Shown here: piece by piece, positions 1-47,218 of the stretch
How positions within the stretch are numbered: the stretch's first letter is position 1
Layout: every line of letters starts with the position of its first letter
Origin: Leptospira sp.
GTDB taxonomy: Bacteria; Spirochaetota; Leptospiria; Leptospirales; Leptospiraceae
Direction of reading: 5' to 3'
Assembly (NCBI GenBank): GCA_034439575.1
Contig: JAWXAQ010000011.1
Location: 1-47,218 of the forward strand
Length of the DNA: 47,218 bases
Translations under genes and position numbers: made by a program
The notes under the pieces: model-generated
Seen by the model: only the letters and a program-made list of their open reading frames with translations
Database searches by the model: none
What the model was told of the DNA's origin: nothing

Positions 1-927
1 TATCCTATGATAGGAAATTACGGCATTAACGCAGATGATATGGAATCAGATAAAATTCATGCCAGTGGTCTCATCGTCAAAGAATATGTAGCCAGGCCAT
101 CTAACTTCAAATCAACGGAGACTTTAAGGGATTTTTTAATACGATTCAATGTCCCAGGTATCGAAGGCATAGACACACGAAAACTAACTCGCGTTATAAG
201 AAATTCGGGCGCTATGTCTGCCGGAATTTTCGTATCAGAAAGTTATTCGGAAGATTTTTTAACAAAAGTCAAAGCTGCACCTAGTATGATAGGAGCTGAC
301 TTAGCAAAAGTCGTCAGCACTACAACAAAATATACATTCGGGACACACTCGCCTGAAAAATTCAAATTGGCAGTTTATGATTTTGGTGTCAAAACAAACA
401 TCTTACGCCTATTAGATGCCGCAGGATTTAATGTAAATGTTTATCCAGCCGAAACCGATGCATCACTTTTATTAAAAGAAAATTTTGATGCGTATTTTCT
501 TTCCAATGGCCCAGGGGATCCAGAACCACTTTCTTATGCCATAAATTCTGCCAAAAAAATAATGGATGCAAAGAAACCACTTTTTGGAATTTGCCTTGGA
601 CATCAAATCATTGGATTAGCTCTCGGAAAAAAGACAGGCAAACTCAAGTTTGGTCACAGAGGCGGAAATCATCCAGTTAGAAATGAAGAAACCAAAAAAA
701 TTGAAATCACAAGTCAAAATCACGGCTTCCATGTGCTTGGCGAATCTTCCGAAGATATGCCTGTTACTCGGTTAAATTTATTTGACAATACTGTTGCTGG
801 ATTGAAGAAAAAAGGGCTTCCTGTAATGGCAGTGCAATACCACCCCGAAGCTTGTCCAGGGCCACACGATTCTGCGTATCATTTTAAAGAATTTTTTGAA
901 ATGGTGAAAAATACAAAAACCGACTAA
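1..927 (+). CDS. carA: Carbamoyl-phosphate synthase small subunit (5'-truncated by window edge)
   Basis: [24 protein letters not shown], catalytic GICLGHQ, SQNHGF and QYHPEA motifs; reading frame is open from base 1. Confidence 0.97.
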
Positions 928-940
928 TAGGAGTTAGTGA

Positions 941-1126
941 ATGAACAATCAAGACGAAAAAAATTTCTGGGGAATTCCGTATGCAACTGAGATATCTACG
1001 GAAGCATTTGTTAAAGACATCTGGGATCCGACTACAGAAGAAATCATTAAACCGAAAAACTTTCTTGGCATAGGTTGGGGTTTAAATCTTCATGCGATCG
1101 CAAAAAAAGTGGGAATCATAAGATAA
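941..1126 (+). CDS. Small DUF5808-like protein
   Basis: 61 aa, AGGAG RBS upstream; WDP...IIKPK..LGIGWGLN motif resembles DUF5808. Confidence 0.65.
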   Translation: MNNQDEKNFWGIPYATEISTEAFVKDIWDPTTEEIIKPKNFLGIGWGLNLHAIAKKVGIIR

Positions 1127-1127
1127 A

Positions 1128-2186
1128 CTATTTCATCTTCCCACTTAACAAGTAAGACTTTACGACTTCTCGACCTTGCTGGTTAAGATGAGTAAAGTCT
1201 GAAAAATAATTATTTTTATCTAAAATAGTTTTCGGTATGGATATTAATTTATCAAATTTCAATTCCATCAGTTCAATTTGTAATATTTTTCTTACACCAT
1301 GAATCTGCATATCCTCTTCTAAAGGCGGTGAAAATGGTATATCAAAACAAACAGTTGCTATATTAGCAACTTTAAATTCTTCAATCAGCTTTTTAAAAAT
1401 CAAAACAGACAATTCTCTTCTCTTTGCAAATGCCAATGAACTTCCTTTAGGAAATAAAACTTCTTCTTCTAATTCCTTCTCGGTTCCAAAAGTTTTCCAT
1501 GTCCATTCGCTATTTCGATTAAAATGATTCGTAAAAAAGTCAGTTTGCTCTTTTCTTTTTTTTATTAAGTAGATAGTAGGATTTATATTTAGACTATCTC
1601 TGGAACGAATCATATCCTCTTCATAAAACAAAGATGAAGTGGGAAGAATGCCCAATACAATGGAAGAATTTTGATTCAATCCAAAATATGGAAAAATTTC
1701 TATCACCAATTTCCAAAAGATATCATATTTATTTTGGAAATAAGCCTTTCTTAGCAATGGTTCTAGGATGGCATTGATTGAAAATGGAGCAAAGTCAAAA
1801 TATAATTGTTTATGTGTATCGGTAACAGAATTTTGCGAAACGGAAATAGGTGAAATATTTAAATAAACTTTCTTTAAATTTGGTAAATGATTTTTTATTC
1901 GTAAAAATTGTTCATAATAACCTTCTGGATGTTCGCTTGGTCGGACTAAATAAAGTATTTTATGTTCATTAATTCTTTCTAACTTTGAAATCGTCTCCAA
2001 GGAAATGCCACTTAATATCTGACTATCACCTAACACCAAAACTTCGACATTCGAATTAATATCTTTTTTTCCATTCAGATACCAAAGATAGGAAGATATT
2101 TCGGTAAATTTAACCAATTCTCCAAAACTTAAGTGCATTAAAAGTGAAACTATAAACAAAATAGAAAATATATATTTAATTTTCAT
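1128..2186 (-). CDS. SGNH-like partner of MBOAT O-acyltransferase (AlgJ/DltD/DUF1574-like)
   Basis: N-terminal TM segment, VLGDSQ motif, C-terminal FSDFTHLN (D-x-x-H); directly downstream of the MBOAT gene. Confidence 0.7.
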   Translation of the reverse strand: MKIKYIFSILFIVSLLMHLSFGELVKFTEISSYLWYLNGKKDINSNVEVLVLGDSQILSGISLETISKLERINEHKILYLVRPSEHPEGYYEQFLRIKNHLPNLKKVYLNISPISVSQNSVTDTHKQLYFDFAPFSINAILEPLLRKAYFQNKYDIFWKLVIEIFPYFGLNQNSSIVLGILPTSSLFYEEDMIRSRDSLNINPTIYLIKKRKEQTDFFTNHFNRNSEWTWKTFGTEKELEEEVLFPKGSSLAFAKRRELSVLIFKKLIEEFKVANIATVCFDIPFSPPLEEDMQIHGVRKILQIELMELKFDKLISIPKTILDKNNYFSDFTHLNQQGREVVKSYLLSGKMK

Positions 2187-2190
2187 AATA

Positions 2191-3600
2191 TTAAAATTGG
2201 AAATAAAAAAACTCTTGTTTTGCGAATGGAGATACCAATGCGAAAATTGAAAAAAATAAAATAAATATCACAGAAAAAATGATTGGTCTTTCTTTAATAG
2301 CCCTATCCGTTTCGATAGTTTTTATTTTTGCTTGCCATAGGTCAAAGGCAATAATTGGAATAAAAAATAATAATACTGAAGACCATTTGAAAATATCCTT
2401 ATCTAACAAAAATAAATTCTTAATAAATTCAAAAAGCTGGGTTGAATCCTTTACTCTAAAAAGTAATAAACCAAATGCAAATGAATAAAATGTTACGAAT
2501 ATTCCAATACCTTTATATAGCATTTCGAATTTACTGGAAAGATTGATTAGAAAATATTTCTTTATAATATTATATACTATAATACAAAGCCCTAAATAAA
2601 ACCCCCAAACCAAATATCCATAGGTGGCTCCATGCCACAATCCTCCCAAAATCCATACGATTAATATATTGATATTTTGTTTTAGAAAACCATCCCTATT
2701 CCCACCTAAGGGAATATATACGTAATCTCTTAACCAACTTGACAAAGATATATGCCATCTTTGCCAAAACATTACAGGGTTAGATGCAAAGAAAGGTCGA
2801 TGAAAATTATTCATTAAGTTAAACCCCATCATATACGCAAGGCCCCTGGCACAATTTGAATATCCAGAAAAATCTGCATACACTTGAAATGCAAAAGCTG
2901 GAGCAACTATCAATAAAATGCCGCCAGGTAAATTTCCGTTATGCGAAAGTGATCCATCAACGAAGCGAGCAAGTGGATCAGCAATCACTGTTTTTTGAAA
3001 TACACCCCATACAAAAATGGACAATCCCTTGAATACTTTTTCCCGATTAAGAATACGTTCATTCTGTAATTGAGGTATGAGCGAATTTGGCCTTTCTATT
3101 GGACCAGCTAACAAGAGTGGAAAAAAAATATCATACACAGAGAAATCAATAATGCTTCGCGAGGCAGCTATATTTCTTTTCTTAATTTCAATTAAATAAC
3201 TTATATTATGAAAAGTATAGAAAGAAATCCCGACTGGAAGTAAGATTTCGGGACGCCATATTGTAATTTGCTCACCAAAGAGAGATGGTATATCACGAAA
3301 TAAATCCAAAATGAAAATCGTATATTTAAAAAATCCAAGTAAACATAAATTTACAATCACACCGAAAGCCATCGCTCGCTTTCTTAGTCTTACATCCGTT
3401 AATTTTTCAATGTGAATTCCAATTAAAAAATTGAATATGATTGAGGCGCCTAGCAACAAACTCATTTTCCAATTCCAATAGGAATAAAAATAAAATCCGT
3501 AAACTAAGAGCAAAACATTCTGAGTTCTACGCTTACAAAAACTATAAATTAAAAAGAAAAAGGTAAAGCTTACTAAAAAAGGAATTGAATTGAATAACAC
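2191..3600 (-). CDS. MBOAT family O-acyltransferase (AlgI/DltB-like)
   Basis: MLFNS start, LPVGISFYTF, AGPIER, YADFSGYS, FWQRWHISLSSWLRDYVYIPLGG, GLWHGA. Confidence 0.95.
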   Translation of the reverse strand: MLFNSIPFLVSFTFFFLIYSFCKRRTQNVLLLVYGFYFYSYWNWKMSLLLGASIIFNFLIGIHIEKLTDVRLRKRAMAFGVIVNLCLLGFFKYTIFILDLFRDIPSLFGEQITIWRPEILLPVGISFYTFHNISYLIEIKKRNIAASRSIIDFSVYDIFFPLLLAGPIERPNSLIPQLQNERILNREKVFKGLSIFVWGVFQKTVIADPLARFVDGSLSHNGNLPGGILLIVAPAFAFQVYADFSGYSNCARGLAYMMGFNLMNNFHRPFFASNPVMFWQRWHISLSSWLRDYVYIPLGGNRDGFLKQNINILIVWILGGLWHGATYGYLVWGFYLGLCIIVYNIIKKYFLINLSSKFEMLYKGIGIFVTFYSFAFGLLLFRVKDSTQLFEFIKNLFLLDKDIFKWSSVLLFFIPIIAFDLWQAKIKTIETDRAIKERPIIFSVIFILFFSIFALVSPFAKQEFFYFQF

Positions 3601-3616
3601 AATTTTTTGTTAAAAT

Positions 3617-5758
3617 TTAAGCTTCTTCTATCATTTCCAAAAATTGATTTTTATCTTTCGTATCATTTGGATATGAGAGACTTAGAATTCTGTATGAAGG
3701 TTTAAATGTAGAACTAAAAAACTCCTCTTTTTTCAAAAAGGCCGCTTTTATTTTTTTAATTACAATTTCTGTTTCTTCTCTATCTTTTCCATGAAGCACA
3801 ATTGCAAATTTCCCTTGGCCAACTCTAGTAAAAAAATCATTTTCGCTAATGTGTTCCATGATCGTTTTTCTAAGAGTATCAGCATATCGTGCGAATTTTC
3901 CGGCACCAAACAGATGTGTAATTCTTGCTACGTTTTGAATTTTAAATAAAGAACATGTGAAAGATAATTTTAATTGTTCTGCTTTTTCAATTTCAGATAA
4001 AATTTTTGATTCTAAAGGATTAAATGGATTTCGAAAGAGTGCTTCTTTTTCTGAAAGAATTAATAAATTCGCAAGGACGGGGGCAGATGTCTCCATTATA
4101 GCTACAGCAACATCGCGAGTCATATCTGTCCAAGGTGTCGAAGTTGAATGAATGATTATCATTCCGACTAACCAATTCAAATTTATAATTGGCAAAATGG
4201 TAAATTCGGACATGATTGCAAGTTCATCATTTGTAAAAATAGATTTTAATTCTGAGTCTTCTCTGAAATTTTCTAAACGATAAACGCCTGCTACATTGGA
4301 TACCATCCCAACAATATCAGAATCTTTCCCTAATTTGAAATCCTTAGCACGATCAGGCAAAATAAAATTTGATCCAAAAACAATATAATCAGACCTAGAT
4401 TCAGAATCCAAAACTAAGAACGAAAATTGTTTAACGCCAAGTTTCTTTTTTATATTATCAATTAACAGGTCATATGCATCATCCATTTTCCGAATGCTTG
4501 CGAAATCTCTTGCAGATTTTAAAACTGATTCGTTAACTTCGATGACTTGCTTTAGATGTATAACTTCATCCGTTTGTTTTTCGAGTTCTGCAACCCTCGA
4601 GAATACTGATCCAGCTATATCACCAATCACTTTCACAAATTCAAGATCATCTACAATGTATTCTTCATTATTGATAAGTTTACCCAAAGATAAGATCCCA
4701 TAACATGTTTCTTTGTGGCGAATTGGAACTAATATTTCGGATTCCATTTCATTTAGAATTTTAGATTCTCTTTCAGGTAATTTCCTTTGTTTGAGTTCAC
4801 CTGCATATATGACAGTATCAGTATCACTTAATCGTTGATAGACTTCATCTCCTGCCATAAAAGACCAATTGTCTTGCAATTCGACTCCTTCGGCATTTAA
4901 GGCATCCCACTTTTCTGATTCGGGATTAGTAGAAGTTAAAATTACAACGGAAGAACATCCCACTTGACCAATAATACTAAAAACCAAATTATCAAAAAAA
5001 TCTGCGAAATCTTTTGATGCTGCAATTTCTTTAGTAATTTCAAAGACAGCTTGATAATTTTCGATACGTTTTTTGGAAGCAATATATTGCCCCATAGGAG
5101 CCGTAGAAAAATCTGACTCATCATCAAATAAGAAATTTTTATCCTGAGGAACTTTATCTTCTTCGACAGGTTGTATCGGTTGTTTGGCGGCCTCTTGAAC
5201 CGCATCTTTTTCCCAATCTTCAAAAATATCAACTTCTGGCAAAGAAGCTTTCGGTTCATCCGTAGTTTCAATCAGACTATCGTTAGTTGGGTCGATTTCA
5301 GAATCGGACGATGGTTTCTCGTCTGATAGCATAGGATCATCAATAGTATCCTGTGTGTTTGTTTCTTCGTCTAATGGAATGGAATTATCATCATGGTTTT
5401 CTTCGAAAGGTTCTGAATTTTCTAGAGCATCATCTTCAAAATCAATAAGATCATCATTCTGCAAATCAGAAATTTCATCGTCTAATTTTGAATTAGACGA
5501 TTCTTCTTCAAAGTCAGACGGAAAGTCACCTAATTCACTTAAATCAAATTCTTCTTCCCCGTCCGGAATAGGTAAATCATCAGGGATTTCTTCAGCAGGG
5601 ATATCAGAAAGATCCCCTATCCAGTCCTGATCGACATCTTCTTTTAAAAACTTTTTTGCTTTTTCTAATAAGGAGGTAGTTTTGGGCTCAGATGAACTTA
5701 CTCCAGATTGATTCGGAGCAGATGTTACAATTTTCTCGGCTTTGTCGAGAAGTCCCAC
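3617..5758 (-). CDS. GAF-GAF protein with acidic N-terminus and degenerate GGDEF-like C-terminus
   Basis: Two GAF-like segments (ILVPIRHKETCYGILSLG; ILPIINLNWLVGMIII); C-terminal TRVGQGKFAIVL in place of RxGGDEF. Confidence 0.75.
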   Translation of the reverse strand: MGLLDKAEKIVTSAPNQSGVSSSEPKTTSLLEKAKKFLKEDVDQDWIGDLSDIPAEEIPDDLPIPDGEEEFDLSELGDFPSDFEEESSNSKLDDEISDLQNDDLIDFEDDALENSEPFEENHDDNSIPLDEETNTQDTIDDPMLSDEKPSSDSEIDPTNDSLIETTDEPKASLPEVDIFEDWEKDAVQEAAKQPIQPVEEDKVPQDKNFLFDDESDFSTAPMGQYIASKKRIENYQAVFEITKEIAASKDFADFFDNLVFSIIGQVGCSSVVILTSTNPESEKWDALNAEGVELQDNWSFMAGDEVYQRLSDTDTVIYAGELKQRKLPERESKILNEMESEILVPIRHKETCYGILSLGKLINNEEYIVDDLEFVKVIGDIAGSVFSRVAELEKQTDEVIHLKQVIEVNESVLKSARDFASIRKMDDAYDLLIDNIKKKLGVKQFSFLVLDSESRSDYIVFGSNFILPDRAKDFKLGKDSDIVGMVSNVAGVYRLENFREDSELKSIFTNDELAIMSEFTILPIINLNWLVGMIIIHSTSTPWTDMTRDVAVAIMETSAPVLANLLILSEKEALFRNPFNPLESKILSEIEKAEQLKLSFTCSLFKIQNVARITHLFGAGKFARYADTLRKTIMEHISENDFFTRVGQGKFAIVLHGKDREETEIVIKKIKAAFLKKEEFFSSTFKPSYRILSLSYPNDTKDKNQFLEMIEEA

Positions 5759-5759
5759 G

Positions 5760-8015
5760 TCACAATCCCAATTCTTTCATTAGTTTTTTATACAAATCAA
5801 AATACTGCGATTTTGAAAATTCTTTGATTACATCATCGGGTAAATTGCCAAGAAGATTATCAAGATAACCTAACACTTTTTTACGATCAGTTACAGATAA
5901 TTCAGAACCAGCATCTGCCAAAGCATTTTCAGCAACCTCAGTCGTAGAAGGTTTATCTAGTTCAATTGGTTTTTGAGCAGCTCTTAATTCTTCAAGAGCA
6001 GATAATTTTCCTTCCGGTGCATACTCATCTAAATCTATGGATACGCCTTCGGAATCATCATTGCCAAGAGTTGGTTCTTTAGTATCTGCTAATGTTGGAA
6101 TGTCAGAAAACTCTACTAAATCATCATTTTCAACTAAGTCTGGTTTGTCGCCAAAACTAACCCCCGCTTCTTCCATTGGGAGATCTGCAATGTCTTCTAA
6201 ATCATCGCCTGGGATTTGATCACCAATCAAATCATCTATTTTTTTCCCACTAACCGTTTCGAATTCTGGTTCAGCTTCGGTTTCAGGTTCAGGCAAAGTT
6301 TCAAGATCTGCTTCAGTATCAGTTTCGGGTTCAAAATTAATTTCAGAATCTAGCTCAAATTCATCCTCGGATTCAGAACCAGTTTCTATTTCTGAATCTG
6401 TTTCCGATTCAGTATCTTCTTCTGCTGTTATATTTTCTAATTCTTCCATTGAAAGTGCAATGGATTCATCTTCTAAATCTTCTTCTAAAAGATCAGATTT
6501 GGTTTTATCTTCTTCATAAGGAAGTGGAGCGCGGTCGAGACTATCAACTAATTCTTCATCAGATGATTCTTCCGCCTCTGCCGCAATACTTTCCAATTCA
6601 TCCATAGAAAGTGCAAGTGGGCCATCATCATCTTCTTCTGGCAGTGCGGAAGGATTAGCTTCTTCGTATTCACCTTCTAAACCAGATACAGCTTCCGCTT
6701 CCTCAGTCTCGGATTCATCATCATCGCCAAATATATCAAAGGCGATTTCATCTGCCTCATCGGCATCATTTTCTTTATTTACTTTTTCTGATTCTTCAGC
6801 TTCTTCCAACGAATCTGTGGCTTCACCGGTGTGCTCTTCTTCGTCTGTGCCAATGATACTACCAAGTTCATCTGGGCTCAGTGTGATCGTTTCATCTTCT
6901 GGTTCTTCATCCAGAATATTTAGTTCTGTTTCTTCTTCTGATCCTATGTTTTCTAGCTCTTCCATTGAGAGTGTAATTGGACCATCATCATCTTCATCAG
7001 CTGTTATATGTTCCGATTCCCCAAGATCACCGATATCTGGCAAATCTTCCGTCTGCATAAAATCTTCTTCTGAGCCCAATGACTCTTCGAGACTTTCCTG
7101 ATCTGATCCTAATATATTGCCAAGTTCGTCATCAGATAGAGTTAGATTTTCGTCTTCCTTAGTTTGCCCAAATAATTCTTCTTCTTCTGGATCTCTCAAA
7201 GGTGCAAAATTCGGAGATTCTGTATCATCATCGTCTAATACAAGTTCAGGTTGTCCAGACTCATCAAAGGATAATTTAGTATCTACTTCCGAATCATCCA
7301 AATCAAGTTCTAAATCCGAATGGTCATCAGATAACAAATGTTCGTCATCTAAATTTGCAGTCTCAGGTAAAATTACTTCTTCTTCATCACTTAGATTCTC
7401 ATCAATGTGCTCATCAGAAAAATCTTCTTCTTCGACAAGTCCGCCTGTAATATTTTCAAGCTCTTCCATGGAAAGAGCAATAGGGCCTTCTTCATCTTCA
7501 TCCGATGGTTCAAAATGACCCGCACCATCATCACTAGTTGTAGTCTGCTTTGATTTATTGGTAAGTATACCATCTTCGCCATTTAATATAGCTTCGATCT
7601 CTTGATCTAAATCGATGATATCATCATCAAATTCTAATTCTAAATCATCTTGGAAATTTGAATTCGAAGATGTTTGAATTGTTTCATCAGTTTCTATAAA
7701 ATCATTATGTAAGTCATCATCATGGAGAACAGGATCCTCTTCTCCTAACAAGTTTAAGTCGGAATCTAAATCTATTTCTAATAAATCTTCATCATCATTA
7801 TCAGAAGATGAAACAACTAGATTTCCAATTCCTGAATCATCATCTTCTTCAAAACTTGCAACATCATCTAATGACGGAGGTTCAAGACCAGGAGATTCTT
7901 CAAGATCATCATCCCCCAAATCAAAATCATCAAGATCAAGTGAGAATGTATCTTCGTCAAGTACTGGGTCGAGATTATCCAACTCTTCTTTATTGTTATT
8001 TTCCTGATCCGCCAT
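5760..8015 (-). CDS. Highly acidic protein with repeated I(A/T)LSxxELxxI motifs and a folded C-terminal domain
   Basis: 751 aa D/E-rich ORF with six internal motif repeats; C-terminus KKVLGYLDNLLGNLPDDVIKEFSKSQYFDLYKKL. Confidence 0.85.
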   Translation of the reverse strand: MADQENNNKEELDNLDPVLDEDTFSLDLDDFDLGDDDLEESPGLEPPSLDDVASFEEDDDSGIGNLVVSSSDNDDEDLLEIDLDSDLNLLGEEDPVLHDDDLHNDFIETDETIQTSSNSNFQDDLELEFDDDIIDLDQEIEAILNGEDGILTNKSKQTTTSDDGAGHFEPSDEDEEGPIALSMEELENITGGLVEEEDFSDEHIDENLSDEEEVILPETANLDDEHLLSDDHSDLELDLDDSEVDTKLSFDESGQPELVLDDDDTESPNFAPLRDPEEEELFGQTKEDENLTLSDDELGNILGSDQESLEESLGSEEDFMQTEDLPDIGDLGESEHITADEDDDGPITLSMEELENIGSEEETELNILDEEPEDETITLSPDELGSIIGTDEEEHTGEATDSLEEAEESEKVNKENDADEADEIAFDIFGDDDESETEEAEAVSGLEGEYEEANPSALPEEDDDGPLALSMDELESIAAEAEESSDEELVDSLDRAPLPYEEDKTKSDLLEEDLEDESIALSMEELENITAEEDTESETDSEIETGSESEDEFELDSEINFEPETDTEADLETLPEPETEAEPEFETVSGKKIDDLIGDQIPGDDLEDIADLPMEEAGVSFGDKPDLVENDDLVEFSDIPTLADTKEPTLGNDDSEGVSIDLDEYAPEGKLSALEELRAAQKPIELDKPSTTEVAENALADAGSELSVTDRKKVLGYLDNLLGNLPDDVIKEFSKSQYFDLYKKLMKELGL

Positions 8016-8024
8016 TCTTTACGA

Positions 8025-8354
8025 TTACCGTTTCCCTAAATCTATAGCCTGTCCATCAACTAACAGTTGATCCAAGCTATTCTCCTCTACAGATATCGAA
8101 GCATTTGGAAGAATTCCACCTGCCTTTTCGATCAAATCTTTTCCCGTAGAACCTGATTCCAAGTGATAAATACCGGGGTTTTTTACAGGACCGGTTATCT
8201 CAACCTGAATGATTTCTGGGGAATAGATTGTTTTTCCAAATTCGGGGTGTTCCTTCAAGTAAAATGCAAACATAGTTAGACATAGAAGTAATCCGATACT
8301 AATGATTGATTTTTGGTTCAAAGAAATAGTCCCCCTCTCCATTATTTTCGGCAA
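8025..8354 (-). CDS. SLBB-domain membrane protein (ComEA N-terminal-like)
   Basis: TM helix then VEITGPVKNPGIYHL...DLIEKAGG; no HhH domain. Confidence 0.75.
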   Translation of the reverse strand: MPKIMERGTISLNQKSIISIGLLLCLTMFAFYLKEHPEFGKTIYSPEIIQVEITGPVKNPGIYHLESGSTGKDLIEKAGGILPNASISVEENSLDQLLVDGQAIDLGKR

Positions 8355-8370
8355 GTAGAGGGGAAAAAAA

Positions 8371-8751
8371 TTAACGTTGGTGAAGTAAAATGCGAACTTT
8401 TGCTTTCTTTAGTGAATTTTCTCGCTCTTTTGAGGCAGGCATAGCTTCCACTTGGTTTAAAACTTCTAGAGCGTGGTCATGAGAGATCTCGTCTTCAGAA
8501 TCACCACCTTCCGTAAGGACTCGGATTTCATTGTTTTTCACTTCACAAAAACCGCCATCAATCGCGATTCGGAATTCTTTATTTCCAGTATGAAGTTTAA
8601 TCACTCCAAAATCCAGCTGGGATACGAGAGTAGCATGCCCTGGCAGAATCCCAAAATAACCAACCGCACCGGGCAGAATTACGGATTCTGCCTTTCCTTG
8701 GTAAAGGATTCTATCTGGAGAAATGATGGTTAATGTAAGACTCTTTTCCAT
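8371..8751 (-). CDS. atpC: ATP synthase F1 epsilon
   Basis: GYFGILPGHATLV, IAIDGGFCEV; last gene of the atp operon. Confidence 0.96.
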   Translation of the reverse strand: MEKSLTLTIISPDRILYQGKAESVILPGAVGYFGILPGHATLVSQLDFGVIKLHTGNKEFRIAIDGGFCEVKNNEIRVLTEGGDSEDEISHDHALEVLNQVEAMPASKERENSLKKAKVRILLHQR

Positions 8752-8767
8752 GGATTTTTTCCTTCGA

Positions 8768-10177
<1,410 letters not shown>

Positions 10178-10195
10178 TTACTCCGAATGATCTAA

Positions 10196-11065
10196 TTAAG
10201 AGATCGCTTCCGCTCCCCCGACGATTTCTGAAATTTCCTGTGTGATTTTTGCCTGTCTCACTCTGTTATAACCACGTGTAAGAAGTTTGATCATCTCACC
10301 TGCAGCATCGGTCGCAGCCTTCATTGCGATTCTACGTGCAATGTGTTCGGACGCAACTGATTCCAATATAACTTTAACAAATGATGTCCTGATGACTAGA
10401 GGCAATAAATTTGCCAATATAGTAGCAGGATCTGGTTCGTAAATTACCTCTGGTCCTGAACTATTTGCTGTATCTTCAGATTTGACTTCCAAAGGCAAAA
10501 CAGCTGTTATTTCAGGCTTTTGTGTTGCCGCTGAATAATAATGAGTCGAAATAATTTCTACTCGATCTACTTCTTCAGAGGCAAAACGTTCCATAAAATA
10601 ATTTGCTAATTGAATCGCTTCCGCTGACCCAGATTTATCATCTAAATTTGTATAACTTGTCGTAGTCGGTATCTTAGAGAATTTGAAAAACCCGATGGCT
10701 TTTTTACCAGCCGCATGAATTTCAACTTCGATGCCTTGTTTTTTATATTCTTCAATACGATGTCTTACCATTTTGAGAATATTAGAATTAAAACCGCCAC
10801 AAAGACCACGATTTGCTGTCATTGCAAGGATAGCCACCTTGCGGACCTTAGTTGGTTTTCTTAAATAAGGACTCTGAACAACACTTGCTAAGCTTGATAG
10901 AGATGAAACCAAAACTCTTGTCAGATCAGCATAAGGTTTTGCCGCATTGACTTTGTTTGTCGCTCTTTTAGCCTTCGCAGTCGAGACCATCTCCATTGTG
11001 CGAGTGATCTTTCTTGTGTTTTTTACAGAGGTGATCCTCTTTTTTATCTCACGCGGTGTCGCCAA
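10196..11065 (-). CDS. atpG: ATP synthase F1 gamma
   Basis: [25 protein letters not shown]. Confidence 0.98.
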
Positions 11066-11076
11066 GATCTTTCCCC

Positions 11077-12591
11077 TTACCGAGTTTTGCTAAGAAAATG
11101 TTCAACAATGGACTTCACCGTTTTTTGAACGGCAGCTTCAGCTTTGATTTCTTTGGCAGTTCTGATTTCTTCCAAAATTTCAGGGTGTTGTTCTCTGATG
11201 GTTTGGATTAAGAATTTTTCGAACTCTCTCACTCTTGCCACAGGAATTTGATCAACAAATCCTTTTGTTACGGCAAATATGGAGATCACTTGTTCTTCCA
11301 CAGGGCTTGGTGAACCGTTTGGTTGCTTTAAAATTTCGAGAATGCGATAACCACGGTCAAGTTGGGATTGAGTTACAGAATCTAGTTCCGATCCGAGTTG
11401 AGCAAAAGCTTCCAAGTCACGAAACTGTGCTAGGTCAGATTTTAATGTTCCTGCAACTTTTTTCATCGCTTTGATTTGAGCGGCAGATCCAACGCGAGAT
11501 ACAGAGATACCAACGTCAACCGCAGGACGAAGACCAGATGCAAACAAGTTTGATTGTAAATAAATCTGACCATCGGTAATCGAGATTACGTTAGTCGGGA
11601 TATAGGCAGAAACTTCCCCTTCTTGAGTCTCGATAATTGGCAATGCAGTCATTGACCCACCACCAAATTTATCATCTAACTTTGCGGCTCTTTCAAGCAA
11701 ACGAGAGTGAAGATAGAATACATCACCAGGGTATGCTTCACGACCTGGGGGGCGGCGAAGTAAAAGACACATTTGTCTGTATGCGACCGCCTGTTTAGAA
11801 AGATCATCATAAACGATAAGTGTCGCTTTCCCTTCTTCATACATAAAATATTCTGCCATGGATGCGCCAGAATAAGGTGCAATGAATAATAGTGGAGCAG
11901 GTTCAGATGCGTTTGCTGTTACTACAATCGTATATGCAAGTGCTCCCTTTTCGCGTAACACTTCTATGGTGGATGCAACTGTAGATGCCTTCTGACCAAT
12001 GGCTACGTAAACACAAATGACATCTTTACCTTTTTGGTTGATGATGGTGTCGATCGCGATGGAGGATTTTCCTGTTCCGCGGTCACCAATGATAAGTTCT
12101 CTTTGTCCACGACCAATTGGTATCATAGCATCAATTGCTTTAATACCTGTTTGCATTGGTTCATGAACTGATTTTCTCATCGCAATACCAGGAGCCGGAG
12201 ACTCAACTGGTCTTTTCTTTTTGGCATTTAACGGGCCTTTGCCGTCAATTGGTTCACCAAGTGGGTTTACCACACGGCCGAGTAACTCTGGTCCCACAGG
12301 AACTTCAAAGATTTTACCTACTCGTTTAACACTAAAGCCTTCTTGAATTTTTGTATAATCACCGAAAATTACAACCCCAACTGAGTTTTCCTCTAAGTTG
12401 AAAGCTTGGCCTCGAACTCCGTTTTGGAATTCTACGAGCTCACCCGCCATTACATTGCTAAGTCCGTAAACTCTGGCAATACCGTCCCCGACTTCAAGTA
12501 CTGATCCTACTTCGTCGACTTTCAGGTCTTTGTTGAAGTTCTTTATTTCTTGTTTGAGTACCGATGTTACTTCGTCTGTTTTAATTTTCAT
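11077..12591 (-). CDS. atpA: ATP synthase F1 alpha
   Basis: [21 protein letters not shown]; start reassigned to the ATG at 12591 (MKIKTDEV) with GGAG RBS. Confidence 0.98.
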
Positions 12592-13150
12592 ACATTGCTC
12601 CGACAGGGATTTTCTTTTGGAGGAGAGCCTCTTCAATTCCGTCTAGTTTATAGCGGATGGAGGCATCGATTAAATAATCATCAACGAACAGTTTAAATCC
12701 GCCGATTAAATGCGAATCTAAAGTTTCCATAACGCGAAATTCACGTTTGAAACTATTAGTGAGTGTTTTGATGATTTTTTCTTTTTGTTCTGGAGACAGA
12801 GATTCCTTAGAAATGATTTTAAGGGCACTGCGATTTTTTAATTTATCAACGCCGGCTCGAAAAGCCTCAGCAATATCTGGAAGAAAAAGATATCTATTTT
12901 TGCTTACCACGAGGGATACAAAATTGACAACAATTTCGGATGCTCGTCCACTCATTGCTTTGAACACAGCTTTCTCTTTCTGAATGGGGTCAACAACTGG
13001 AGATAAGAAATAATGACGAATGGATTCGTCCTCGGAAAACGCATTTACGATTTCACTGAGTTCTTGTTCCGTCGCCTCTACAGAGTTAGCTTCAATTGCT
13101 AACTCGAGAAGAGCAGTGGCGTAAACCTTTGGTACTTTACTTAGGCTCAT
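12581..13150 (-). CDS. atpH: ATP synthase F1 delta
   Basis: [18 protein letters not shown] motifs; operon position. Confidence 0.95.
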
Positions 13151-13671
13151 TTTACTTTAAGTTTTTCTAGCTTCGATATTTCTTTTTCGACGAAAGAAGA
13201 ATAATCTTCTTTTTTGAGTTGTTTTTCCAATATTTCACCAGCGATCAGAACAGACATTTCTACAATTTGATGTTGCATTTCATTTAGAGCTTTGCCTTTC
13301 GCAAGTTCGATCTCGCGTACAGCTTGTTCTTTGGTGTGTTTGATCTCATTGTTTGTGTCTTCCATCATTTTTTGACGGAGAACGCCAGCATCACGTTTCG
13401 CTTCTTCGATGATCTTGTGAGCTTCATCGATGGCTCCGCGTAATTTATCTTGGTAGTCTTTGAGGGACTTTTCAGCTTCTTTTCTTAGGGCCTCAGCTTT
13501 ATCGATATCCCCTTGAATCCCCGAAGATCTCTCTTCAAGGGCATGAAGAATTTTATCCCAGGCAAACTTTTTAAGGACGAGAACAACAATAAGGAAAGTA
13601 AACAGGGTCCAGACAACTAGACCCGGGTTGACTTTCAGCAAATTGAAGCCTGAAGCCGGAAGGAGTACCAA
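13147..13671 (-). CDS. atpF: ATP synthase F0 subunit b
   Basis: N-terminal TM, LKKFAW, long coiled coil; TTG start. Confidence 0.95.
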
Positions 13672-13673
13672 GA

Positions 13674-13967
13674 CTATTTTCCTTGTTCTACGTTAGTTGC
13701 AGGAGCTACAGCAGCAGGGATTGTTTTATCAATCGAGCCGTTGAGTTTAAGTGCAATAAGAAGAGCGATAACCACTGCGAAAAGTGCCGCACCTTCGATC
13801 ATACCAGCTGCTACGTAAAGTACTAACTGAATTTTTCCAGCTGCTTCTGGTTGGCGGCTAATGCTTTCTGCCACTGATCCACCAATTCTACCAATTCCAA
13901 TACCTGCGCCAAGCAATGCAAGGCCAGCTGCGAGTCCTACTCCGATGTATCCTAGACCGAATTCCAT
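13674..13967 (-). CDS. atpE: ATP synthase F0 subunit c
   Basis: [11 protein letters not shown] loop, conserved carboxylate in MIEGAALF. Confidence 0.97.
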
Positions 13968-14016
13968 TTTTTTCGTTTCACTCCTATGTGTTTTATAATA
14001 TAAATAAAACCAAAAT

Positions 14017-15069
14017 CTAATGTCGGTGCATCACTGTTCCAATAAAAACAGTTGTTAGCAACGAGAATATAAACGCCTGTAAGAAGGCGACAAGTAACTC
14101 TAAAAAGTAAATCATCACTGAACTGAGAACGGAAACGGGAGCAATGAAATAACTTTGGCTCATAAAAATAAAGCCGAGTAAGGCAAGAATCATAACGTGT
14201 CCTGCTGTCATATTCGCAAGTAACCTCATCGTGAGGGCAAAGGAACGAGCGATGTGAGTGACCGCAAATTCCAAAACCCACATAAGTGGCCAGAGCGGAA
14301 GAGGAACACCTTTTGGTACGGCATGTGCCACAAAGGAAACACCTTGGTAAGAAAATGCAGTCCCATAAATAATCAAAAGAGTTAATGAGGCAAGTGCCAG
14401 TGTGACACCGATGTCTCCAGTGGGAGTGATCCCTGACCAAACTTCACCAAATGTATGGAGTGCATGTGGCGTATGCGCAATGACACCAAACGAAACGAGA
14501 AGGTCCGAACCAGCTACTGTCAATTCCCCAACGGAAGGAATCAGGCCAAAGAGATTACAAAAAAGGATAAAGAAAAACAAACTGAAGATGTAATGGTAAT
14601 AGGAATGCCCGTGGTGCTCTAAAGAGGAATCCACAACATTTTCTTTTAAGTAAGATATAAAGGCTTCTACGCCCGAAGCAAATTTATTTCCTACTTTTCG
14701 TGGATTTTTGGAAATCAAACTAGCCGCAGGAATGAATACGAGAAAAAGGAAAAACGAAGCAATCCACATCATAGTGACTCGCTTTGTAATGTGCATATCA
14801 AAACCACCTAGGTAGTGGTATTTTTTTCCATGCTCATCGAACACATCGTAGTGTTCCGCATCAAAGCCAGATTGGCCCTCGAAGACTTTCTCTCCACCAA
14901 AATTAAGAGGAAATATAGGTGCGTCTCCCAAATGGTGCGCCATGACTTCGCTGAAATCAAAGGATTCCTCGGAATCGGCTCCCGATGGAGTCGCACTCAA
15001 ACTTGAGAAAGTTAAAAAAAAGATAAAGGAAAGTGTTAAAAAAAACCGATTTTTATAGTTATTTTCCAC
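14017..15069 (-). CDS. atpB: ATP synthase F0 subunit a (with N-terminal extension)
   Basis: NLFGLIP, ALTMRLLANMTAGH, LQAFIF. Confidence 0.97.
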   Translation of the reverse strand: MENNYKNRFFLTLSFIFFLTFSSLSATPSGADSEESFDFSEVMAHHLGDAPIFPLNFGGEKVFEGQSGFDAEHYDVFDEHGKKYHYLGGFDMHITKRVTMMWIASFFLFLVFIPAASLISKNPRKVGNKFASGVEAFISYLKENVVDSSLEHHGHSYYHYIFSLFFFILFCNLFGLIPSVGELTVAGSDLLVSFGVIAHTPHALHTFGEVWSGITPTGDIGVTLALASLTLLIIYGTAFSYQGVSFVAHAVPKGVPLPLWPLMWVLEFAVTHIARSFALTMRLLANMTAGHVMILALLGFIFMSQSYFIAPVSVLSSVMIYFLELLVAFLQAFIFSLLTTVFIGTVMHRH

Positions 15070-15445
15070 TGAAATAGCTCGCTATTACAAGGAATAGAAG
15101 GTGTAAGAAATAGGCAATTAAAAATCCAAGTATTGATTCAAAAGGATACTCCAAGAAAACCATTGCCGAAAGAACTCCGAGATTGATGAAAAAAAAGAGA
15201 GGGACTGTAAATAAAGGAAATCCCGATTCACCGAGACTTGGTTTAAAGCGAGGCAAAAACCTGAGTTCCGTTGCCAATAATTGTATGAAAAATGAGATAC
15301 CAATACCTAAATAAAATACAAAAACAAATGCTGGCAAAACCCAAATATTTACGAGCGGATAAGAGGCAAGAGCAACAAATAAAAGATAGGTGAAGTAATG
15401 AAGATGAAATTTTTTAAGATTAATAGTGTATAAGTCCACATGCAA
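15059..15445 (-). CDS. 4-TM membrane protein, AtpI-like by position
   Basis: 128 aa hydrophobic ORF overlapping the atpB start. Confidence 0.6.
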   Translation of the reverse strand: MHVDLYTINLKKFHLHYFTYLLFVALASYPLVNIWVLPAFVFVFYLGIGISFFIQLLATELRFLPRFKPSLGESGFPLFTVPLFFFINLGVLSAMVFLEYPFESILGFLIAYFLHLLFLVIASYFSGK

Positions 15446-15492
15446 AACGTTTCGAAATTTGAAATGGAAGTCAAGGACAAACTTATTTAAAA

Positions 15493-15930
15493 TTAACTTT
15501 GATTTGGTGAAATCAGTTCCAATATTTTTTTTAAGTTTATTGCTTCCGATTCAACCAATCCAGATTTACAAAAAATTTGAAACGGAATTTCTACTGCCTT
15601 ATCTTTCAATGACATACCTTTTTTAGTGGCGCTAACTATAAGTTGTCTTTTGTCTAAATGGCTCTGTTTCCTTGAAACGTAACCTAGCTTTTCTAGGCGT
15701 TTTAAAAGAGGCGTGAGCGTTCCCGAATCAAGTGATAACCTCTCACCCAGACCATTTACAGTGACAGGATGAGACTCCCACATAACTAACATTACAAGAT
15801 ATTGTGGGTAAGTGAGTTTTAGTGCCTTTAATATCGGACGATACAATCGTATCATCCGATTTGCGGCAGTATAAAGAGCAAAACAAATTTGATTTTCTAA
15901 TTTTAAGCTATTATCTTCAATCTTTACCAA
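15493..15930 (-). CDS. ohrR: MarR family regulator, OhrR-like
   Basis: LENQICFALY (redox Cys), LTYPQYLVM, LDSGTLTPLLKRLE. Confidence 0.88.
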   Translation of the reverse strand: MVKIEDNSLKLENQICFALYTAANRMIRLYRPILKALKLTYPQYLVMLVMWESHPVTVNGLGERLSLDSGTLTPLLKRLEKLGYVSRKQSHLDKRQLIVSATKKGMSLKDKAVEIPFQIFCKSGLVESEAINLKKILELISPNQS

Positions 15931-16405
15931 TCAATGCCTCTATGTCCTTCTCTATATCTTCCGGTTTGGTGATTGGCGCATAACGTTTAACAACCTTGCC
16001 ATTTTTATCCACTAAAAATTTAGTGAAATTCCACTTTATATCATTAAATCCCAATAATCCAGGTGCACTCTTTTTTAAATGATTAAAGAGTGGATCCGTA
16101 TTTGGTCCATTGACTTCAATTTTAGAAAAAATGGGAAATGTAGTATTAAATGTCCGTTCACAAAATAATTTGATTTCACTGTCCGAACCCGGTTCTTGTT
16201 CTCCAAATTGGTTGCAAGGAAAGGCCAAAATTTCTAATCCCTTTGGATTAAATCTTTCATAAGTTTCTTGCAAGCCTTTGTATTGTGGTGTGAACCCGCA
16301 CTGGCTTGCTGTATTGACTATGAGTAATACTTTGTCTTTGTATTTTGATAATGGAACTTGTTCTGGTCCTCTTTTGACTTCGATATCGTAAATGTTTTCT
16401 TTCAT
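15917..16405 (-). CDS. Glutathione peroxidase (Cys type)
   Basis: VNTASQCGFTPQY, FPCNQFGEQEP, IKWNFTKFL. Confidence 0.96.
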   Translation of the reverse strand: MKENIYDIEVKRGPEQVPLSKYKDKVLLIVNTASQCGFTPQYKGLQETYERFNPKGLEILAFPCNQFGEQEPGSDSEIKLFCERTFNTTFPIFSKIEVNGPNTDPLFNHLKKSAPGLLGFNDIKWNFTKFLVDKNGKVVKRYAPITKPEDIEKDIEALIGKD

Positions 16406-16432
16406 GGTAGCTCCGATAAATTAGACTTTCAG

Positions 16433-16458
16433 AAATTAGATTGTGCACAACTTAATTT
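16433..16458. promoter_or_regulatory. Putative OhrR operator
   Basis: Imperfect 26-bp palindrome AAATTAGA-TTGTGCACAA-CTTAATTT just upstream of gpx-ohrR. Confidence 0.6.
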
Positions 16459-16512
16459 TTAAAATTGGGGGAGAATACTTGAGGCATTGCGGAATTTGGT
16501 TGGATGTGCTTA

Positions 16513-16554
16513 TCCCCGCCCGATTTGGGTGGGGAACTAGACCCGCCACCCAAT
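16513..16554. repeat. GC-rich REP-like palindrome
   Basis: TCCCCGCCC-GATTT-GGGTGGGGA hairpin plus a downstream CCACCCAA able to pair alternatively with TTGGGTGG. Confidence 0.5.
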
Positions 16555-16574
16555 GACATCTCTCTAACATAATA

Positions 16575-16602
16575 TTTACCCTTTTACAAGCAAAAGGGTA
16601 AA
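16575..16602 (-). terminator. Hairpin downstream of ilvB
   Basis: TTTACCCTTTT-ACAAGC-AAAAGGGTAAA perfect 11-bp stem. Confidence 0.5.
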
Positions 16603-16643
16603 ATTCATAAAATTAAATAAATTAGATTCGCCTTTCTGCCTAA

Positions 16644-18341
16644 TTAATTTAAGACCTCTTCTCTAAGAAGAAATTCCTGATTGGACTTTCCACCGGGAAC
16701 AAATGGAAAAACACCATCTCCCTCTGGAATAGAAATCTCAATTAATCTAGGCCCAATTTCATTAATAGCAGAAATTAATTTTTCCTCGCTTTCACCTAAT
16801 GTGCATGATATGGCAGGTATTCCGAAACTTTCCGCTAGGGCTATAAAATTTGGTTGGAATTCAAATAATGAGCCAGATTTTCTATCTCCATAAAAAAGCT
16901 CCTGTTGTTGGCGTACGAGTCCCAAATGTTTGTTATTTAAAATTATGATTTTTACATTGGCGTTTAATTCGCGTAATGTGGCAAGTTCCTGGATGTTCAT
17001 CATGATAGATCCATCTCCCGTGATACAATAAACATTTGCTTCCGTATTTTCTATAGCTACGCCGATCGCTGTCGGCAATCCAAATCCCATAGTACCTTGT
17101 CCGCCAGAGGTGATCCAACATTTAGCAGAAGGAAACGGAAAAAATTGCGCTGTCCACATTTGGTGTTGTCCAACATCGGTTAAAATAAAATCTCCCTTTT
17201 TAAATAATTCGCCTAAGCTTAATAAAAATTTTTCAATTGGCAATTTAGCATTTGTTTTACGACTAAAATAATTTTCATTGAGTCTATTTTTATTTGTCCA
17301 AGGTTCCTTTTTAGCAAAATTCTCAATTGATAATTTTGTATTTTTTAAAAAGAATCCTATATCACCTAACCAAGATAAATCTGGAATTTTATTTTTACCG
17401 ATTTCTTTTCTGTCAATATCAATATGTACAATCTTTGCTTGAGGACAAAAAGTATCTATATTGCCTGTGGCTCTATCATCAAAACGAACTCCCAGAGCGA
17501 TTAACAAATCACATTCTCCGAGTGCCAGATTCGCTTCAATAGAACCATGCATACCCATCATTCCTAAAAATAATGGATCATGGGAAGAAAATATCCCTAG
17601 TCCCATAAGAGTGGAAACGACTGGAATATTCATTTGATTTATAAAATCATACATTTGATCTGCGTATTTTTTGGCACCTCCACCGATATAAAATAAAGGT
17701 TTATTTGCTTCTAACAGATATTTATCGAAGTGATTCAAAAATGCATTAAACATAATTTCCGTTTCATGAAGAGGAATGGCATCAATTTTTAATTCAATTG
17801 GTTTATATTTCAAATCCTGAAAGAAGGAGATATCTAAACTTGCATTTTGAATGTCTTTGGGTAAATCAATCCAAACAGGACCAGGTCTCCCTTCTTTCGC
17901 CAATTGATACGCCTCTTCCAAAATATATGGAACGAGACTCGGATCAGTAATACAATAGTTAGCTTTTGTAAAATGACTTACGATTGATTTTGTTGGTAAT
18001 TCTTGAAAGGCATTGGTTCCGATTAAATTTGTGGGTACCTGTCCTGAAAAAATCAATAAGGGAACTGAATCACTATAGGCATCAGAAACGGCTGTTAAGA
18101 GATTCGCAACTCCAGGTCCAGAGGATACCAAACAAGCGGCGACTTTTCCTGTGGAACGAGCCATTCCTTGGGCGATAAAACCAGCTCCTTGTTCATGCCT
18201 TGCTAAAATATGCCTTAATTTGCTTTTTGCTAAGGCGTCATAGATAGGTAATATGGTTCCTCCAGGGATTCCTGGAATTGTCGTTATACCTTTTGATAAT
18301 AAAAATTGAATGATATATTCTGCAACGGTCTCTTCCATCAC
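16644..18341 (-). CDS. ilvB: Acetolactate synthase large subunit (biosynthetic type)
   Basis: GIPGG, RHEQGAGF, SGPG, FQE, GMHG, RFDDR, DVGQHQMW, GDGSIMMN...NN. Confidence 0.95.
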   Translation of the reverse strand: MMEETVAEYIIQFLLSKGITTIPGIPGGTILPIYDALAKSKLRHILARHEQGAGFIAQGMARSTGKVAACLVSSGPGVANLLTAVSDAYSDSVPLLIFSGQVPTNLIGTNAFQELPTKSIVSHFTKANYCITDPSLVPYILEEAYQLAKEGRPGPVWIDLPKDIQNASLDISFFQDLKYKPIELKIDAIPLHETEIMFNAFLNHFDKYLLEANKPLFYIGGGAKKYADQMYDFINQMNIPVVSTLMGLGIFSSHDPLFLGMMGMHGSIEANLALGECDLLIALGVRFDDRATGNIDTFCPQAKIVHIDIDRKEIGKNKIPDLSWLGDIGFFLKNTKLSIENFAKKEPWTNKNRLNENYFSRKTNAKLPIEKFLLSLGELFKKGDFILTDVGQHQMWTAQFFPFPSAKCWITSGGQGTMGFGLPTAIGVAIENTEANVYCITGDGSIMMNIQELATLRELNANVKIIILNNKHLGLVRQQQELFYGDRKSGSLFEFQPNFIALAESFGIPAISCTLGESEEKLISAINEIGPRLIEISIPEGDGVFPFVPGGKSNQEFLLREEVLN

Positions 18342-18344
18342 CTA

Positions 18345-18404
18345 CTCCTTTTTTTCTCCCCACGAGGAATCGCTTCCTGTCTTGTGGGGAGCGAATTAAA
18401 AGGC
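18345..18404 (-). promoter_or_regulatory. Leader hairpin abutting the ilvB Shine-Dalgarno
   Basis: Minus strand CTCCCCAC...GGAA-GCGA-TTCC...GTGGGGAG followed by AAAAAAAGGAG; an upstream CCTTTT could extend the stem over AAAAGG. Confidence 0.55.
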
Positions 18405-18406
18405 TC

Positions 18407-18529
18407 TTAAAGTGACAGAAAGCTAAGGGTTATAGGTAGAGTGACGACGACGAGAAGTGTGAGGGCATAGGACAACATTACGAGAGATACGTTTGTAAAA
18501 ACGGTATTTTGTAATGATGATGTAAACAT
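18407..18529 (-). CDS. Putative ilvB attenuator leader peptide (40 aa)
   Basis: Translated by hand: MFTSSLQNTVFTNVSLVMLSYALTLLVVVTLPITLSFLSL*, with a CTT CTC GTC GTC GTC run; not in the ORF track. Confidence 0.65.
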   Translation of the reverse strand: MFTSSLQNTVFTNVSLVMLSYALTLLVVVTLPITLSFLSL

Positions 18530-18590
18530 ACTTAGGATTAGCATTTTGTTATATGGATTTTGGTCAATATTTTTTCCCTCTTAACGCAAG

Positions 18591-18700
18591 CGATCAACGC
18601 GGAAATCCCTTCCGAATTTAAACTAAATCTTTGTTTCAGTGAATGAATGTATTTGTTTTTAGAAATTTCTGGAAGGATTGTAGCGGCGAGCGCGGTCGGT
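18591..18700 (-). repeat. REP-like bipartite palindromic element (copy 1)
   Basis: Reverse complement ACCGACCGCGCTCGCCGCTACAATCCTTC...GGAAGGGATTTCCGCGTTGATCG matches the element at 42876-42962. Confidence 0.7.
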
Positions 18701-18751
18701 ATTAGGCGAGATAATTGTATTCTAAAAATTCGATGCGCCCAGATATGTGAA

Positions 18752-18961
18752 CTATTCTTCGTTTTCTTTAGCGCGTTTGATTAGAATATAAAATGCGTAG
18801 GCAAAACCGATAAAAAAATTAATGAGCAAACAAAAAGGCGTAGTTTTAAAATATTCATCTGCGTAATATCCAATCACGACAAATAATGCAATGGAACTGA
18901 CAAATTCAAATCCCACGCCCGCCATAGCCATGGGAGATTTGTTTTTATTGTCGCCTGACAT
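18752..18961 (-). CDS. AtpZ/AtpI-family (ATPase gene 1) 2-TM protein
   Basis: GFEFVSSIALFVVIGYYADEYFKTTP motif typical of the family. Confidence 0.8.
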   Translation of the reverse strand: MSGDNKNKSPMAMAGVGFEFVSSIALFVVIGYYADEYFKTTPFCLLINFFIGFAYAFYILIKRAKENEE

Positions 18962-18965
18962 ACGT

Positions 18966-20012
18966 TTATTTTAGAAGGCGCCCAATTCGATTCCAGCGAA
19001 CTTGCAATCTCCATAGGCGATATTGAAGTGTTCTTCCAATCCAACCAAAACGAGATTCTTCGACTTGGTATCTATCTTCATCATAACGAGAGGAATATAC
19101 TTCACTTGGATGGCATCTCTTCTCTAGTTCTTCGCCTTCATAGCGTTCTGCGATCTCTTTGCCTTTTTCTGCCAATTCTTTGCCATCTTTGTATTCACAG
19201 GTAAAGTCTTTCCAATCGATGGAAAAATAAATGATAAGTGCTTTTCCAAGAATATCTTCCCTGGGCACGAAACCCCAAGCACGGGAATCATGTGAATCAT
19301 CCCGATTATCTCCCATCACCATATAGTGGCCTTCTGGGATTAAACATCCTTTATCAAAATCACAATTATAACCAGAGCGAAATAAATGACGATCATCCTC
19401 TGAAGTTTCTAAAACAAGATGTTCAAAGTCGCGTTTTTTTTCGAGAAATAAGGATCCTTGAGTCGCATCTACGTTATCTAAGTCGTTAAGCTCTTCGCCT
19501 ATCGGAACAGAAGTTGGTGAATAATTTTTAAATTCGTTACTACCGTTCTCTTTGTATTCAATCTGAGCATAAATGACTGATCTTCTTCCTTTAACAGGAA
19601 TTTCATTTCGAGTTATTCGTATCGAATCGCCCGGGATTCCAATCACACGTTTTACGAAACGTTTTGCAAAAATGCCAGATCTGGATTCTTCACTAGGCAA
19701 TGCGTTAGCTGGAGGGATAAAAGTGACGATATCACCTCGCTTCGGTTCGTCGATACGAATCAATTCCTTTTCCGTAAATGGCATTCGAATCGAATAACGC
19801 ATTTTATTTACAAATAAAAAATCCCCGATTTTTAAAGTAGGAATCATGGAACCAGATGGAATGTTATTTGCGTCTAGAATGGATGATTTAAAAGCGAAGA
19901 CTAAGACAACGATCATAACGAAGGACAAAGTGGAGGCGATTACCCCTTCTTTAGGTTCTTCTTTTTTGGTTTGTTTTGGTATAGTTTGATTTTTTGAGGA
20001 AAAAATTCCCAT
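18966..20012 (-). CDS. lepB: Signal peptidase I
   Basis: IPSGSMIPTL, FVKRVIGIPGD, MGDNRDDSHDSR; start reassigned to the ATG at 20012. Confidence 0.95.
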   Translation of the reverse strand: MGIFSSKNQTIPKQTKKEEPKEGVIASTLSFVMIVVLVFAFKSSILDANNIPSGSMIPTLKIGDFLFVNKMRYSIRMPFTEKELIRIDEPKRGDIVTFIPPANALPSEESRSGIFAKRFVKRVIGIPGDSIRITRNEIPVKGRRSVIYAQIEYKENGSNEFKNYSPTSVPIGEELNDLDNVDATQGSLFLEKKRDFEHLVLETSEDDRHLFRSGYNCDFDKGCLIPEGHYMVMGDNRDDSHDSRAWGFVPREDILGKALIIYFSIDWKDFTCEYKDGKELAEKGKEIAERYEGEELEKRCHPSEVYSSRYDEDRYQVEESRFGWIGRTLQYRLWRLQVRWNRIGRLLK

Positions 20013-20117
20013 ACTGGTGAGGCTAGATTTACGGAAAAATCTGTCAACCCGAGGAAAAAAAGAGAGAAAGACTTGTACTATTCTTTGTAATTTCCGATAC
20101 CTACCTTGAGGCAATGT

Positions 20118-20909
20118 ATGGAAAAGAACCTTCTCTCTCTGCGTAAAACATTGAATGAAATGAAGGAAAGTTATGCCTTCGTTTGTTTGAAAACAGGTAC
20201 AGAAACCGAAGACATGGGAGAGGCCGAAATCTTCCTATTACAGACCATTGCCAATGGAATTCTGCCACTTTCAGTGAAAATTGGTGGCCCCGAAGCAAGA
20301 AATGATATCCGCATTTGCCAAAGAATCGGGGTTTCGGGAATTTCAGCACCTATGGTTGAATCTGAGTATGCACTTAAAAATTTTATCGGGACTTTAAAAA
20401 ATCTAATCCCCAGTCATGAGTATGAAAAATTAAAAAAAGCCATTAATTTAGAAACTATTACTGGATATAGAAATTTATTGGATATATTTGATTCCCCTGC
20501 TTTTTCGGATTTAACACAAGTAACAGCTGCTCGTTCCGATTTATCGGCTAGCATGGACAAAAAGCCGGATGATCCAGATGTGACTCGCATTTCAAAAAAG
20601 ATCATCCAAGAAGCTAAAAGTCGTGGTAAGATAACATCCGTTGGTGGCACAATAACCAAAACAAATTTGTCATTGATCGCCGAAGAGATCCAACCCGATT
20701 TCATAAATTCCCGTCATGTGATGGTTGATACACAAAGAGCCATGTCGATCGGTGCCAGTGACGTCGCCGAATGTATGCTTGTATTCGAAATGGACCTATA
20801 TGAGACCTTCTCCAAGGCATTTCCCGAAAAAGGTTATTATTATAGAAATAGAGTCGAAATCAATCGTGAACGAATCGGGGAAAGAAAAGTTCTTTACTTT
20901 ATTCGTTAG
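20118..20909 (+). CDS. HpcH/HpaI aldolase / citrate-lyase-like TIM-barrel protein
   Basis: VKIGGPEA, APMVES, INLET, RSDLSASM; ATG at 20118 with GAGG RBS. Confidence 0.75.
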   Translation: MEKNLLSLRKTLNEMKESYAFVCLKTGTETEDMGEAEIFLLQTIANGILPLSVKIGGPEARNDIRICQRIGVSGISAPMVESEYALKNFIGTLKNLIPSHEYEKLKKAINLETITGYRNLLDIFDSPAFSDLTQVTAARSDLSASMDKKPDDPDVTRISKKIIQEAKSRGKITSVGGTITKTNLSLIAEEIQPDFINSRHVMVDTQRAMSIGASDVAECMLVFEMDLYETFSKAFPEKGYYYRNRVEINRERIGERKVLYFIR

Positions 20910-22688
20910 GTGATTTATTTATTTGTTTTAGTTAGCTTTTATTCGAGTCTCCTTTTTTTTCTACCAATTTCACTTCACAAGCCCTTCCATGCAGGGCTTT
21001 TTCTTTTTTTAGTCCTTATCTCGGGGTATACATATTTTAGATCCAAAAAAGATAAACAAGGCCTTGTCTTAGATTTTTTTTATTCGATTGATAGACAAAT
21101 TTTATCTTCCAGTAAAGGGAACATAAAATCCGTGTTCATTTTTACTCTTATATGTTACATTCTATCATTTAGCTGGCATTATTATCAATTATGTTTAGCC
21201 TTTGCGAATTCGCTTTCCTTTCATGATGCAGATTATGTTGGTATGCAAGAAGTTATCCGTAGTTTGGGCCGAAGAGATTTTTACCTTTCCAGATATTATT
21301 CTAATTCGGGAGAAGGATCTTACCTCAGTCATCATTTTGCACCAGCCCTGGTATTGTTTTTACCTTTCGAATATATAATGCCTGATAGATGGGGTTATGC
21401 CATTGGGATACTTTTTTATTATTTGTTTGGAATCCTACTTTGGGCAAGTATACTTTGGAAAAAATTTAATGCCCAATTCTTAACGATAAACGATGACAGC
21501 CATTATAAAAAACTGAGTATGGATGTTGAAAATAAATCACAAAATTATATTCATCAAATTCCTATATTTTTCCTTATTATTTTTTGTTTATTCAATTCCG
21601 TTTATCTTTATAGACTGGGAACAAGTTTTCATTTTGAAGTACTTGTGATACCCCTCTCCGCTTTATTCTTTGCTTCTTATGAAAGATGGAAACATGATAA
21701 AACTAAAAAAAGATTAACTAGCGTCATACTATCATTAACATTCTTTCTTATGATAAAGGAAGATATAAGTATCTATTTGATGCTCTTTTTGATACCTTTT
21801 ATATGTAAGGAAAGTTTTGATCTCAGCAAACAAAAGATTTTTTATAAAATCAAATTTCAATTTTCCAAATTCTATACCTCTCCTGTGACACTTATTTTTA
21901 TTTTCTGCTTACTATATTCTAGTTTTACAATGTTTGTTCTTCCATATTTTTTTCATCCAACTGATAGGATGACTTGGATCGGTGCTTTAACTCAAAATTA
22001 TGGCGAGGAATATAAAAAAGTAACTGGCTTTAGCAAAACGATACGTATTTTTTTTGAACTTATGATCAGTGCTGGCTTTGGTTTTGTAAGTAATGTAAAT
22101 ATATTTATAGGACTTACTTCAATTTATTTAACCCATGTTTTTTCCGAAAGGCCATGGCACCATGAAGTTTATTCTTATTACTGTTATACGATAGTTCCAT
22201 TTTTATTGTATTCTAGTTATTTGTGGATAAAAGAGAAAAAAAATATTCCTCATTGGATGGCCTTAGTCATTTTAGCTTTGGTGGTATGGAAAAATAGCCA
22301 AGATACCAATTATCCTTTAAATCCAACACAAGTACAGAACCGAATGATGGTAAATTCGGGAATTCAGACTAAGGGCAATTTAAAAAATCAGATCAAAGAA
22401 GAATTAGATGAGCAAATGCAAACCCTCGTTGTATCAAAAGATGCTTATCTTTTTTCACAATACAATCTATCATTTTTTCTACCCAAAGAAAATGCACTCC
22501 TCCCCTTATCAAAATTGGAATTACAAGATAAATTGTGTCAAAAAAAAGAGTGTTATTTGATTTTGGCGCCTAAGCTAACATTTGATATATTGGTTACTGA
22601 GAAAAAATTAAAAACCATTAGCGAAAATATACATAATGGTAATAAATTGTATCAAGGTGAAATGATTGAAATATGGAAGCTAAACTAA
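20910..22688 (+). CDS. DUF2079-like polytopic membrane protein (GT-C-like)
   Basis: SYLSHHFAP, FHFEVL, LMIKED, HxxxxYY motifs; many TM segments. Confidence 0.7.
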   Translation: MIYLFVLVSFYSSLLFFLPISLHKPFHAGLFLFLVLISGYTYFRSKKDKQGLVLDFFYSIDRQILSSSKGNIKSVFIFTLICYILSFSWHYYQLCLAFANSLSFHDADYVGMQEVIRSLGRRDFYLSRYYSNSGEGSYLSHHFAPALVLFLPFEYIMPDRWGYAIGILFYYLFGILLWASILWKKFNAQFLTINDDSHYKKLSMDVENKSQNYIHQIPIFFLIIFCLFNSVYLYRLGTSFHFEVLVIPLSALFFASYERWKHDKTKKRLTSVILSLTFFLMIKEDISIYLMLFLIPFICKESFDLSKQKIFYKIKFQFSKFYTSPVTLIFIFCLLYSSFTMFVLPYFFHPTDRMTWIGALTQNYGEEYKKVTGFSKTIRIFFELMISAGFGFVSNVNIFIGLTSIYLTHVFSERPWHHEVYSYYCYTIVPFLLYSSYLWIKEKKNIPHWMALVILALVVWKNSQDTNYPLNPTQVQNRMMVNSGIQTKGNLKNQIKEELDEQMQTLVVSKDAYLFSQYNLSFFLPKENALLPLSKLELQDKLCQKKECYLILAPKLTFDILVTEKKLKTISENIHNGNKLYQGEMIEIWKLN

Positions 22689-23699
22689 ATGGAAAATTTC
22701 ATATCCATTCTCTCGTCGTTCGATGCGAATCAATCCTTCCAAAACTAACTTTTGTATGATGGAATAAATCAATCCTAGCGCCGTTGGTAGATGCCCACCA
22801 TTATGGACTTTTTTTCCGATCGCGGCTTCCATTAAGTGCAATAAGTCTGACGATGATTCTTTCAGTCGGCGAAGCACTCCCTTCTCTAAAATAGATAGAG
22901 TTTTTTTCACAAGGAGGATGGTCTTTTTGGGATCTTCAATCTCATGTCCATGTGCCGGGAGAAGTCTTTTGATAGGCTCTTCTAATAATTTTGAAAGTGT
23001 AAAATGATAATCACCAAGGCTTCCATCTAACTGAGAGTATATTGCTGTTAAATTTGCGATAATCAAATCCCCAGAAAAATATACACCTGTTTCTGGCTGA
23101 ACAGGCGTGATGTGATAAAGATTATGACCAGGAGTATATAAAAAACGAAAGTTACGCCCGCCAAGTTCTAAGGCATCATTGTGATCTATTGCCACATCAA
23201 TTTGAAGCATAGGATTGCCTTTTTTAGTTTCTTTGAACTTACTATAAAAAGTATTCCAACCTTTGCGTGATTCGTTGAGGATACGTTCCAGTTCATCTTT
23301 ATCACCAAAGGCTTTTTGAAATAAATCTTCCGTCGCCTCTTCGAAAAGATACATGGACTCTAAATAATTTCCGACCCCCGTTTGCATGGCTCGGTATCCA
23401 TAAAAGATAGCTTTGGGTGCGTAAGATTTCAAAACTAAGGATGAAGAAATGTGATCTAGATGATTGTGAGTGTATATGACATGACGAATGTCTTTAAGCG
23501 AAAATCCCTTTGTTTTTAAAGAAGCCTGTAACATAGGGACTGACTCAATATATCCAGAATCGATGAGTACCAATCCATCATTTGCGAGATACAAATAGAT
23601 ATTGTTAGGTGCGTAGAATGGTTGTGGAAGTATTATTTTATGAATCTCATCACCGATTTCCTCCATAGGAGGAATCTTCGCGGGGGTGGTGATGATCAT
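22680..23699 (-). CDS. MBL-fold metallo-hydrolase
   Basis: THNHLDH, TPGH, SGD, PAHG. Confidence 0.9.
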   Translation of the reverse strand: MIITTPAKIPPMEEIGDEIHKIILPQPFYAPNNIYLYLANDGLVLIDSGYIESVPMLQASLKTKGFSLKDIRHVIYTHNHLDHISSSLVLKSYAPKAIFYGYRAMQTGVGNYLESMYLFEEATEDLFQKAFGDKDELERILNESRKGWNTFYSKFKETKKGNPMLQIDVAIDHNDALELGGRNFRFLYTPGHNLYHITPVQPETGVYFSGDLIIANLTAIYSQLDGSLGDYHFTLSKLLEEPIKRLLPAHGHEIEDPKKTILLVKKTLSILEKGVLRRLKESSSDLLHLMEAAIGKKVHNGGHLPTALGLIYSIIQKLVLEGLIRIERRENGYEIFHLV

Positions 23700-23743
23700 A
23701 TGATAAGGTTCATGTTGAATGCGTTAGGGGGCCGAAGGGTTTA

Positions 23744-23772
23744 GTCCTACACAATCGCAGATTGAGTAGGAC
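23744..23772. terminator. Intergenic hairpin between the MaoC and MBL genes
   Basis: GTCCTAC-A-CAATC-GCA-GATTG-A-GTAGGAC; no clear U-tract. Confidence 0.35.
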
Positions 23773-23779
23773 CGACATC

Positions 23780-24958
23780 TTATGGTTGTTTTTTAATAAG
23801 GAGTCTTCTTTCAATTTCAAAGATCTTTTCTGGAATTTTTTCCTTTCCCAATTTCTTTTTGTCGTTTTCCTTCAAAAATAAATCAGCACCAAACTTATCT
23901 AATGCGTCATTGGCTTTAATGTTTTTTAAGCCTATCAATTGCATTTGAACTTCGCCTGCCGCAATTCCGTATTCGTTTCCTTTGTCTTCTGTGGAAAGAA
24001 TACGAGTGATACAAGTTACAGTGTCCCCTGAGAATGCTGGTTGTGTGTGATACCCTTCTGTGAATCCGATTTCCCAGAGTGCATTTTCGGAAATATCACG
24101 TGATGCCATACCAACTAACCATCCAAATACGAGTCCACCGTATACCACAGGTTCTCCGCCCATTGGCCCAGAAATTCCTGCAGAATATAATTTGTCGTAA
24201 TGAAGTGGATGAGTGTTACCAACTCGAAATGTCCATTGGTAATGTTCATCTGTGATGGTTCGACCATTTTGATGAACATAGATTTGACCTGCTTCAAAAT
24301 TTTCGAAGTAAGTATGTCCCCATGTAACATCCTTTAATGCAGTCGGGAAAGTTAATTTTGGAAGTTCTAGTTTTGGTGTATTTGATTCTGGGAAGTAGGC
24401 AGCTTTGTCACCAGGTTTTGAATTTCCCTTTGGTTTGCCATTTGACTGATAGATCATAATCTTACGTTCATATTGTAAAACGACTTCATTTTTTTGGTTC
24501 ATACAAAGTGTTCTGACATGAACAATACCTGGTTTATCTGGCCCTTTATCATCTACACCAAGTATCTTTGTGCGAGATGACAATGTATCACCTGGATACA
24601 CTGGTTTTAAAAATTGTGCATTGTAATAACCAAGGTTAGCTAAAGCTTTTTCACTATTGTTTTGTACACCTATGGAAAGAGCGAGATTGAAAACCATAAG
24701 TGGAGGGACTAGCAAATCTTGGAAGCCATGTGCTTTTGCGTATTCGCTAGAAAGATAGAGAGGATTGGCATCCATAAATACAGTCGCAAACTCTTGTGCA
24801 AAGGAACGATCCACTGTGTACTGTCTTGGGTGAACATAAATATCACCGACATTGAATTCTTCTAAGTAACGTCCGTAGATATTTTTTTTAATTTTGTCCA
24901 GTGTGGCGGGAGTCTTTGGAGATAGTTCTCCAAACGGGGTCATAGCTTTTTCTACCAT
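23780..24958 (-). CDS. Double hot-dog MaoC family dehydratase (mesaconyl-CoA-hydratase-like)
   Basis: Two MaoC halves: GRYLEEF...PVYPGDTL and YFENF...GNTHPLH...PAFSGDT. Confidence 0.85.
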
Positions 24959-25034
24959 AAGTCAAAATTCCTAGGAAGCCATCCTAGGAAAAGAGTTTTT
25001 CGTAATAAATTTCTAAGCTTAACTGATGAAAAGC

Positions 25035-25454
25035 TCAGAGAGAATACTTTTTCATATTTTCACAACCAGAGATTTTCAATTGCCCAGTTGTGCCTGTGTA
25101 TTCCTCACAAGATGTTTTTTCCAAAGCACTGATGCAGGATTCGTAATCATCCAAAATGGCATTTGTCATTTTGAAATTTTTCTCTATTTGTTTCTTTTCA
25201 GCTTCTTCAAACTTCGTTTTGAAAAAAGACAAACAAGCTGATTCAGATTGCATAAAAGCGGGAATCATATTTCTATGTGCCAATGGAATTTTTGAAATTT
25301 CTTGTTTCGCACAATCTATCGTTTTTGTACAAATTGTTTTTTCTAAATCCGATTTCAGTTCGCGTAACCTAGCTTCAATTTGTGAAGATGAGTTTGTGCA
25401 ATGATTTAACGAAAAGAATGCGATAGAAACAAACATTAATATATAAAATTTCAT
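25035..25454 (-). CDS. Cys-rich lipoprotein
   Basis: Signal peptide ending SLNHC; six further Cys. Confidence 0.7.
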   Translation of the reverse strand: MKFYILMFVSIAFFSLNHCTNSSSQIEARLRELKSDLEKTICTKTIDCAKQEISKIPLAHRNMIPAFMQSESACLSFFKTKFEEAEKKQIEKNFKMTNAILDDYESCISALEKTSCEEYTGTTGQLKISGCENMKKYSL

Positions 25455-25656
25455 TTTTTTTAATGGCCCTTACTTATTGAATTTAGCCACGAATAGGACA
25501 TATGGATTATATGAAAATATATTTTTAATTAACAAACGTTAGCACAATATTCCGATTATGCGAGAATTAAAAAAATTAATTTTGGGATATTTTTTAGATT
25601 TTTAGGGATAATTCAAGATAGTATTGTAGTAAAACAGACGACAGGTGATATAGTTT

Positions 25657-26607
25657 CTATGGGTAAAGGAAATTGATAACAGATATATCTCCAGTTGAAA
25701 ATCCTGTTCTTTGAGAGTCGACGGCACTTCCATCACTTTTCTTTGTAATCGTAGGCTTAGCATTCTTAGAAAATGAATACCCGTCATAATGCATAATAGA
25801 ATTAAAATCATAGGCTCCAAAATTAATTCCATATTCTGTATAAATATTGAAAGCAGAAGCATACCCATCTTCTATATTTTCAGTTAAAATATTAACATAC
25901 GTATCACGATCAAGCCTACCTTGTTCATGAAAAAGCCCAGCCGCATGTCCTATTTCGTGTAAGATTGATCCTGTATTACAAGCTGTGCCCAAAGCGATGT
26001 TTTGTTTGCTTCCAATCATTCCCACATAAGAAGTGCAAACGTTTTGATTCCCACTTTTATTTGTAAAATATACATAGTTTGACTCACCATTGCGAGGAAT
26101 CATTTTTAAATTTGTATATTTATTTACATGATCAACAGCAGCCTTAATCCTACATCGATCTATATATAAATTTGGATCAATTTCGTATGGCATTGTATTA
26201 TTAGTCCATTTGCTTAATTTATTATAATATACAGATTTTGAAAGATCCTTTGTATTAATATTGTGATTTAATTCTAATGCGGAGTCTTTTGTGAACATAA
26301 TATCCAAATGCAAATAATGATCACCCATGTCCTCCAATGGTAATTCTGCCTGACCGTAAGGAGTTAAAATTATTTTATGAATATCCGCATTGATAGACGG
26401 TACACTCGGTCTTGCTTGTGTGAATGTACAATTCTGAATGGCGAGGCCTAATAAAAGAATTGCAGTGGTATCATCAAATTTTTCTTTTTTAGAAATTTTA
26501 CATTGGAATAAAATTCCAAATAATAAACAAAACAATATTGAATGATTCGAAATTCTAAAAAATTGAATGCGTCTAACTTGCTTCGCGCGCTTGTTTCCAT
26601 TCTTCAT
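25657..26607 (-). CDS. Astacin (M12A) zinc metallopeptidase, probable lipoprotein
   Basis: HEIGHAAGLFHEQGRLDRD and Met-turn YDFNSIMHY; ILFQC lipobox; start uncertain. Confidence 0.9.
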   Translation of the reverse strand: MKNGNKRAKQVRRIQFFRISNHSILFCLLFGILFQCKISKKEKFDDTTAILLLGLAIQNCTFTQARPSVPSINADIHKIILTPYGQAELPLEDMGDHYLHLDIMFTKDSALELNHNINTKDLSKSVYYNKLSKWTNNTMPYEIDPNLYIDRCRIKAAVDHVNKYTNLKMIPRNGESNYVYFTNKSGNQNVCTSYVGMIGSKQNIALGTACNTGSILHEIGHAAGLFHEQGRLDRDTYVNILTENIEDGYASAFNIYTEYGINFGAYDFNSIMHYDGYSFSKNAKPTITKKSDGSAVDSQRTGFSTGDISVINFLYP

Positions 26608-26758
26608 GGTATTTATACCACTCTTCTCTGACGATACGGTAAGTCTCAAGATCGGATCTGACTTCGTCCATCAGTTCTTCCAATTCACGCACCCTTTTAA
26701 AAAGACGTTCCGTAAGGATTGTCCATTGCGCAGATTCTTGGTTTGTGTAGGATTCCAC
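26573..26758 (-). CDS. Small helical/coiled-coil hypothetical protein
   Basis: 61 aa charged amphipathic ORF, divergent from gapN. Confidence 0.5.
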   Translation of the reverse strand: MESYTNQESAQWTILTERLFKRVRELEELMDEVRSDLETYRIVREEWYKYHEEWKQAREAS

Positions 26759-26826
26759 ATTCTAAATATCGGGAAAACTCTTCCGAATTCCTTGCATTTT
26801 TATGGAGATAAGAAACGATTTCCAGT

Positions 26827-28431
26827 ATGACTTTTAACCTTTCTCGAAAAGAAGATATCCCTACAGAATTCCAATTGGAACCGATAGAACAAAAAAAATA
26901 CCTTATCGATGGGGAATTGCGTGAATGGAACGGAGATAAGGTGACAGTTCATTCACCAATTTTCTTAATTGAAGATGGAAAACCAAAACAAGTCAAAATT
27001 GGTAGTTACCCTTCCTTCGGGACAAAGGAAGCCTTAGAAGCACTAAATTCATGTGAAAAAGCGTATGATGGTGGGATCGGCGAATGGCCACAAATGTCCA
27101 TCGAAGGCAGAATCAAAGCCATACAAAACTTCACCAAACTCATGCTCACCAAGAGAGACCAGATCATCAAACTTTTAATGTGGGAAATTGGAAAATCATT
27201 AAAAGATAGCACAAAGGAATTTGATAGAACGATAGAATATATCAATGATACGATCAATGCCCTTAAAACTGGTGATAGGTCAGCCTCAAGATTTGTTTTT
27301 GAAAAAGGTATTTTCGCTCAAATCAAAAGAGCTCCATATGGTATCGTTCTTTGTATGGGCCCATTTAACTATCCGTTAAACGAAACTTTTTGCACCTTGA
27401 TTCCCGCGATCGCTATGGGAAATACGGTTTTATTCAAACCTGCTAAATTTGGTGTGCTCTTATTGGAACCGCTACTTGAATGTTTCCAAAAGGCTTTTCC
27501 TAAAGGAGTCATCAATACTTTGTACGGCGATGGCTCAACAGTCATTTCACCCATTATGGAAACGGGAAAAATAGATGTTCTGGCTTTCATAGGTTCAAGC
27601 ACAACTGCCAATTTGATTACCAAAAAACATCCTAGACTGAATCGTTTGCGTTCTGTCTTAGGTTTGAATGCCAAAAACCCAGCGATCATATTGGATGATT
27701 GTGATTTGGACAAAGCGATACCCGAAATACTTGCGGGGAGCTTAACCTATAACGGACAAAGGTGTACAGCTTTAAAAATAATCTTTGTACCTGAAGCATT
27801 AGCAAATTCATTTTTAGAAAAATATACCAGTGCTTTAAAAAATTGGAAATCAGGAATGCCTTGGGACAAGGATGTAATGTTTACTCCTCTGCCTGAAGAA
27901 GGAAAAACAAAGTGGCTTGGTGAACTTATCACCGACGCCCTTGCCAATGGGGCAAAAATCGTGAACGAAGGTGGCGGGCAAGTGACCGAGTCTTTTATGT
28001 ACCCAGCAGTGCTTTACCCAGTAAATAAAAAAGCTAGAATTTATCATGAAGAACAATTTGGACCCATAGTTCCCATAGTGCCTTATAAAGAACTAAGCGA
28101 AACTTTAACATACATTAAAGATTCACATTTAGGCCAACAAGCAAGTATCTTTGGAAAAAATCCACTGATCATCGGTAAACTAACGGACGTTTTAGTGAAT
28201 CAAGTAGCCAGAGTCAATATCAATACCCAATGCCAACGTGGGCCTGACACTTTCCCTTTTACAGGAAGAAAGGATTCAGCCGATGGAACACTGTCAGTGA
28301 GCGATGCTTTGAGAGTTTTTTCTATTCGAAGTTTAGTCGCGGCAAAAGAAGATGAAGAAAGTAAGGATCTATTTCGAGCTATTTTAGAAACAAAATCTTC
28401 AAACTTTATTAGTACAAACTTCATACTTTAA
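26827..28431 (+). CDS. gapN: NADP-dependent non-phosphorylating glyceraldehyde-3-phosphate dehydrogenase (ALDH family)
   Basis: GPFNYPLNE, FIGSS, NGQRCTA, EEQFGP, QRGPDTFPF. Confidence 0.85.
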   Translation: MTFNLSRKEDIPTEFQLEPIEQKKYLIDGELREWNGDKVTVHSPIFLIEDGKPKQVKIGSYPSFGTKEALEALNSCEKAYDGGIGEWPQMSIEGRIKAIQNFTKLMLTKRDQIIKLLMWEIGKSLKDSTKEFDRTIEYINDTINALKTGDRSASRFVFEKGIFAQIKRAPYGIVLCMGPFNYPLNETFCTLIPAIAMGNTVLFKPAKFGVLLLEPLLECFQKAFPKGVINTLYGDGSTVISPIMETGKIDVLAFIGSSTTANLITKKHPRLNRLRSVLGLNAKNPAIILDDCDLDKAIPEILAGSLTYNGQRCTALKIIFVPEALANSFLEKYTSALKNWKSGMPWDKDVMFTPLPEEGKTKWLGELITDALANGAKIVNEGGGQVTESFMYPAVLYPVNKKARIYHEEQFGPIVPIVPYKELSETLTYIKDSHLGQQASIFGKNPLIIGKLTDVLVNQVARVNINTQCQRGPDTFPFTGRKDSADGTLSVSDALRVFSIRSLVAAKEDEESKDLFRAILETKSSNFISTNFIL

Positions 28432-28528
28432 GCAATGTAGGTGAAAAATTGACATTTTCTATGATTTAGCTTGTAAAAGCCATTTCATAGACGATAATTA
28501 ACATAGGTTGCTCGTCTGAGCAAATGGT

Positions 28529-29758
28529 ATGAAACGATTTTCCATTATGATATTTCTTCCTGTCTTACTCAGCTTCACAGCTTGTAAAAACGTGAAAGAG
28601 AGTACATTGTTTATACCTCTCATATCAAATACTTCGAGCACAGACACATCTGCAAGTACTGGCCAAACTACAATCAACTTAGGTTCGAGTGTCACCGCAA
28701 CAGATCCAGAAACCATCCCACCCGTACTTTCTGGAAATATCCAATTTGACCAAGTGACACTTTCTGCTTCCACAAATTACACATTAGGAACGGCAGTCTC
28801 CGCCAACTCCGCGTTTGTTGTCTGCACATTCCAAACTTCATCCTCTAGCGTAGAAAATACACCTTCATGCCAATTATCAAGTGATGGAACGCAAGTTCAG
28901 GTTAGTAAAAATGGAGGGAGTTCTGTAAATGTAAATTATTCTGTTTTGAATTTTTCTTCCGGTATGACAGTCCAGCGTGGTTCATCCACTTTCACTGCGG
29001 GTACCGCTCAAGCTACTTTGACTACGGCAGTGAATACAGCTAGATCCTTTCTAGTTCTCAGCACAAGAACCTCAGAAACAACTAGTGCAAGTGACGCAAG
29101 AAGACTTGTTCGCGGAGTCATTACAAATTCTACAACTCTTGATTTTACTTGTTACCAATGTACAAATACAAGCACAGTCGAATGGCAAGTGGTCCAATGG
29201 AACGCATCCTCAGTCATCACAAATAGCCTAACGATAGCAGACGGGAATAGTTCTGGAACAGCCACCTTACCAAGCTCAGTTGACTTAACAAAATCATTCC
29301 TGATTTCAAATTATACATATACGACAGGAGCCAACGTTGGTTTTGAAGATAACTATATGTTACATGGTCGCTTTAGTTCTAGTTCAGAATTGACCTTCCA
29401 AAGAGGTTCTAGTGCCGGTTCATTAAATATTCAATATTATGTAGTTTCGGTAAGCTCTGGAATCAGTGTTAAATCAAATTCTTATAGTTTGACAGACACA
29501 CAACTTACGTTATGTGATACAATTCCGTCTAGTGGTGTGACAAATTATTTAAAAACAATGCTGATAGCTTCGAATCGAATCGGAAACGAAGGACCCTCAG
29601 TTAGCAATTTTGACTCAGGAAGTATAAGGTATGCATTTGGCGTTGCCGGTTGCGGTTCTCTCGGTAATACTCATATTTCAATGACAAGACATACTTTAGG
29701 TGAAGGTTCTCCAAATCATACAATTTCTGGCTCTTATTTTCTAATCGAATTTAATTAA
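28529..29758 (+). CDS. Ser/Thr-rich beta-repeat surface lipoprotein
   Basis: SFTAC lipobox; about four tandem 85-95-aa repeats. Confidence 0.75.
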   Translation: MKRFSIMIFLPVLLSFTACKNVKESTLFIPLISNTSSTDTSASTGQTTINLGSSVTATDPETIPPVLSGNIQFDQVTLSASTNYTLGTAVSANSAFVVCTFQTSSSSVENTPSCQLSSDGTQVQVSKNGGSSVNVNYSVLNFSSGMTVQRGSSTFTAGTAQATLTTAVNTARSFLVLSTRTSETTSASDARRLVRGVITNSTTLDFTCYQCTNTSTVEWQVVQWNASSVITNSLTIADGNSSGTATLPSSVDLTKSFLISNYTYTTGANVGFEDNYMLHGRFSSSSELTFQRGSSAGSLNIQYYVVSVSSGISVKSNSYSLTDTQLTLCDTIPSSGVTNYLKTMLIASNRIGNEGPSVSNFDSGSIRYAFGVAGCGSLGNTHISMTRHTLGEGSPNHTISGSYFLIEFN

Positions 29759-29830
29759 TTTTTTAGAAAAATTTTAAAACGAAGAATAATAAATCGATGA
29801 TTTCATCCTAAAATCAGATACAATCCAATT

Positions 29831-31093
29831 GTGATTCAAATATTTTTGCAATCGATCGTTGGTCGAGCCGTACAAGTTTCCCAAAAATCCGCAGATTCTC
29901 TCCTAAAAGGTGTCCAGTTACTCGTCAATGGTAGCCTCAGTGGAACAAGCACTGGACTCGAACTTTTATCAAATGCCTTTTTTTACAAACCAGAATGGCG
30001 AGCCGCATTGCAAAATGCTGGCATTTCTATCCGGGAAACTGGTGAAAAATCCCATGAAAACTTACAACAAATTATCGATGCCACAAATTCCAATTTCGAA
30101 AAAGCTTTCTTTGCTGTCGAATCGGTAGGGAAAAAGGGAGATCAACTTATCTTTGATAACCGAGTCATTTCTAGTATCATTGGAAGTACTCATAACCAAA
30201 GTTTTAAACTTTCAAAAATTGATATGAGCTTCCGCACTATTGGGGCAGACGTATCTGCCAAAGAAGTTGTCGCAGATTATAGAGCATCTAACAAAGAAAA
30301 AATGGTTCTATTCATTCCAGGATTATTTACTGATGAAACAGTCTGGATTGAAAAATGGATTCCTTACAAAAAAAAGAAAATCCGATCTCTAGGCATTGCG
30401 ACTGAGCTAATGAAAAAGGATTATTATCCAGTTTACTTACGATTCAATCACGGATTACCGATCCACGAGAACGGTAGAAAATTAATGCATCTATTGGATA
30501 TCTTTTTTAATGAATGTCCAGAGGCAAAACCGAATATCGTATGCTACAGTTTAGGCGGACTAGTGCTTAGAAGTTGTTTATATTATGCAAATATCGAAAA
30601 TAAAGAATGGAGACAACATTTCCAAAAAGTTGTTTCTATTGCCACACCAAACCGTGGTTCGTATCTAGAAAAAATCGGATTTTGGTTGGGTTTAATTCTT
30701 GAAAGAAGTCCTGTGATTGCTTTAAAAATCATAGGGATGGTTGGGAATTTGCGCAGTGATGCGATCAAAGACCTTTCTTTTGGACTTGTTAAAGACGAGC
30801 CCAAAACTCTTTGGTCACCGATTTCCCAATACTTTCAAGATACATATCATGGTGAATTAGATGAAATTGATGCTTATGAGGCTTATGCGGTAATTGATAC
30901 CATAGACAATCCAATTCAAAATTTTTTGGGAGATGGAATTGTGGAAAAACCAAGTTTAAGGTATTTATCCGACAGAGTTTATTCAAAAAAAACTAATCCA
31001 AGTTTACGGACATTGGAAATCATGAAGGCCACACATTTTTCCATTCTAAACTCAAAAAAACTATTTCATTGGTTAGATCAAATTTTTGATTAA
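29831..31093 (+). CDS. PGAP1-like alpha/beta hydrolase
   Basis: LFIPGL, CYSLGG nucleophile elbow, TPNRGSYLEK, GDGIV, C-terminal His. Confidence 0.8.
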   Translation: MIQIFLQSIVGRAVQVSQKSADSLLKGVQLLVNGSLSGTSTGLELLSNAFFYKPEWRAALQNAGISIRETGEKSHENLQQIIDATNSNFEKAFFAVESVGKKGDQLIFDNRVISSIIGSTHNQSFKLSKIDMSFRTIGADVSAKEVVADYRASNKEKMVLFIPGLFTDETVWIEKWIPYKKKKIRSLGIATELMKKDYYPVYLRFNHGLPIHENGRKLMHLLDIFFNECPEAKPNIVCYSLGGLVLRSCLYYANIENKEWRQHFQKVVSIATPNRGSYLEKIGFWLGLILERSPVIALKIIGMVGNLRSDAIKDLSFGLVKDEPKTLWSPISQYFQDTYHGELDEIDAYEAYAVIDTIDNPIQNFLGDGIVEKPSLRYLSDRVYSKKTNPSLRTLEIMKATHFSILNSKKLFHWLDQIFD

Positions 31094-31104
31094 TTTTTCA
31101 TGAA

Positions 31105-33138
31105 TTAGAATAATAAATGATAAGCAAATAAAGTTTCATTGTAATGTGGATGGGATGTAAATTCCAAACGCAATTCATGATCTGGCGCGATCGCATAACG
31201 TAATTTCAAACTATTTTGAAAGTAATTTTCATTTTTGCTGGGATTCAAATAGGCATAGGATGCGAACCATAATACTTTGAAATCTCCTATCTCTATTGTA
31301 TAATTGATACCTCCTTGGGGACCATAACGCATACCATAACGAAAGTCAGAATTAGTTTGTGATTTTGCACCAACAAGAAATGATATATTCCCAAAATTAA
31401 ATCCATTTGAGAATTCTCTGGCAAAGGAATAACCCGCCATCAAATCTATGTTACCTACTTGCTTTCTAACTTCAGTTTCTTTGAAAGTTACAGTTTGACT
31501 TCCTATATCAATAAGATAAGAAAACTTTTTAGATAAGGAATTATATGGGGTTAAAGAAAGCAAACGAACCAAATTTATGGAAGTTATTTCTGGTTTTTTG
31601 TTTTCATAATTGCGAATTTGAACATTTAAGAATTGTATTTCTGAATTGGAAAGTAGTCCATTGGATTTATTTAGAATATCATGATATGCGACTCTAATCC
31701 CTGTTTCCATAAAATTCCCATAACTCGAGTTTCCATATCCAATCAAAACCCTAGAAGAACTATGTGCATTATGCGGAGAATCAAAATAATTTATCTTATT
31801 TAGCTCACTTGTTTTCTGTGGTGTTTCTATTTTGGTTTGTAATCTCAATAATTGAAAATAATTTTCATTCGAATTTAAAATTTCAGAATCGGGATATTTA
31901 TATCTATAAAAATCAAGAAGTGCAGAAATTACTTTTTCATTTTCAACTTTTTTTTCAACTTCATCTTTTTTAATCTGAAATAAATCTGAAGATACATTTG
32001 TATCATTGATATTTGAAATTATATTAAAAAATAATTCTTTTTCTTCCTCATTCATTTCTTGTATTTGAAATCTGAATTGATTCCAGAGGGAAGGTCTATA
32101 GATCGGATTTTTCTTAATTGATTCTTTATCACTAACTACAAATTTGAGTAAATCAATAGGCGCATATGTAAACCTATAATAGTTAAAGGTATTCTGATTT
32201 GATTTAGCAATATCTAATATTTTTTCTATCTGATAGGCACAGTTTTCTTTTTGAAAATAGTAATCAAATTCTGCATCACCCATTTCCCAAAGTTGGCGTA
32301 ACAAACTTTCTCTTTCACTATCATTTAAATTGATATCGTATTCCCAAAGATCTCGATTTTCTAAATCATTATATTCATTTACCTTCATATAATAAGGATA
32401 AATAGAAAATTTTCCTTTGTATCCGCCTGTTACACCACCAATCACATAACGAATCCAATCGATGTTTCCAGGATCTGCTGCATATCCCACTCCGTAATCA
32501 AGCAGTTCTGAATTTTGATTTAAATCTTGCCTGAGTTTTAAAAAAGTATGACCAAACATAGATGCGGGTGCTTGCAAGTAATGCGCGGCAAATACGAGAC
32601 GAACTTGTATTACGTTTAAAGTGGATCTCCATTTTTGGAACCTGGGACATTTTTCAAATTCAAAGAATTCTTTTCCCATTTCTAATTTTTCACGTAGCCA
32701 ATGGTAACGTTCTGGAAATTTACATTTTGGTAAAGAATCCAAGTCACTTTGGGTAGAAAACAAAGCTCTTATTGTTGCCATTAATTCAGATCGAGGTTTA
32801 TTTCTTCCCACTTCTGATAAAAAATAACTAGCGCTCGTTATCTCAGATTTATAGTTTCCAAAGATAGATTTGTGATAACGAAGTAATTTTATCCAATGGG
32901 GATCTTTATAAAGTGATATTGAATCTACCTTTTCCAAGTAAGACCTCATAACATTCCTTACATGGAGGTCCGGAGGTTCAAAGAAATCATAGTACACTTT
33001 GTGCGTTTGATTGTTTGAATCTTTTGGCACTTCTAACCTTTCTATAGGTTCATATATTTCATCCGAAGGAATATCGATGGCAAAAAGTGGAAAGATTGAA
33101 AAGAAAATACAAAAATTTAAAATAAAGCGAAAGTTCAA
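31105..33138 (-). CDS. DUF4105 (Lnb-like) domain protein with C-terminal beta-barrel
   Basis: SMFGHTFL, ENRDLWEY, YYFQKENCAYQI; C-terminal aromatic residue. Confidence 0.8.
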   Translation of the reverse strand: MNFRFILNFCIFFSIFPLFAIDIPSDEIYEPIERLEVPKDSNNQTHKVYYDFFEPPDLHVRNVMRSYLEKVDSISLYKDPHWIKLLRYHKSIFGNYKSEITSASYFLSEVGRNKPRSELMATIRALFSTQSDLDSLPKCKFPERYHWLREKLEMGKEFFEFEKCPRFQKWRSTLNVIQVRLVFAAHYLQAPASMFGHTFLKLRQDLNQNSELLDYGVGYAADPGNIDWIRYVIGGVTGGYKGKFSIYPYYMKVNEYNDLENRDLWEYDINLNDSERESLLRQLWEMGDAEFDYYFQKENCAYQIEKILDIAKSNQNTFNYYRFTYAPIDLLKFVVSDKESIKKNPIYRPSLWNQFRFQIQEMNEEEKELFFNIISNINDTNVSSDLFQIKKDEVEKKVENEKVISALLDFYRYKYPDSEILNSNENYFQLLRLQTKIETPQKTSELNKINYFDSPHNAHSSSRVLIGYGNSSYGNFMETGIRVAYHDILNKSNGLLSNSEIQFLNVQIRNYENKKPEITSINLVRLLSLTPYNSLSKKFSYLIDIGSQTVTFKETEVRKQVGNIDLMAGYSFAREFSNGFNFGNISFLVGAKSQTNSDFRYGMRYGPQGGINYTIEIGDFKVLWFASYAYLNPSKNENYFQNSLKLRYAIAPDHELRLEFTSHPHYNETLFAYHLLF

Positions 33139-33142
33139 TTTT

Positions 33143-34081
33143 CTAATTATGATCTGCCAATACTTCTAAATGTATTTTCACTGATTCTGAAAGTGCATTA
33201 AAATCATAGCCACCTTCTAGAAAAGAAATCACTCGTCCTTTGGAATATAATTTTGCTTCTTCCAATATTTTCTTTGTAAATTCTTCAAAACTGGATGTTT
33301 CAAGTAACATTCCACCTAACGGATCATCACGATGTGCATCAAAGCCAGCTGATATTAGAATAAATTCTGGTTGGAATGTTTCCATTTCTTTTTGAAGTAT
33401 TGGCCATAACTTTAAATAGTCACTTTCTATAGAATTTCTAGGCAATGGCAAATTTAAAGTAAAACCTTTTCCCTTACCGATACCTGTTTCTGTTTGTGCG
33501 CCACTTCCTGGATAAAATGGATATTGATGGAATGATATAAAGTAAACTGAGTCATCATGATAAAATTGGTTTTGGGTACCATTGCCGTGATGTACATCCC
33601 AATCCAATATCATAATTTTTTTAATACCATTTGATTGTAAGTATTTTGCGGTGATTGCGATATTATTGAACAAACAAAATCCCATGGCATGAGTGGCTTC
33701 CGCATGGTGACCTGGAGGTCGGTCCATCGCAAATCCATTTTTAATTTGACCACATAAGATTAAATTGGCGAGATGAATGCCTGCTCCTGCTGCAAGATTC
33801 GCTGCCTCAAAACTATGTTTAGAAAATGGAGTATCCCCATCAAAAAAGCCTTTGTTATTTACTAAACAGGATGACTCAACCAAACGAATATAAGTTGGAT
33901 CATGAATCAAACTTATATTTTCTATACCAGCGCTCAAAAAATCCTTTTCCCATTGAAATTTACTACTACTTAAATCACCTAAACTATTTAGTATGGCGCT
34001 TAAGCGACCGCTGGTTTCGGGATGACCCATACCTGTATCATGTAATAAAAATTTTTCAGTAAATGCGATGGCCGTTTTCAT
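33143..34081 (-). CDS. Histone deacetylase family (Zn-dependent amidohydrolase)
   Basis: HPE, RPPGHHA, GFCLFNN, DWDVHHGNGTQ, SAGFDAH, LEGGY. Confidence 0.95.
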   Translation of the reverse strand: MKTAIAFTEKFLLHDTGMGHPETSGRLSAILNSLGDLSSSKFQWEKDFLSAGIENISLIHDPTYIRLVESSCLVNNKGFFDGDTPFSKHSFEAANLAAGAGIHLANLILCGQIKNGFAMDRPPGHHAEATHAMGFCLFNNIAITAKYLQSNGIKKIMILDWDVHHGNGTQNQFYHDDSVYFISFHQYPFYPGSGAQTETGIGKGKGFTLNLPLPRNSIESDYLKLWPILQKEMETFQPEFILISAGFDAHRDDPLGGMLLETSSFEEFTKKILEEAKLYSKGRVISFLEGGYDFNALSESVKIHLEVLADHN

Positions 34082-34097
34082 AAATCAGAATATATCA

Positions 34098-34673
34098 CTA
34101 TTCGAATTTCATAAATCGTTCTATATGAACAATCATTTCAACTATCTCTATCGCAATATTATCTAAACTCTCTGCGATACCTAATTTTTCTTCAGATGAA
34201 ATTTCTCTATCAAGTGAAGCATTGCCATATTCTGTGAGAAAGGCTCTTATTTTTTCACTTAGGATCTCATTAAACCATTCTTTGAAATTATTGATTTTGA
34301 TTTTATATTCAGGTGCCAGAGATCCGCTTAACTCCCAAATAGATTTTTCGAGAAATCTAAATTGTATGCGAAAGTGTCCTTTCCCCTTCTCAGCTACCGC
34401 TATCGATTGTTCTGGAACAAAATCAAGTCGCCTCATCATGACAACTATGGTGAGCAGTTTCTCTAAAGAATCGATCAGTTGGCGTTTTTCTTGCCCCGTA
34501 ATTTTAAAATCAGGCCCGAGTGAATTTAGATATGTAGCCGCAATGCCTTTAAATTGTCCTGTGAGTGATTGAATTCGCTCTTTGAATTGGCCTTCCTGGC
34601 TCAGTTCCTCGTCAAAACGACCAAAAGATTTCAAAACGTAATCGGAAGAAATTTCTATCATGTTAATTACCAA
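34098..34673 (-). CDS. Hypothetical helical protein
   Basis: 191 aa ORF co-oriented with the HDAC gene. Confidence 0.65.
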   Translation of the reverse strand: MVINMIEISSDYVLKSFGRFDEELSQEGQFKERIQSLTGQFKGIAATYLNSLGPDFKITGQEKRQLIDSLEKLLTIVVMMRRLDFVPEQSIAVAEKGKGHFRIQFRFLEKSIWELSGSLAPEYKIKINNFKEWFNEILSEKIRAFLTEYGNASLDREISSEEKLGIAESLDNIAIEIVEMIVHIERFMKFE

Positions 34674-34771
34674 TTGAAAATACTAGTCAGCTTTTTTGCA
34701 ATCGTCAATCGAATCGATTGGATTTCCTGGTTCTTTTTTCCATTCTGTCCAAAAGAGTCGTTCGATACCTT

Positions 34772-35743
34772 ATGCAAAAATATATTTTACTTCCATTCAT
34801 TTCAATTCTCCTGCTATTCCCTTCATGTTCTACATCGCAAGAATTTGGGGAAAAAAACACTCGTTACACACTTGCAAAGAACAAGGATGTTCCTTCTTTT
34901 ATCGAAGGGCTATATATTAATACCAAAACCATTCGTGATAAAAAGTATTGGAACGTTTTATTTACAGCGATGCAAGAACATGGAATGAATGCCGCCGTCT
35001 TGGATATGCAGCCCTACCCCCCATCCAAAGAACAAGTAGAAGATTTAAAAACCAGAGGTATTTATCCAATTGCCCGCGTTGTTAATTTCGAAGGGGGTCT
35101 CATTGAAAAATCACCGAATCAGAATCTCATGACTTCCATCCAAAAAGCAATTCGTACTGCCTGCCAAAACGGATTTAAAGAAATTCAGTTGGATTACATT
35201 CGTTATGCGGATGGCGGGACAAATTTTAGCTTGAGTTATGAAAAACGATATGAGAGTATTTTAAAGATTATAAATGAACATAAAGAAAAAACCAAAGATG
35301 TATGTGGATCTGATGTGGAATGGTCTGCTGATATTTTTGGTCGAGTGCCGTTCATTGAAAATGATGTGATAGGCCAAAGAGTTGAACCCTTCAGTGAAAA
35401 TCTGGAAGCACTCTATCCAATGTTATATCCGTCTCATTTTTATGGTCTTTCAAAACGAGTTGCCGATCCTTATGGAACTATCAAAGACGGTTTGGATCTG
35501 ACAATCAAAAGGGCCAAACCAGGCACACGTGCCCTTGCATGGATCCAAGGATTCAAAATGATGATCGGACCGAGTAAACTTAGTTACAAAGATTACATTA
35601 AAGTACAGATGCTAGGTGCCAAAGATTCGACCGGCCACGGCTTTATCGTTTGGAATGCTGGAAATGATTATTTGGAAACTTTCCAAGCATACGCAGACTA
35701 CCAATTAGAAAAAAATAGCCCGCGTAATAAAAAGGAAGAATGA
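34772..35743 (+). CDS. DUF4015-like putative glycoside hydrolase lipoprotein
   Basis: LFPSC lipobox, YPIARVV, EIQLDYIRY, PMLYPSHF, WIQGF; start reassigned to 34772. Confidence 0.8.
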   Translation: MQKYILLPFISILLLFPSCSTSQEFGEKNTRYTLAKNKDVPSFIEGLYINTKTIRDKKYWNVLFTAMQEHGMNAAVLDMQPYPPSKEQVEDLKTRGIYPIARVVNFEGGLIEKSPNQNLMTSIQKAIRTACQNGFKEIQLDYIRYADGGTNFSLSYEKRYESILKIINEHKEKTKDVCGSDVEWSADIFGRVPFIENDVIGQRVEPFSENLEALYPMLYPSHFYGLSKRVADPYGTIKDGLDLTIKRAKPGTRALAWIQGFKMMIGPSKLSYKDYIKVQMLGAKDSTGHGFIVWNAGNDYLETFQAYADYQLEKNSPRNKKEE

Positions 35744-35771
35744 AATTCAAATACAATTGAAATATGTATGA

Positions 35772-36803
35772 TTAATTAGTTTCTTCTTCCAAAAGTCTTC
35801 TACGAGAATAGGCCTCTGCTTCTTCTGTCCCGAAAAATTTAACTCGCAGATCGTTTAGCTTTTTTTCTTTTTCCTTTTCACTTATGGAAGGATTAGCAGA
35901 TAAAAAATCGCGTTCTTGTTTTTCATACTCAGAAATTCGATTTTTTGCTTCGACTTCATCTTTTCTAAGTTTGGATAATTCTAATGCCTTTTCTTTGCCA
36001 AAATATTTTGTTTCCAAAGTATTTAACTTTTTCTCTTTATCTTCTGGAGAAAGACCAGCACCAAATTCGCGTTCTCTTAAAGCTATCTCAGTTTGATAAT
36101 GATCATATTTGTCTTCACGCCCGACGACAGATTCATAATAGGATCCATATGTTTTTTTCTTAAGTTCTTCAAATTTTCGAACTCTATCATCTGGATTCAT
36201 ATTTTTTGTGGACTGGATAAAATTAGATGAGCCTTCTAAAAATTGCACTTGGGCTTCTTCCATCCCAAATATTAAATCCGATTTTTCATCCCCCATAATT
36301 TCTCGGCGTTTGTTTTTGAGAATATCATAACGGTCTTCAAATTTTACATCCGAGGAAATTTCTAATTTGTGAATGGTTTGTTCATATTTAAAATAACTTT
36401 CAAAAAGTTCTCTCAGTTTTTCTTTGCTCGGTGATTCATAATTGGCATCAATATAAGCAAGCAAAGTCTGATTGCACTGATCTGCCGTATAACTTTTGTC
36501 ACACTTTTCTCTGAGAGCCCAAATCTCCCAAACAAAATTAATCTTTCCAGTTTTTAAATCTTCAATGATTTCGAGATAACTTTTTGGGTCTTCGTCGCGA
36601 AACGGAGACAATGCCTCATCCCAAAATTGAGAATTGTTTCCTAGAGGGTGTAAATTTGGATCTTGATTCAAAGCTTCTCCATCCTTGCCATTTATTCCAT
36701 TTGTGATAGAGGAATCTACAGTGAGAGATCTTGTGATCAAAAATAAGACTAAGATAGCAACAATTCCGATGCTAGTATAAATGATTAGATTTTTTTTGTT
36801 CAT
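35772..36803 (-). CDS. Lipase-specific foldase (Lif-like) 1
   Basis: N-terminal TM anchor, helical body (LFESYFKYE, IFGMEEA); directly downstream of the lipase. Confidence 0.75.
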   Translation of the reverse strand: MNKKNLIIYTSIGIVAILVLFLITRSLTVDSSITNGINGKDGEALNQDPNLHPLGNNSQFWDEALSPFRDEDPKSYLEIIEDLKTGKINFVWEIWALREKCDKSYTADQCNQTLLAYIDANYESPSKEKLRELFESYFKYEQTIHKLEISSDVKFEDRYDILKNKRREIMGDEKSDLIFGMEEAQVQFLEGSSNFIQSTKNMNPDDRVRKFEELKKKTYGSYYESVVGREDKYDHYQTEIALREREFGAGLSPEDKEKKLNTLETKYFGKEKALELSKLRKDEVEAKNRISEYEKQERDFLSANPSISEKEKEKKLNDLRVKFFGTEEAEAYSRRRLLEEETN

Positions 36804-36818
36804 TGCTTGTTAAATAGA

Positions 36819-36845
36819 AAAGGTTGTGCAAAATGCACAACCTTT
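36819..36845 (-). terminator. Stem-loop between lipase 1 and foldase 1
   Basis: AAAGGTTGTGCA-AAA-TGCACAACCTTT 12-bp stem. Confidence 0.65.
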
Positions 36846-36872
36846 CTTTCCAAAATGGAATTTTAGTTTTTC

Positions 36873-37784
36873 TTAAAGAGCAGCTTTTGCGTTTTTCGCA
36901 ATGTTCAAGTACCAGCCTGTCACATTGAAAAAACCTTGTCCACTCCACTCTAGGTTTGTCGCTTGCAAATGGTCGATGCCAGTAGCATACCAATAAGAAG
37001 GCGCCTCACCTTTGTAAGCTCCCCATTTTTGAGAAGACAATGGTACCACACCATCATTCGCACCGCCCATACCATAGAACAATCCACCTGCCCATGTGAT
37101 TGGGTGAGTGAGTGCCATAATCGGGTGTTGGATGAGGTCTGCCCAAGCCATTGCGTTGCCATAAGAATAATATTTCATACCCGACACGTTTGGTGAAGCA
37201 GTATTAAATGTTTTCAAGTAGCTTACTGTTAGAGATTTTCCCATAGCGATTACGTCTTGAGGACGACCATCGCGGTATACAAGTCTAGCGAGTAATGATA
37301 ACGCTGAATTTGCGAAAGGCTGTAACCAACCAGGTATGATTCCGAGTACGATATCTGCCATAGGTGCACCTTTGTGAAGTGAATCTACCGTAGTTACCGT
37401 TGCTGTTTTGGAAGCAAATCCGAGATTTGAAACCATATAGCGTATCACGAGTCCACCTTGAGAGTGACCAACCAACTGAACCTTAGAACAACCGTTTGCA
37501 GTCATCCAAGAACTTACTGCAGATTTAATCTGATCAGCACGAACGGGAATGCTGTTAGTTGCCGAACTTCCAGGAGTCGTTACTTTAGCACCTTGTGATC
37601 TAAGGTAGGCATCTAATCCACCCCAATACTTCACAAGACCACCAGCAAGACCTTTCGTATCATCAAAGCCGAGAATCCCATGAACAAGCGCTATGCACTG
37701 GCCATCAAGTGGTCCAGCAAATAGGCCCGCAGAGGGAGCCACCAAAAATAGGGTTAAAATTCCAGTTACGATTTTCTTTTTCAT
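36873..37784 (-). CDS. Secreted lipase 1 (family I-like)
   Basis: Signal peptide, LVHG, GHSQGG, NDGVV, DHL; start at 37784. Confidence 0.92.
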   Translation of the reverse strand: MKKKIVTGILTLFLVAPSAGLFAGPLDGQCIALVHGILGFDDTKGLAGGLVKYWGGLDAYLRSQGAKVTTPGSSATNSIPVRADQIKSAVSSWMTANGCSKVQLVGHSQGGLVIRYMVSNLGFASKTATVTTVDSLHKGAPMADIVLGIIPGWLQPFANSALSLLARLVYRDGRPQDVIAMGKSLTVSYLKTFNTASPNVSGMKYYSYGNAMAWADLIQHPIMALTHPITWAGGLFYGMGGANDGVVPLSSQKWGAYKGEAPSYWYATGIDHLQATNLEWSGQGFFNVTGWYLNIAKNAKAAL

Positions 37785-37958
37785 ATACTCATCCTTTTTT
37801 TCTTTCAATTGCCAAAAGTGTGTCATGTGACCAAAGATTGTCAAGGAAATTCCACAAAAACTTATCCAAATGGATAAAGTCTGAACTTTTCGGGATTTTT
37901 GTTCATTTTAGATACCAAAATGTATGTAAAATGTGGCAAAGTGTTTAGCTGAACAGCA

Positions 37959-38996
37959 TTAGTTTATACCGAAATTGCGCTCTTCTGGGGAGCGAAAGTA
38001 ACCGGAGGCTTCTTCATTTTTGATTATTTCTGCCTCTTCGCCAAAAAGTTTTGTGCGCATAACATCGATTTCTTTTTGTTGCTCTGGGCTAATCGTTGTT
38101 TTGTTGCCATAAAGTTTGGTTCTTAGTTCTTTGTATTTTTCCAAATTTTGCCATTTGGTCTCTCTTTCATCCTCCAAAGCATCCCAACGATTCAGAGCAG
38201 CTTGGTCCATTCCCATGGCTTCACGAATATCCCGGAGAGTCGATTTTCTGGAATCGTAGGACATGGTCTTGAGATCTTTTTGAACTGAACTAATAAAACC
38301 TTCGGTGAGAGTTTGTTGTCTTTTTTCTAAGACTTGTGGTAATTCTTTTCCAAAATTTTCTTTTAAAGTTGATTTGAAAGAATTGAGTTTGGCATCCACA
38401 TTTCCAGTAGGACTTTCCTCAATCCGCTTGAGGGCATCAGAAACATTTTGCATTTTCTTTTCCATAGCCCAAATCTCATCTGCTTTTTCACCAAACAGAC
38501 GATAACGCTCTTTCCACATTTCTTTTTTTCGATCAGAGTCAGACATAAGTCCAAGGCGAGTCATATTGTTTTCGCGAAATTTATTATAAGAATATAATTT
38601 TTCCGACATTCGAAATAATTCTAATGCTCGATCTGGAAAGGCAAGATTCAATATTTCGTGCAATTTTTCTACCCAATTGTCTGGATATAATTTGGGAAGA
38701 TCTTTCATTAACTCTTCCAGAAGTGCAATTTGTACACGAGCATTGTCTATATTTTTACCATACTTTTCCAGCATAATGCGAGCAATTTGCTCAGGCGTTA
38801 GTTGATTGAAATCTATGTCTTCATAATTTTCGGGCAATTCTGGCAAGTTACTGCTATCATATACTTTTTTTGATTCAGATAATTCTTTAAATTTATTTGT
38901 CGTTTCATCATTGCGATTGCGAAGGAAGAGTATCGACAGGCAAAGGATTGTAATAAGCGCTAAGCTAATATAGATTAGATTTTTTTTTTGGAACAT
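37959..38996 (-). CDS. Lipase-specific foldase (Lif-like) 2
   Basis: TM anchor plus helical body (RYRLFGEKADEIW, AALNRWDALE); downstream of lipase 2. Confidence 0.7.
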   Translation of the reverse strand: MFQKKNLIYISLALITILCLSILFLRNRNDETTNKFKELSESKKVYDSSNLPELPENYEDIDFNQLTPEQIARIMLEKYGKNIDNARVQIALLEELMKDLPKLYPDNWVEKLHEILNLAFPDRALELFRMSEKLYSYNKFRENNMTRLGLMSDSDRKKEMWKERYRLFGEKADEIWAMEKKMQNVSDALKRIEESPTGNVDAKLNSFKSTLKENFGKELPQVLEKRQQTLTEGFISSVQKDLKTMSYDSRKSTLRDIREAMGMDQAALNRWDALEDERETKWQNLEKYKELRTKLYGNKTTISPEQQKEIDVMRTKLFGEEAEIIKNEEASGYFRSPEERNFGIN

Positions 38997-39029
38997 ATGT
39001 ATTTATATTTTTATTCACCAATAGAAAAG

Positions 39030-39054
39030 AAACAGGCGGTAATTTTTTACCGCC
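39030..39054 (-). terminator. Intrinsic terminator-like hairpin between lipase 2 and foldase 2
   Basis: Minus strand GGCGGTAA-AAAA-TTACCGCC-TGTTTCTTTT. Confidence 0.65.
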
Positions 39055-39065
39055 CGGAAGAGGAA

Positions 39066-40178
39066 TTAACCGCCTTTAGTCACAATGAATTCTAAGATAG
39101 AAGCATAGAATTCGTTTTCATCAAATGTATCTGGTGGAATACCAACTACATCCAAATGATCTTGGCTGATTACAGATGCTTTTGAAGTCATCTGAGTTGA
39201 AGTTGGAGCATTTAGATTACTTACATAACCTGGCGCTGTATTCACAGTAATCGTATCAAATGATAGAAGATTTTCATTGTATTGTAGTCGATCTCCCATT
39301 TGTTGAGAATTGATACCAACAAGCCCGTCATCATCGTTGTTAGTTTTATTTCCGTCGCCTTTTCCTGCTGCACCATCATTATCGCAATCATCTAAACAAT
39401 ATCCATCACCATCAATATTGTAAAAAGCTTGTTTCACAAGGAAGAGTGCTGGATTCACATTGATCCCTTCTTGTGCTGTGATCAAAGAACCATGGTAAGC
39501 TGCATTTGTAGAACTCACGTTGTAATTTGTGTTAAATGCTTTCATTCCAGTGGTTATACCATCAGTTGATGAATAGTCATTGTATACTAATTGTTTCGCG
39601 GCTGCAATGCCATCACTACCAGAATTATAGATCGTGTTTCCAAAAAGAGTCGCAAGTGCATTGATCACAGACACAACACCTGGCTTGAGATCCAAAATGT
39701 ACTTAGCCATTGGAGATCCTCTATGCGGACTAGAAACTGAAATCAAGGCATGAACCACTTGACGACCGTATCTCGCACGTAAAACAGAAGCCGCTTTTCT
39801 CGCATCAATTCCACCTTGTGAGTGACCAATGATGTTTACTTTCGTTGCACCAGTTGAAGTCATATAGTTTTGGATTTTATCAGCTAACTGAGTTCCACGA
39901 ACTTCTGAAGATTGGAAAGGAGTGACGGAAGCCGCCAAAGCTTTTTGACCTGAATGAATGCTTCCATTGCAACTAACTTCTAGAAATTCATCACAAGGAT
40001 CGCCTACGAACACGCCGTAGTCGTCTCCAAAGTAAAAATATCCAAGTAAGTTATCAAATCCCGAAAGTCCATGAGCGAAGACAACCGGGTATAACGTCTT
40101 TCTCGCACCAGCACTCAAACTCGTAGCTAACGAGAGCAGTGCGATCGAGAGTAACAAAAGTTTTTTTATGTGACTCAT
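39066..40178 (-). CDS. Secreted lipase 2 (family I-like)
   Basis: Signal peptide, YPVVFAHG, VNIIGHSQGG, SPHRGS, DDGLV, DHLD. Confidence 0.92.
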   Translation of the reverse strand: MSHIKKLLLLSIALLSLATSLSAGARKTLYPVVFAHGLSGFDNLLGYFYFGDDYGVFVGDPCDEFLEVSCNGSIHSGQKALAASVTPFQSSEVRGTQLADKIQNYMTSTGATKVNIIGHSQGGIDARKAASVLRARYGRQVVHALISVSSPHRGSPMAKYILDLKPGVVSVINALATLFGNTIYNSGSDGIAAAKQLVYNDYSSTDGITTGMKAFNTNYNVSSTNAAYHGSLITAQEGINVNPALFLVKQAFYNIDGDGYCLDDCDNDGAAGKGDGNKTNNDDDGLVGINSQQMGDRLQYNENLLSFDTITVNTAPGYVSNLNAPTSTQMTSKASVISQDHLDVVGIPPDTFDENEFYASILEFIVTKGG

Positions 40179-40711
40179 AATTCACCTCAGGCGCAATCAT
40201 GTAGCCAATTGACCCACAAATCAAGTTAATTTTGTTAATTATGCAACACTTTTGACTTATTTTTCGATATTTGTGTCATTTTGCTTCCGTTCGGGCTTTT
40301 TTCGGACATACATTTAGGGATTTCGATAAATATAAAGTGGAATTGAAAGTTGGTTTTTCCAAAGACTTAAAATTCAAAATTCTGAATTTGGGAATAAAAC
40401 TTTGTAATTTTCTACTTGGGGGATGCCCTATTAAGCGCCAATTATCTAAAAATTCAGGTTATTGGAAGTAAACCTCTAAAATTATTTATATTAAAATTTA
40501 ATTCAAAATTCAGCCAATCATTTAACTTAATTTAGACGAACGTACGCTTTACAAGATAGGACTTTGAATATTTGGATGGAGAGCTTAAATATTTAAATAT
40601 TGGACTTACTCACAATGAAAAACGAAAATTACATATGAATATTTACTTATTTTAATATACGGAAATTCAATTATCTGTTGTCAGCTTGGATTGTATTATC
40701 CACCTAGAAGA

Positions 40712-41608
40712 ATGGGAATATTGAAAGATAATATGATAATGGATATGAAAGTCCACGGGTATTCTGAAAAGACGATTAAAACGTACACGAATTGCATTCA
40801 AAGACTCGCATACTATCACAAGAAGTCTCCTTTGGATATGAATGAAAAGCATATTTATGATTTTTTTCTCTTTCTAAGAGAAAAGGAACTTACGGAAGCC
40901 TCAATAGGTATTTATTACAGCGCCATCCATCTGTTTTGTGTATTTTTTGAAAAAAAAGGGATAATGGAGAAGATACCTGTTCCGAAAAGGAGGAACAAAG
41001 TAGTCGTTGTATTGAGTCAAAATGAAATGGTATCAATTTTAAATCATTGTAAAAGTTTAAAAGAAAAAGTAATATTCACGATACTTTACTCCACTGGAAT
41101 TCGCATAGGTGAATTAGCCAAATTAATAGTAGGTGATATCGATTATGATAATCAATCAATTCTTATCAGAGAAGGAAAGGGCAATAAACAACGTTATGCT
41201 CTCTTGTCAAACTCTACTGCAATCTTGTTAAAACAATTTATCGCTTACTCAAATCCTTCATCCTATTTGTTTTACTCAACGAAAAAAGGAAAAGAATTTC
41301 CCATCAATGTGCGCTGGATTCAAATGCGACTCAAAGAAATCGCCAAAATGGCAGGTATTAAAAAAAGAATAAAGGTGCATACTTTGCGACACACCTTCGC
41401 CACTCATCTGTTAGAAGATGGATACAATATTTTTTATATTCAGAAATTACTTGGTCATAGTACAATCAATAGCACTATGGTGTATTTGCATGTAAATCCC
41501 AATCACCTATTACAAATACCCAGTCCCATAGAAAAAATTAGAAATGCAAAAATGAATATATTCGAAAACCAAACAGATTATGGACTTAATTTAGAAATAA
41601 ATTATTAA
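40712..41608 (+). CDS. Tyrosine recombinase/integrase with N-terminal SAM-like domain
   Basis: Catalytic R (GIRIGE), K (GKGNK), HTLRH, LGH and Y (MVYLH) all intact; no IntI-type insertion. Confidence 0.93.
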
Positions 41609-41610
41609 GT

Positions 41611-41706
41611 GCAAATCTTGTTCCCATATCACTTCCCTCTCACTTCCGTGTTCGAAGGAAGGATTTCGATATGCATGTCTCCGTTACCGATGGAAACGAG
41701 ATTTGC
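41611..41706. repeat. Module A copy 1 (96-bp foldback)
   Basis: GCAAATCTTGTTCCCAT ... ATGGAAACGAGATTTGC terminal inverted arms. Confidence 0.85.
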
Positions 41707-41709
41707 TAA

Positions 41710-41846
41710 CCGAAGAAGGATCGATTAACTATATTTTTATTTAAAAAAAACGTCTAAGAATAATTAAATTTATGTACAATTTGTTGTTAGCCTCGAGGAA
41801 AAAAATCCCAATCTAATAAGGTGGATTTTATCGTAGTACGTATAAA
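41710..41846. repeat. Module B copy 1
   Basis: CCGAAGAAGGATCG...TTGTTGTTAGCCTCGAGG...AAGGTGGATTTTATCGTAG; recurs at 46165 and 46561. Confidence 0.85.
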
Positions 41847-41958
41847 CGTCGGTTACGCGTATTGTTTGCAAAACCTAACTAAAATTTAAAGTAGTATCAG
41901 ATTAGAAAGGCAGAAAAATGTCTTGAATTATACGAAGTAGTATCGTATCGTCGATCGT

Positions 41959-42174
41959 ATGAAAGTAACTGCAATATTACCAGATGAATTAGTGCTAGAT
42001 ATTCAAAAATATACAGATGGAAAAAACATTACTGATTCGCTTCAAAAAGCTTTATCCGAATGGCTAAAACTAGCAAAAGTCAAAAAACTGAATGAAAAAT
42101 TGAAAAAAATTCCTCTACAGTTTACAGATGGCTATTCCGCTGAGAAAGTCAGAAAGATTAATAGAACTAAATGA
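41959..42174 (+). CDS. vapB: Antitoxin (DUF2191/VapB-like)
   Basis: 71 aa MKVTAILPDEL... with ATGA overlap into a PIN toxin. Confidence 0.8.
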   Translation: MKVTAILPDELVLDIQKYTDGKNITDSLQKALSEWLKLAKVKKLNEKLKKIPLQFTDGYSAEKVRKINRTK

Positions 42175-42572
42175 TTTTAGTTGATACATCTGTATGGATT
42201 GAATTTTTCCGAGGTAATGAACCCTATTTTACAAAATTAAAGGAATTGATAGAATCATCTGATGTCTTAGCTCATGAAGTAATCTTTGGTGAACTATTAC
42301 AGGGTTGCAAAAATAAGGCTGAATTAAATTTCATTTTAGAATATTGGGAAAGTTTAAGCAACATTGTATCAAATGGATCCTTCATTCTAGCTGGGAAAAT
42401 TTCATTTGAAAACAAACATTTAGATAAAGGTATTGGAATCATTGATTCAATTTTAATCAATGAAACGAGACAGAATAATTTAAAAATTTGGACGTTAGAT
42501 AAGAAGATATTAAAATTACTTGAACCTAAATACGTCTTCGAAAAAAAGCCAACAATTCCTTTGGCTTATTAA
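42171..42572 (+). CDS. vapC: PIN-domain toxin
   Basis: MILVDTSVWIEF, GELLQG, IIDSIL, IWTLDK; C-terminus runs into module C. Confidence 0.92.
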   Translation: MILVDTSVWIEFFRGNEPYFTKLKELIESSDVLAHEVIFGELLQGCKNKAELNFILEYWESLSNIVSNGSFILAGKISFENKHLDKGIGIIDSILINETRQNNLKIWTLDKKILKLLEPKYVFEKKPTIPLAY

Positions 42573-42685
42573 AACTTTCACGAATCAAACCCGGCGATCT
42601 TCGGAGGAAACGGAGCAAGACACCTTGCTCTGGTTCCGAGAAGGGGACCACGATAGCGAGTCCCGGACTTGCCGGACACGCTTGC
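42541..42685. repeat. Module C copy 1 (5S terminator + 5S 3' end + multi-hairpin)
   Basis: AAAGCCAAC..TTGGCTT...AAACCCGGCGATCTTCGGAGG...CACGCTTGC. Confidence 0.85.
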
Positions 42686-42690
42686 AAATT

Positions 42691-42786
42691 GCAAACCTCG
42701 TTCCCATCTCCCTTCCCTCTCACCTCCGTGTTTGAAGGAAAGACTCCGACATCCATGTCTCTGTTACCGATGGAAACAAGGTTTGC
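42691..42786. repeat. Module A copy 2
   Basis: GCAAACCTCGTTCCCATC ... GATGGAAACAAGGTTTGC. Confidence 0.85.
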
Positions 42787-42875
42787 ATGCCAAGGAGAAA
42801 GATTGAAAAGCTGGATCTGTATTATTAGCTAGGGCACCTCGGATGTGTTATATGGATGTAGCATTTTCGAAAGAC

Positions 42876-42962
42876 CCGATCCCGCTCTCCGCTACAATCT
42901 TTCGCATAACTTTATGAATATGTATTTTATTTTAATCGGGAAAGGATTTCCGCTTCGATCGG
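42876..42962 (+). repeat. REP-like bipartite palindromic element (copy 2)
   Basis: CCGATCCCGCTCTCCGCTACAATCTTTC...GAAAGGATTTCCGCTTCGATCGG. Confidence 0.7.
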
Positions 42963-43185
42963 TGGTTTCCATATGCGTCCTTCGGAGATTGAAGTCGAAA
43001 GTCCTTTTCGTCTTACTTATGTTCGATTCGCTTCGCTCCTCCACCAAGTCAAACTTTCAGTTTGCTTGAATCCTCGCTCCTATTGTCGCTACGGAACGAT
43101 CGGTGGTGCGTTGCGTTTAATCGTATTGCGTAAAACACACAAAAATATTTTAAACCAGTATCCCGTTCTTGGAGGTCTTTACCCG

Positions 43186-43282
43186 GCAAACACTCGTTCC
43201 CATCTCGGGGCTTTCTCGCACTCCTGCTCGAATGCCCCCGCTTTGCCTTGCTGGCTTTGCTAACTATGGAAACAAGGTTTGC
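43186..43282. repeat. Module A copy 3
   Basis: GCAAACACTCGTTCCCAT ... ATGGAAACAAGGTTTGC. Confidence 0.8.
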
Positions 43283-43451
43283 TTGCCCGAAGAAAGATTG
43301 GTTACCTATATTTTTATTATTAATAATTTCACCTAGCATGAACTTTATTGATGAAACATAAGTTGGTAAACCTGAAGGGCTTTTTGATGAATTGGATTTT
43401 ATCCAATTGCGAATAAACGCATGTTAGCCGGCATTTCAGTAGACCCATTTA

Positions 43452-43688
43452 TTGAGAAATTGTAAAAGGAAGAAAAGTATTACTTTTGGAGCAGACGAAA
43501 GGGCAATCGAAAAAGCTCGAATTAAAGCAAGTACGCAAAAAAGATCCTTAAATGACTTATTCAATGATTGGCTTCGTAGATATTCTGATTCTGAACCGAA
43601 AGGCATTGATTTAGATAGTTATTTAAAAAAATTCGAATATGTAAAAATATATAAAAAAATCACATGTGAATAAGCAAATGAAAGGTAA
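43452..43688 (+). pseudogene. Degraded RHH-type antitoxin
   Basis: KSITFGADERAIEKAR...SLNDLF motif; no ATG start; in-frame TAA at 43671 interrupts the KITCE*ANER* tail. Confidence 0.6.
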
Positions 43689-44118
43689 GGTTTTCATTGA
43701 TACATATATCTTGATTTACATCTTCTCTAGAACGGATTTAGAAAAAAAAGAAATCTCTTCAAATATCATAAAAGCATCATTCAAATCTGATAAGTTTTAC
43801 ATAAGCTACCAAGTCATCCAAGAATTTAGTAATGTTATGCTCACAAAAGGTAAACCACCAATAAAGAAAGATGATATTTCAAGTTTTATTGCTAAAATTC
43901 TTGAACCGATGTGCTCATTTTATCCATACATAGATTTTTATAAAAATGCATTAAAATTAAGAGAAAAAAATAAATTGTCTTACTATAACTCTTTAATATC
44001 ATTAGCGGTATTAGAACTTGATTGTGATTTCCTATTATCTGAAGATTTTCAGGATGGAGTTAAGATAAATAAACTCAAAGTTCTTAACCTCTTTAAAAAC
44101 AGTAATCAAAAGGTATAA
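43678..44118 (+). CDS. PIN-domain toxin, probably degenerate
   Basis: VFIDTYILIY, QVIQEF, LSYYNSLI, LLSEDFQDG; Asn at a normally acidic PIN position. Confidence 0.8.
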   Translation: MKGKVFIDTYILIYIFSRTDLEKKEISSNIIKASFKSDKFYISYQVIQEFSNVMLTKGKPPIKKDDISSFIAKILEPMCSFYPYIDFYKNALKLREKNKLSYYNSLISLAVLELDCDFLLSEDFQDGVKINKLKVLNLFKNSNQKV

Positions 44119-44142
44119 AATTCTCTTTTATAATGCAGATAC

Positions 44143-44204
44143 GTCGGCTAATACGCTCCGCTCGGGACGGTCGCCCTAGTTCGTTATGCGCCATTGCATT
44201 AAAA
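44143..44204. repeat. attC-like site 1
   Basis: CGGCTAA...CGCTCGGGA...GCCCTAGTTC-GTTATGC; direct repeat of 44780-44824. Confidence 0.6.
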
Positions 44205-44261
44205 ATATTTAATGATTTATTTTACAAGAAGAAGACCAAAAACTTTAACTAGGAGATATAA

Positions 44262-44733
44262 ATGAGGAATTCAATAATCAGAGGATTATTCCGACATTCA
44301 ATTGAATTTTGAAAATGCTATACAGAAGGACGACGGAAAAGAATTCTATATGATTAATCTTGAAACAGAAAAACTTGATCCTAATGCTAAAACATCTGAT
44401 CTTTCGTATGCAAAATTAGTTCTACCCATGCTAATCAAGAGAGGGTCTTTTCCTATTTATGTTGGTTCATTCTTTTCTACTATTATAGGGGATTTTGGAA
44501 AAGGAATTACAAGAGTAGCAATCGTGAGATATAGATCATTGCGCGATTTCCTTGATATGAATGCTGATCCAGATATGGTAAAAGGTGCCCCCTTCAAATT
44601 CGCGTCTCTTCAGCACACTGAAGTATTTGCTACAAAACCAACAATTACTTTATTAACTATTCGTACTACTTTTGCTAGTTTATTGATTTTTGTTTATTTA
44701 CTCGTTCTAAAATTATTAAAAAAGAGTAAATGA
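44262..44733 (+). pseudogene. Frameshifted DUF1330-like cassette gene
   Basis: Strong RBS (AGGAGA) and ATG at 44262 stop at 44312; the body (FYMINL, VAIVRYRS) continues in the +1 frame. Confidence 0.6.
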
Positions 44734-44754
44734 ATTTTTGTCTACCTTATCGAG

Positions 44755-44824
44755 TTTTAATGCGACGGCGCATAACGGCGGCTAACACCCTGCGCTCGGG
44801 ATTTATGCCCTAGTTCAGTTATAA
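44755..44824. repeat. attC-like site 2
   Basis: GGCGCATAAC...GCCCTAGTTCA-GTTATAA; 5' part is an inverted repeat of 44183-44204. Confidence 0.65.
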
Positions 44825-44826
44825 AT

Positions 44827-45042
44827 AAAGCCAACTCTTCTGTTGCCTTATTAAATCTAATAAGGATTAACACGGCGACCTTCGGAGGAAACAGAGCAAA
44901 ACATCTTGCAAATTGCAAACCTTGTTCCCATCTCGGGGCTGTCTCGCACTCCTGCTCGAATGCCCCCGCTTCGACATCCATGTCTCCGTTACCGATGGAA
45001 ACGAGATTTGCTAACCGAAGAAGGATCGATTAACTATATTTT
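44827..45042. repeat. Module C copy 2 (internally deleted) + module A copy 4 (44915-45011) + start of B
   Basis: AAAGCCAAC...CACGGCGACCTTCGGAGG...CTTGC joined directly to AAATTGCAAACC. Confidence 0.8.
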
Positions 45043-45411
45043 ATTTTAAATAATGGCACCACTTGCTTGTTAGTTGAATTGGCATATTTTACTTATAAAC
45101 AAGTTCTTTTACCAAATGACGGAATGCTTAATTAATGGAGGTGGTTTTGCGGGGCGTTTTATCGTATTGCGTAAAACACTCGCGAATATTATCAAATAAC
45201 CTTCATACCGTTAGCGAAGGATTTCTTATGTAAGAAGAAACAAATCTTTTGGAAAATTAGTTTCAAATTATTTATAAAATCGAAATCTAATACTTGATTT
45301 GCGGACGATCAAGGAATAAAAAATTTTAGTGTTTCGTGAAAATTTATGTATAAACGAATAAAACATCTGCCATTGTAATTTTTTCGAGGTTCAGTTAAGT
45401 CTCAAAGCTTT

Positions 45412-45996
45412 TCACTCGAATGAAAAAGAATACAAAAAGCATTTTTCTCGAAATCCATTTGGACAGCGAAACATAAAATCAACATTCCTAGATGATGTAT
45501 TCGGTTTGGAGTATCTTCCTCCGAAAAATGCAACGTTAACTTTTCTGCCATTGCCAGCAGAGGTTTCATCCATAGCTATGAATCGAATTTCTGGCGACTT
45601 TTCTAGCCAATAAGAAGGGGATTGAAAATAATTGTTCTTTTTATTTGTGCCATCTAATACAGAAATTCGCTCTTGAAGAATGTCTGAATCAAAGAATAAG
45701 TCACACAATGAGATGTTATATGTTTTCTCCTGGTGATTATTTGACTGACTGAATTCACCGGCTATTCCCTCTCCTAAACTAAAATATACTTTTTCATCTA
45801 GAACTTTCTTAATGAGATTACAATCCCTAATCTTTATAATATTGAGAAACTCATTGAATTTCTCCCCTTCACCTAACTCTTTATCGATAATAATTTGTTG
45901 AGTCTTTGGGGCACTTTGTAAATCCTGCGCATCTTTTGATTTCGAGCAAAAAGTGAAGCAGAGCATATAAATTAATGTTAAAGTTAATCGTTTCAT
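45412..45996 (-). CDS. Hypothetical lipoprotein
   Basis: MKRLTLTLIYMLCFTFC signal/lipobox, AGGA RBS. Confidence 0.75.
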   Translation of the reverse strand: MKRLTLTLIYMLCFTFCSKSKDAQDLQSAPKTQQIIIDKELGEGEKFNEFLNIIKIRDCNLIKKVLDEKVYFSLGEGIAGEFSQSNNHQEKTYNISLCDLFFDSDILQERISVLDGTNKKNNYFQSPSYWLEKSPEIRFIAMDETSAGNGRKVNVAFFGGRYSKPNTSSRNVDFMFRCPNGFREKCFLYSFSFE

Positions 45997-46164
45997 TGTT
46001 TATTTCCTATCCAGTGATCGTAAAAATCCCTAAGTAACAACTTTGTTTTTCCATGTGGCTCAAAGGACTTTATATGGTTTTAGGTCTTTCATTCAATCCA
46101 ATTTTCTTTGGTGTAGCTCCCAAAAAGGTTCCTGTTGGTAAAAATTGTTTGGCGGGGTCCTTGC

Positions 46165-46851
46165 CCGAAGAAAGATCGAATAGCTATATTTTTACTATAA
46201 AAAATAACGTCTGACAAATGTTAAATTTATGCACAATTTGTTGTTAGCCTCGAGGAAAAAAATCCCAATCTAATAAGGTGGATTTTATCGTAGTGCGTAT
46301 AAATGCCCGTACATATAAAAGCCAACTTAAATTTGGCTTTTATACACTTATAAGTTCAAACCCGGCGACCTTCGGAGGAAACGGAGCAAGACACCTTGCT
46401 CTGGTTCCAAGAAGGGGACCGCGATAGCGAGTCCCGGACTTGCCGGACACGCTTGCAAATTGCAAACCTCGTTACCATCTCGGGGCTGTCTCACACTCCT
46501 GCTCGAATGCCCCCGCTTCGCCGTCCTGGCTTCGCTTCCGATGGAAACAAGGTTTGCTTACCGAAGAAAGATCGATTAACTATATTTTAATTTAAAAAAA
46601 CGACTAACAAACATTACATTTACTTAATATTTGTTGTTAGCCTCAATGAAGAAAAATCCCATTCTTATAAGGTGGATTTTATCGTAGTGCGTATAAATGC
46701 CCGAACATAAAAAAAGCCAACTATCCAATTGGCTTTTAAACACTTATAAGTTCAAACCCGGCGACCTTCGGAGGAAACGGAGCAAGACACCTTGCTCTGG
46801 TTCCGAGAAGGGGACTGCGATAGCGAGTCCCGGACTTGCCGGACACGCTTG
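46165..46851. repeat. Tandem cargo-free units B2-C3-A5-B3-C4 (396-bp period)
   Basis: CCGAAGAAAGATCG at 46165 and 46561; CCCGGCGACC at 46361 and 46757. Confidence 0.9.
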
Positions 46852-46865
46852 CACGCTCTTCAAAC

Positions 46866-46931
46866 AAAAAAAGCGAAGTTCTGCAACCTCGCTTTCTTAA
46901 ACAATAATGACGAACCCGGCGATGTCCTACT
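46866..46931 (-). repeat. Exact 19-nt copy of the 5S rRNA 3' end with its own terminator-like hairpin
   Basis: AACCCGGCGATGTCCTACT at 46913-46931 = 47109-47127; preceded on the + strand by AAAAAAAGCGA...TCGCTTT. Confidence 0.8.
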
Positions 46932-47064
46932 TCCACCCCCACTCGCTAATCCGCTCCGCGGGCGAGTGTCCAAGCCTTGCTCCCTATGGGTCGCAAGTCT
47001 GTCAATTCGCGAACCATAGGTTTTTAGTAAATTGGGTTCGCTCAATGAATTTGATTTTGTACAT

Positions 47065-47093
47065 AAAAAAGCCAACTAGAAGTTGGCTTTTTT
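47065..47093 (-). terminator. 5S rRNA intrinsic terminator
   Basis: AAAAAAGCCAACT-AGA-AGTTGGCTTTTTT. Confidence 0.85.
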
Positions 47094-47108
47094 ACACTTA
47101 TGATTGCT

Positions 47109-47218
47109 AACCCGGCGATGTCCTACTCTCCCATTGAGCGAACCCAATAGTACCATCGGCGATGAGAAGCTTGACTTCCGTGTTCGGAATGGGAACGGGT
47201 ATTGCCTTCTCTCCATAA
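47109..47218 (-). rRNA. rrf: 5S ribosomal RNA (5' end a few nt beyond the window)
   Basis: Minus strand CCCGTTCCCATTCCGAACACGGAAGTCAAG...CGCCGATGGTAC...GAGAGTAGGACATCGCCGGG. Confidence 0.97.

Follow-up and report, generated by a model that had tools for sequence, protein, structure and literature searches.

On balance, the evidence leans towards reading this stretch of Leptospira DNA (47,218 nt, hereafter the window) as a recombination-prone trailer of a 5S rRNA gene (rrf) that has received integron-type cassettes, and not as a platform run by the tyrosine recombinase at its left end, which was joined to it by a later rearrangement. The trailer holds the genome-specific module B, the A, F and G repeats and three cassettes, which are placed exactly at the 3' ends of two of the B copies (Table 1). 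An earlier note on this DNA had proposed an integron-like platform. Its mosaic of repeats on the 5S end, bearing integron-type cassettes, is real; its assignment of the whole to the adjoining integrase is not upheld.

From left to right, the array reads A1, B1, vapBC, C1, A2, F/G, A3, b, TA2, a short attC-like site, a broken gene, another short attC-like site, C2 (3' 46 nt only), A4, G2, a lipoprotein-like ORF (minus strand), a partial A, B2, C3, A5, B3, C4, X with a copy of the 5S 3' end (46904-46931) and the 5S gene. This is the order given in the earlier note, and it came out the same in a repeat search, in BLAST against the genome and in nhmmer.

Table 1. Features of the array and their positions in the window (C28, another contig of the genome)
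Feature	Position	Strand	Basis or remark
Tyrosine recombinase, XerA-like, Leptospira LE1-phage type, accessory	40691..41608	+	Pfam, NCBIfam, PDB matches
A1, dispersed structured repeat A (three-way junction)	41607..41750	-	nhmmer, alignment, RNAalifold
Other A copies	A2 42687-42832; A3 43189-43330; A4 44905-45055; partial 46158-46205; A5 46452-46601
B1, rrf-trailer module	41752..41852	-	motif, junction alignment; plus-strand 3' end is the cargo insertion point
Other B copies	b 43382-43423; B2 46209-46309; B3 46601-46703; C28:55894-55983
Cassette 1: vapB-like (41959-42174), PIN/VapC-like (42171-42572)	41853..42552	+	starts TTACGC after G41852
C1, structured rrf-trailer module ending in 5S 3' core	42586..42690	-	alignments, model R1
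Other C copies	C2 44867-44912 (3' part only); C3 46357-46462; C4 46753-46858
F (Rfam Flavo-1, 42874-42970) and G, dispersed mosaic modules	42833..43190	-	Rfam, nhmmer
Cassette 2: antitoxin-like ORF (43452-43673), PIN toxin (43666-44118)	43424..44183	+	starts TTAGCC after G43423
Short attC-like site of cassette 2	about 44133-44189		R' GTTATGC
Cassette 3: broken gene, family of about 195 aa of unknown function	44184..44818	+	comparison with P0121
Short attC-like site of cassette 3	44768-44824		R'' GCATAAC, R' GTTATAA
G2, dispersed mosaic module	45056-45400
Lipoprotein-like ORF, 194 aa	45412..45996	-	between G2/A4 and partial A/B2, co-directional with 5S
X, second rrf-trailer module	46905..47062	-	alignment of 9 copies from 8 genomes including G000
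Hairpin beta1	47064-47094		beside rrf(1)
5S rRNA gene rrf(1), truncated where the window stops	47110..47218	-	RF00001, 74.2 bits; upstream flank is contig C24

Cassettes and their junction with module B

The B motif ATTTTATC(N3-7)CG[TA]ATAAA occurs exactly five times in the 4.1 Mb genome, and all five copies lie in an rrf trailer or, for the copy on C28, a probable one. A terminator hairpin follows the 3' end of B directly in three copies and cargo does so in two, in keeping with the direct joining described earlier for cargo-free units. Both cargo blocks begin at the exact 3' end of B (G|TTACGC and G|TTAGCC), which places the cargo at one fixed junction ahead of the terminator hairpin, again in agreement with the earlier description; empty B junctions lack the GTT. 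That cassettes were inserted twice, independently, at one and the same base of B points to a genuine site and not a random secondary one, and we count this against our reading. The B copy at the end of contig C28 follows a terminator hairpin and has no integrase beside it; this contig end is probably a second rrf trailer.

Cassettes 1 and 2 each encode a PIN toxin (39.5 and 25.1 bits, cut-off 23.6) behind a small antitoxin ORF that it overlaps by 4 and 8 nt, respectively, as in type II toxin-antitoxin pairs. The NCBIfam VapC equivalog is reached with only 51.8 bits against 80, and the antitoxin ORFs of both pairs match no family. Cassette 1 has lost its own attC and its stop codon, its ORF running into hairpin beta5 (42546-42567). 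The vapBC block (41852-42552) is 88% identical to a stretch of a related genome (G030:C17), and the pair adjoins attC-like repeats in five relatives, in four of which (G005, G014, G025, G027) it is enclosed in arrays whose repeats measure about 170 nt and are spaced by 830-1100 nt. An 85% copy of TA2 lies in the same genome (C7:104654-105343); long attC-like repeats flank TA2 homologues in 4 of 13 loci, and G016 has three copies, 25-49 kb from its integrase gene. The gene of cassette 3, reported earlier as frameshifted, is indeed broken: it matches the homologue P0121 (195 aa) in two frames, with residues 1-10 at 44262-44291 and residues 44-185 in another frame at 44272-44697, which amounts to an internal deletion of about 33 codons plus a change of frame. 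None of 40 genus genomes contains a homologue.

The integron-type character ascribed to the cargo is borne out. Both short attC-like sites are relatives of the 170-nt attC-like repeats of which the cassette arrays of related genomes consist, and have boxes in common with them, the site of cassette 3 its 5' and 3' boxes. The attC profile did not return the short sites at E<=0.01 in the genome scan, and gave only E=0.003 for one of them in a second assembly, L171. Their folds as DNA do not surpass those of shuffled sequences (z 0.27, -0.13, 0.47 and 0.11, that is, -0.1 to 0.5), a point against our reading.

The arrays of relatives adjoin a different, IntI-like integrase family, whose best PDB match is IntI4. 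Of 12 loci of this family, six have, behind the integrase, a spacer that ends in GAG|TTA (TTATRYG in five, TTAGCTG in one), and four have an attC-like repeat there. The cassettes of the window might have entered by recombination between attC and a secondary site, presumably catalysed by this family, which flanks such arrays in relatives. It gave no match in the window genome; since it seems absent, the window integrase is the only XerA/IntI-like enzyme of the genome besides Xer-like genes, and this too counts against our reading.

Chromosomal integrons resemble the window in their small promoter-less cassettes, including toxin-antitoxin pairs, with edges at G|TTRRRY, in attC-like sites with boxes of the type RYYYAAC...GTTRRRY and, as to related genomes, in arrays of about 170-nt attC-like repeats beside an IntI-like gene. 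In the 'same-direction' integron of Treponema denticola, intI is transcribed toward attI and the cassettes, and the window integrase likewise points toward the cassettes. A paper of 2013 on the integrons of Treponema names that clade as the sole one among spirochetes in which integrons are known (PMC3607928). The window differs in its integrase, which lacks the IntI insertion, scores below the IntI cut-off and was juxtaposed secondarily, in having three cassettes only, one without attC, inside rrf-trailer repeats, and in an empty insertion site without GTT.

The recombinase at the left end

The integrase ORF is intact (305 aa) and adjoins the first repeat module as the earlier note described: its stop occupies 41606-41608, the A profile begins at 41606, overlapping it, and the outer stem of A1 at 41611. 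The protein matches Pfam Phage_integrase PF00589 (144 bits), a SAM_4 N-domain and NCBIfam XerA_Arch (231 bits, cut-off 220). On the IntI model TIGR02249 it reaches 162 bits in two stretches against a cut-off of 265, and on PRK15417 109 against 435; the IntI-specific extra domain is missing, and the nearest solved structures are XerA (4a8e, 123 bits, and 5hxy), followed by IntI4 with 102 bits in two pieces. Its placement outside IntI was therefore correct. It is 56% identical to a Leptospira phage integrase, occurs as a single close copy in the genome, and its type is present in 17 of 36 genus genomes.

Comparison with related genomes tells how this gene came to its present neighbours. In a related lineage (L172/L173), a 75%-identical integrase occupies the same place, adjoining a lipase; homology to the window breaks off 3 nt past the integrase stop codon. 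Within 8 kb of this integrase, none of 5S, A, B, C, X, F and attC was found. Synteny of the window with G024 and G030, the closest species representatives, stops at about 40264-40331. In G024, the C33a block comes after the lipase and the C33b block after the rrf(1) trailer; the window genome (G000) has these blocks side by side, separated by an A copy. Evidently, a rearrangement put the rrf(1) trailer beside the integrase, with A repeats at both new junctions, and the XerA-like integrase is an accessory phage-type gene that stood beside the lipase before the array did. The ancestral order is not unique, because G030 differs from G024 in synteny (other genes follow the lipase, and C33b comes after rrf(2)), which we count against our reading.

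The proposal that the integrase runs the array finds no support in these comparisons: its counterpart stands at the same locus without an array, and rearrangement explains the adjacency. Moreover, no member of its family was found in G024 or G030, the rrf trailers of which carry C/X modules, and R1, the model of module C, matches 38 of 40 other genus genomes, with 1-5 copies each, whether or not they have a window-type integrase. Among 25 locus records of the window integrase family (17 relatives' genomes, 8 doubly represented), there was no attC-like match, and eight extended loci in relatives contained no A, B, C or 5S. The window integrase thus probably does not run the array.

Nor is its contact with A1 special, since 4 of the 26 full copies of A meet the boundary of an ORF with their 5' edge, and A also abuts the stop codons of other genes. 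nhmmer finds 33 matches to A in the genome, 6 in the window and 27 outside it beside ordinary genes; the minus strand gives the better fold in all 25 of 25 copies. Scattering of modules over the genome, named in the earlier note as evidence against its platform, is thus what we see for A. Mosaic intergenic repeats are known from other bacteria, as E. coli REP/BIME, pneumococcal BOX and Neisseria Correia elements. By analogy, A, F, G and G2 may be likened to these, being multi-copy, intergenic, strongly folding, variable in order, clustered in tandem and placed at rearrangement junctions, but their sequence families appear unrelated. In the genome, F has 23 nhmmer matches, G 6 and G2 9. F scores 53.5 bits (42874-42970, minus strand) against a gathering score of 42 for Rfam RF01705, Flavo-1, listed as a Bacteroidetes sRNA candidate in the entry for it in PMC2864571. 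The lipoprotein-like ORF has no match in Pfam or NCBIfam, 'lipoprotein' referring to an N-terminal signal-like sequence judged by eye only.

The first cassette starts 245 nt past the integrase stop, and these 245 nt consist of A1 and B1. The arrangement integrase-245 nt-G|TTACGC mimics integrase-attI-G|TTATRCG of integron-like loci of the genus, which could be more than coincidence and speaks against our reading. We nevertheless regard it as unlikely that the window integrase is the working cassette recombinase, with A1-B1 as an attI-like site, the other B copies as duplicated attI and capture at the B 3' end. The parallel with integrase-spacer-GAG|TTA-cassette at half of the 12 IntI-like loci, the identical B base at the start of both cargo blocks, the apparent absence of the IntI-like family from this genome, the SAM_4 domain and the 162 bits on the IntI model would fit such a role. 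The homologue that stands at the same locus without module or cassette does not, and neither do the family loci devoid of attC-like sites and modules, the secondary origin of the adjacency, the B copy in the probable second trailer without integrase, or the meeting of A with other stop codons.

Modules of the 5S trailer

Repeats of the 5S 3' end do underlie the array, which the earlier note had anchored there. With at most one mismatch, the core AACCCGGCGA has 7 occurrences in the window, of which 6 lie within the array; about 1.04 would be expected, and none of 100 shuffles had as many as 7. The 5S gene itself is complete in L171 (90.8 bits). The structured modules C and X both close with the 5S 3' core, GCCGGGT, and a terminator hairpin. 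In the C alignment, 96.6% of cells are paired and 13 of 28 pairs are altered on both sides; none of 500 shuffles scored as high, and slid controls gave at most 3 double-changed pairs. In ten genomes with rrf located, 30 of 36 R1 matches lie no more than 0.8 kb downstream of the 5S gene. In this genus, each 5S gene is followed by 1-5 structured C/X modules, each with one of two terminator-type trailers behind it. How many there are, and in which order, differs among species, among strains and from one rrf locus of a genome to the other. The ORF lists of two rrf regions (G019, G016) contain no integrase, and no cognate integrase was found to be carried by or linked to a C/X element there.

The C core reads GTTGCCGGGT in relatives and TCGCCGGGTT in the window genome, each matching its own 5S end, and the stretch common to C and 5S is only 7-10 nt. 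The two terminator-type trailers are interchanged behind 5S, X and C, as seen in G063 and G010. In its body X has 17-22 nt antisense to 5S, and it finishes with 19-28 nt repeated from the 5S 3' end. The X unit (46913-47108) is a strain-level indel of 196 bp with its joint inside the core: contigs of runs X5 and X10 lack it, joining 46912 to 47109 and 46906 to 47103, and at the X5 joint, which lies inside a 19-nt repeat, 19 nt fit both sides. X is therefore bounded by direct repeats of an RNA-gene 3' end and polymorphic in presence. Units would be gained and lost by recombination at the common core and trailers. Since the C core goes along with the 5S 3' end of its own genome, homologous exchange or gene conversion is the route that we prefer. 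At sequence level, homologous and site-specific exchange at the 5S core look alike, which we count against our reading.

There is a limited chance that the 5S 3' end of saprophyte-group Leptospira is instead a site-specific capture anchor, where trailer units (C, X and cargo-bearing C-A-B units) would integrate and excise at the core, the B 3' end would be attI-like for attC-type cassettes and XerA-like integrases without the IntI domain (that of the window, the IntI-like family or both) would act; an rRNA gene would then be the anchor of an integron-like platform. Quite unlikely, in our view, is that C, X and the cargo units are CIME-like mini elements without integrase, inserted into the 5S 3' core by tandem accretion and mobilised in trans by XerCD, an LE1-type or another enzyme. 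Each unit does consist of trailer, body and core, X repeats 19-28 nt from the end of 5S and is missing precisely from contigs of two runs, the trailers swap after 5S, X and C as integration at the core predicts, and unit number and order differ among loci and species. However, C and 5S have just the 7-10 nt core in common, slippage or unequal crossing-over yields identical products, and no unit was found away from rrf (30 of 36 matches in the inspected genomes were checked, all after rrf). Genus-wide units with strong covariation suggest a function of their own, as RNA or folded DNA, not selfish spread.

Islands at tRNA/tmRNA 3' ends formed by tandem accretion are similar in that direct repeats of an RNA-gene 3' end bound the units, the unit re-supplies gene end and terminator, and presence is polymorphic. 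The target here differs, being 5S rRNA, and the units are 150-400 bp long, lack an integrase and are genus-conserved with covarying structure. No integrase family is known to target rrf.

Assembly support of the module order

The order of the array is that of two assemblies, possibly with reads in common. The second, L171, is a metagenome assembly whose contig of 621,816 bp is 100% identical to the window over 14.5 kb (14,528 nt; window 32691-47218), has the same block order and runs through the 5S gene into contig C24. It is most improbable that the order is an artefact of assembly across repeats of 85-95% identity in a metagenome bin: Logan contigs of the run with best coverage of the array do end at each A, B and C copy, and A4 is the sole A copy mixing both inner-hairpin types, but the long identical contig continues into C24 and the local adjacencies (integrase-A1; B1-vapBC-hairpin-C1; b-TA2-attC-gene-attC-hairpin-C2) each lie within single Logan contigs. 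In low-depth contigs of runs X6 and X10, the cargo is for the most part that of the window. A single X10 contig departs from the window upstream of 44281 and jumps from 44945 to 46528, with the joint in A repeats.

The array in the window and its cargo

The genome G000 comprises 4.1 Mb with 36% G+C, and the window is a complete contig of it (C11, 47,218 bp) whose right end lies inside a 5S rRNA gene, rrf(1). An earlier note had described, between a tyrosine integrase and this gene, a cassette array on the 5S 3' end, run by the integrase as a gene-capture platform. What it observed was confirmed, the order from the integrase stop codon to 5S being reproduced module by module with repeat search, BLAST and nhmmer; of its interpretation, the 5S-core array, the integron-type cargo and the junction at module B stood, and the role of the integrase did not. 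The module order is probably real, since a metagenome contig (L171, 621,816 bp) matches window 32691-47218 with 100% identity, has the whole of the 5S gene and goes on into contig C24, even though Logan contigs of the run containing the window best break at each repeat. Most joints in Logan contigs (41621 to 42691, 42786 to 46563, 42899 to 44914 and 46252 to 46676) were rejected as excisions, being paralogous loci aligned onto the window, namely an A-B locus of the C28 type and F-A units. One copy of module A, A4, is the sole one of 25 aligned that combines a GGGGC-type first hairpin with a GACAT-type second; either the two haplotypes of A recombined in it, or it was joined in assembly.

Repeats of the 5S 3' end form the framework of the array, as claimed: the 10-nt core recurs six times within it, and the structured units C and X end in it. 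With up to one mismatch, the window contains seven cores against 1.04 expected, a number reached by none of 100 shuffles. A core search found no copy left of the integrase; the idea that all 6.8 kb form a single island bounded by 5S repeats was therefore rejected.

The genome has exactly five copies of the B 3' motif. Three of the B copies run into a hairpin, and the other two continue as G/TTACGC (vapBC) and G/TTAGCC (TA2, a second PIN toxin-antitoxin pair); the second cargo block ends with an attC R' box, G/TTATAA, immediately before the hairpin. The 3' end of B is a real and precise insertion point. Nothing speaks more strongly for the earlier note than this fixed cargo junction, at which both blocks start. 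If this reading is right, integron-type cassettes can enter an rRNA gene trailer at a single, precise site other than attI.

The vapBC block is 88% identical to a copy on a small contig of G030, which has an attC-like repeat of about 170 nt upstream. In G005, G014, G025 and G027, vapBC lies within arrays of these repeats (start CGCATAAC, end GTTATGCG) at a spacing of 830-1100 nt. TA2 is flanked by them in 4 of 13 loci, and three identical TA2 copies are located 25-49 kb from the integrase gene of G016. The third cassette gene is broken, and the two attC-like sites of the window are short relatives of the same family, folding no better than shuffles. Judged by these relatives, the cargo is integron-type. 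With 133 aa, VapC is longer here than in most relatives, which have 126-128 aa; both its own stop codon and its attC are lost, and the frame terminates within the trailer hairpin.

In the reading that we hold to be probable, if far from assured, an rrf-trailer array present throughout the genus would have been joined by mosaic repeats in G000, integron-type cassettes would have entered the rrf trailer at the B junction, and a phage-type integrase, unrelated to the array, would have been brought alongside.

Coordinates of features in the window, in other contigs of G000 and in fetched locus records
Feature	Location	Remark
Integrase ORF	window 40691-41608	305-aa tyrosine recombinase, intact
vapBC block	window 41853-42552	
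End of VapC frame	window 42570-42572	
F copies (examples)	C22:29000-29558, C35:36075-36209, window 42833-42971	
A4	window 44905-45055	
X segment	window 47030-47050	17-22 nt reverse complement of the next row
Internal 5S segment	window 47131-47155	
First C33 block	C33:48528-43637	
A copy between C33 blocks	C33:50983-51105	
Second C33 block	C33:51444-62543	
A-B locus	C28:55732-56033	gene start, A, B, hairpin, contig end
Integron-like loci, saprophyte-group Leptospira	L145-L156 (e.g. L145:1174-2277, L148:1186-2277), L137, L139, L140, L158, L160	

IntI-like integrases elsewhere in Leptospira

A second integrase family, of 363-376 aa, shares 34-36% identity with the window enzyme (four matched copies). 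Its best PDB hit is IntI4, its score lies below the IntI HMM cut-off, and its extra stretch measures 35 aa, whereas that of IntI4 measures 61 aa. Of 12 loci, six have a spacer ending GAG/TTA after the gene (five with TTATRYG, one with TTAGCTG), and four have an attC-like repeat there. At the saprophyte-group loci, the IntI-like integrase is directed toward the GAG/TTA spacer, behind which lie attC-like arrays of about 170-nt repeats with TA cassettes. This family was not found in G000, which retains about eight scattered long attC-like copies. A passage in a 2013 paper names Treponema as the only spirochete credited with integrons (PMC3607928), and our literature search found no report of Leptospira integrons. 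If the reading is right, Leptospira has integron-like cassette arrays, and the IntI-like integrase next to them is one whose extra domain is shortened.

The window integrase and the dispersed repeats

By profile scores and PDB hits, the window integrase is XerA-like. It scores 231 bits with NCBIfam XerA_Arch (cut-off 220) and 162 bits with the IntI model (cut-off 265), the latter match being split in two stretches; XerA structures 4a8e and 5hxy are the closest solved ones, ranking above IntI4. Its closest homologues come from Leptospira, and plasmid matches, only Clostridium enzymes of 37-39% identity, are uninformative. Of 36 genus genomes sampled, 17 have a homologue of 51-59% identity (a Leptospira phage copy has 56%), and the adjoining lipase shows 81-89% identity throughout the genus; the integrase must therefore be an accessory, fast-diverging gene. 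Neither of the nearest species representatives, G024 and G030, has a match to it. Eight extended loci of this integrase type in relatives contain no 5S, A, B or C, and 25 locus records (17 genomes, 8 fetched twice) contain no attC-like repeats. In G028 (L062) and G005 (L063) it lies 363 bp downstream of the 23S gene and 1.5 kb from the 16S 3' end, by chance or because this type may be linked to rRNA gene ends.

Modules A, F and G are mosaic repeats dispersed over the genome. A profile of A gave 33 hits in the genome, 27 of them outside the window, often in same-orientation clusters, fused to F and beside ordinary genes. F corresponds to Rfam Flavo-1, scoring 53.5 bits where 42 are required, and nhmmer gave 23 hits to it genome-wide. 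The Flavo-1 motif behaves like a dispersed repeat here, often in same-strand tandem F-A units; a preprint places it among unannotated Leptospira transcripts (10.1101/2023.03.29.534852), and a repeat or folded-DNA element would fit as well as an sRNA gene. A folds into a three-way junction, in which two conserved plus-strand C.A mismatches become G.T pairs on the minus strand, the more stable fold in 25 of 25 copies. Of 26 full copies of A, four have their 5' edge directly at an ORF boundary, so there is nothing exceptional in the 2-nt gap that follows the integrase. A was also considered as an attC analogue, having an AAC...GTT outer stem and same-orientation clusters, and was rejected because copies lie beside housekeeping genes and tandem A-F units are 213-320 nt apart with no ORF between.

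In locus records L172 and L173, a 75%-identical integrase occupies the same position after the lipase. Homology to the window ends at 41611, no array modules or rrf were found within 8 kb after the integrase, and genes matching the first C33 block begin 2.5 kb past it. In G024 the lipase is followed by this same block, and the rrf(1) trailer by genes matching the second. G000 has both blocks fused with an A copy between them, and A1 connects the integrase to the rrf(1) trailer. The integrase thus came to adjoin the array by a reciprocal rearrangement, both of whose new junctions carry A repeats; G030 departs from this pattern in detail, which allows more than one ancestral order. Given the array-free L172 and L173 loci and the rearranged blocks, the integrase is probably a bystander and does not seem to be the engine of the array. 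An amended form of the earlier model, for which the cargo junction speaks, seems to us unlikely. A recombinase 2 nt from a repeat array can result from rearrangement and need not drive the array.

Comparing G024 with G030, the gene blocks that lie downstream of their two rrf copies have changed places (L128-L131), which makes rrf loci hot spots of rearrangement. The A-B locus at the end of C28 is probably the trailer of the second rrf.

Modules of the rrf trailer

C and X lie directly behind 5S genes in seven inspected genomes, in varying number and order, and the rrf trailers of G024 and G030 contain further C hits along with X-like matches. Built from 27 copies, a covariance model of C detected one to five copies in 38 of 40 other genus genomes. 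Where rrf was located (10 genomes), 30 of 36 C hits fall at most 0.8 kb downstream of 5S; of the remaining six, two lie at an uninspected site in G028 and two at the end of a G020 contig, and two are partial hits of 36 nt. The ORF lists of two rrf regions (G019, G016) contain no integrase. C and X go with rrf rather than with the integrase.

C has a strong structure, in which 96.6% of cells are paired and 13 of 28 pairs show changes on both sides, equalled by none of 500 shuffles; slid controls gave at most three such pairs. X is conserved likewise in the alignment of its copies. C resembles 5S in its length of about 110 nt, three-way junction and 5S-like ends. Neither C nor X has an Rfam match, and since a search of 46300-47070 at E<=10 gave chance-level hits only, C is not detectably a 5S relative, and this candidate was rejected.

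Each unit combines a trailer, which is of either of two terminator types, with a body and the core GCCGGGT. From locus to locus the trailers trade places among 5S, X and C, as in G063 and G010, and the C core follows the 5S end of its own genome (GTTGCCGGGT in relatives, TCGCCGGGTT in G000). A 196-bp X unit is absent from contigs of sequencing runs X5 and X10, the X5 joint lying within a 19-nt repeat. The rrf trailer is therefore a tandem array, dynamic and bounded by cores, genus-wide; the exchange may be homologous or site-specific. That the units are site-specific mini-elements at the 5S core we find unlikely too, slightly more so than the amended model. If the rrf-trailer reading is right, a new genus-wide family of structured, covarying modules lies behind every 5S gene; ending in a copy of the 5S 3' terminus, they may act as RNA or as folded DNA.

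The X segment complementary to 5S is kept in 8 of 9 aligned X copies, and an RNA reading through into X could base-pair with 5S rRNA.

Follow-up and report, generated by a model that had tools for sequence, protein, structure and literature searches.

Structured modules ending in copies of the 5S rRNA 3' end downstream of Leptospira rrf: a probable counterpart of the E. coli tRNA-linked repeats

The window, i.e., the whole analyzed stretch of 47,218 nt from a Leptospira genome, ends within the 5S rRNA gene rrf, which occupies 47110..47218 on the minus strand (Rfam RF00001, 74.2 bits, model positions 9–120) and is truncated at its 5' end where the contig stops. Because contigs C10 and C24 both end within the 5' part of a 5S gene, the genome is assigned two rrf copies; the host 5S gene stands alone, outside any rRNA operon. 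Behind it lie two terminators. T1 (47064..47094) is a palindromic GCCAAC..GTTGGC hairpin with an A-run and a T-run (inverted repeat I22, 14-nt arms, 100% complementary), and T2 (46862..46898, minus strand), read from the sequence, is a GCGAGG..CTTCGC hairpin followed by a T-run present in the 5S sense only, so that it is one-directional.

The 3' tail of rrf recurs downstream of the gene. On the plus strand, CCCGGCGA starts at 42590, 46361, 46757, 46915 and 47111, and the variant CACGGCGA is found at 44871; GCCAAC hairpins at 42548, 44830, 46321, 46716 and 47071 stand 40–42 nt ahead of the respective tail copies. The motif positions thus bear out the original prediction of five extra 5S 3' ends, each with a terminator hairpin some 40 nt away, and the same is true of its fifth copy at 46913, where 46913–46931 repeats 19 exact nt of the 5S end (47109–47127; 19/19 identical) behind a different hairpin (repeat family D19). 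The 10-mer AACCCGGCGA occurs eight times on both strands of the 4.1-Mb genome, five times within 42588–47109, with a chance expectation of approximately 1–2 genome-wide (hand arithmetic from 36% G+C). The similarity extends beyond the predicted core of 10–19 nt: about 60 nt are common with the real rrf end at 75–85% identity (family D8), taking in the tail, the spacer and the terminator as well as ATGTAC. In this genome, the tails carry the genome's own 5S variant, TCGCC, with TTGCC in most relatives, and tail variants fully match the local 5S gene in 22 of 27 loci, which are partly redundant, several being from one genome. The copies are not 5S rRNA paralogues, since RF00001 matches 47110–47218 alone in this region even at E up to 5. 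Beyond each tail lies not random island DNA but a conserved GC-rich module, 97–98% identical among three copies.

The extra tails are the 3' ends of two structured module families, which lie on the same (minus) strand as rrf. Module A is about 105 nt long, with three full copies and one deleted copy in the window. Copy c4 (46748..46857, minus strand; model R1, 100.8 bits; RNA fold z-score −2.20) comes after T2, as in relatives, has its tail TCGCCGGGTT at 46755–46764, and is followed by a T1-like terminator at 46712..46737 (minus strand; terminator scan, 11 pairs). Copy c3 (46352..46461, minus strand; R1, 103 bits) is 98% identical to c4, has a B hairpin upstream in place of T2, and is likewise followed by a T1-like terminator (46314..46344; inverted repeat I23). 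The remnant c2 (44869..44909, minus strand; BLAST 90% identity over 41 nt, and alignment) has lost its initial two thirds between two GCAAG words. Finally, c1 (42581..42690, minus strand; R1, 99.3 bits) lies 4.4 kb from rrf, and its terminator (42546–42567) overlaps an opposite-strand PIN-domain gene at that gene's end (terminator scan, ORF list). Module A has 10–11 nt in common with the 5S end, the tail of c2 differing at one more position, and model R1 gave no match to the 5S genes contained in the loci. Within the genome, the A copies are 97–98% identical, against 62–79% for family D4 (terminator, spacer and tail plus the start of A), giving a sharp identity break at the tail.

Module A is a predicted three-way junction whose closing helix includes part of the tail. 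In its alignment, 97% of cells pair and 13 of 30 pairs change on both sides, i.e., are compensatory; the covariation score was reached by 0 of 500 shuffles, and slid controls gave at most three such pairs. A 14-nt hairpin is invariant in 32 of 33 sequences. Covariation alone does not distinguish an RNA from a single-stranded DNA structure.

Module C, present as a single copy of about 138 nt in the window (46912..47049, minus strand; model R2, 148.9 bits; inverted repeat I12; fold z-score −3.54), ends in the 19-nt tail copy described above and is predicted to be composed of three hairpins and a single-stranded 5S tail, with compensatory changes in 7 of 34 pairs. At its start, 17 nt are perfectly antisense to an internal part of 5S (47031–47047 versus 47132–47148). 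The antisense stretch is 21–24 nt long in relatives, where it is complementary to 5S nt ~76–97, and is kept in all 12 aligned C copies, in most with 0–3 changes. One half of it is predicted to form an internal hairpin against the 5S-like decoy strand GUUCGCGAAAUG, with a tandem G.A mismatch, and the other half is exposed in a predicted loop, toehold-like. We consider it unlikely that module C is a dedicated anti-5S RNA; if it were, then, being made only on read-through of the rrf terminator, it could sense or titrate free 5S rRNA and thereby couple ribosome assembly to rrf output.

To describe the distribution of the modules, models R1 and R2 were applied to 40 genomes of the saprophytic Leptospira genus. 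Module A was detected in 37 genomes, with 81 of 99 matches located 47–658 nt behind a 5S gene and on its strand; the remaining 18 were mostly at contig ends or were 36-nt partial matches. Module C was found in 34 genomes, and 55 of its 68 matches lie 50–467 nt downstream of a 5S gene, again on the same strand. An exact degenerate pattern of module A returned 18 stretches among 185,579 species genomes, all 18 from Leptospira. In the window, C and copy c4 directly follow rrf; relatives show the orders 5S–T1–C–T2–A or 5S–T2–A, with distance classes of approximately 57 and 262 nt, and the T2-equivalent hairpin stands either after C or directly after 5S. The unit order at the 5S tail junction varies between genomes, A/C chimeras were found, and the second rrf of the organism is joined directly to a T2–A variant (loose end at 46931; 173-nt contig, 11 differences). 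Different unit orders at the tail junction, together with tails that share the genome's own 5S variant, indicate that sequence is exchanged at the tail.

Part of the array lies in or at the edge of an accessory stretch. Alignments to the two closest relatives, G024 and G030, stop at 40264 and 40331, respectively, which places the left end of the stretch at 40265..40331, where synteny is lost; the reciprocal junction is on contig C33 and adjoins a B copy. In these relatives, 40.3–46.7 kb is missing both beside rrf and beside the lipase gene. The stretch spans 6.4 kb at this rearrangement junction and contains a recombinase gene, two toxin–antitoxin pairs and two ORFs. The tyrosine recombinase (40691..41608, plus strand; Pfam PF00589, E 4e-42) is XerA/integron-integrase-like, with XerA-type NCBIfam NF040815 as its best family (231 bits, cut-off 220). 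The PIN-domain toxin–antitoxin pairs lie between module copies at 41959–42572 and 43452–44118 (41959..44118, plus strand; Pfam PF01850), and the second has an 85%-identical copy on contig C7. The B hairpin at 46461..46557 is one copy of a dispersed repeat whose base stem, TGCAAAC...GTTTGCA, measures 19 bp (families D2 and D6; inverted repeats I7 and I10). B has further copies in the window at 41607–41706, 42687–42786, 43193–43287 and 44921–45015 and 29 BLAST matches genome-wide, 23 of them on nine other contigs. A Flavo-1 RNA motif (42874..42970, minus strand; Rfam RF01705, 53.5 bits) belongs to another dispersed family, with 19 BLAST matches in the genome, often adjoining B hairpins. Copies c3, c2 and c1 are each joined to a B hairpin. 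Their position in or at the edge of the rearranged stretch explains why the copies are spread over 4.6 kb, and the two A copies far from rrf are there because they lie within this accessory DNA, alongside the recombinase and toxin–antitoxin genes.

E. coli has repeats, known since 1978, that end in a copy of the neighboring tRNA or 5S gene. We hypothesize that each extra 5S tail closes a 5S-linked repeat module and that these modules correspond, in Leptospira, to the tRNA-linked repeats (TLRs) of E. coli, a reading that we regard as probable. It describes an array of small structured units downstream of rrf and on its strand, in which each unit closes with a copy of the 5S 3' end ahead of an intrinsic terminator. 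The units would be transcribed from the rrf promoter through terminator read-through and released by the 5S-trimming enzyme, recruited by the shared tail; recombination between the repeated tails and terminators would let the array grow, shrink and reshuffle, and gene conversion would keep the tails like the genome's own 5S. The lack of a sigma-70-like promoter ahead of the modules fits read-through, which is assumed. GGA motifs were not enriched in the modules, leaving a CsrA link without support.

According to Stenum et al. (2021, PMC8144298), the E. coli TLRs have 18–19 bp in common with the upstream tRNA or 5S gene; rrA, rrB and rrF lie between T1 and T2 behind the 5S genes of rrnA, rrnB and rrnD and arise by read-through, and release of RrB by the 5S-trimming enzyme via the shared tail is proposed. 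The two systems are alike in that a stable-RNA gene is followed immediately, and on its own strand, by units that repeat its 3' end at their close and stand between terminators in arrays of one to several; in both, the shared tail is proposed as a processing signal, and the TLRs are described as still lacking a known function (PMC8144298). The Leptospira modules differ in having no sequence or Rfam relation to the TLRs; an Rfam scan of 41500–47218 (gathering scores; E up to 5) gave 5S, Flavo-1 and chance-level matches and no E. coli TLR homology. Moreover, Leptospira has two to three unrelated, alternating module families, module C also has an antisense copy of an internal 5S stretch, and the host 5S gene is alone instead of being part of an rRNA operon. 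Several points speak against the 5S-linked-repeat reading: no sigma-70-like promoter was found ahead of the modules; none of the RNA runs contained the stretch; the overlap of module A with the 5S end is just 10–11 nt, versus 18–19 nt in the E. coli TLRs; site-specific recombination would also yield a sharp break at the tail; and a recombinase gene lies 1 kb from copy c1.

Integrative elements that target the 3' ends of tRNA or tmRNA genes are known to leave part of the gene duplicated at the far att site. The original prediction interpreted the tails as att-like duplications from repeated integration into the last 10–19 nt of rrf; on this reading, mobile elements driven by a tyrosine recombinase would each have supplied a replacement tail and terminator and displaced the old one. 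One part of it stood: the 5S 3' end is a genuine junction, at which units are joined in varying orders; integrase-driven scars did not find such support and are improbable. Direct repeats of a stable-RNA gene 3' end, a tyrosine recombinase with accessory toxin–antitoxin genes between the copies, the identity break at the tail and the absence of 40.3–46.7 kb beside rrf and the lipase gene in the closest relatives all fit such elements. However, the recombinase lies outside the leftmost tail copy (42590) rather than between att copies, and 40150–40720 contains no 5S-like core or tail-like sequence. Across the genus, the repeats are conserved structured modules behind rrf (37 of 40 genomes), with no integrase at the locus in these relatives, and the tail-adjoining module shows compensatory base-pair changes, which would be absent from a scar. 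Recombinase orthologues occur in 18 relatives, none of those listed near rrf (more than 340 kb away in the five genomes with both on one contig), and in nine relatives without adjoining B or post-B repeats. The attP-like copies predicted away from rrf were sought among plasmids (72,556 records), phages (50,697 records) and a viral contig collection, and no module copy was found, a weak test given the few Leptospira elements in these collections. Chromosomal integron arrays, which combine IntI with attC hairpins and often carry toxin–antitoxin cassettes, offer a further comparison: an IntI/XerA-like recombinase is followed here by small gene units split by imperfect B hairpins of about 100 nt with a conserved 19-bp base and variable middle, and the cargo includes toxin–antitoxin genes. 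An integron was nevertheless rejected, as the recombinase lacks the integron-specific insert and reached 162 bits for TIGR02249 (cut-off 265), matched in two stretches; its orthologues in nine relatives have no adjoining B hairpins, B is dispersed on nine other contigs, and it pertains to the accessory stretch, not to the 5S tails.

It is also doubtful that the array is neutral debris, in which the rrf 3' end and terminator were repeatedly duplicated around junk, leaving merely redundant terminators behind a strongly transcribed gene. The tandem layout with two to three terminators per array would fit, as would the parts of C that resemble 5S pieces in both orientations, as after partial duplications, but both module bodies are conserved genus-wide with compensatory pair changes, and neither the near-invariant hairpin of A nor the retention of the C antisense stretch is expected of debris. 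The inverted repeat of module C may also allow a flip at the DNA level, in which the 5S-internal sequence and its antisense act as inverted repeats and the segment of 5S tail and T1 (84 nt here) inverts, switching one rrf off. We consider such a switch very unlikely. The perfect 17-nt repeat (I12; 21–24 nt in relatives) does flank this segment, and 3 of the 41 assemblies from the genus show the flipped junction at a contig end, where the reverse-complemented tail runs into the start of C; yet all three cases are at short-read contig ends beside 75-nt perfect palindromic arms. No such junction occurs elsewhere among the 41 genomes, including those in 3–5 contigs, nor in the present assembly, and no strand-changing joint was seen there among the entries listed from four metagenome runs.

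The Leptospira modules are probably an independent, sequence-unrelated spirochaete case of stable-RNA-linked repeats. They go beyond the E. coli case in comprising two module families with clear compensatory base-pair changes, strictly linked to solitary 5S genes in nearly all species of the genus, with tails that track the host 5S variant and one module antisense to internal 5S. For annotation, they warn that partial stable-RNA copies near a recombinase are not automatically att sites. In a harmless, culturable saprophyte, one could test whether the modules yield processed RNAs and whether C pairs with 5S, and ask what the shared tail recruits. Should the anti-5S or the flip reading be true, it would provide the first mechanistic role for tRNA-linked and 5S-linked repeats.

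The extra copies of the 5S rRNA 3′ end reported in the original prediction were confirmed, with their positions, in contig C11, which belongs to a genome of 4.1 Mb and 36% G+C. Rfam places the 5S rRNA gene (rrf) on the minus strand at 47110–47218, truncated by the contig end; two further contigs, C10 and C24, both terminate in the 5′ part of a 5S gene. The tail motif CCCGGCGA starts at 42590, 46361, 46757, 46915 and 47111, and its variant CACGGCGA lies at 44871. Hairpins carrying GCCAAC stand 40–42 nt ahead of the copies at 42590, 44871, 46361, 46757 and 47111, and the copy at 46915 sits, as had been claimed, behind a different hairpin at similar spacing. The 10-mer AACCCGGCGA occurs eight times genome-wide, five of them within this region.

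Minus-strand alignment of the copies revealed that each tail is the terminus of a larger unit. On the 3′ side of rrf, terminator T1 (47094–47064) comes first, followed by module C (47049–46912, minus strand), terminator T2 (46898–46862), module A copy c4 (46857–46748, minus) with a T1-like terminator, a dispersed-repeat block made up of a post-B sequence and a B hairpin, and module A copy c3 (46461–46352, minus) with a T1-like terminator of its own. Farther from rrf, on the same strand, lie c2 (44909–44869), a deletion derivative of module A, and c1 (42690–42581). Copies c1, c3 and c4 are mutually 97–98% identical; the repeat family D4, which joins terminator, spacer, tail and the start of A, reaches just 62–79% identity among its copies. 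The first 17 nt of module C are the perfect complement of 5S positions 47132–47148 (inverted repeat I12), and its last 19 nt are identical to the 5S end. A promoter scan of the minus strand found no convincing site ahead of A or C; the terminator pattern of the scan missed T1. None of the RNA runs listed contained 46300–47105, and the four runs compared consist of DNA contigs from this organism, with no bearing on expression.

An alignment of 33 distinct copies of module A predicts a three-way junction fold. When its closing helix is extended, 97% of the cells are paired, and both partners have changed in 13 of the 30 pairs. The covariation score was reached by none of 500 shuffles, and slid controls gave at most 3 pairs changed on both sides. 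For module C, 12 copies predict three hairpins and a free tail, with compensatory changes in 7 of 34 pairs. In its predicted hairpin 1 the start of the antisense stretch is paired with the 5S-like strand GUUCGCGAAAUG, and a compensatory change is seen there in one pair of copies. The A and C sequences of the window fold better than their shuffles (z −2.2 and −3.5, respectively). Rfam, at gathering scores and at E up to 5, returned no family for A, C or the B hairpin.

The possibility that module A is a diverged 5S gene was rejected, as the weaker matches (~40 bits) to R1, a model of the module, represent a third module type and not 5S genes. This type, found behind some 5S genes at loci L009, L012 and L017 (e.g., L017:9858–9978), combines A-like 5′ and 3′ ends with a different interior, and is apparently the sole type found by R1 in several species. 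A role as a CsrA sponge, proposed by analogy with RrB, was likewise rejected, since GGA was no more frequent than in shuffles when counted in 12 C and 12 A sequences; in the best case 8 were counted against a shuffle mean of 4.3 (fraction of shuffles reaching the count, 0.029), and most fractions exceeded 0.1.

The modules follow 5S genes across the genus. BLAST detected module A in 17 of 36 same-genus genomes and in none of the 24 genomes searched in the other family, and a complete 5S gene stood beside it in 9 of 11 loci. An exact module A pattern, run against 185,579 species genomes, matched 18 stretches, every one of them in saprophytic-group Leptospira; viral contigs gave no match to it. 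The arrays of relatives run in tandem 3′ of the 5S gene, as 5S–T1–C–T2–A or 5S–T2–A–T1–C–T2–A, and the local 5S tail closes every unit in the loci examined. Five further complete relatives each carry two stand-alone 5S genes, 5.5–10.6 kb apart, with arrays behind both and no 23S gene near them. With 5S genes mapped in 40 of 41 genomes, R1 matched in 37 of the 40 genus genomes; 81 of its 99 matches lie on the same strand, 47–658 nt downstream of a 5S gene, the other 18 being mostly c1 of the window, contig-end matches or 36-nt partial matches, and 59 of 76 5S genes are accompanied by a match. R2, the corresponding model of module C, matched in 34 of 40 genus genomes, where 55 of 68 matches fall 50–467 nt downstream of a 5S gene, and in two of five genomes of a sister genus. 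In genus g17, a C-like match lies 130 nt behind a 5S gene in one genome. Weak R1 matches in 5 of 24 genomes of genus g26 are probably due to chance, because the three loci checked have no 5S gene within 1.5 kb. Protein synteny between this locus and the rrf loci of five relatives revealed nothing in common beyond rrf and the modules.

The arrangement recalls the tRNA-linked repeats (TLRs) of E. coli, which, according to PMC8144298, have 18–19 bp in common with the tRNA or 5S gene that precedes them; there, rrA/B/F between T1 and T2 are described as read-through products, their tail has been suggested to act as a signal for RNase E, and their function is still unexplained. The Leptospira array follows the same apparent logic in unrelated sequences. 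The portions of the literature covered, including passages of PMC10715090, yielded no description of rrf-linked modules in Leptospira.

In this genome 6.9 kb separates a lipase gene (39066–40178) from rrf; the distance is 120–127 kb in the 13 relatives with both on one contig. Synteny with the two closest relatives stops at 40264 and 40331, and the DNA next to these points in the relatives corresponds to two adjacent segments of contig C33, one on either side of a B copy; the closest relative has a compact rrf trailer followed by ordinary genes. The displaced lipase gene, the ends of synteny, the mapping to C33 and the compact trailer together indicate that 40.3–46.7 kb, a stretch rich in B hairpins and Flavo-1-like repeats (29 and 19 BLAST matches genome-wide, respectively), is an accessory region at a rearrangement junction, which, judged from these comparisons, accounts for the spread of module copies here. 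The breakpoint interval spans 40265–40331 and, on C33, ~48.4–51.4 kb, where the reciprocal junction contains the B copy (C33:50987–51105).

The B hairpin measures ~100–120 nt. Its 19-bp base stem (TGCAAAC...GTTTGCA) is conserved, and the part between the arms varies and folds on itself; the minus strand of the repeat folds better (−47.9 vs. −36.7 kcal/mol). Copies lie at 41607–41706, 42687–42786, 43193–43287, 44921–45015 and 46461–46557, and also on contigs C7, C8, C17, C22, C28, C30, C33, C35 and C36, often clustered and near accessory genes; one begins at the recombinase stop codon. The single Rfam match to the Flavo-1 ‘sRNA’ motif in the window (42874–42970, minus strand) has 18 counterparts elsewhere in the genome. 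These 19 BLAST matches and their frequent adjacency to B hairpins suggest that the motif is here a dispersed repeat element and not an sRNA gene present in one copy. At 44141–44204 and 44755–44816, repeats flank a 143-aa ORF (44302–44733) that belongs to no known family: one is direct and 42 nt long, the other inverted and 23 nt long, with 91% complementarity. The ends resemble GTTAT.../...ATAAC in a cassette-like layout. The second PIN toxin-antitoxin pair (43458–44147) has an 85%-identical copy at C7:104654–105343; the homology does not extend beyond the two genes, and both copies have B hairpins near them.

The extra tails had been interpreted as att-like duplications left by repeated integration into the rrf 3′ end. 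Exchange of sequence at the tails is supported; integrase-driven insertion is unlikely, considering that the recombinase, a 305-aa XerA/integron-integrase-like protein without the integron insert (40691–41608), is encoded outside the leftmost tail copy and that its orthologues (51–59% identity), present in 18 of 40 relatives, are never near rrf, being > 340 kb away where both are on one contig. Nine orthologue loci contained no B or post-B repeats, and no copy of C–T2–A was found in plasmid and phage collections, in which Leptospira elements are few.

In three short-read assemblies among 41 genus genomes, at contig ends in every case (L010, G032:C7 end; L054, G103:C2:1–340; L056, G034:C10:1–340), the 5S tail–T1 segment is flipped between 75-nt palindromic arms, so that a 75-nt stretch matching the C start perfectly in inverted orientation precedes the reversed 5S tail–T1–spacer and then module C. 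Either the segment has truly inverted between the 5S and anti-5S repeats, or the junctions are an artefact of assembly.

The tails themselves vary with their locus: TCGCC is found in the 5S, C and A tails of this genome and TTGCC in most relatives, and the 4-nt tail variant fully matches the local 5S gene in 22 of 27 partly redundant loci. C/A chimeras occur, and metagenome contigs of the same organism carry a second arrangement in which the 5S gene runs directly into a T2–A variant. As sequence patterns, the tail variants, the chimeras and this second arrangement are compatible with unequal recombination and gene conversion between tails.
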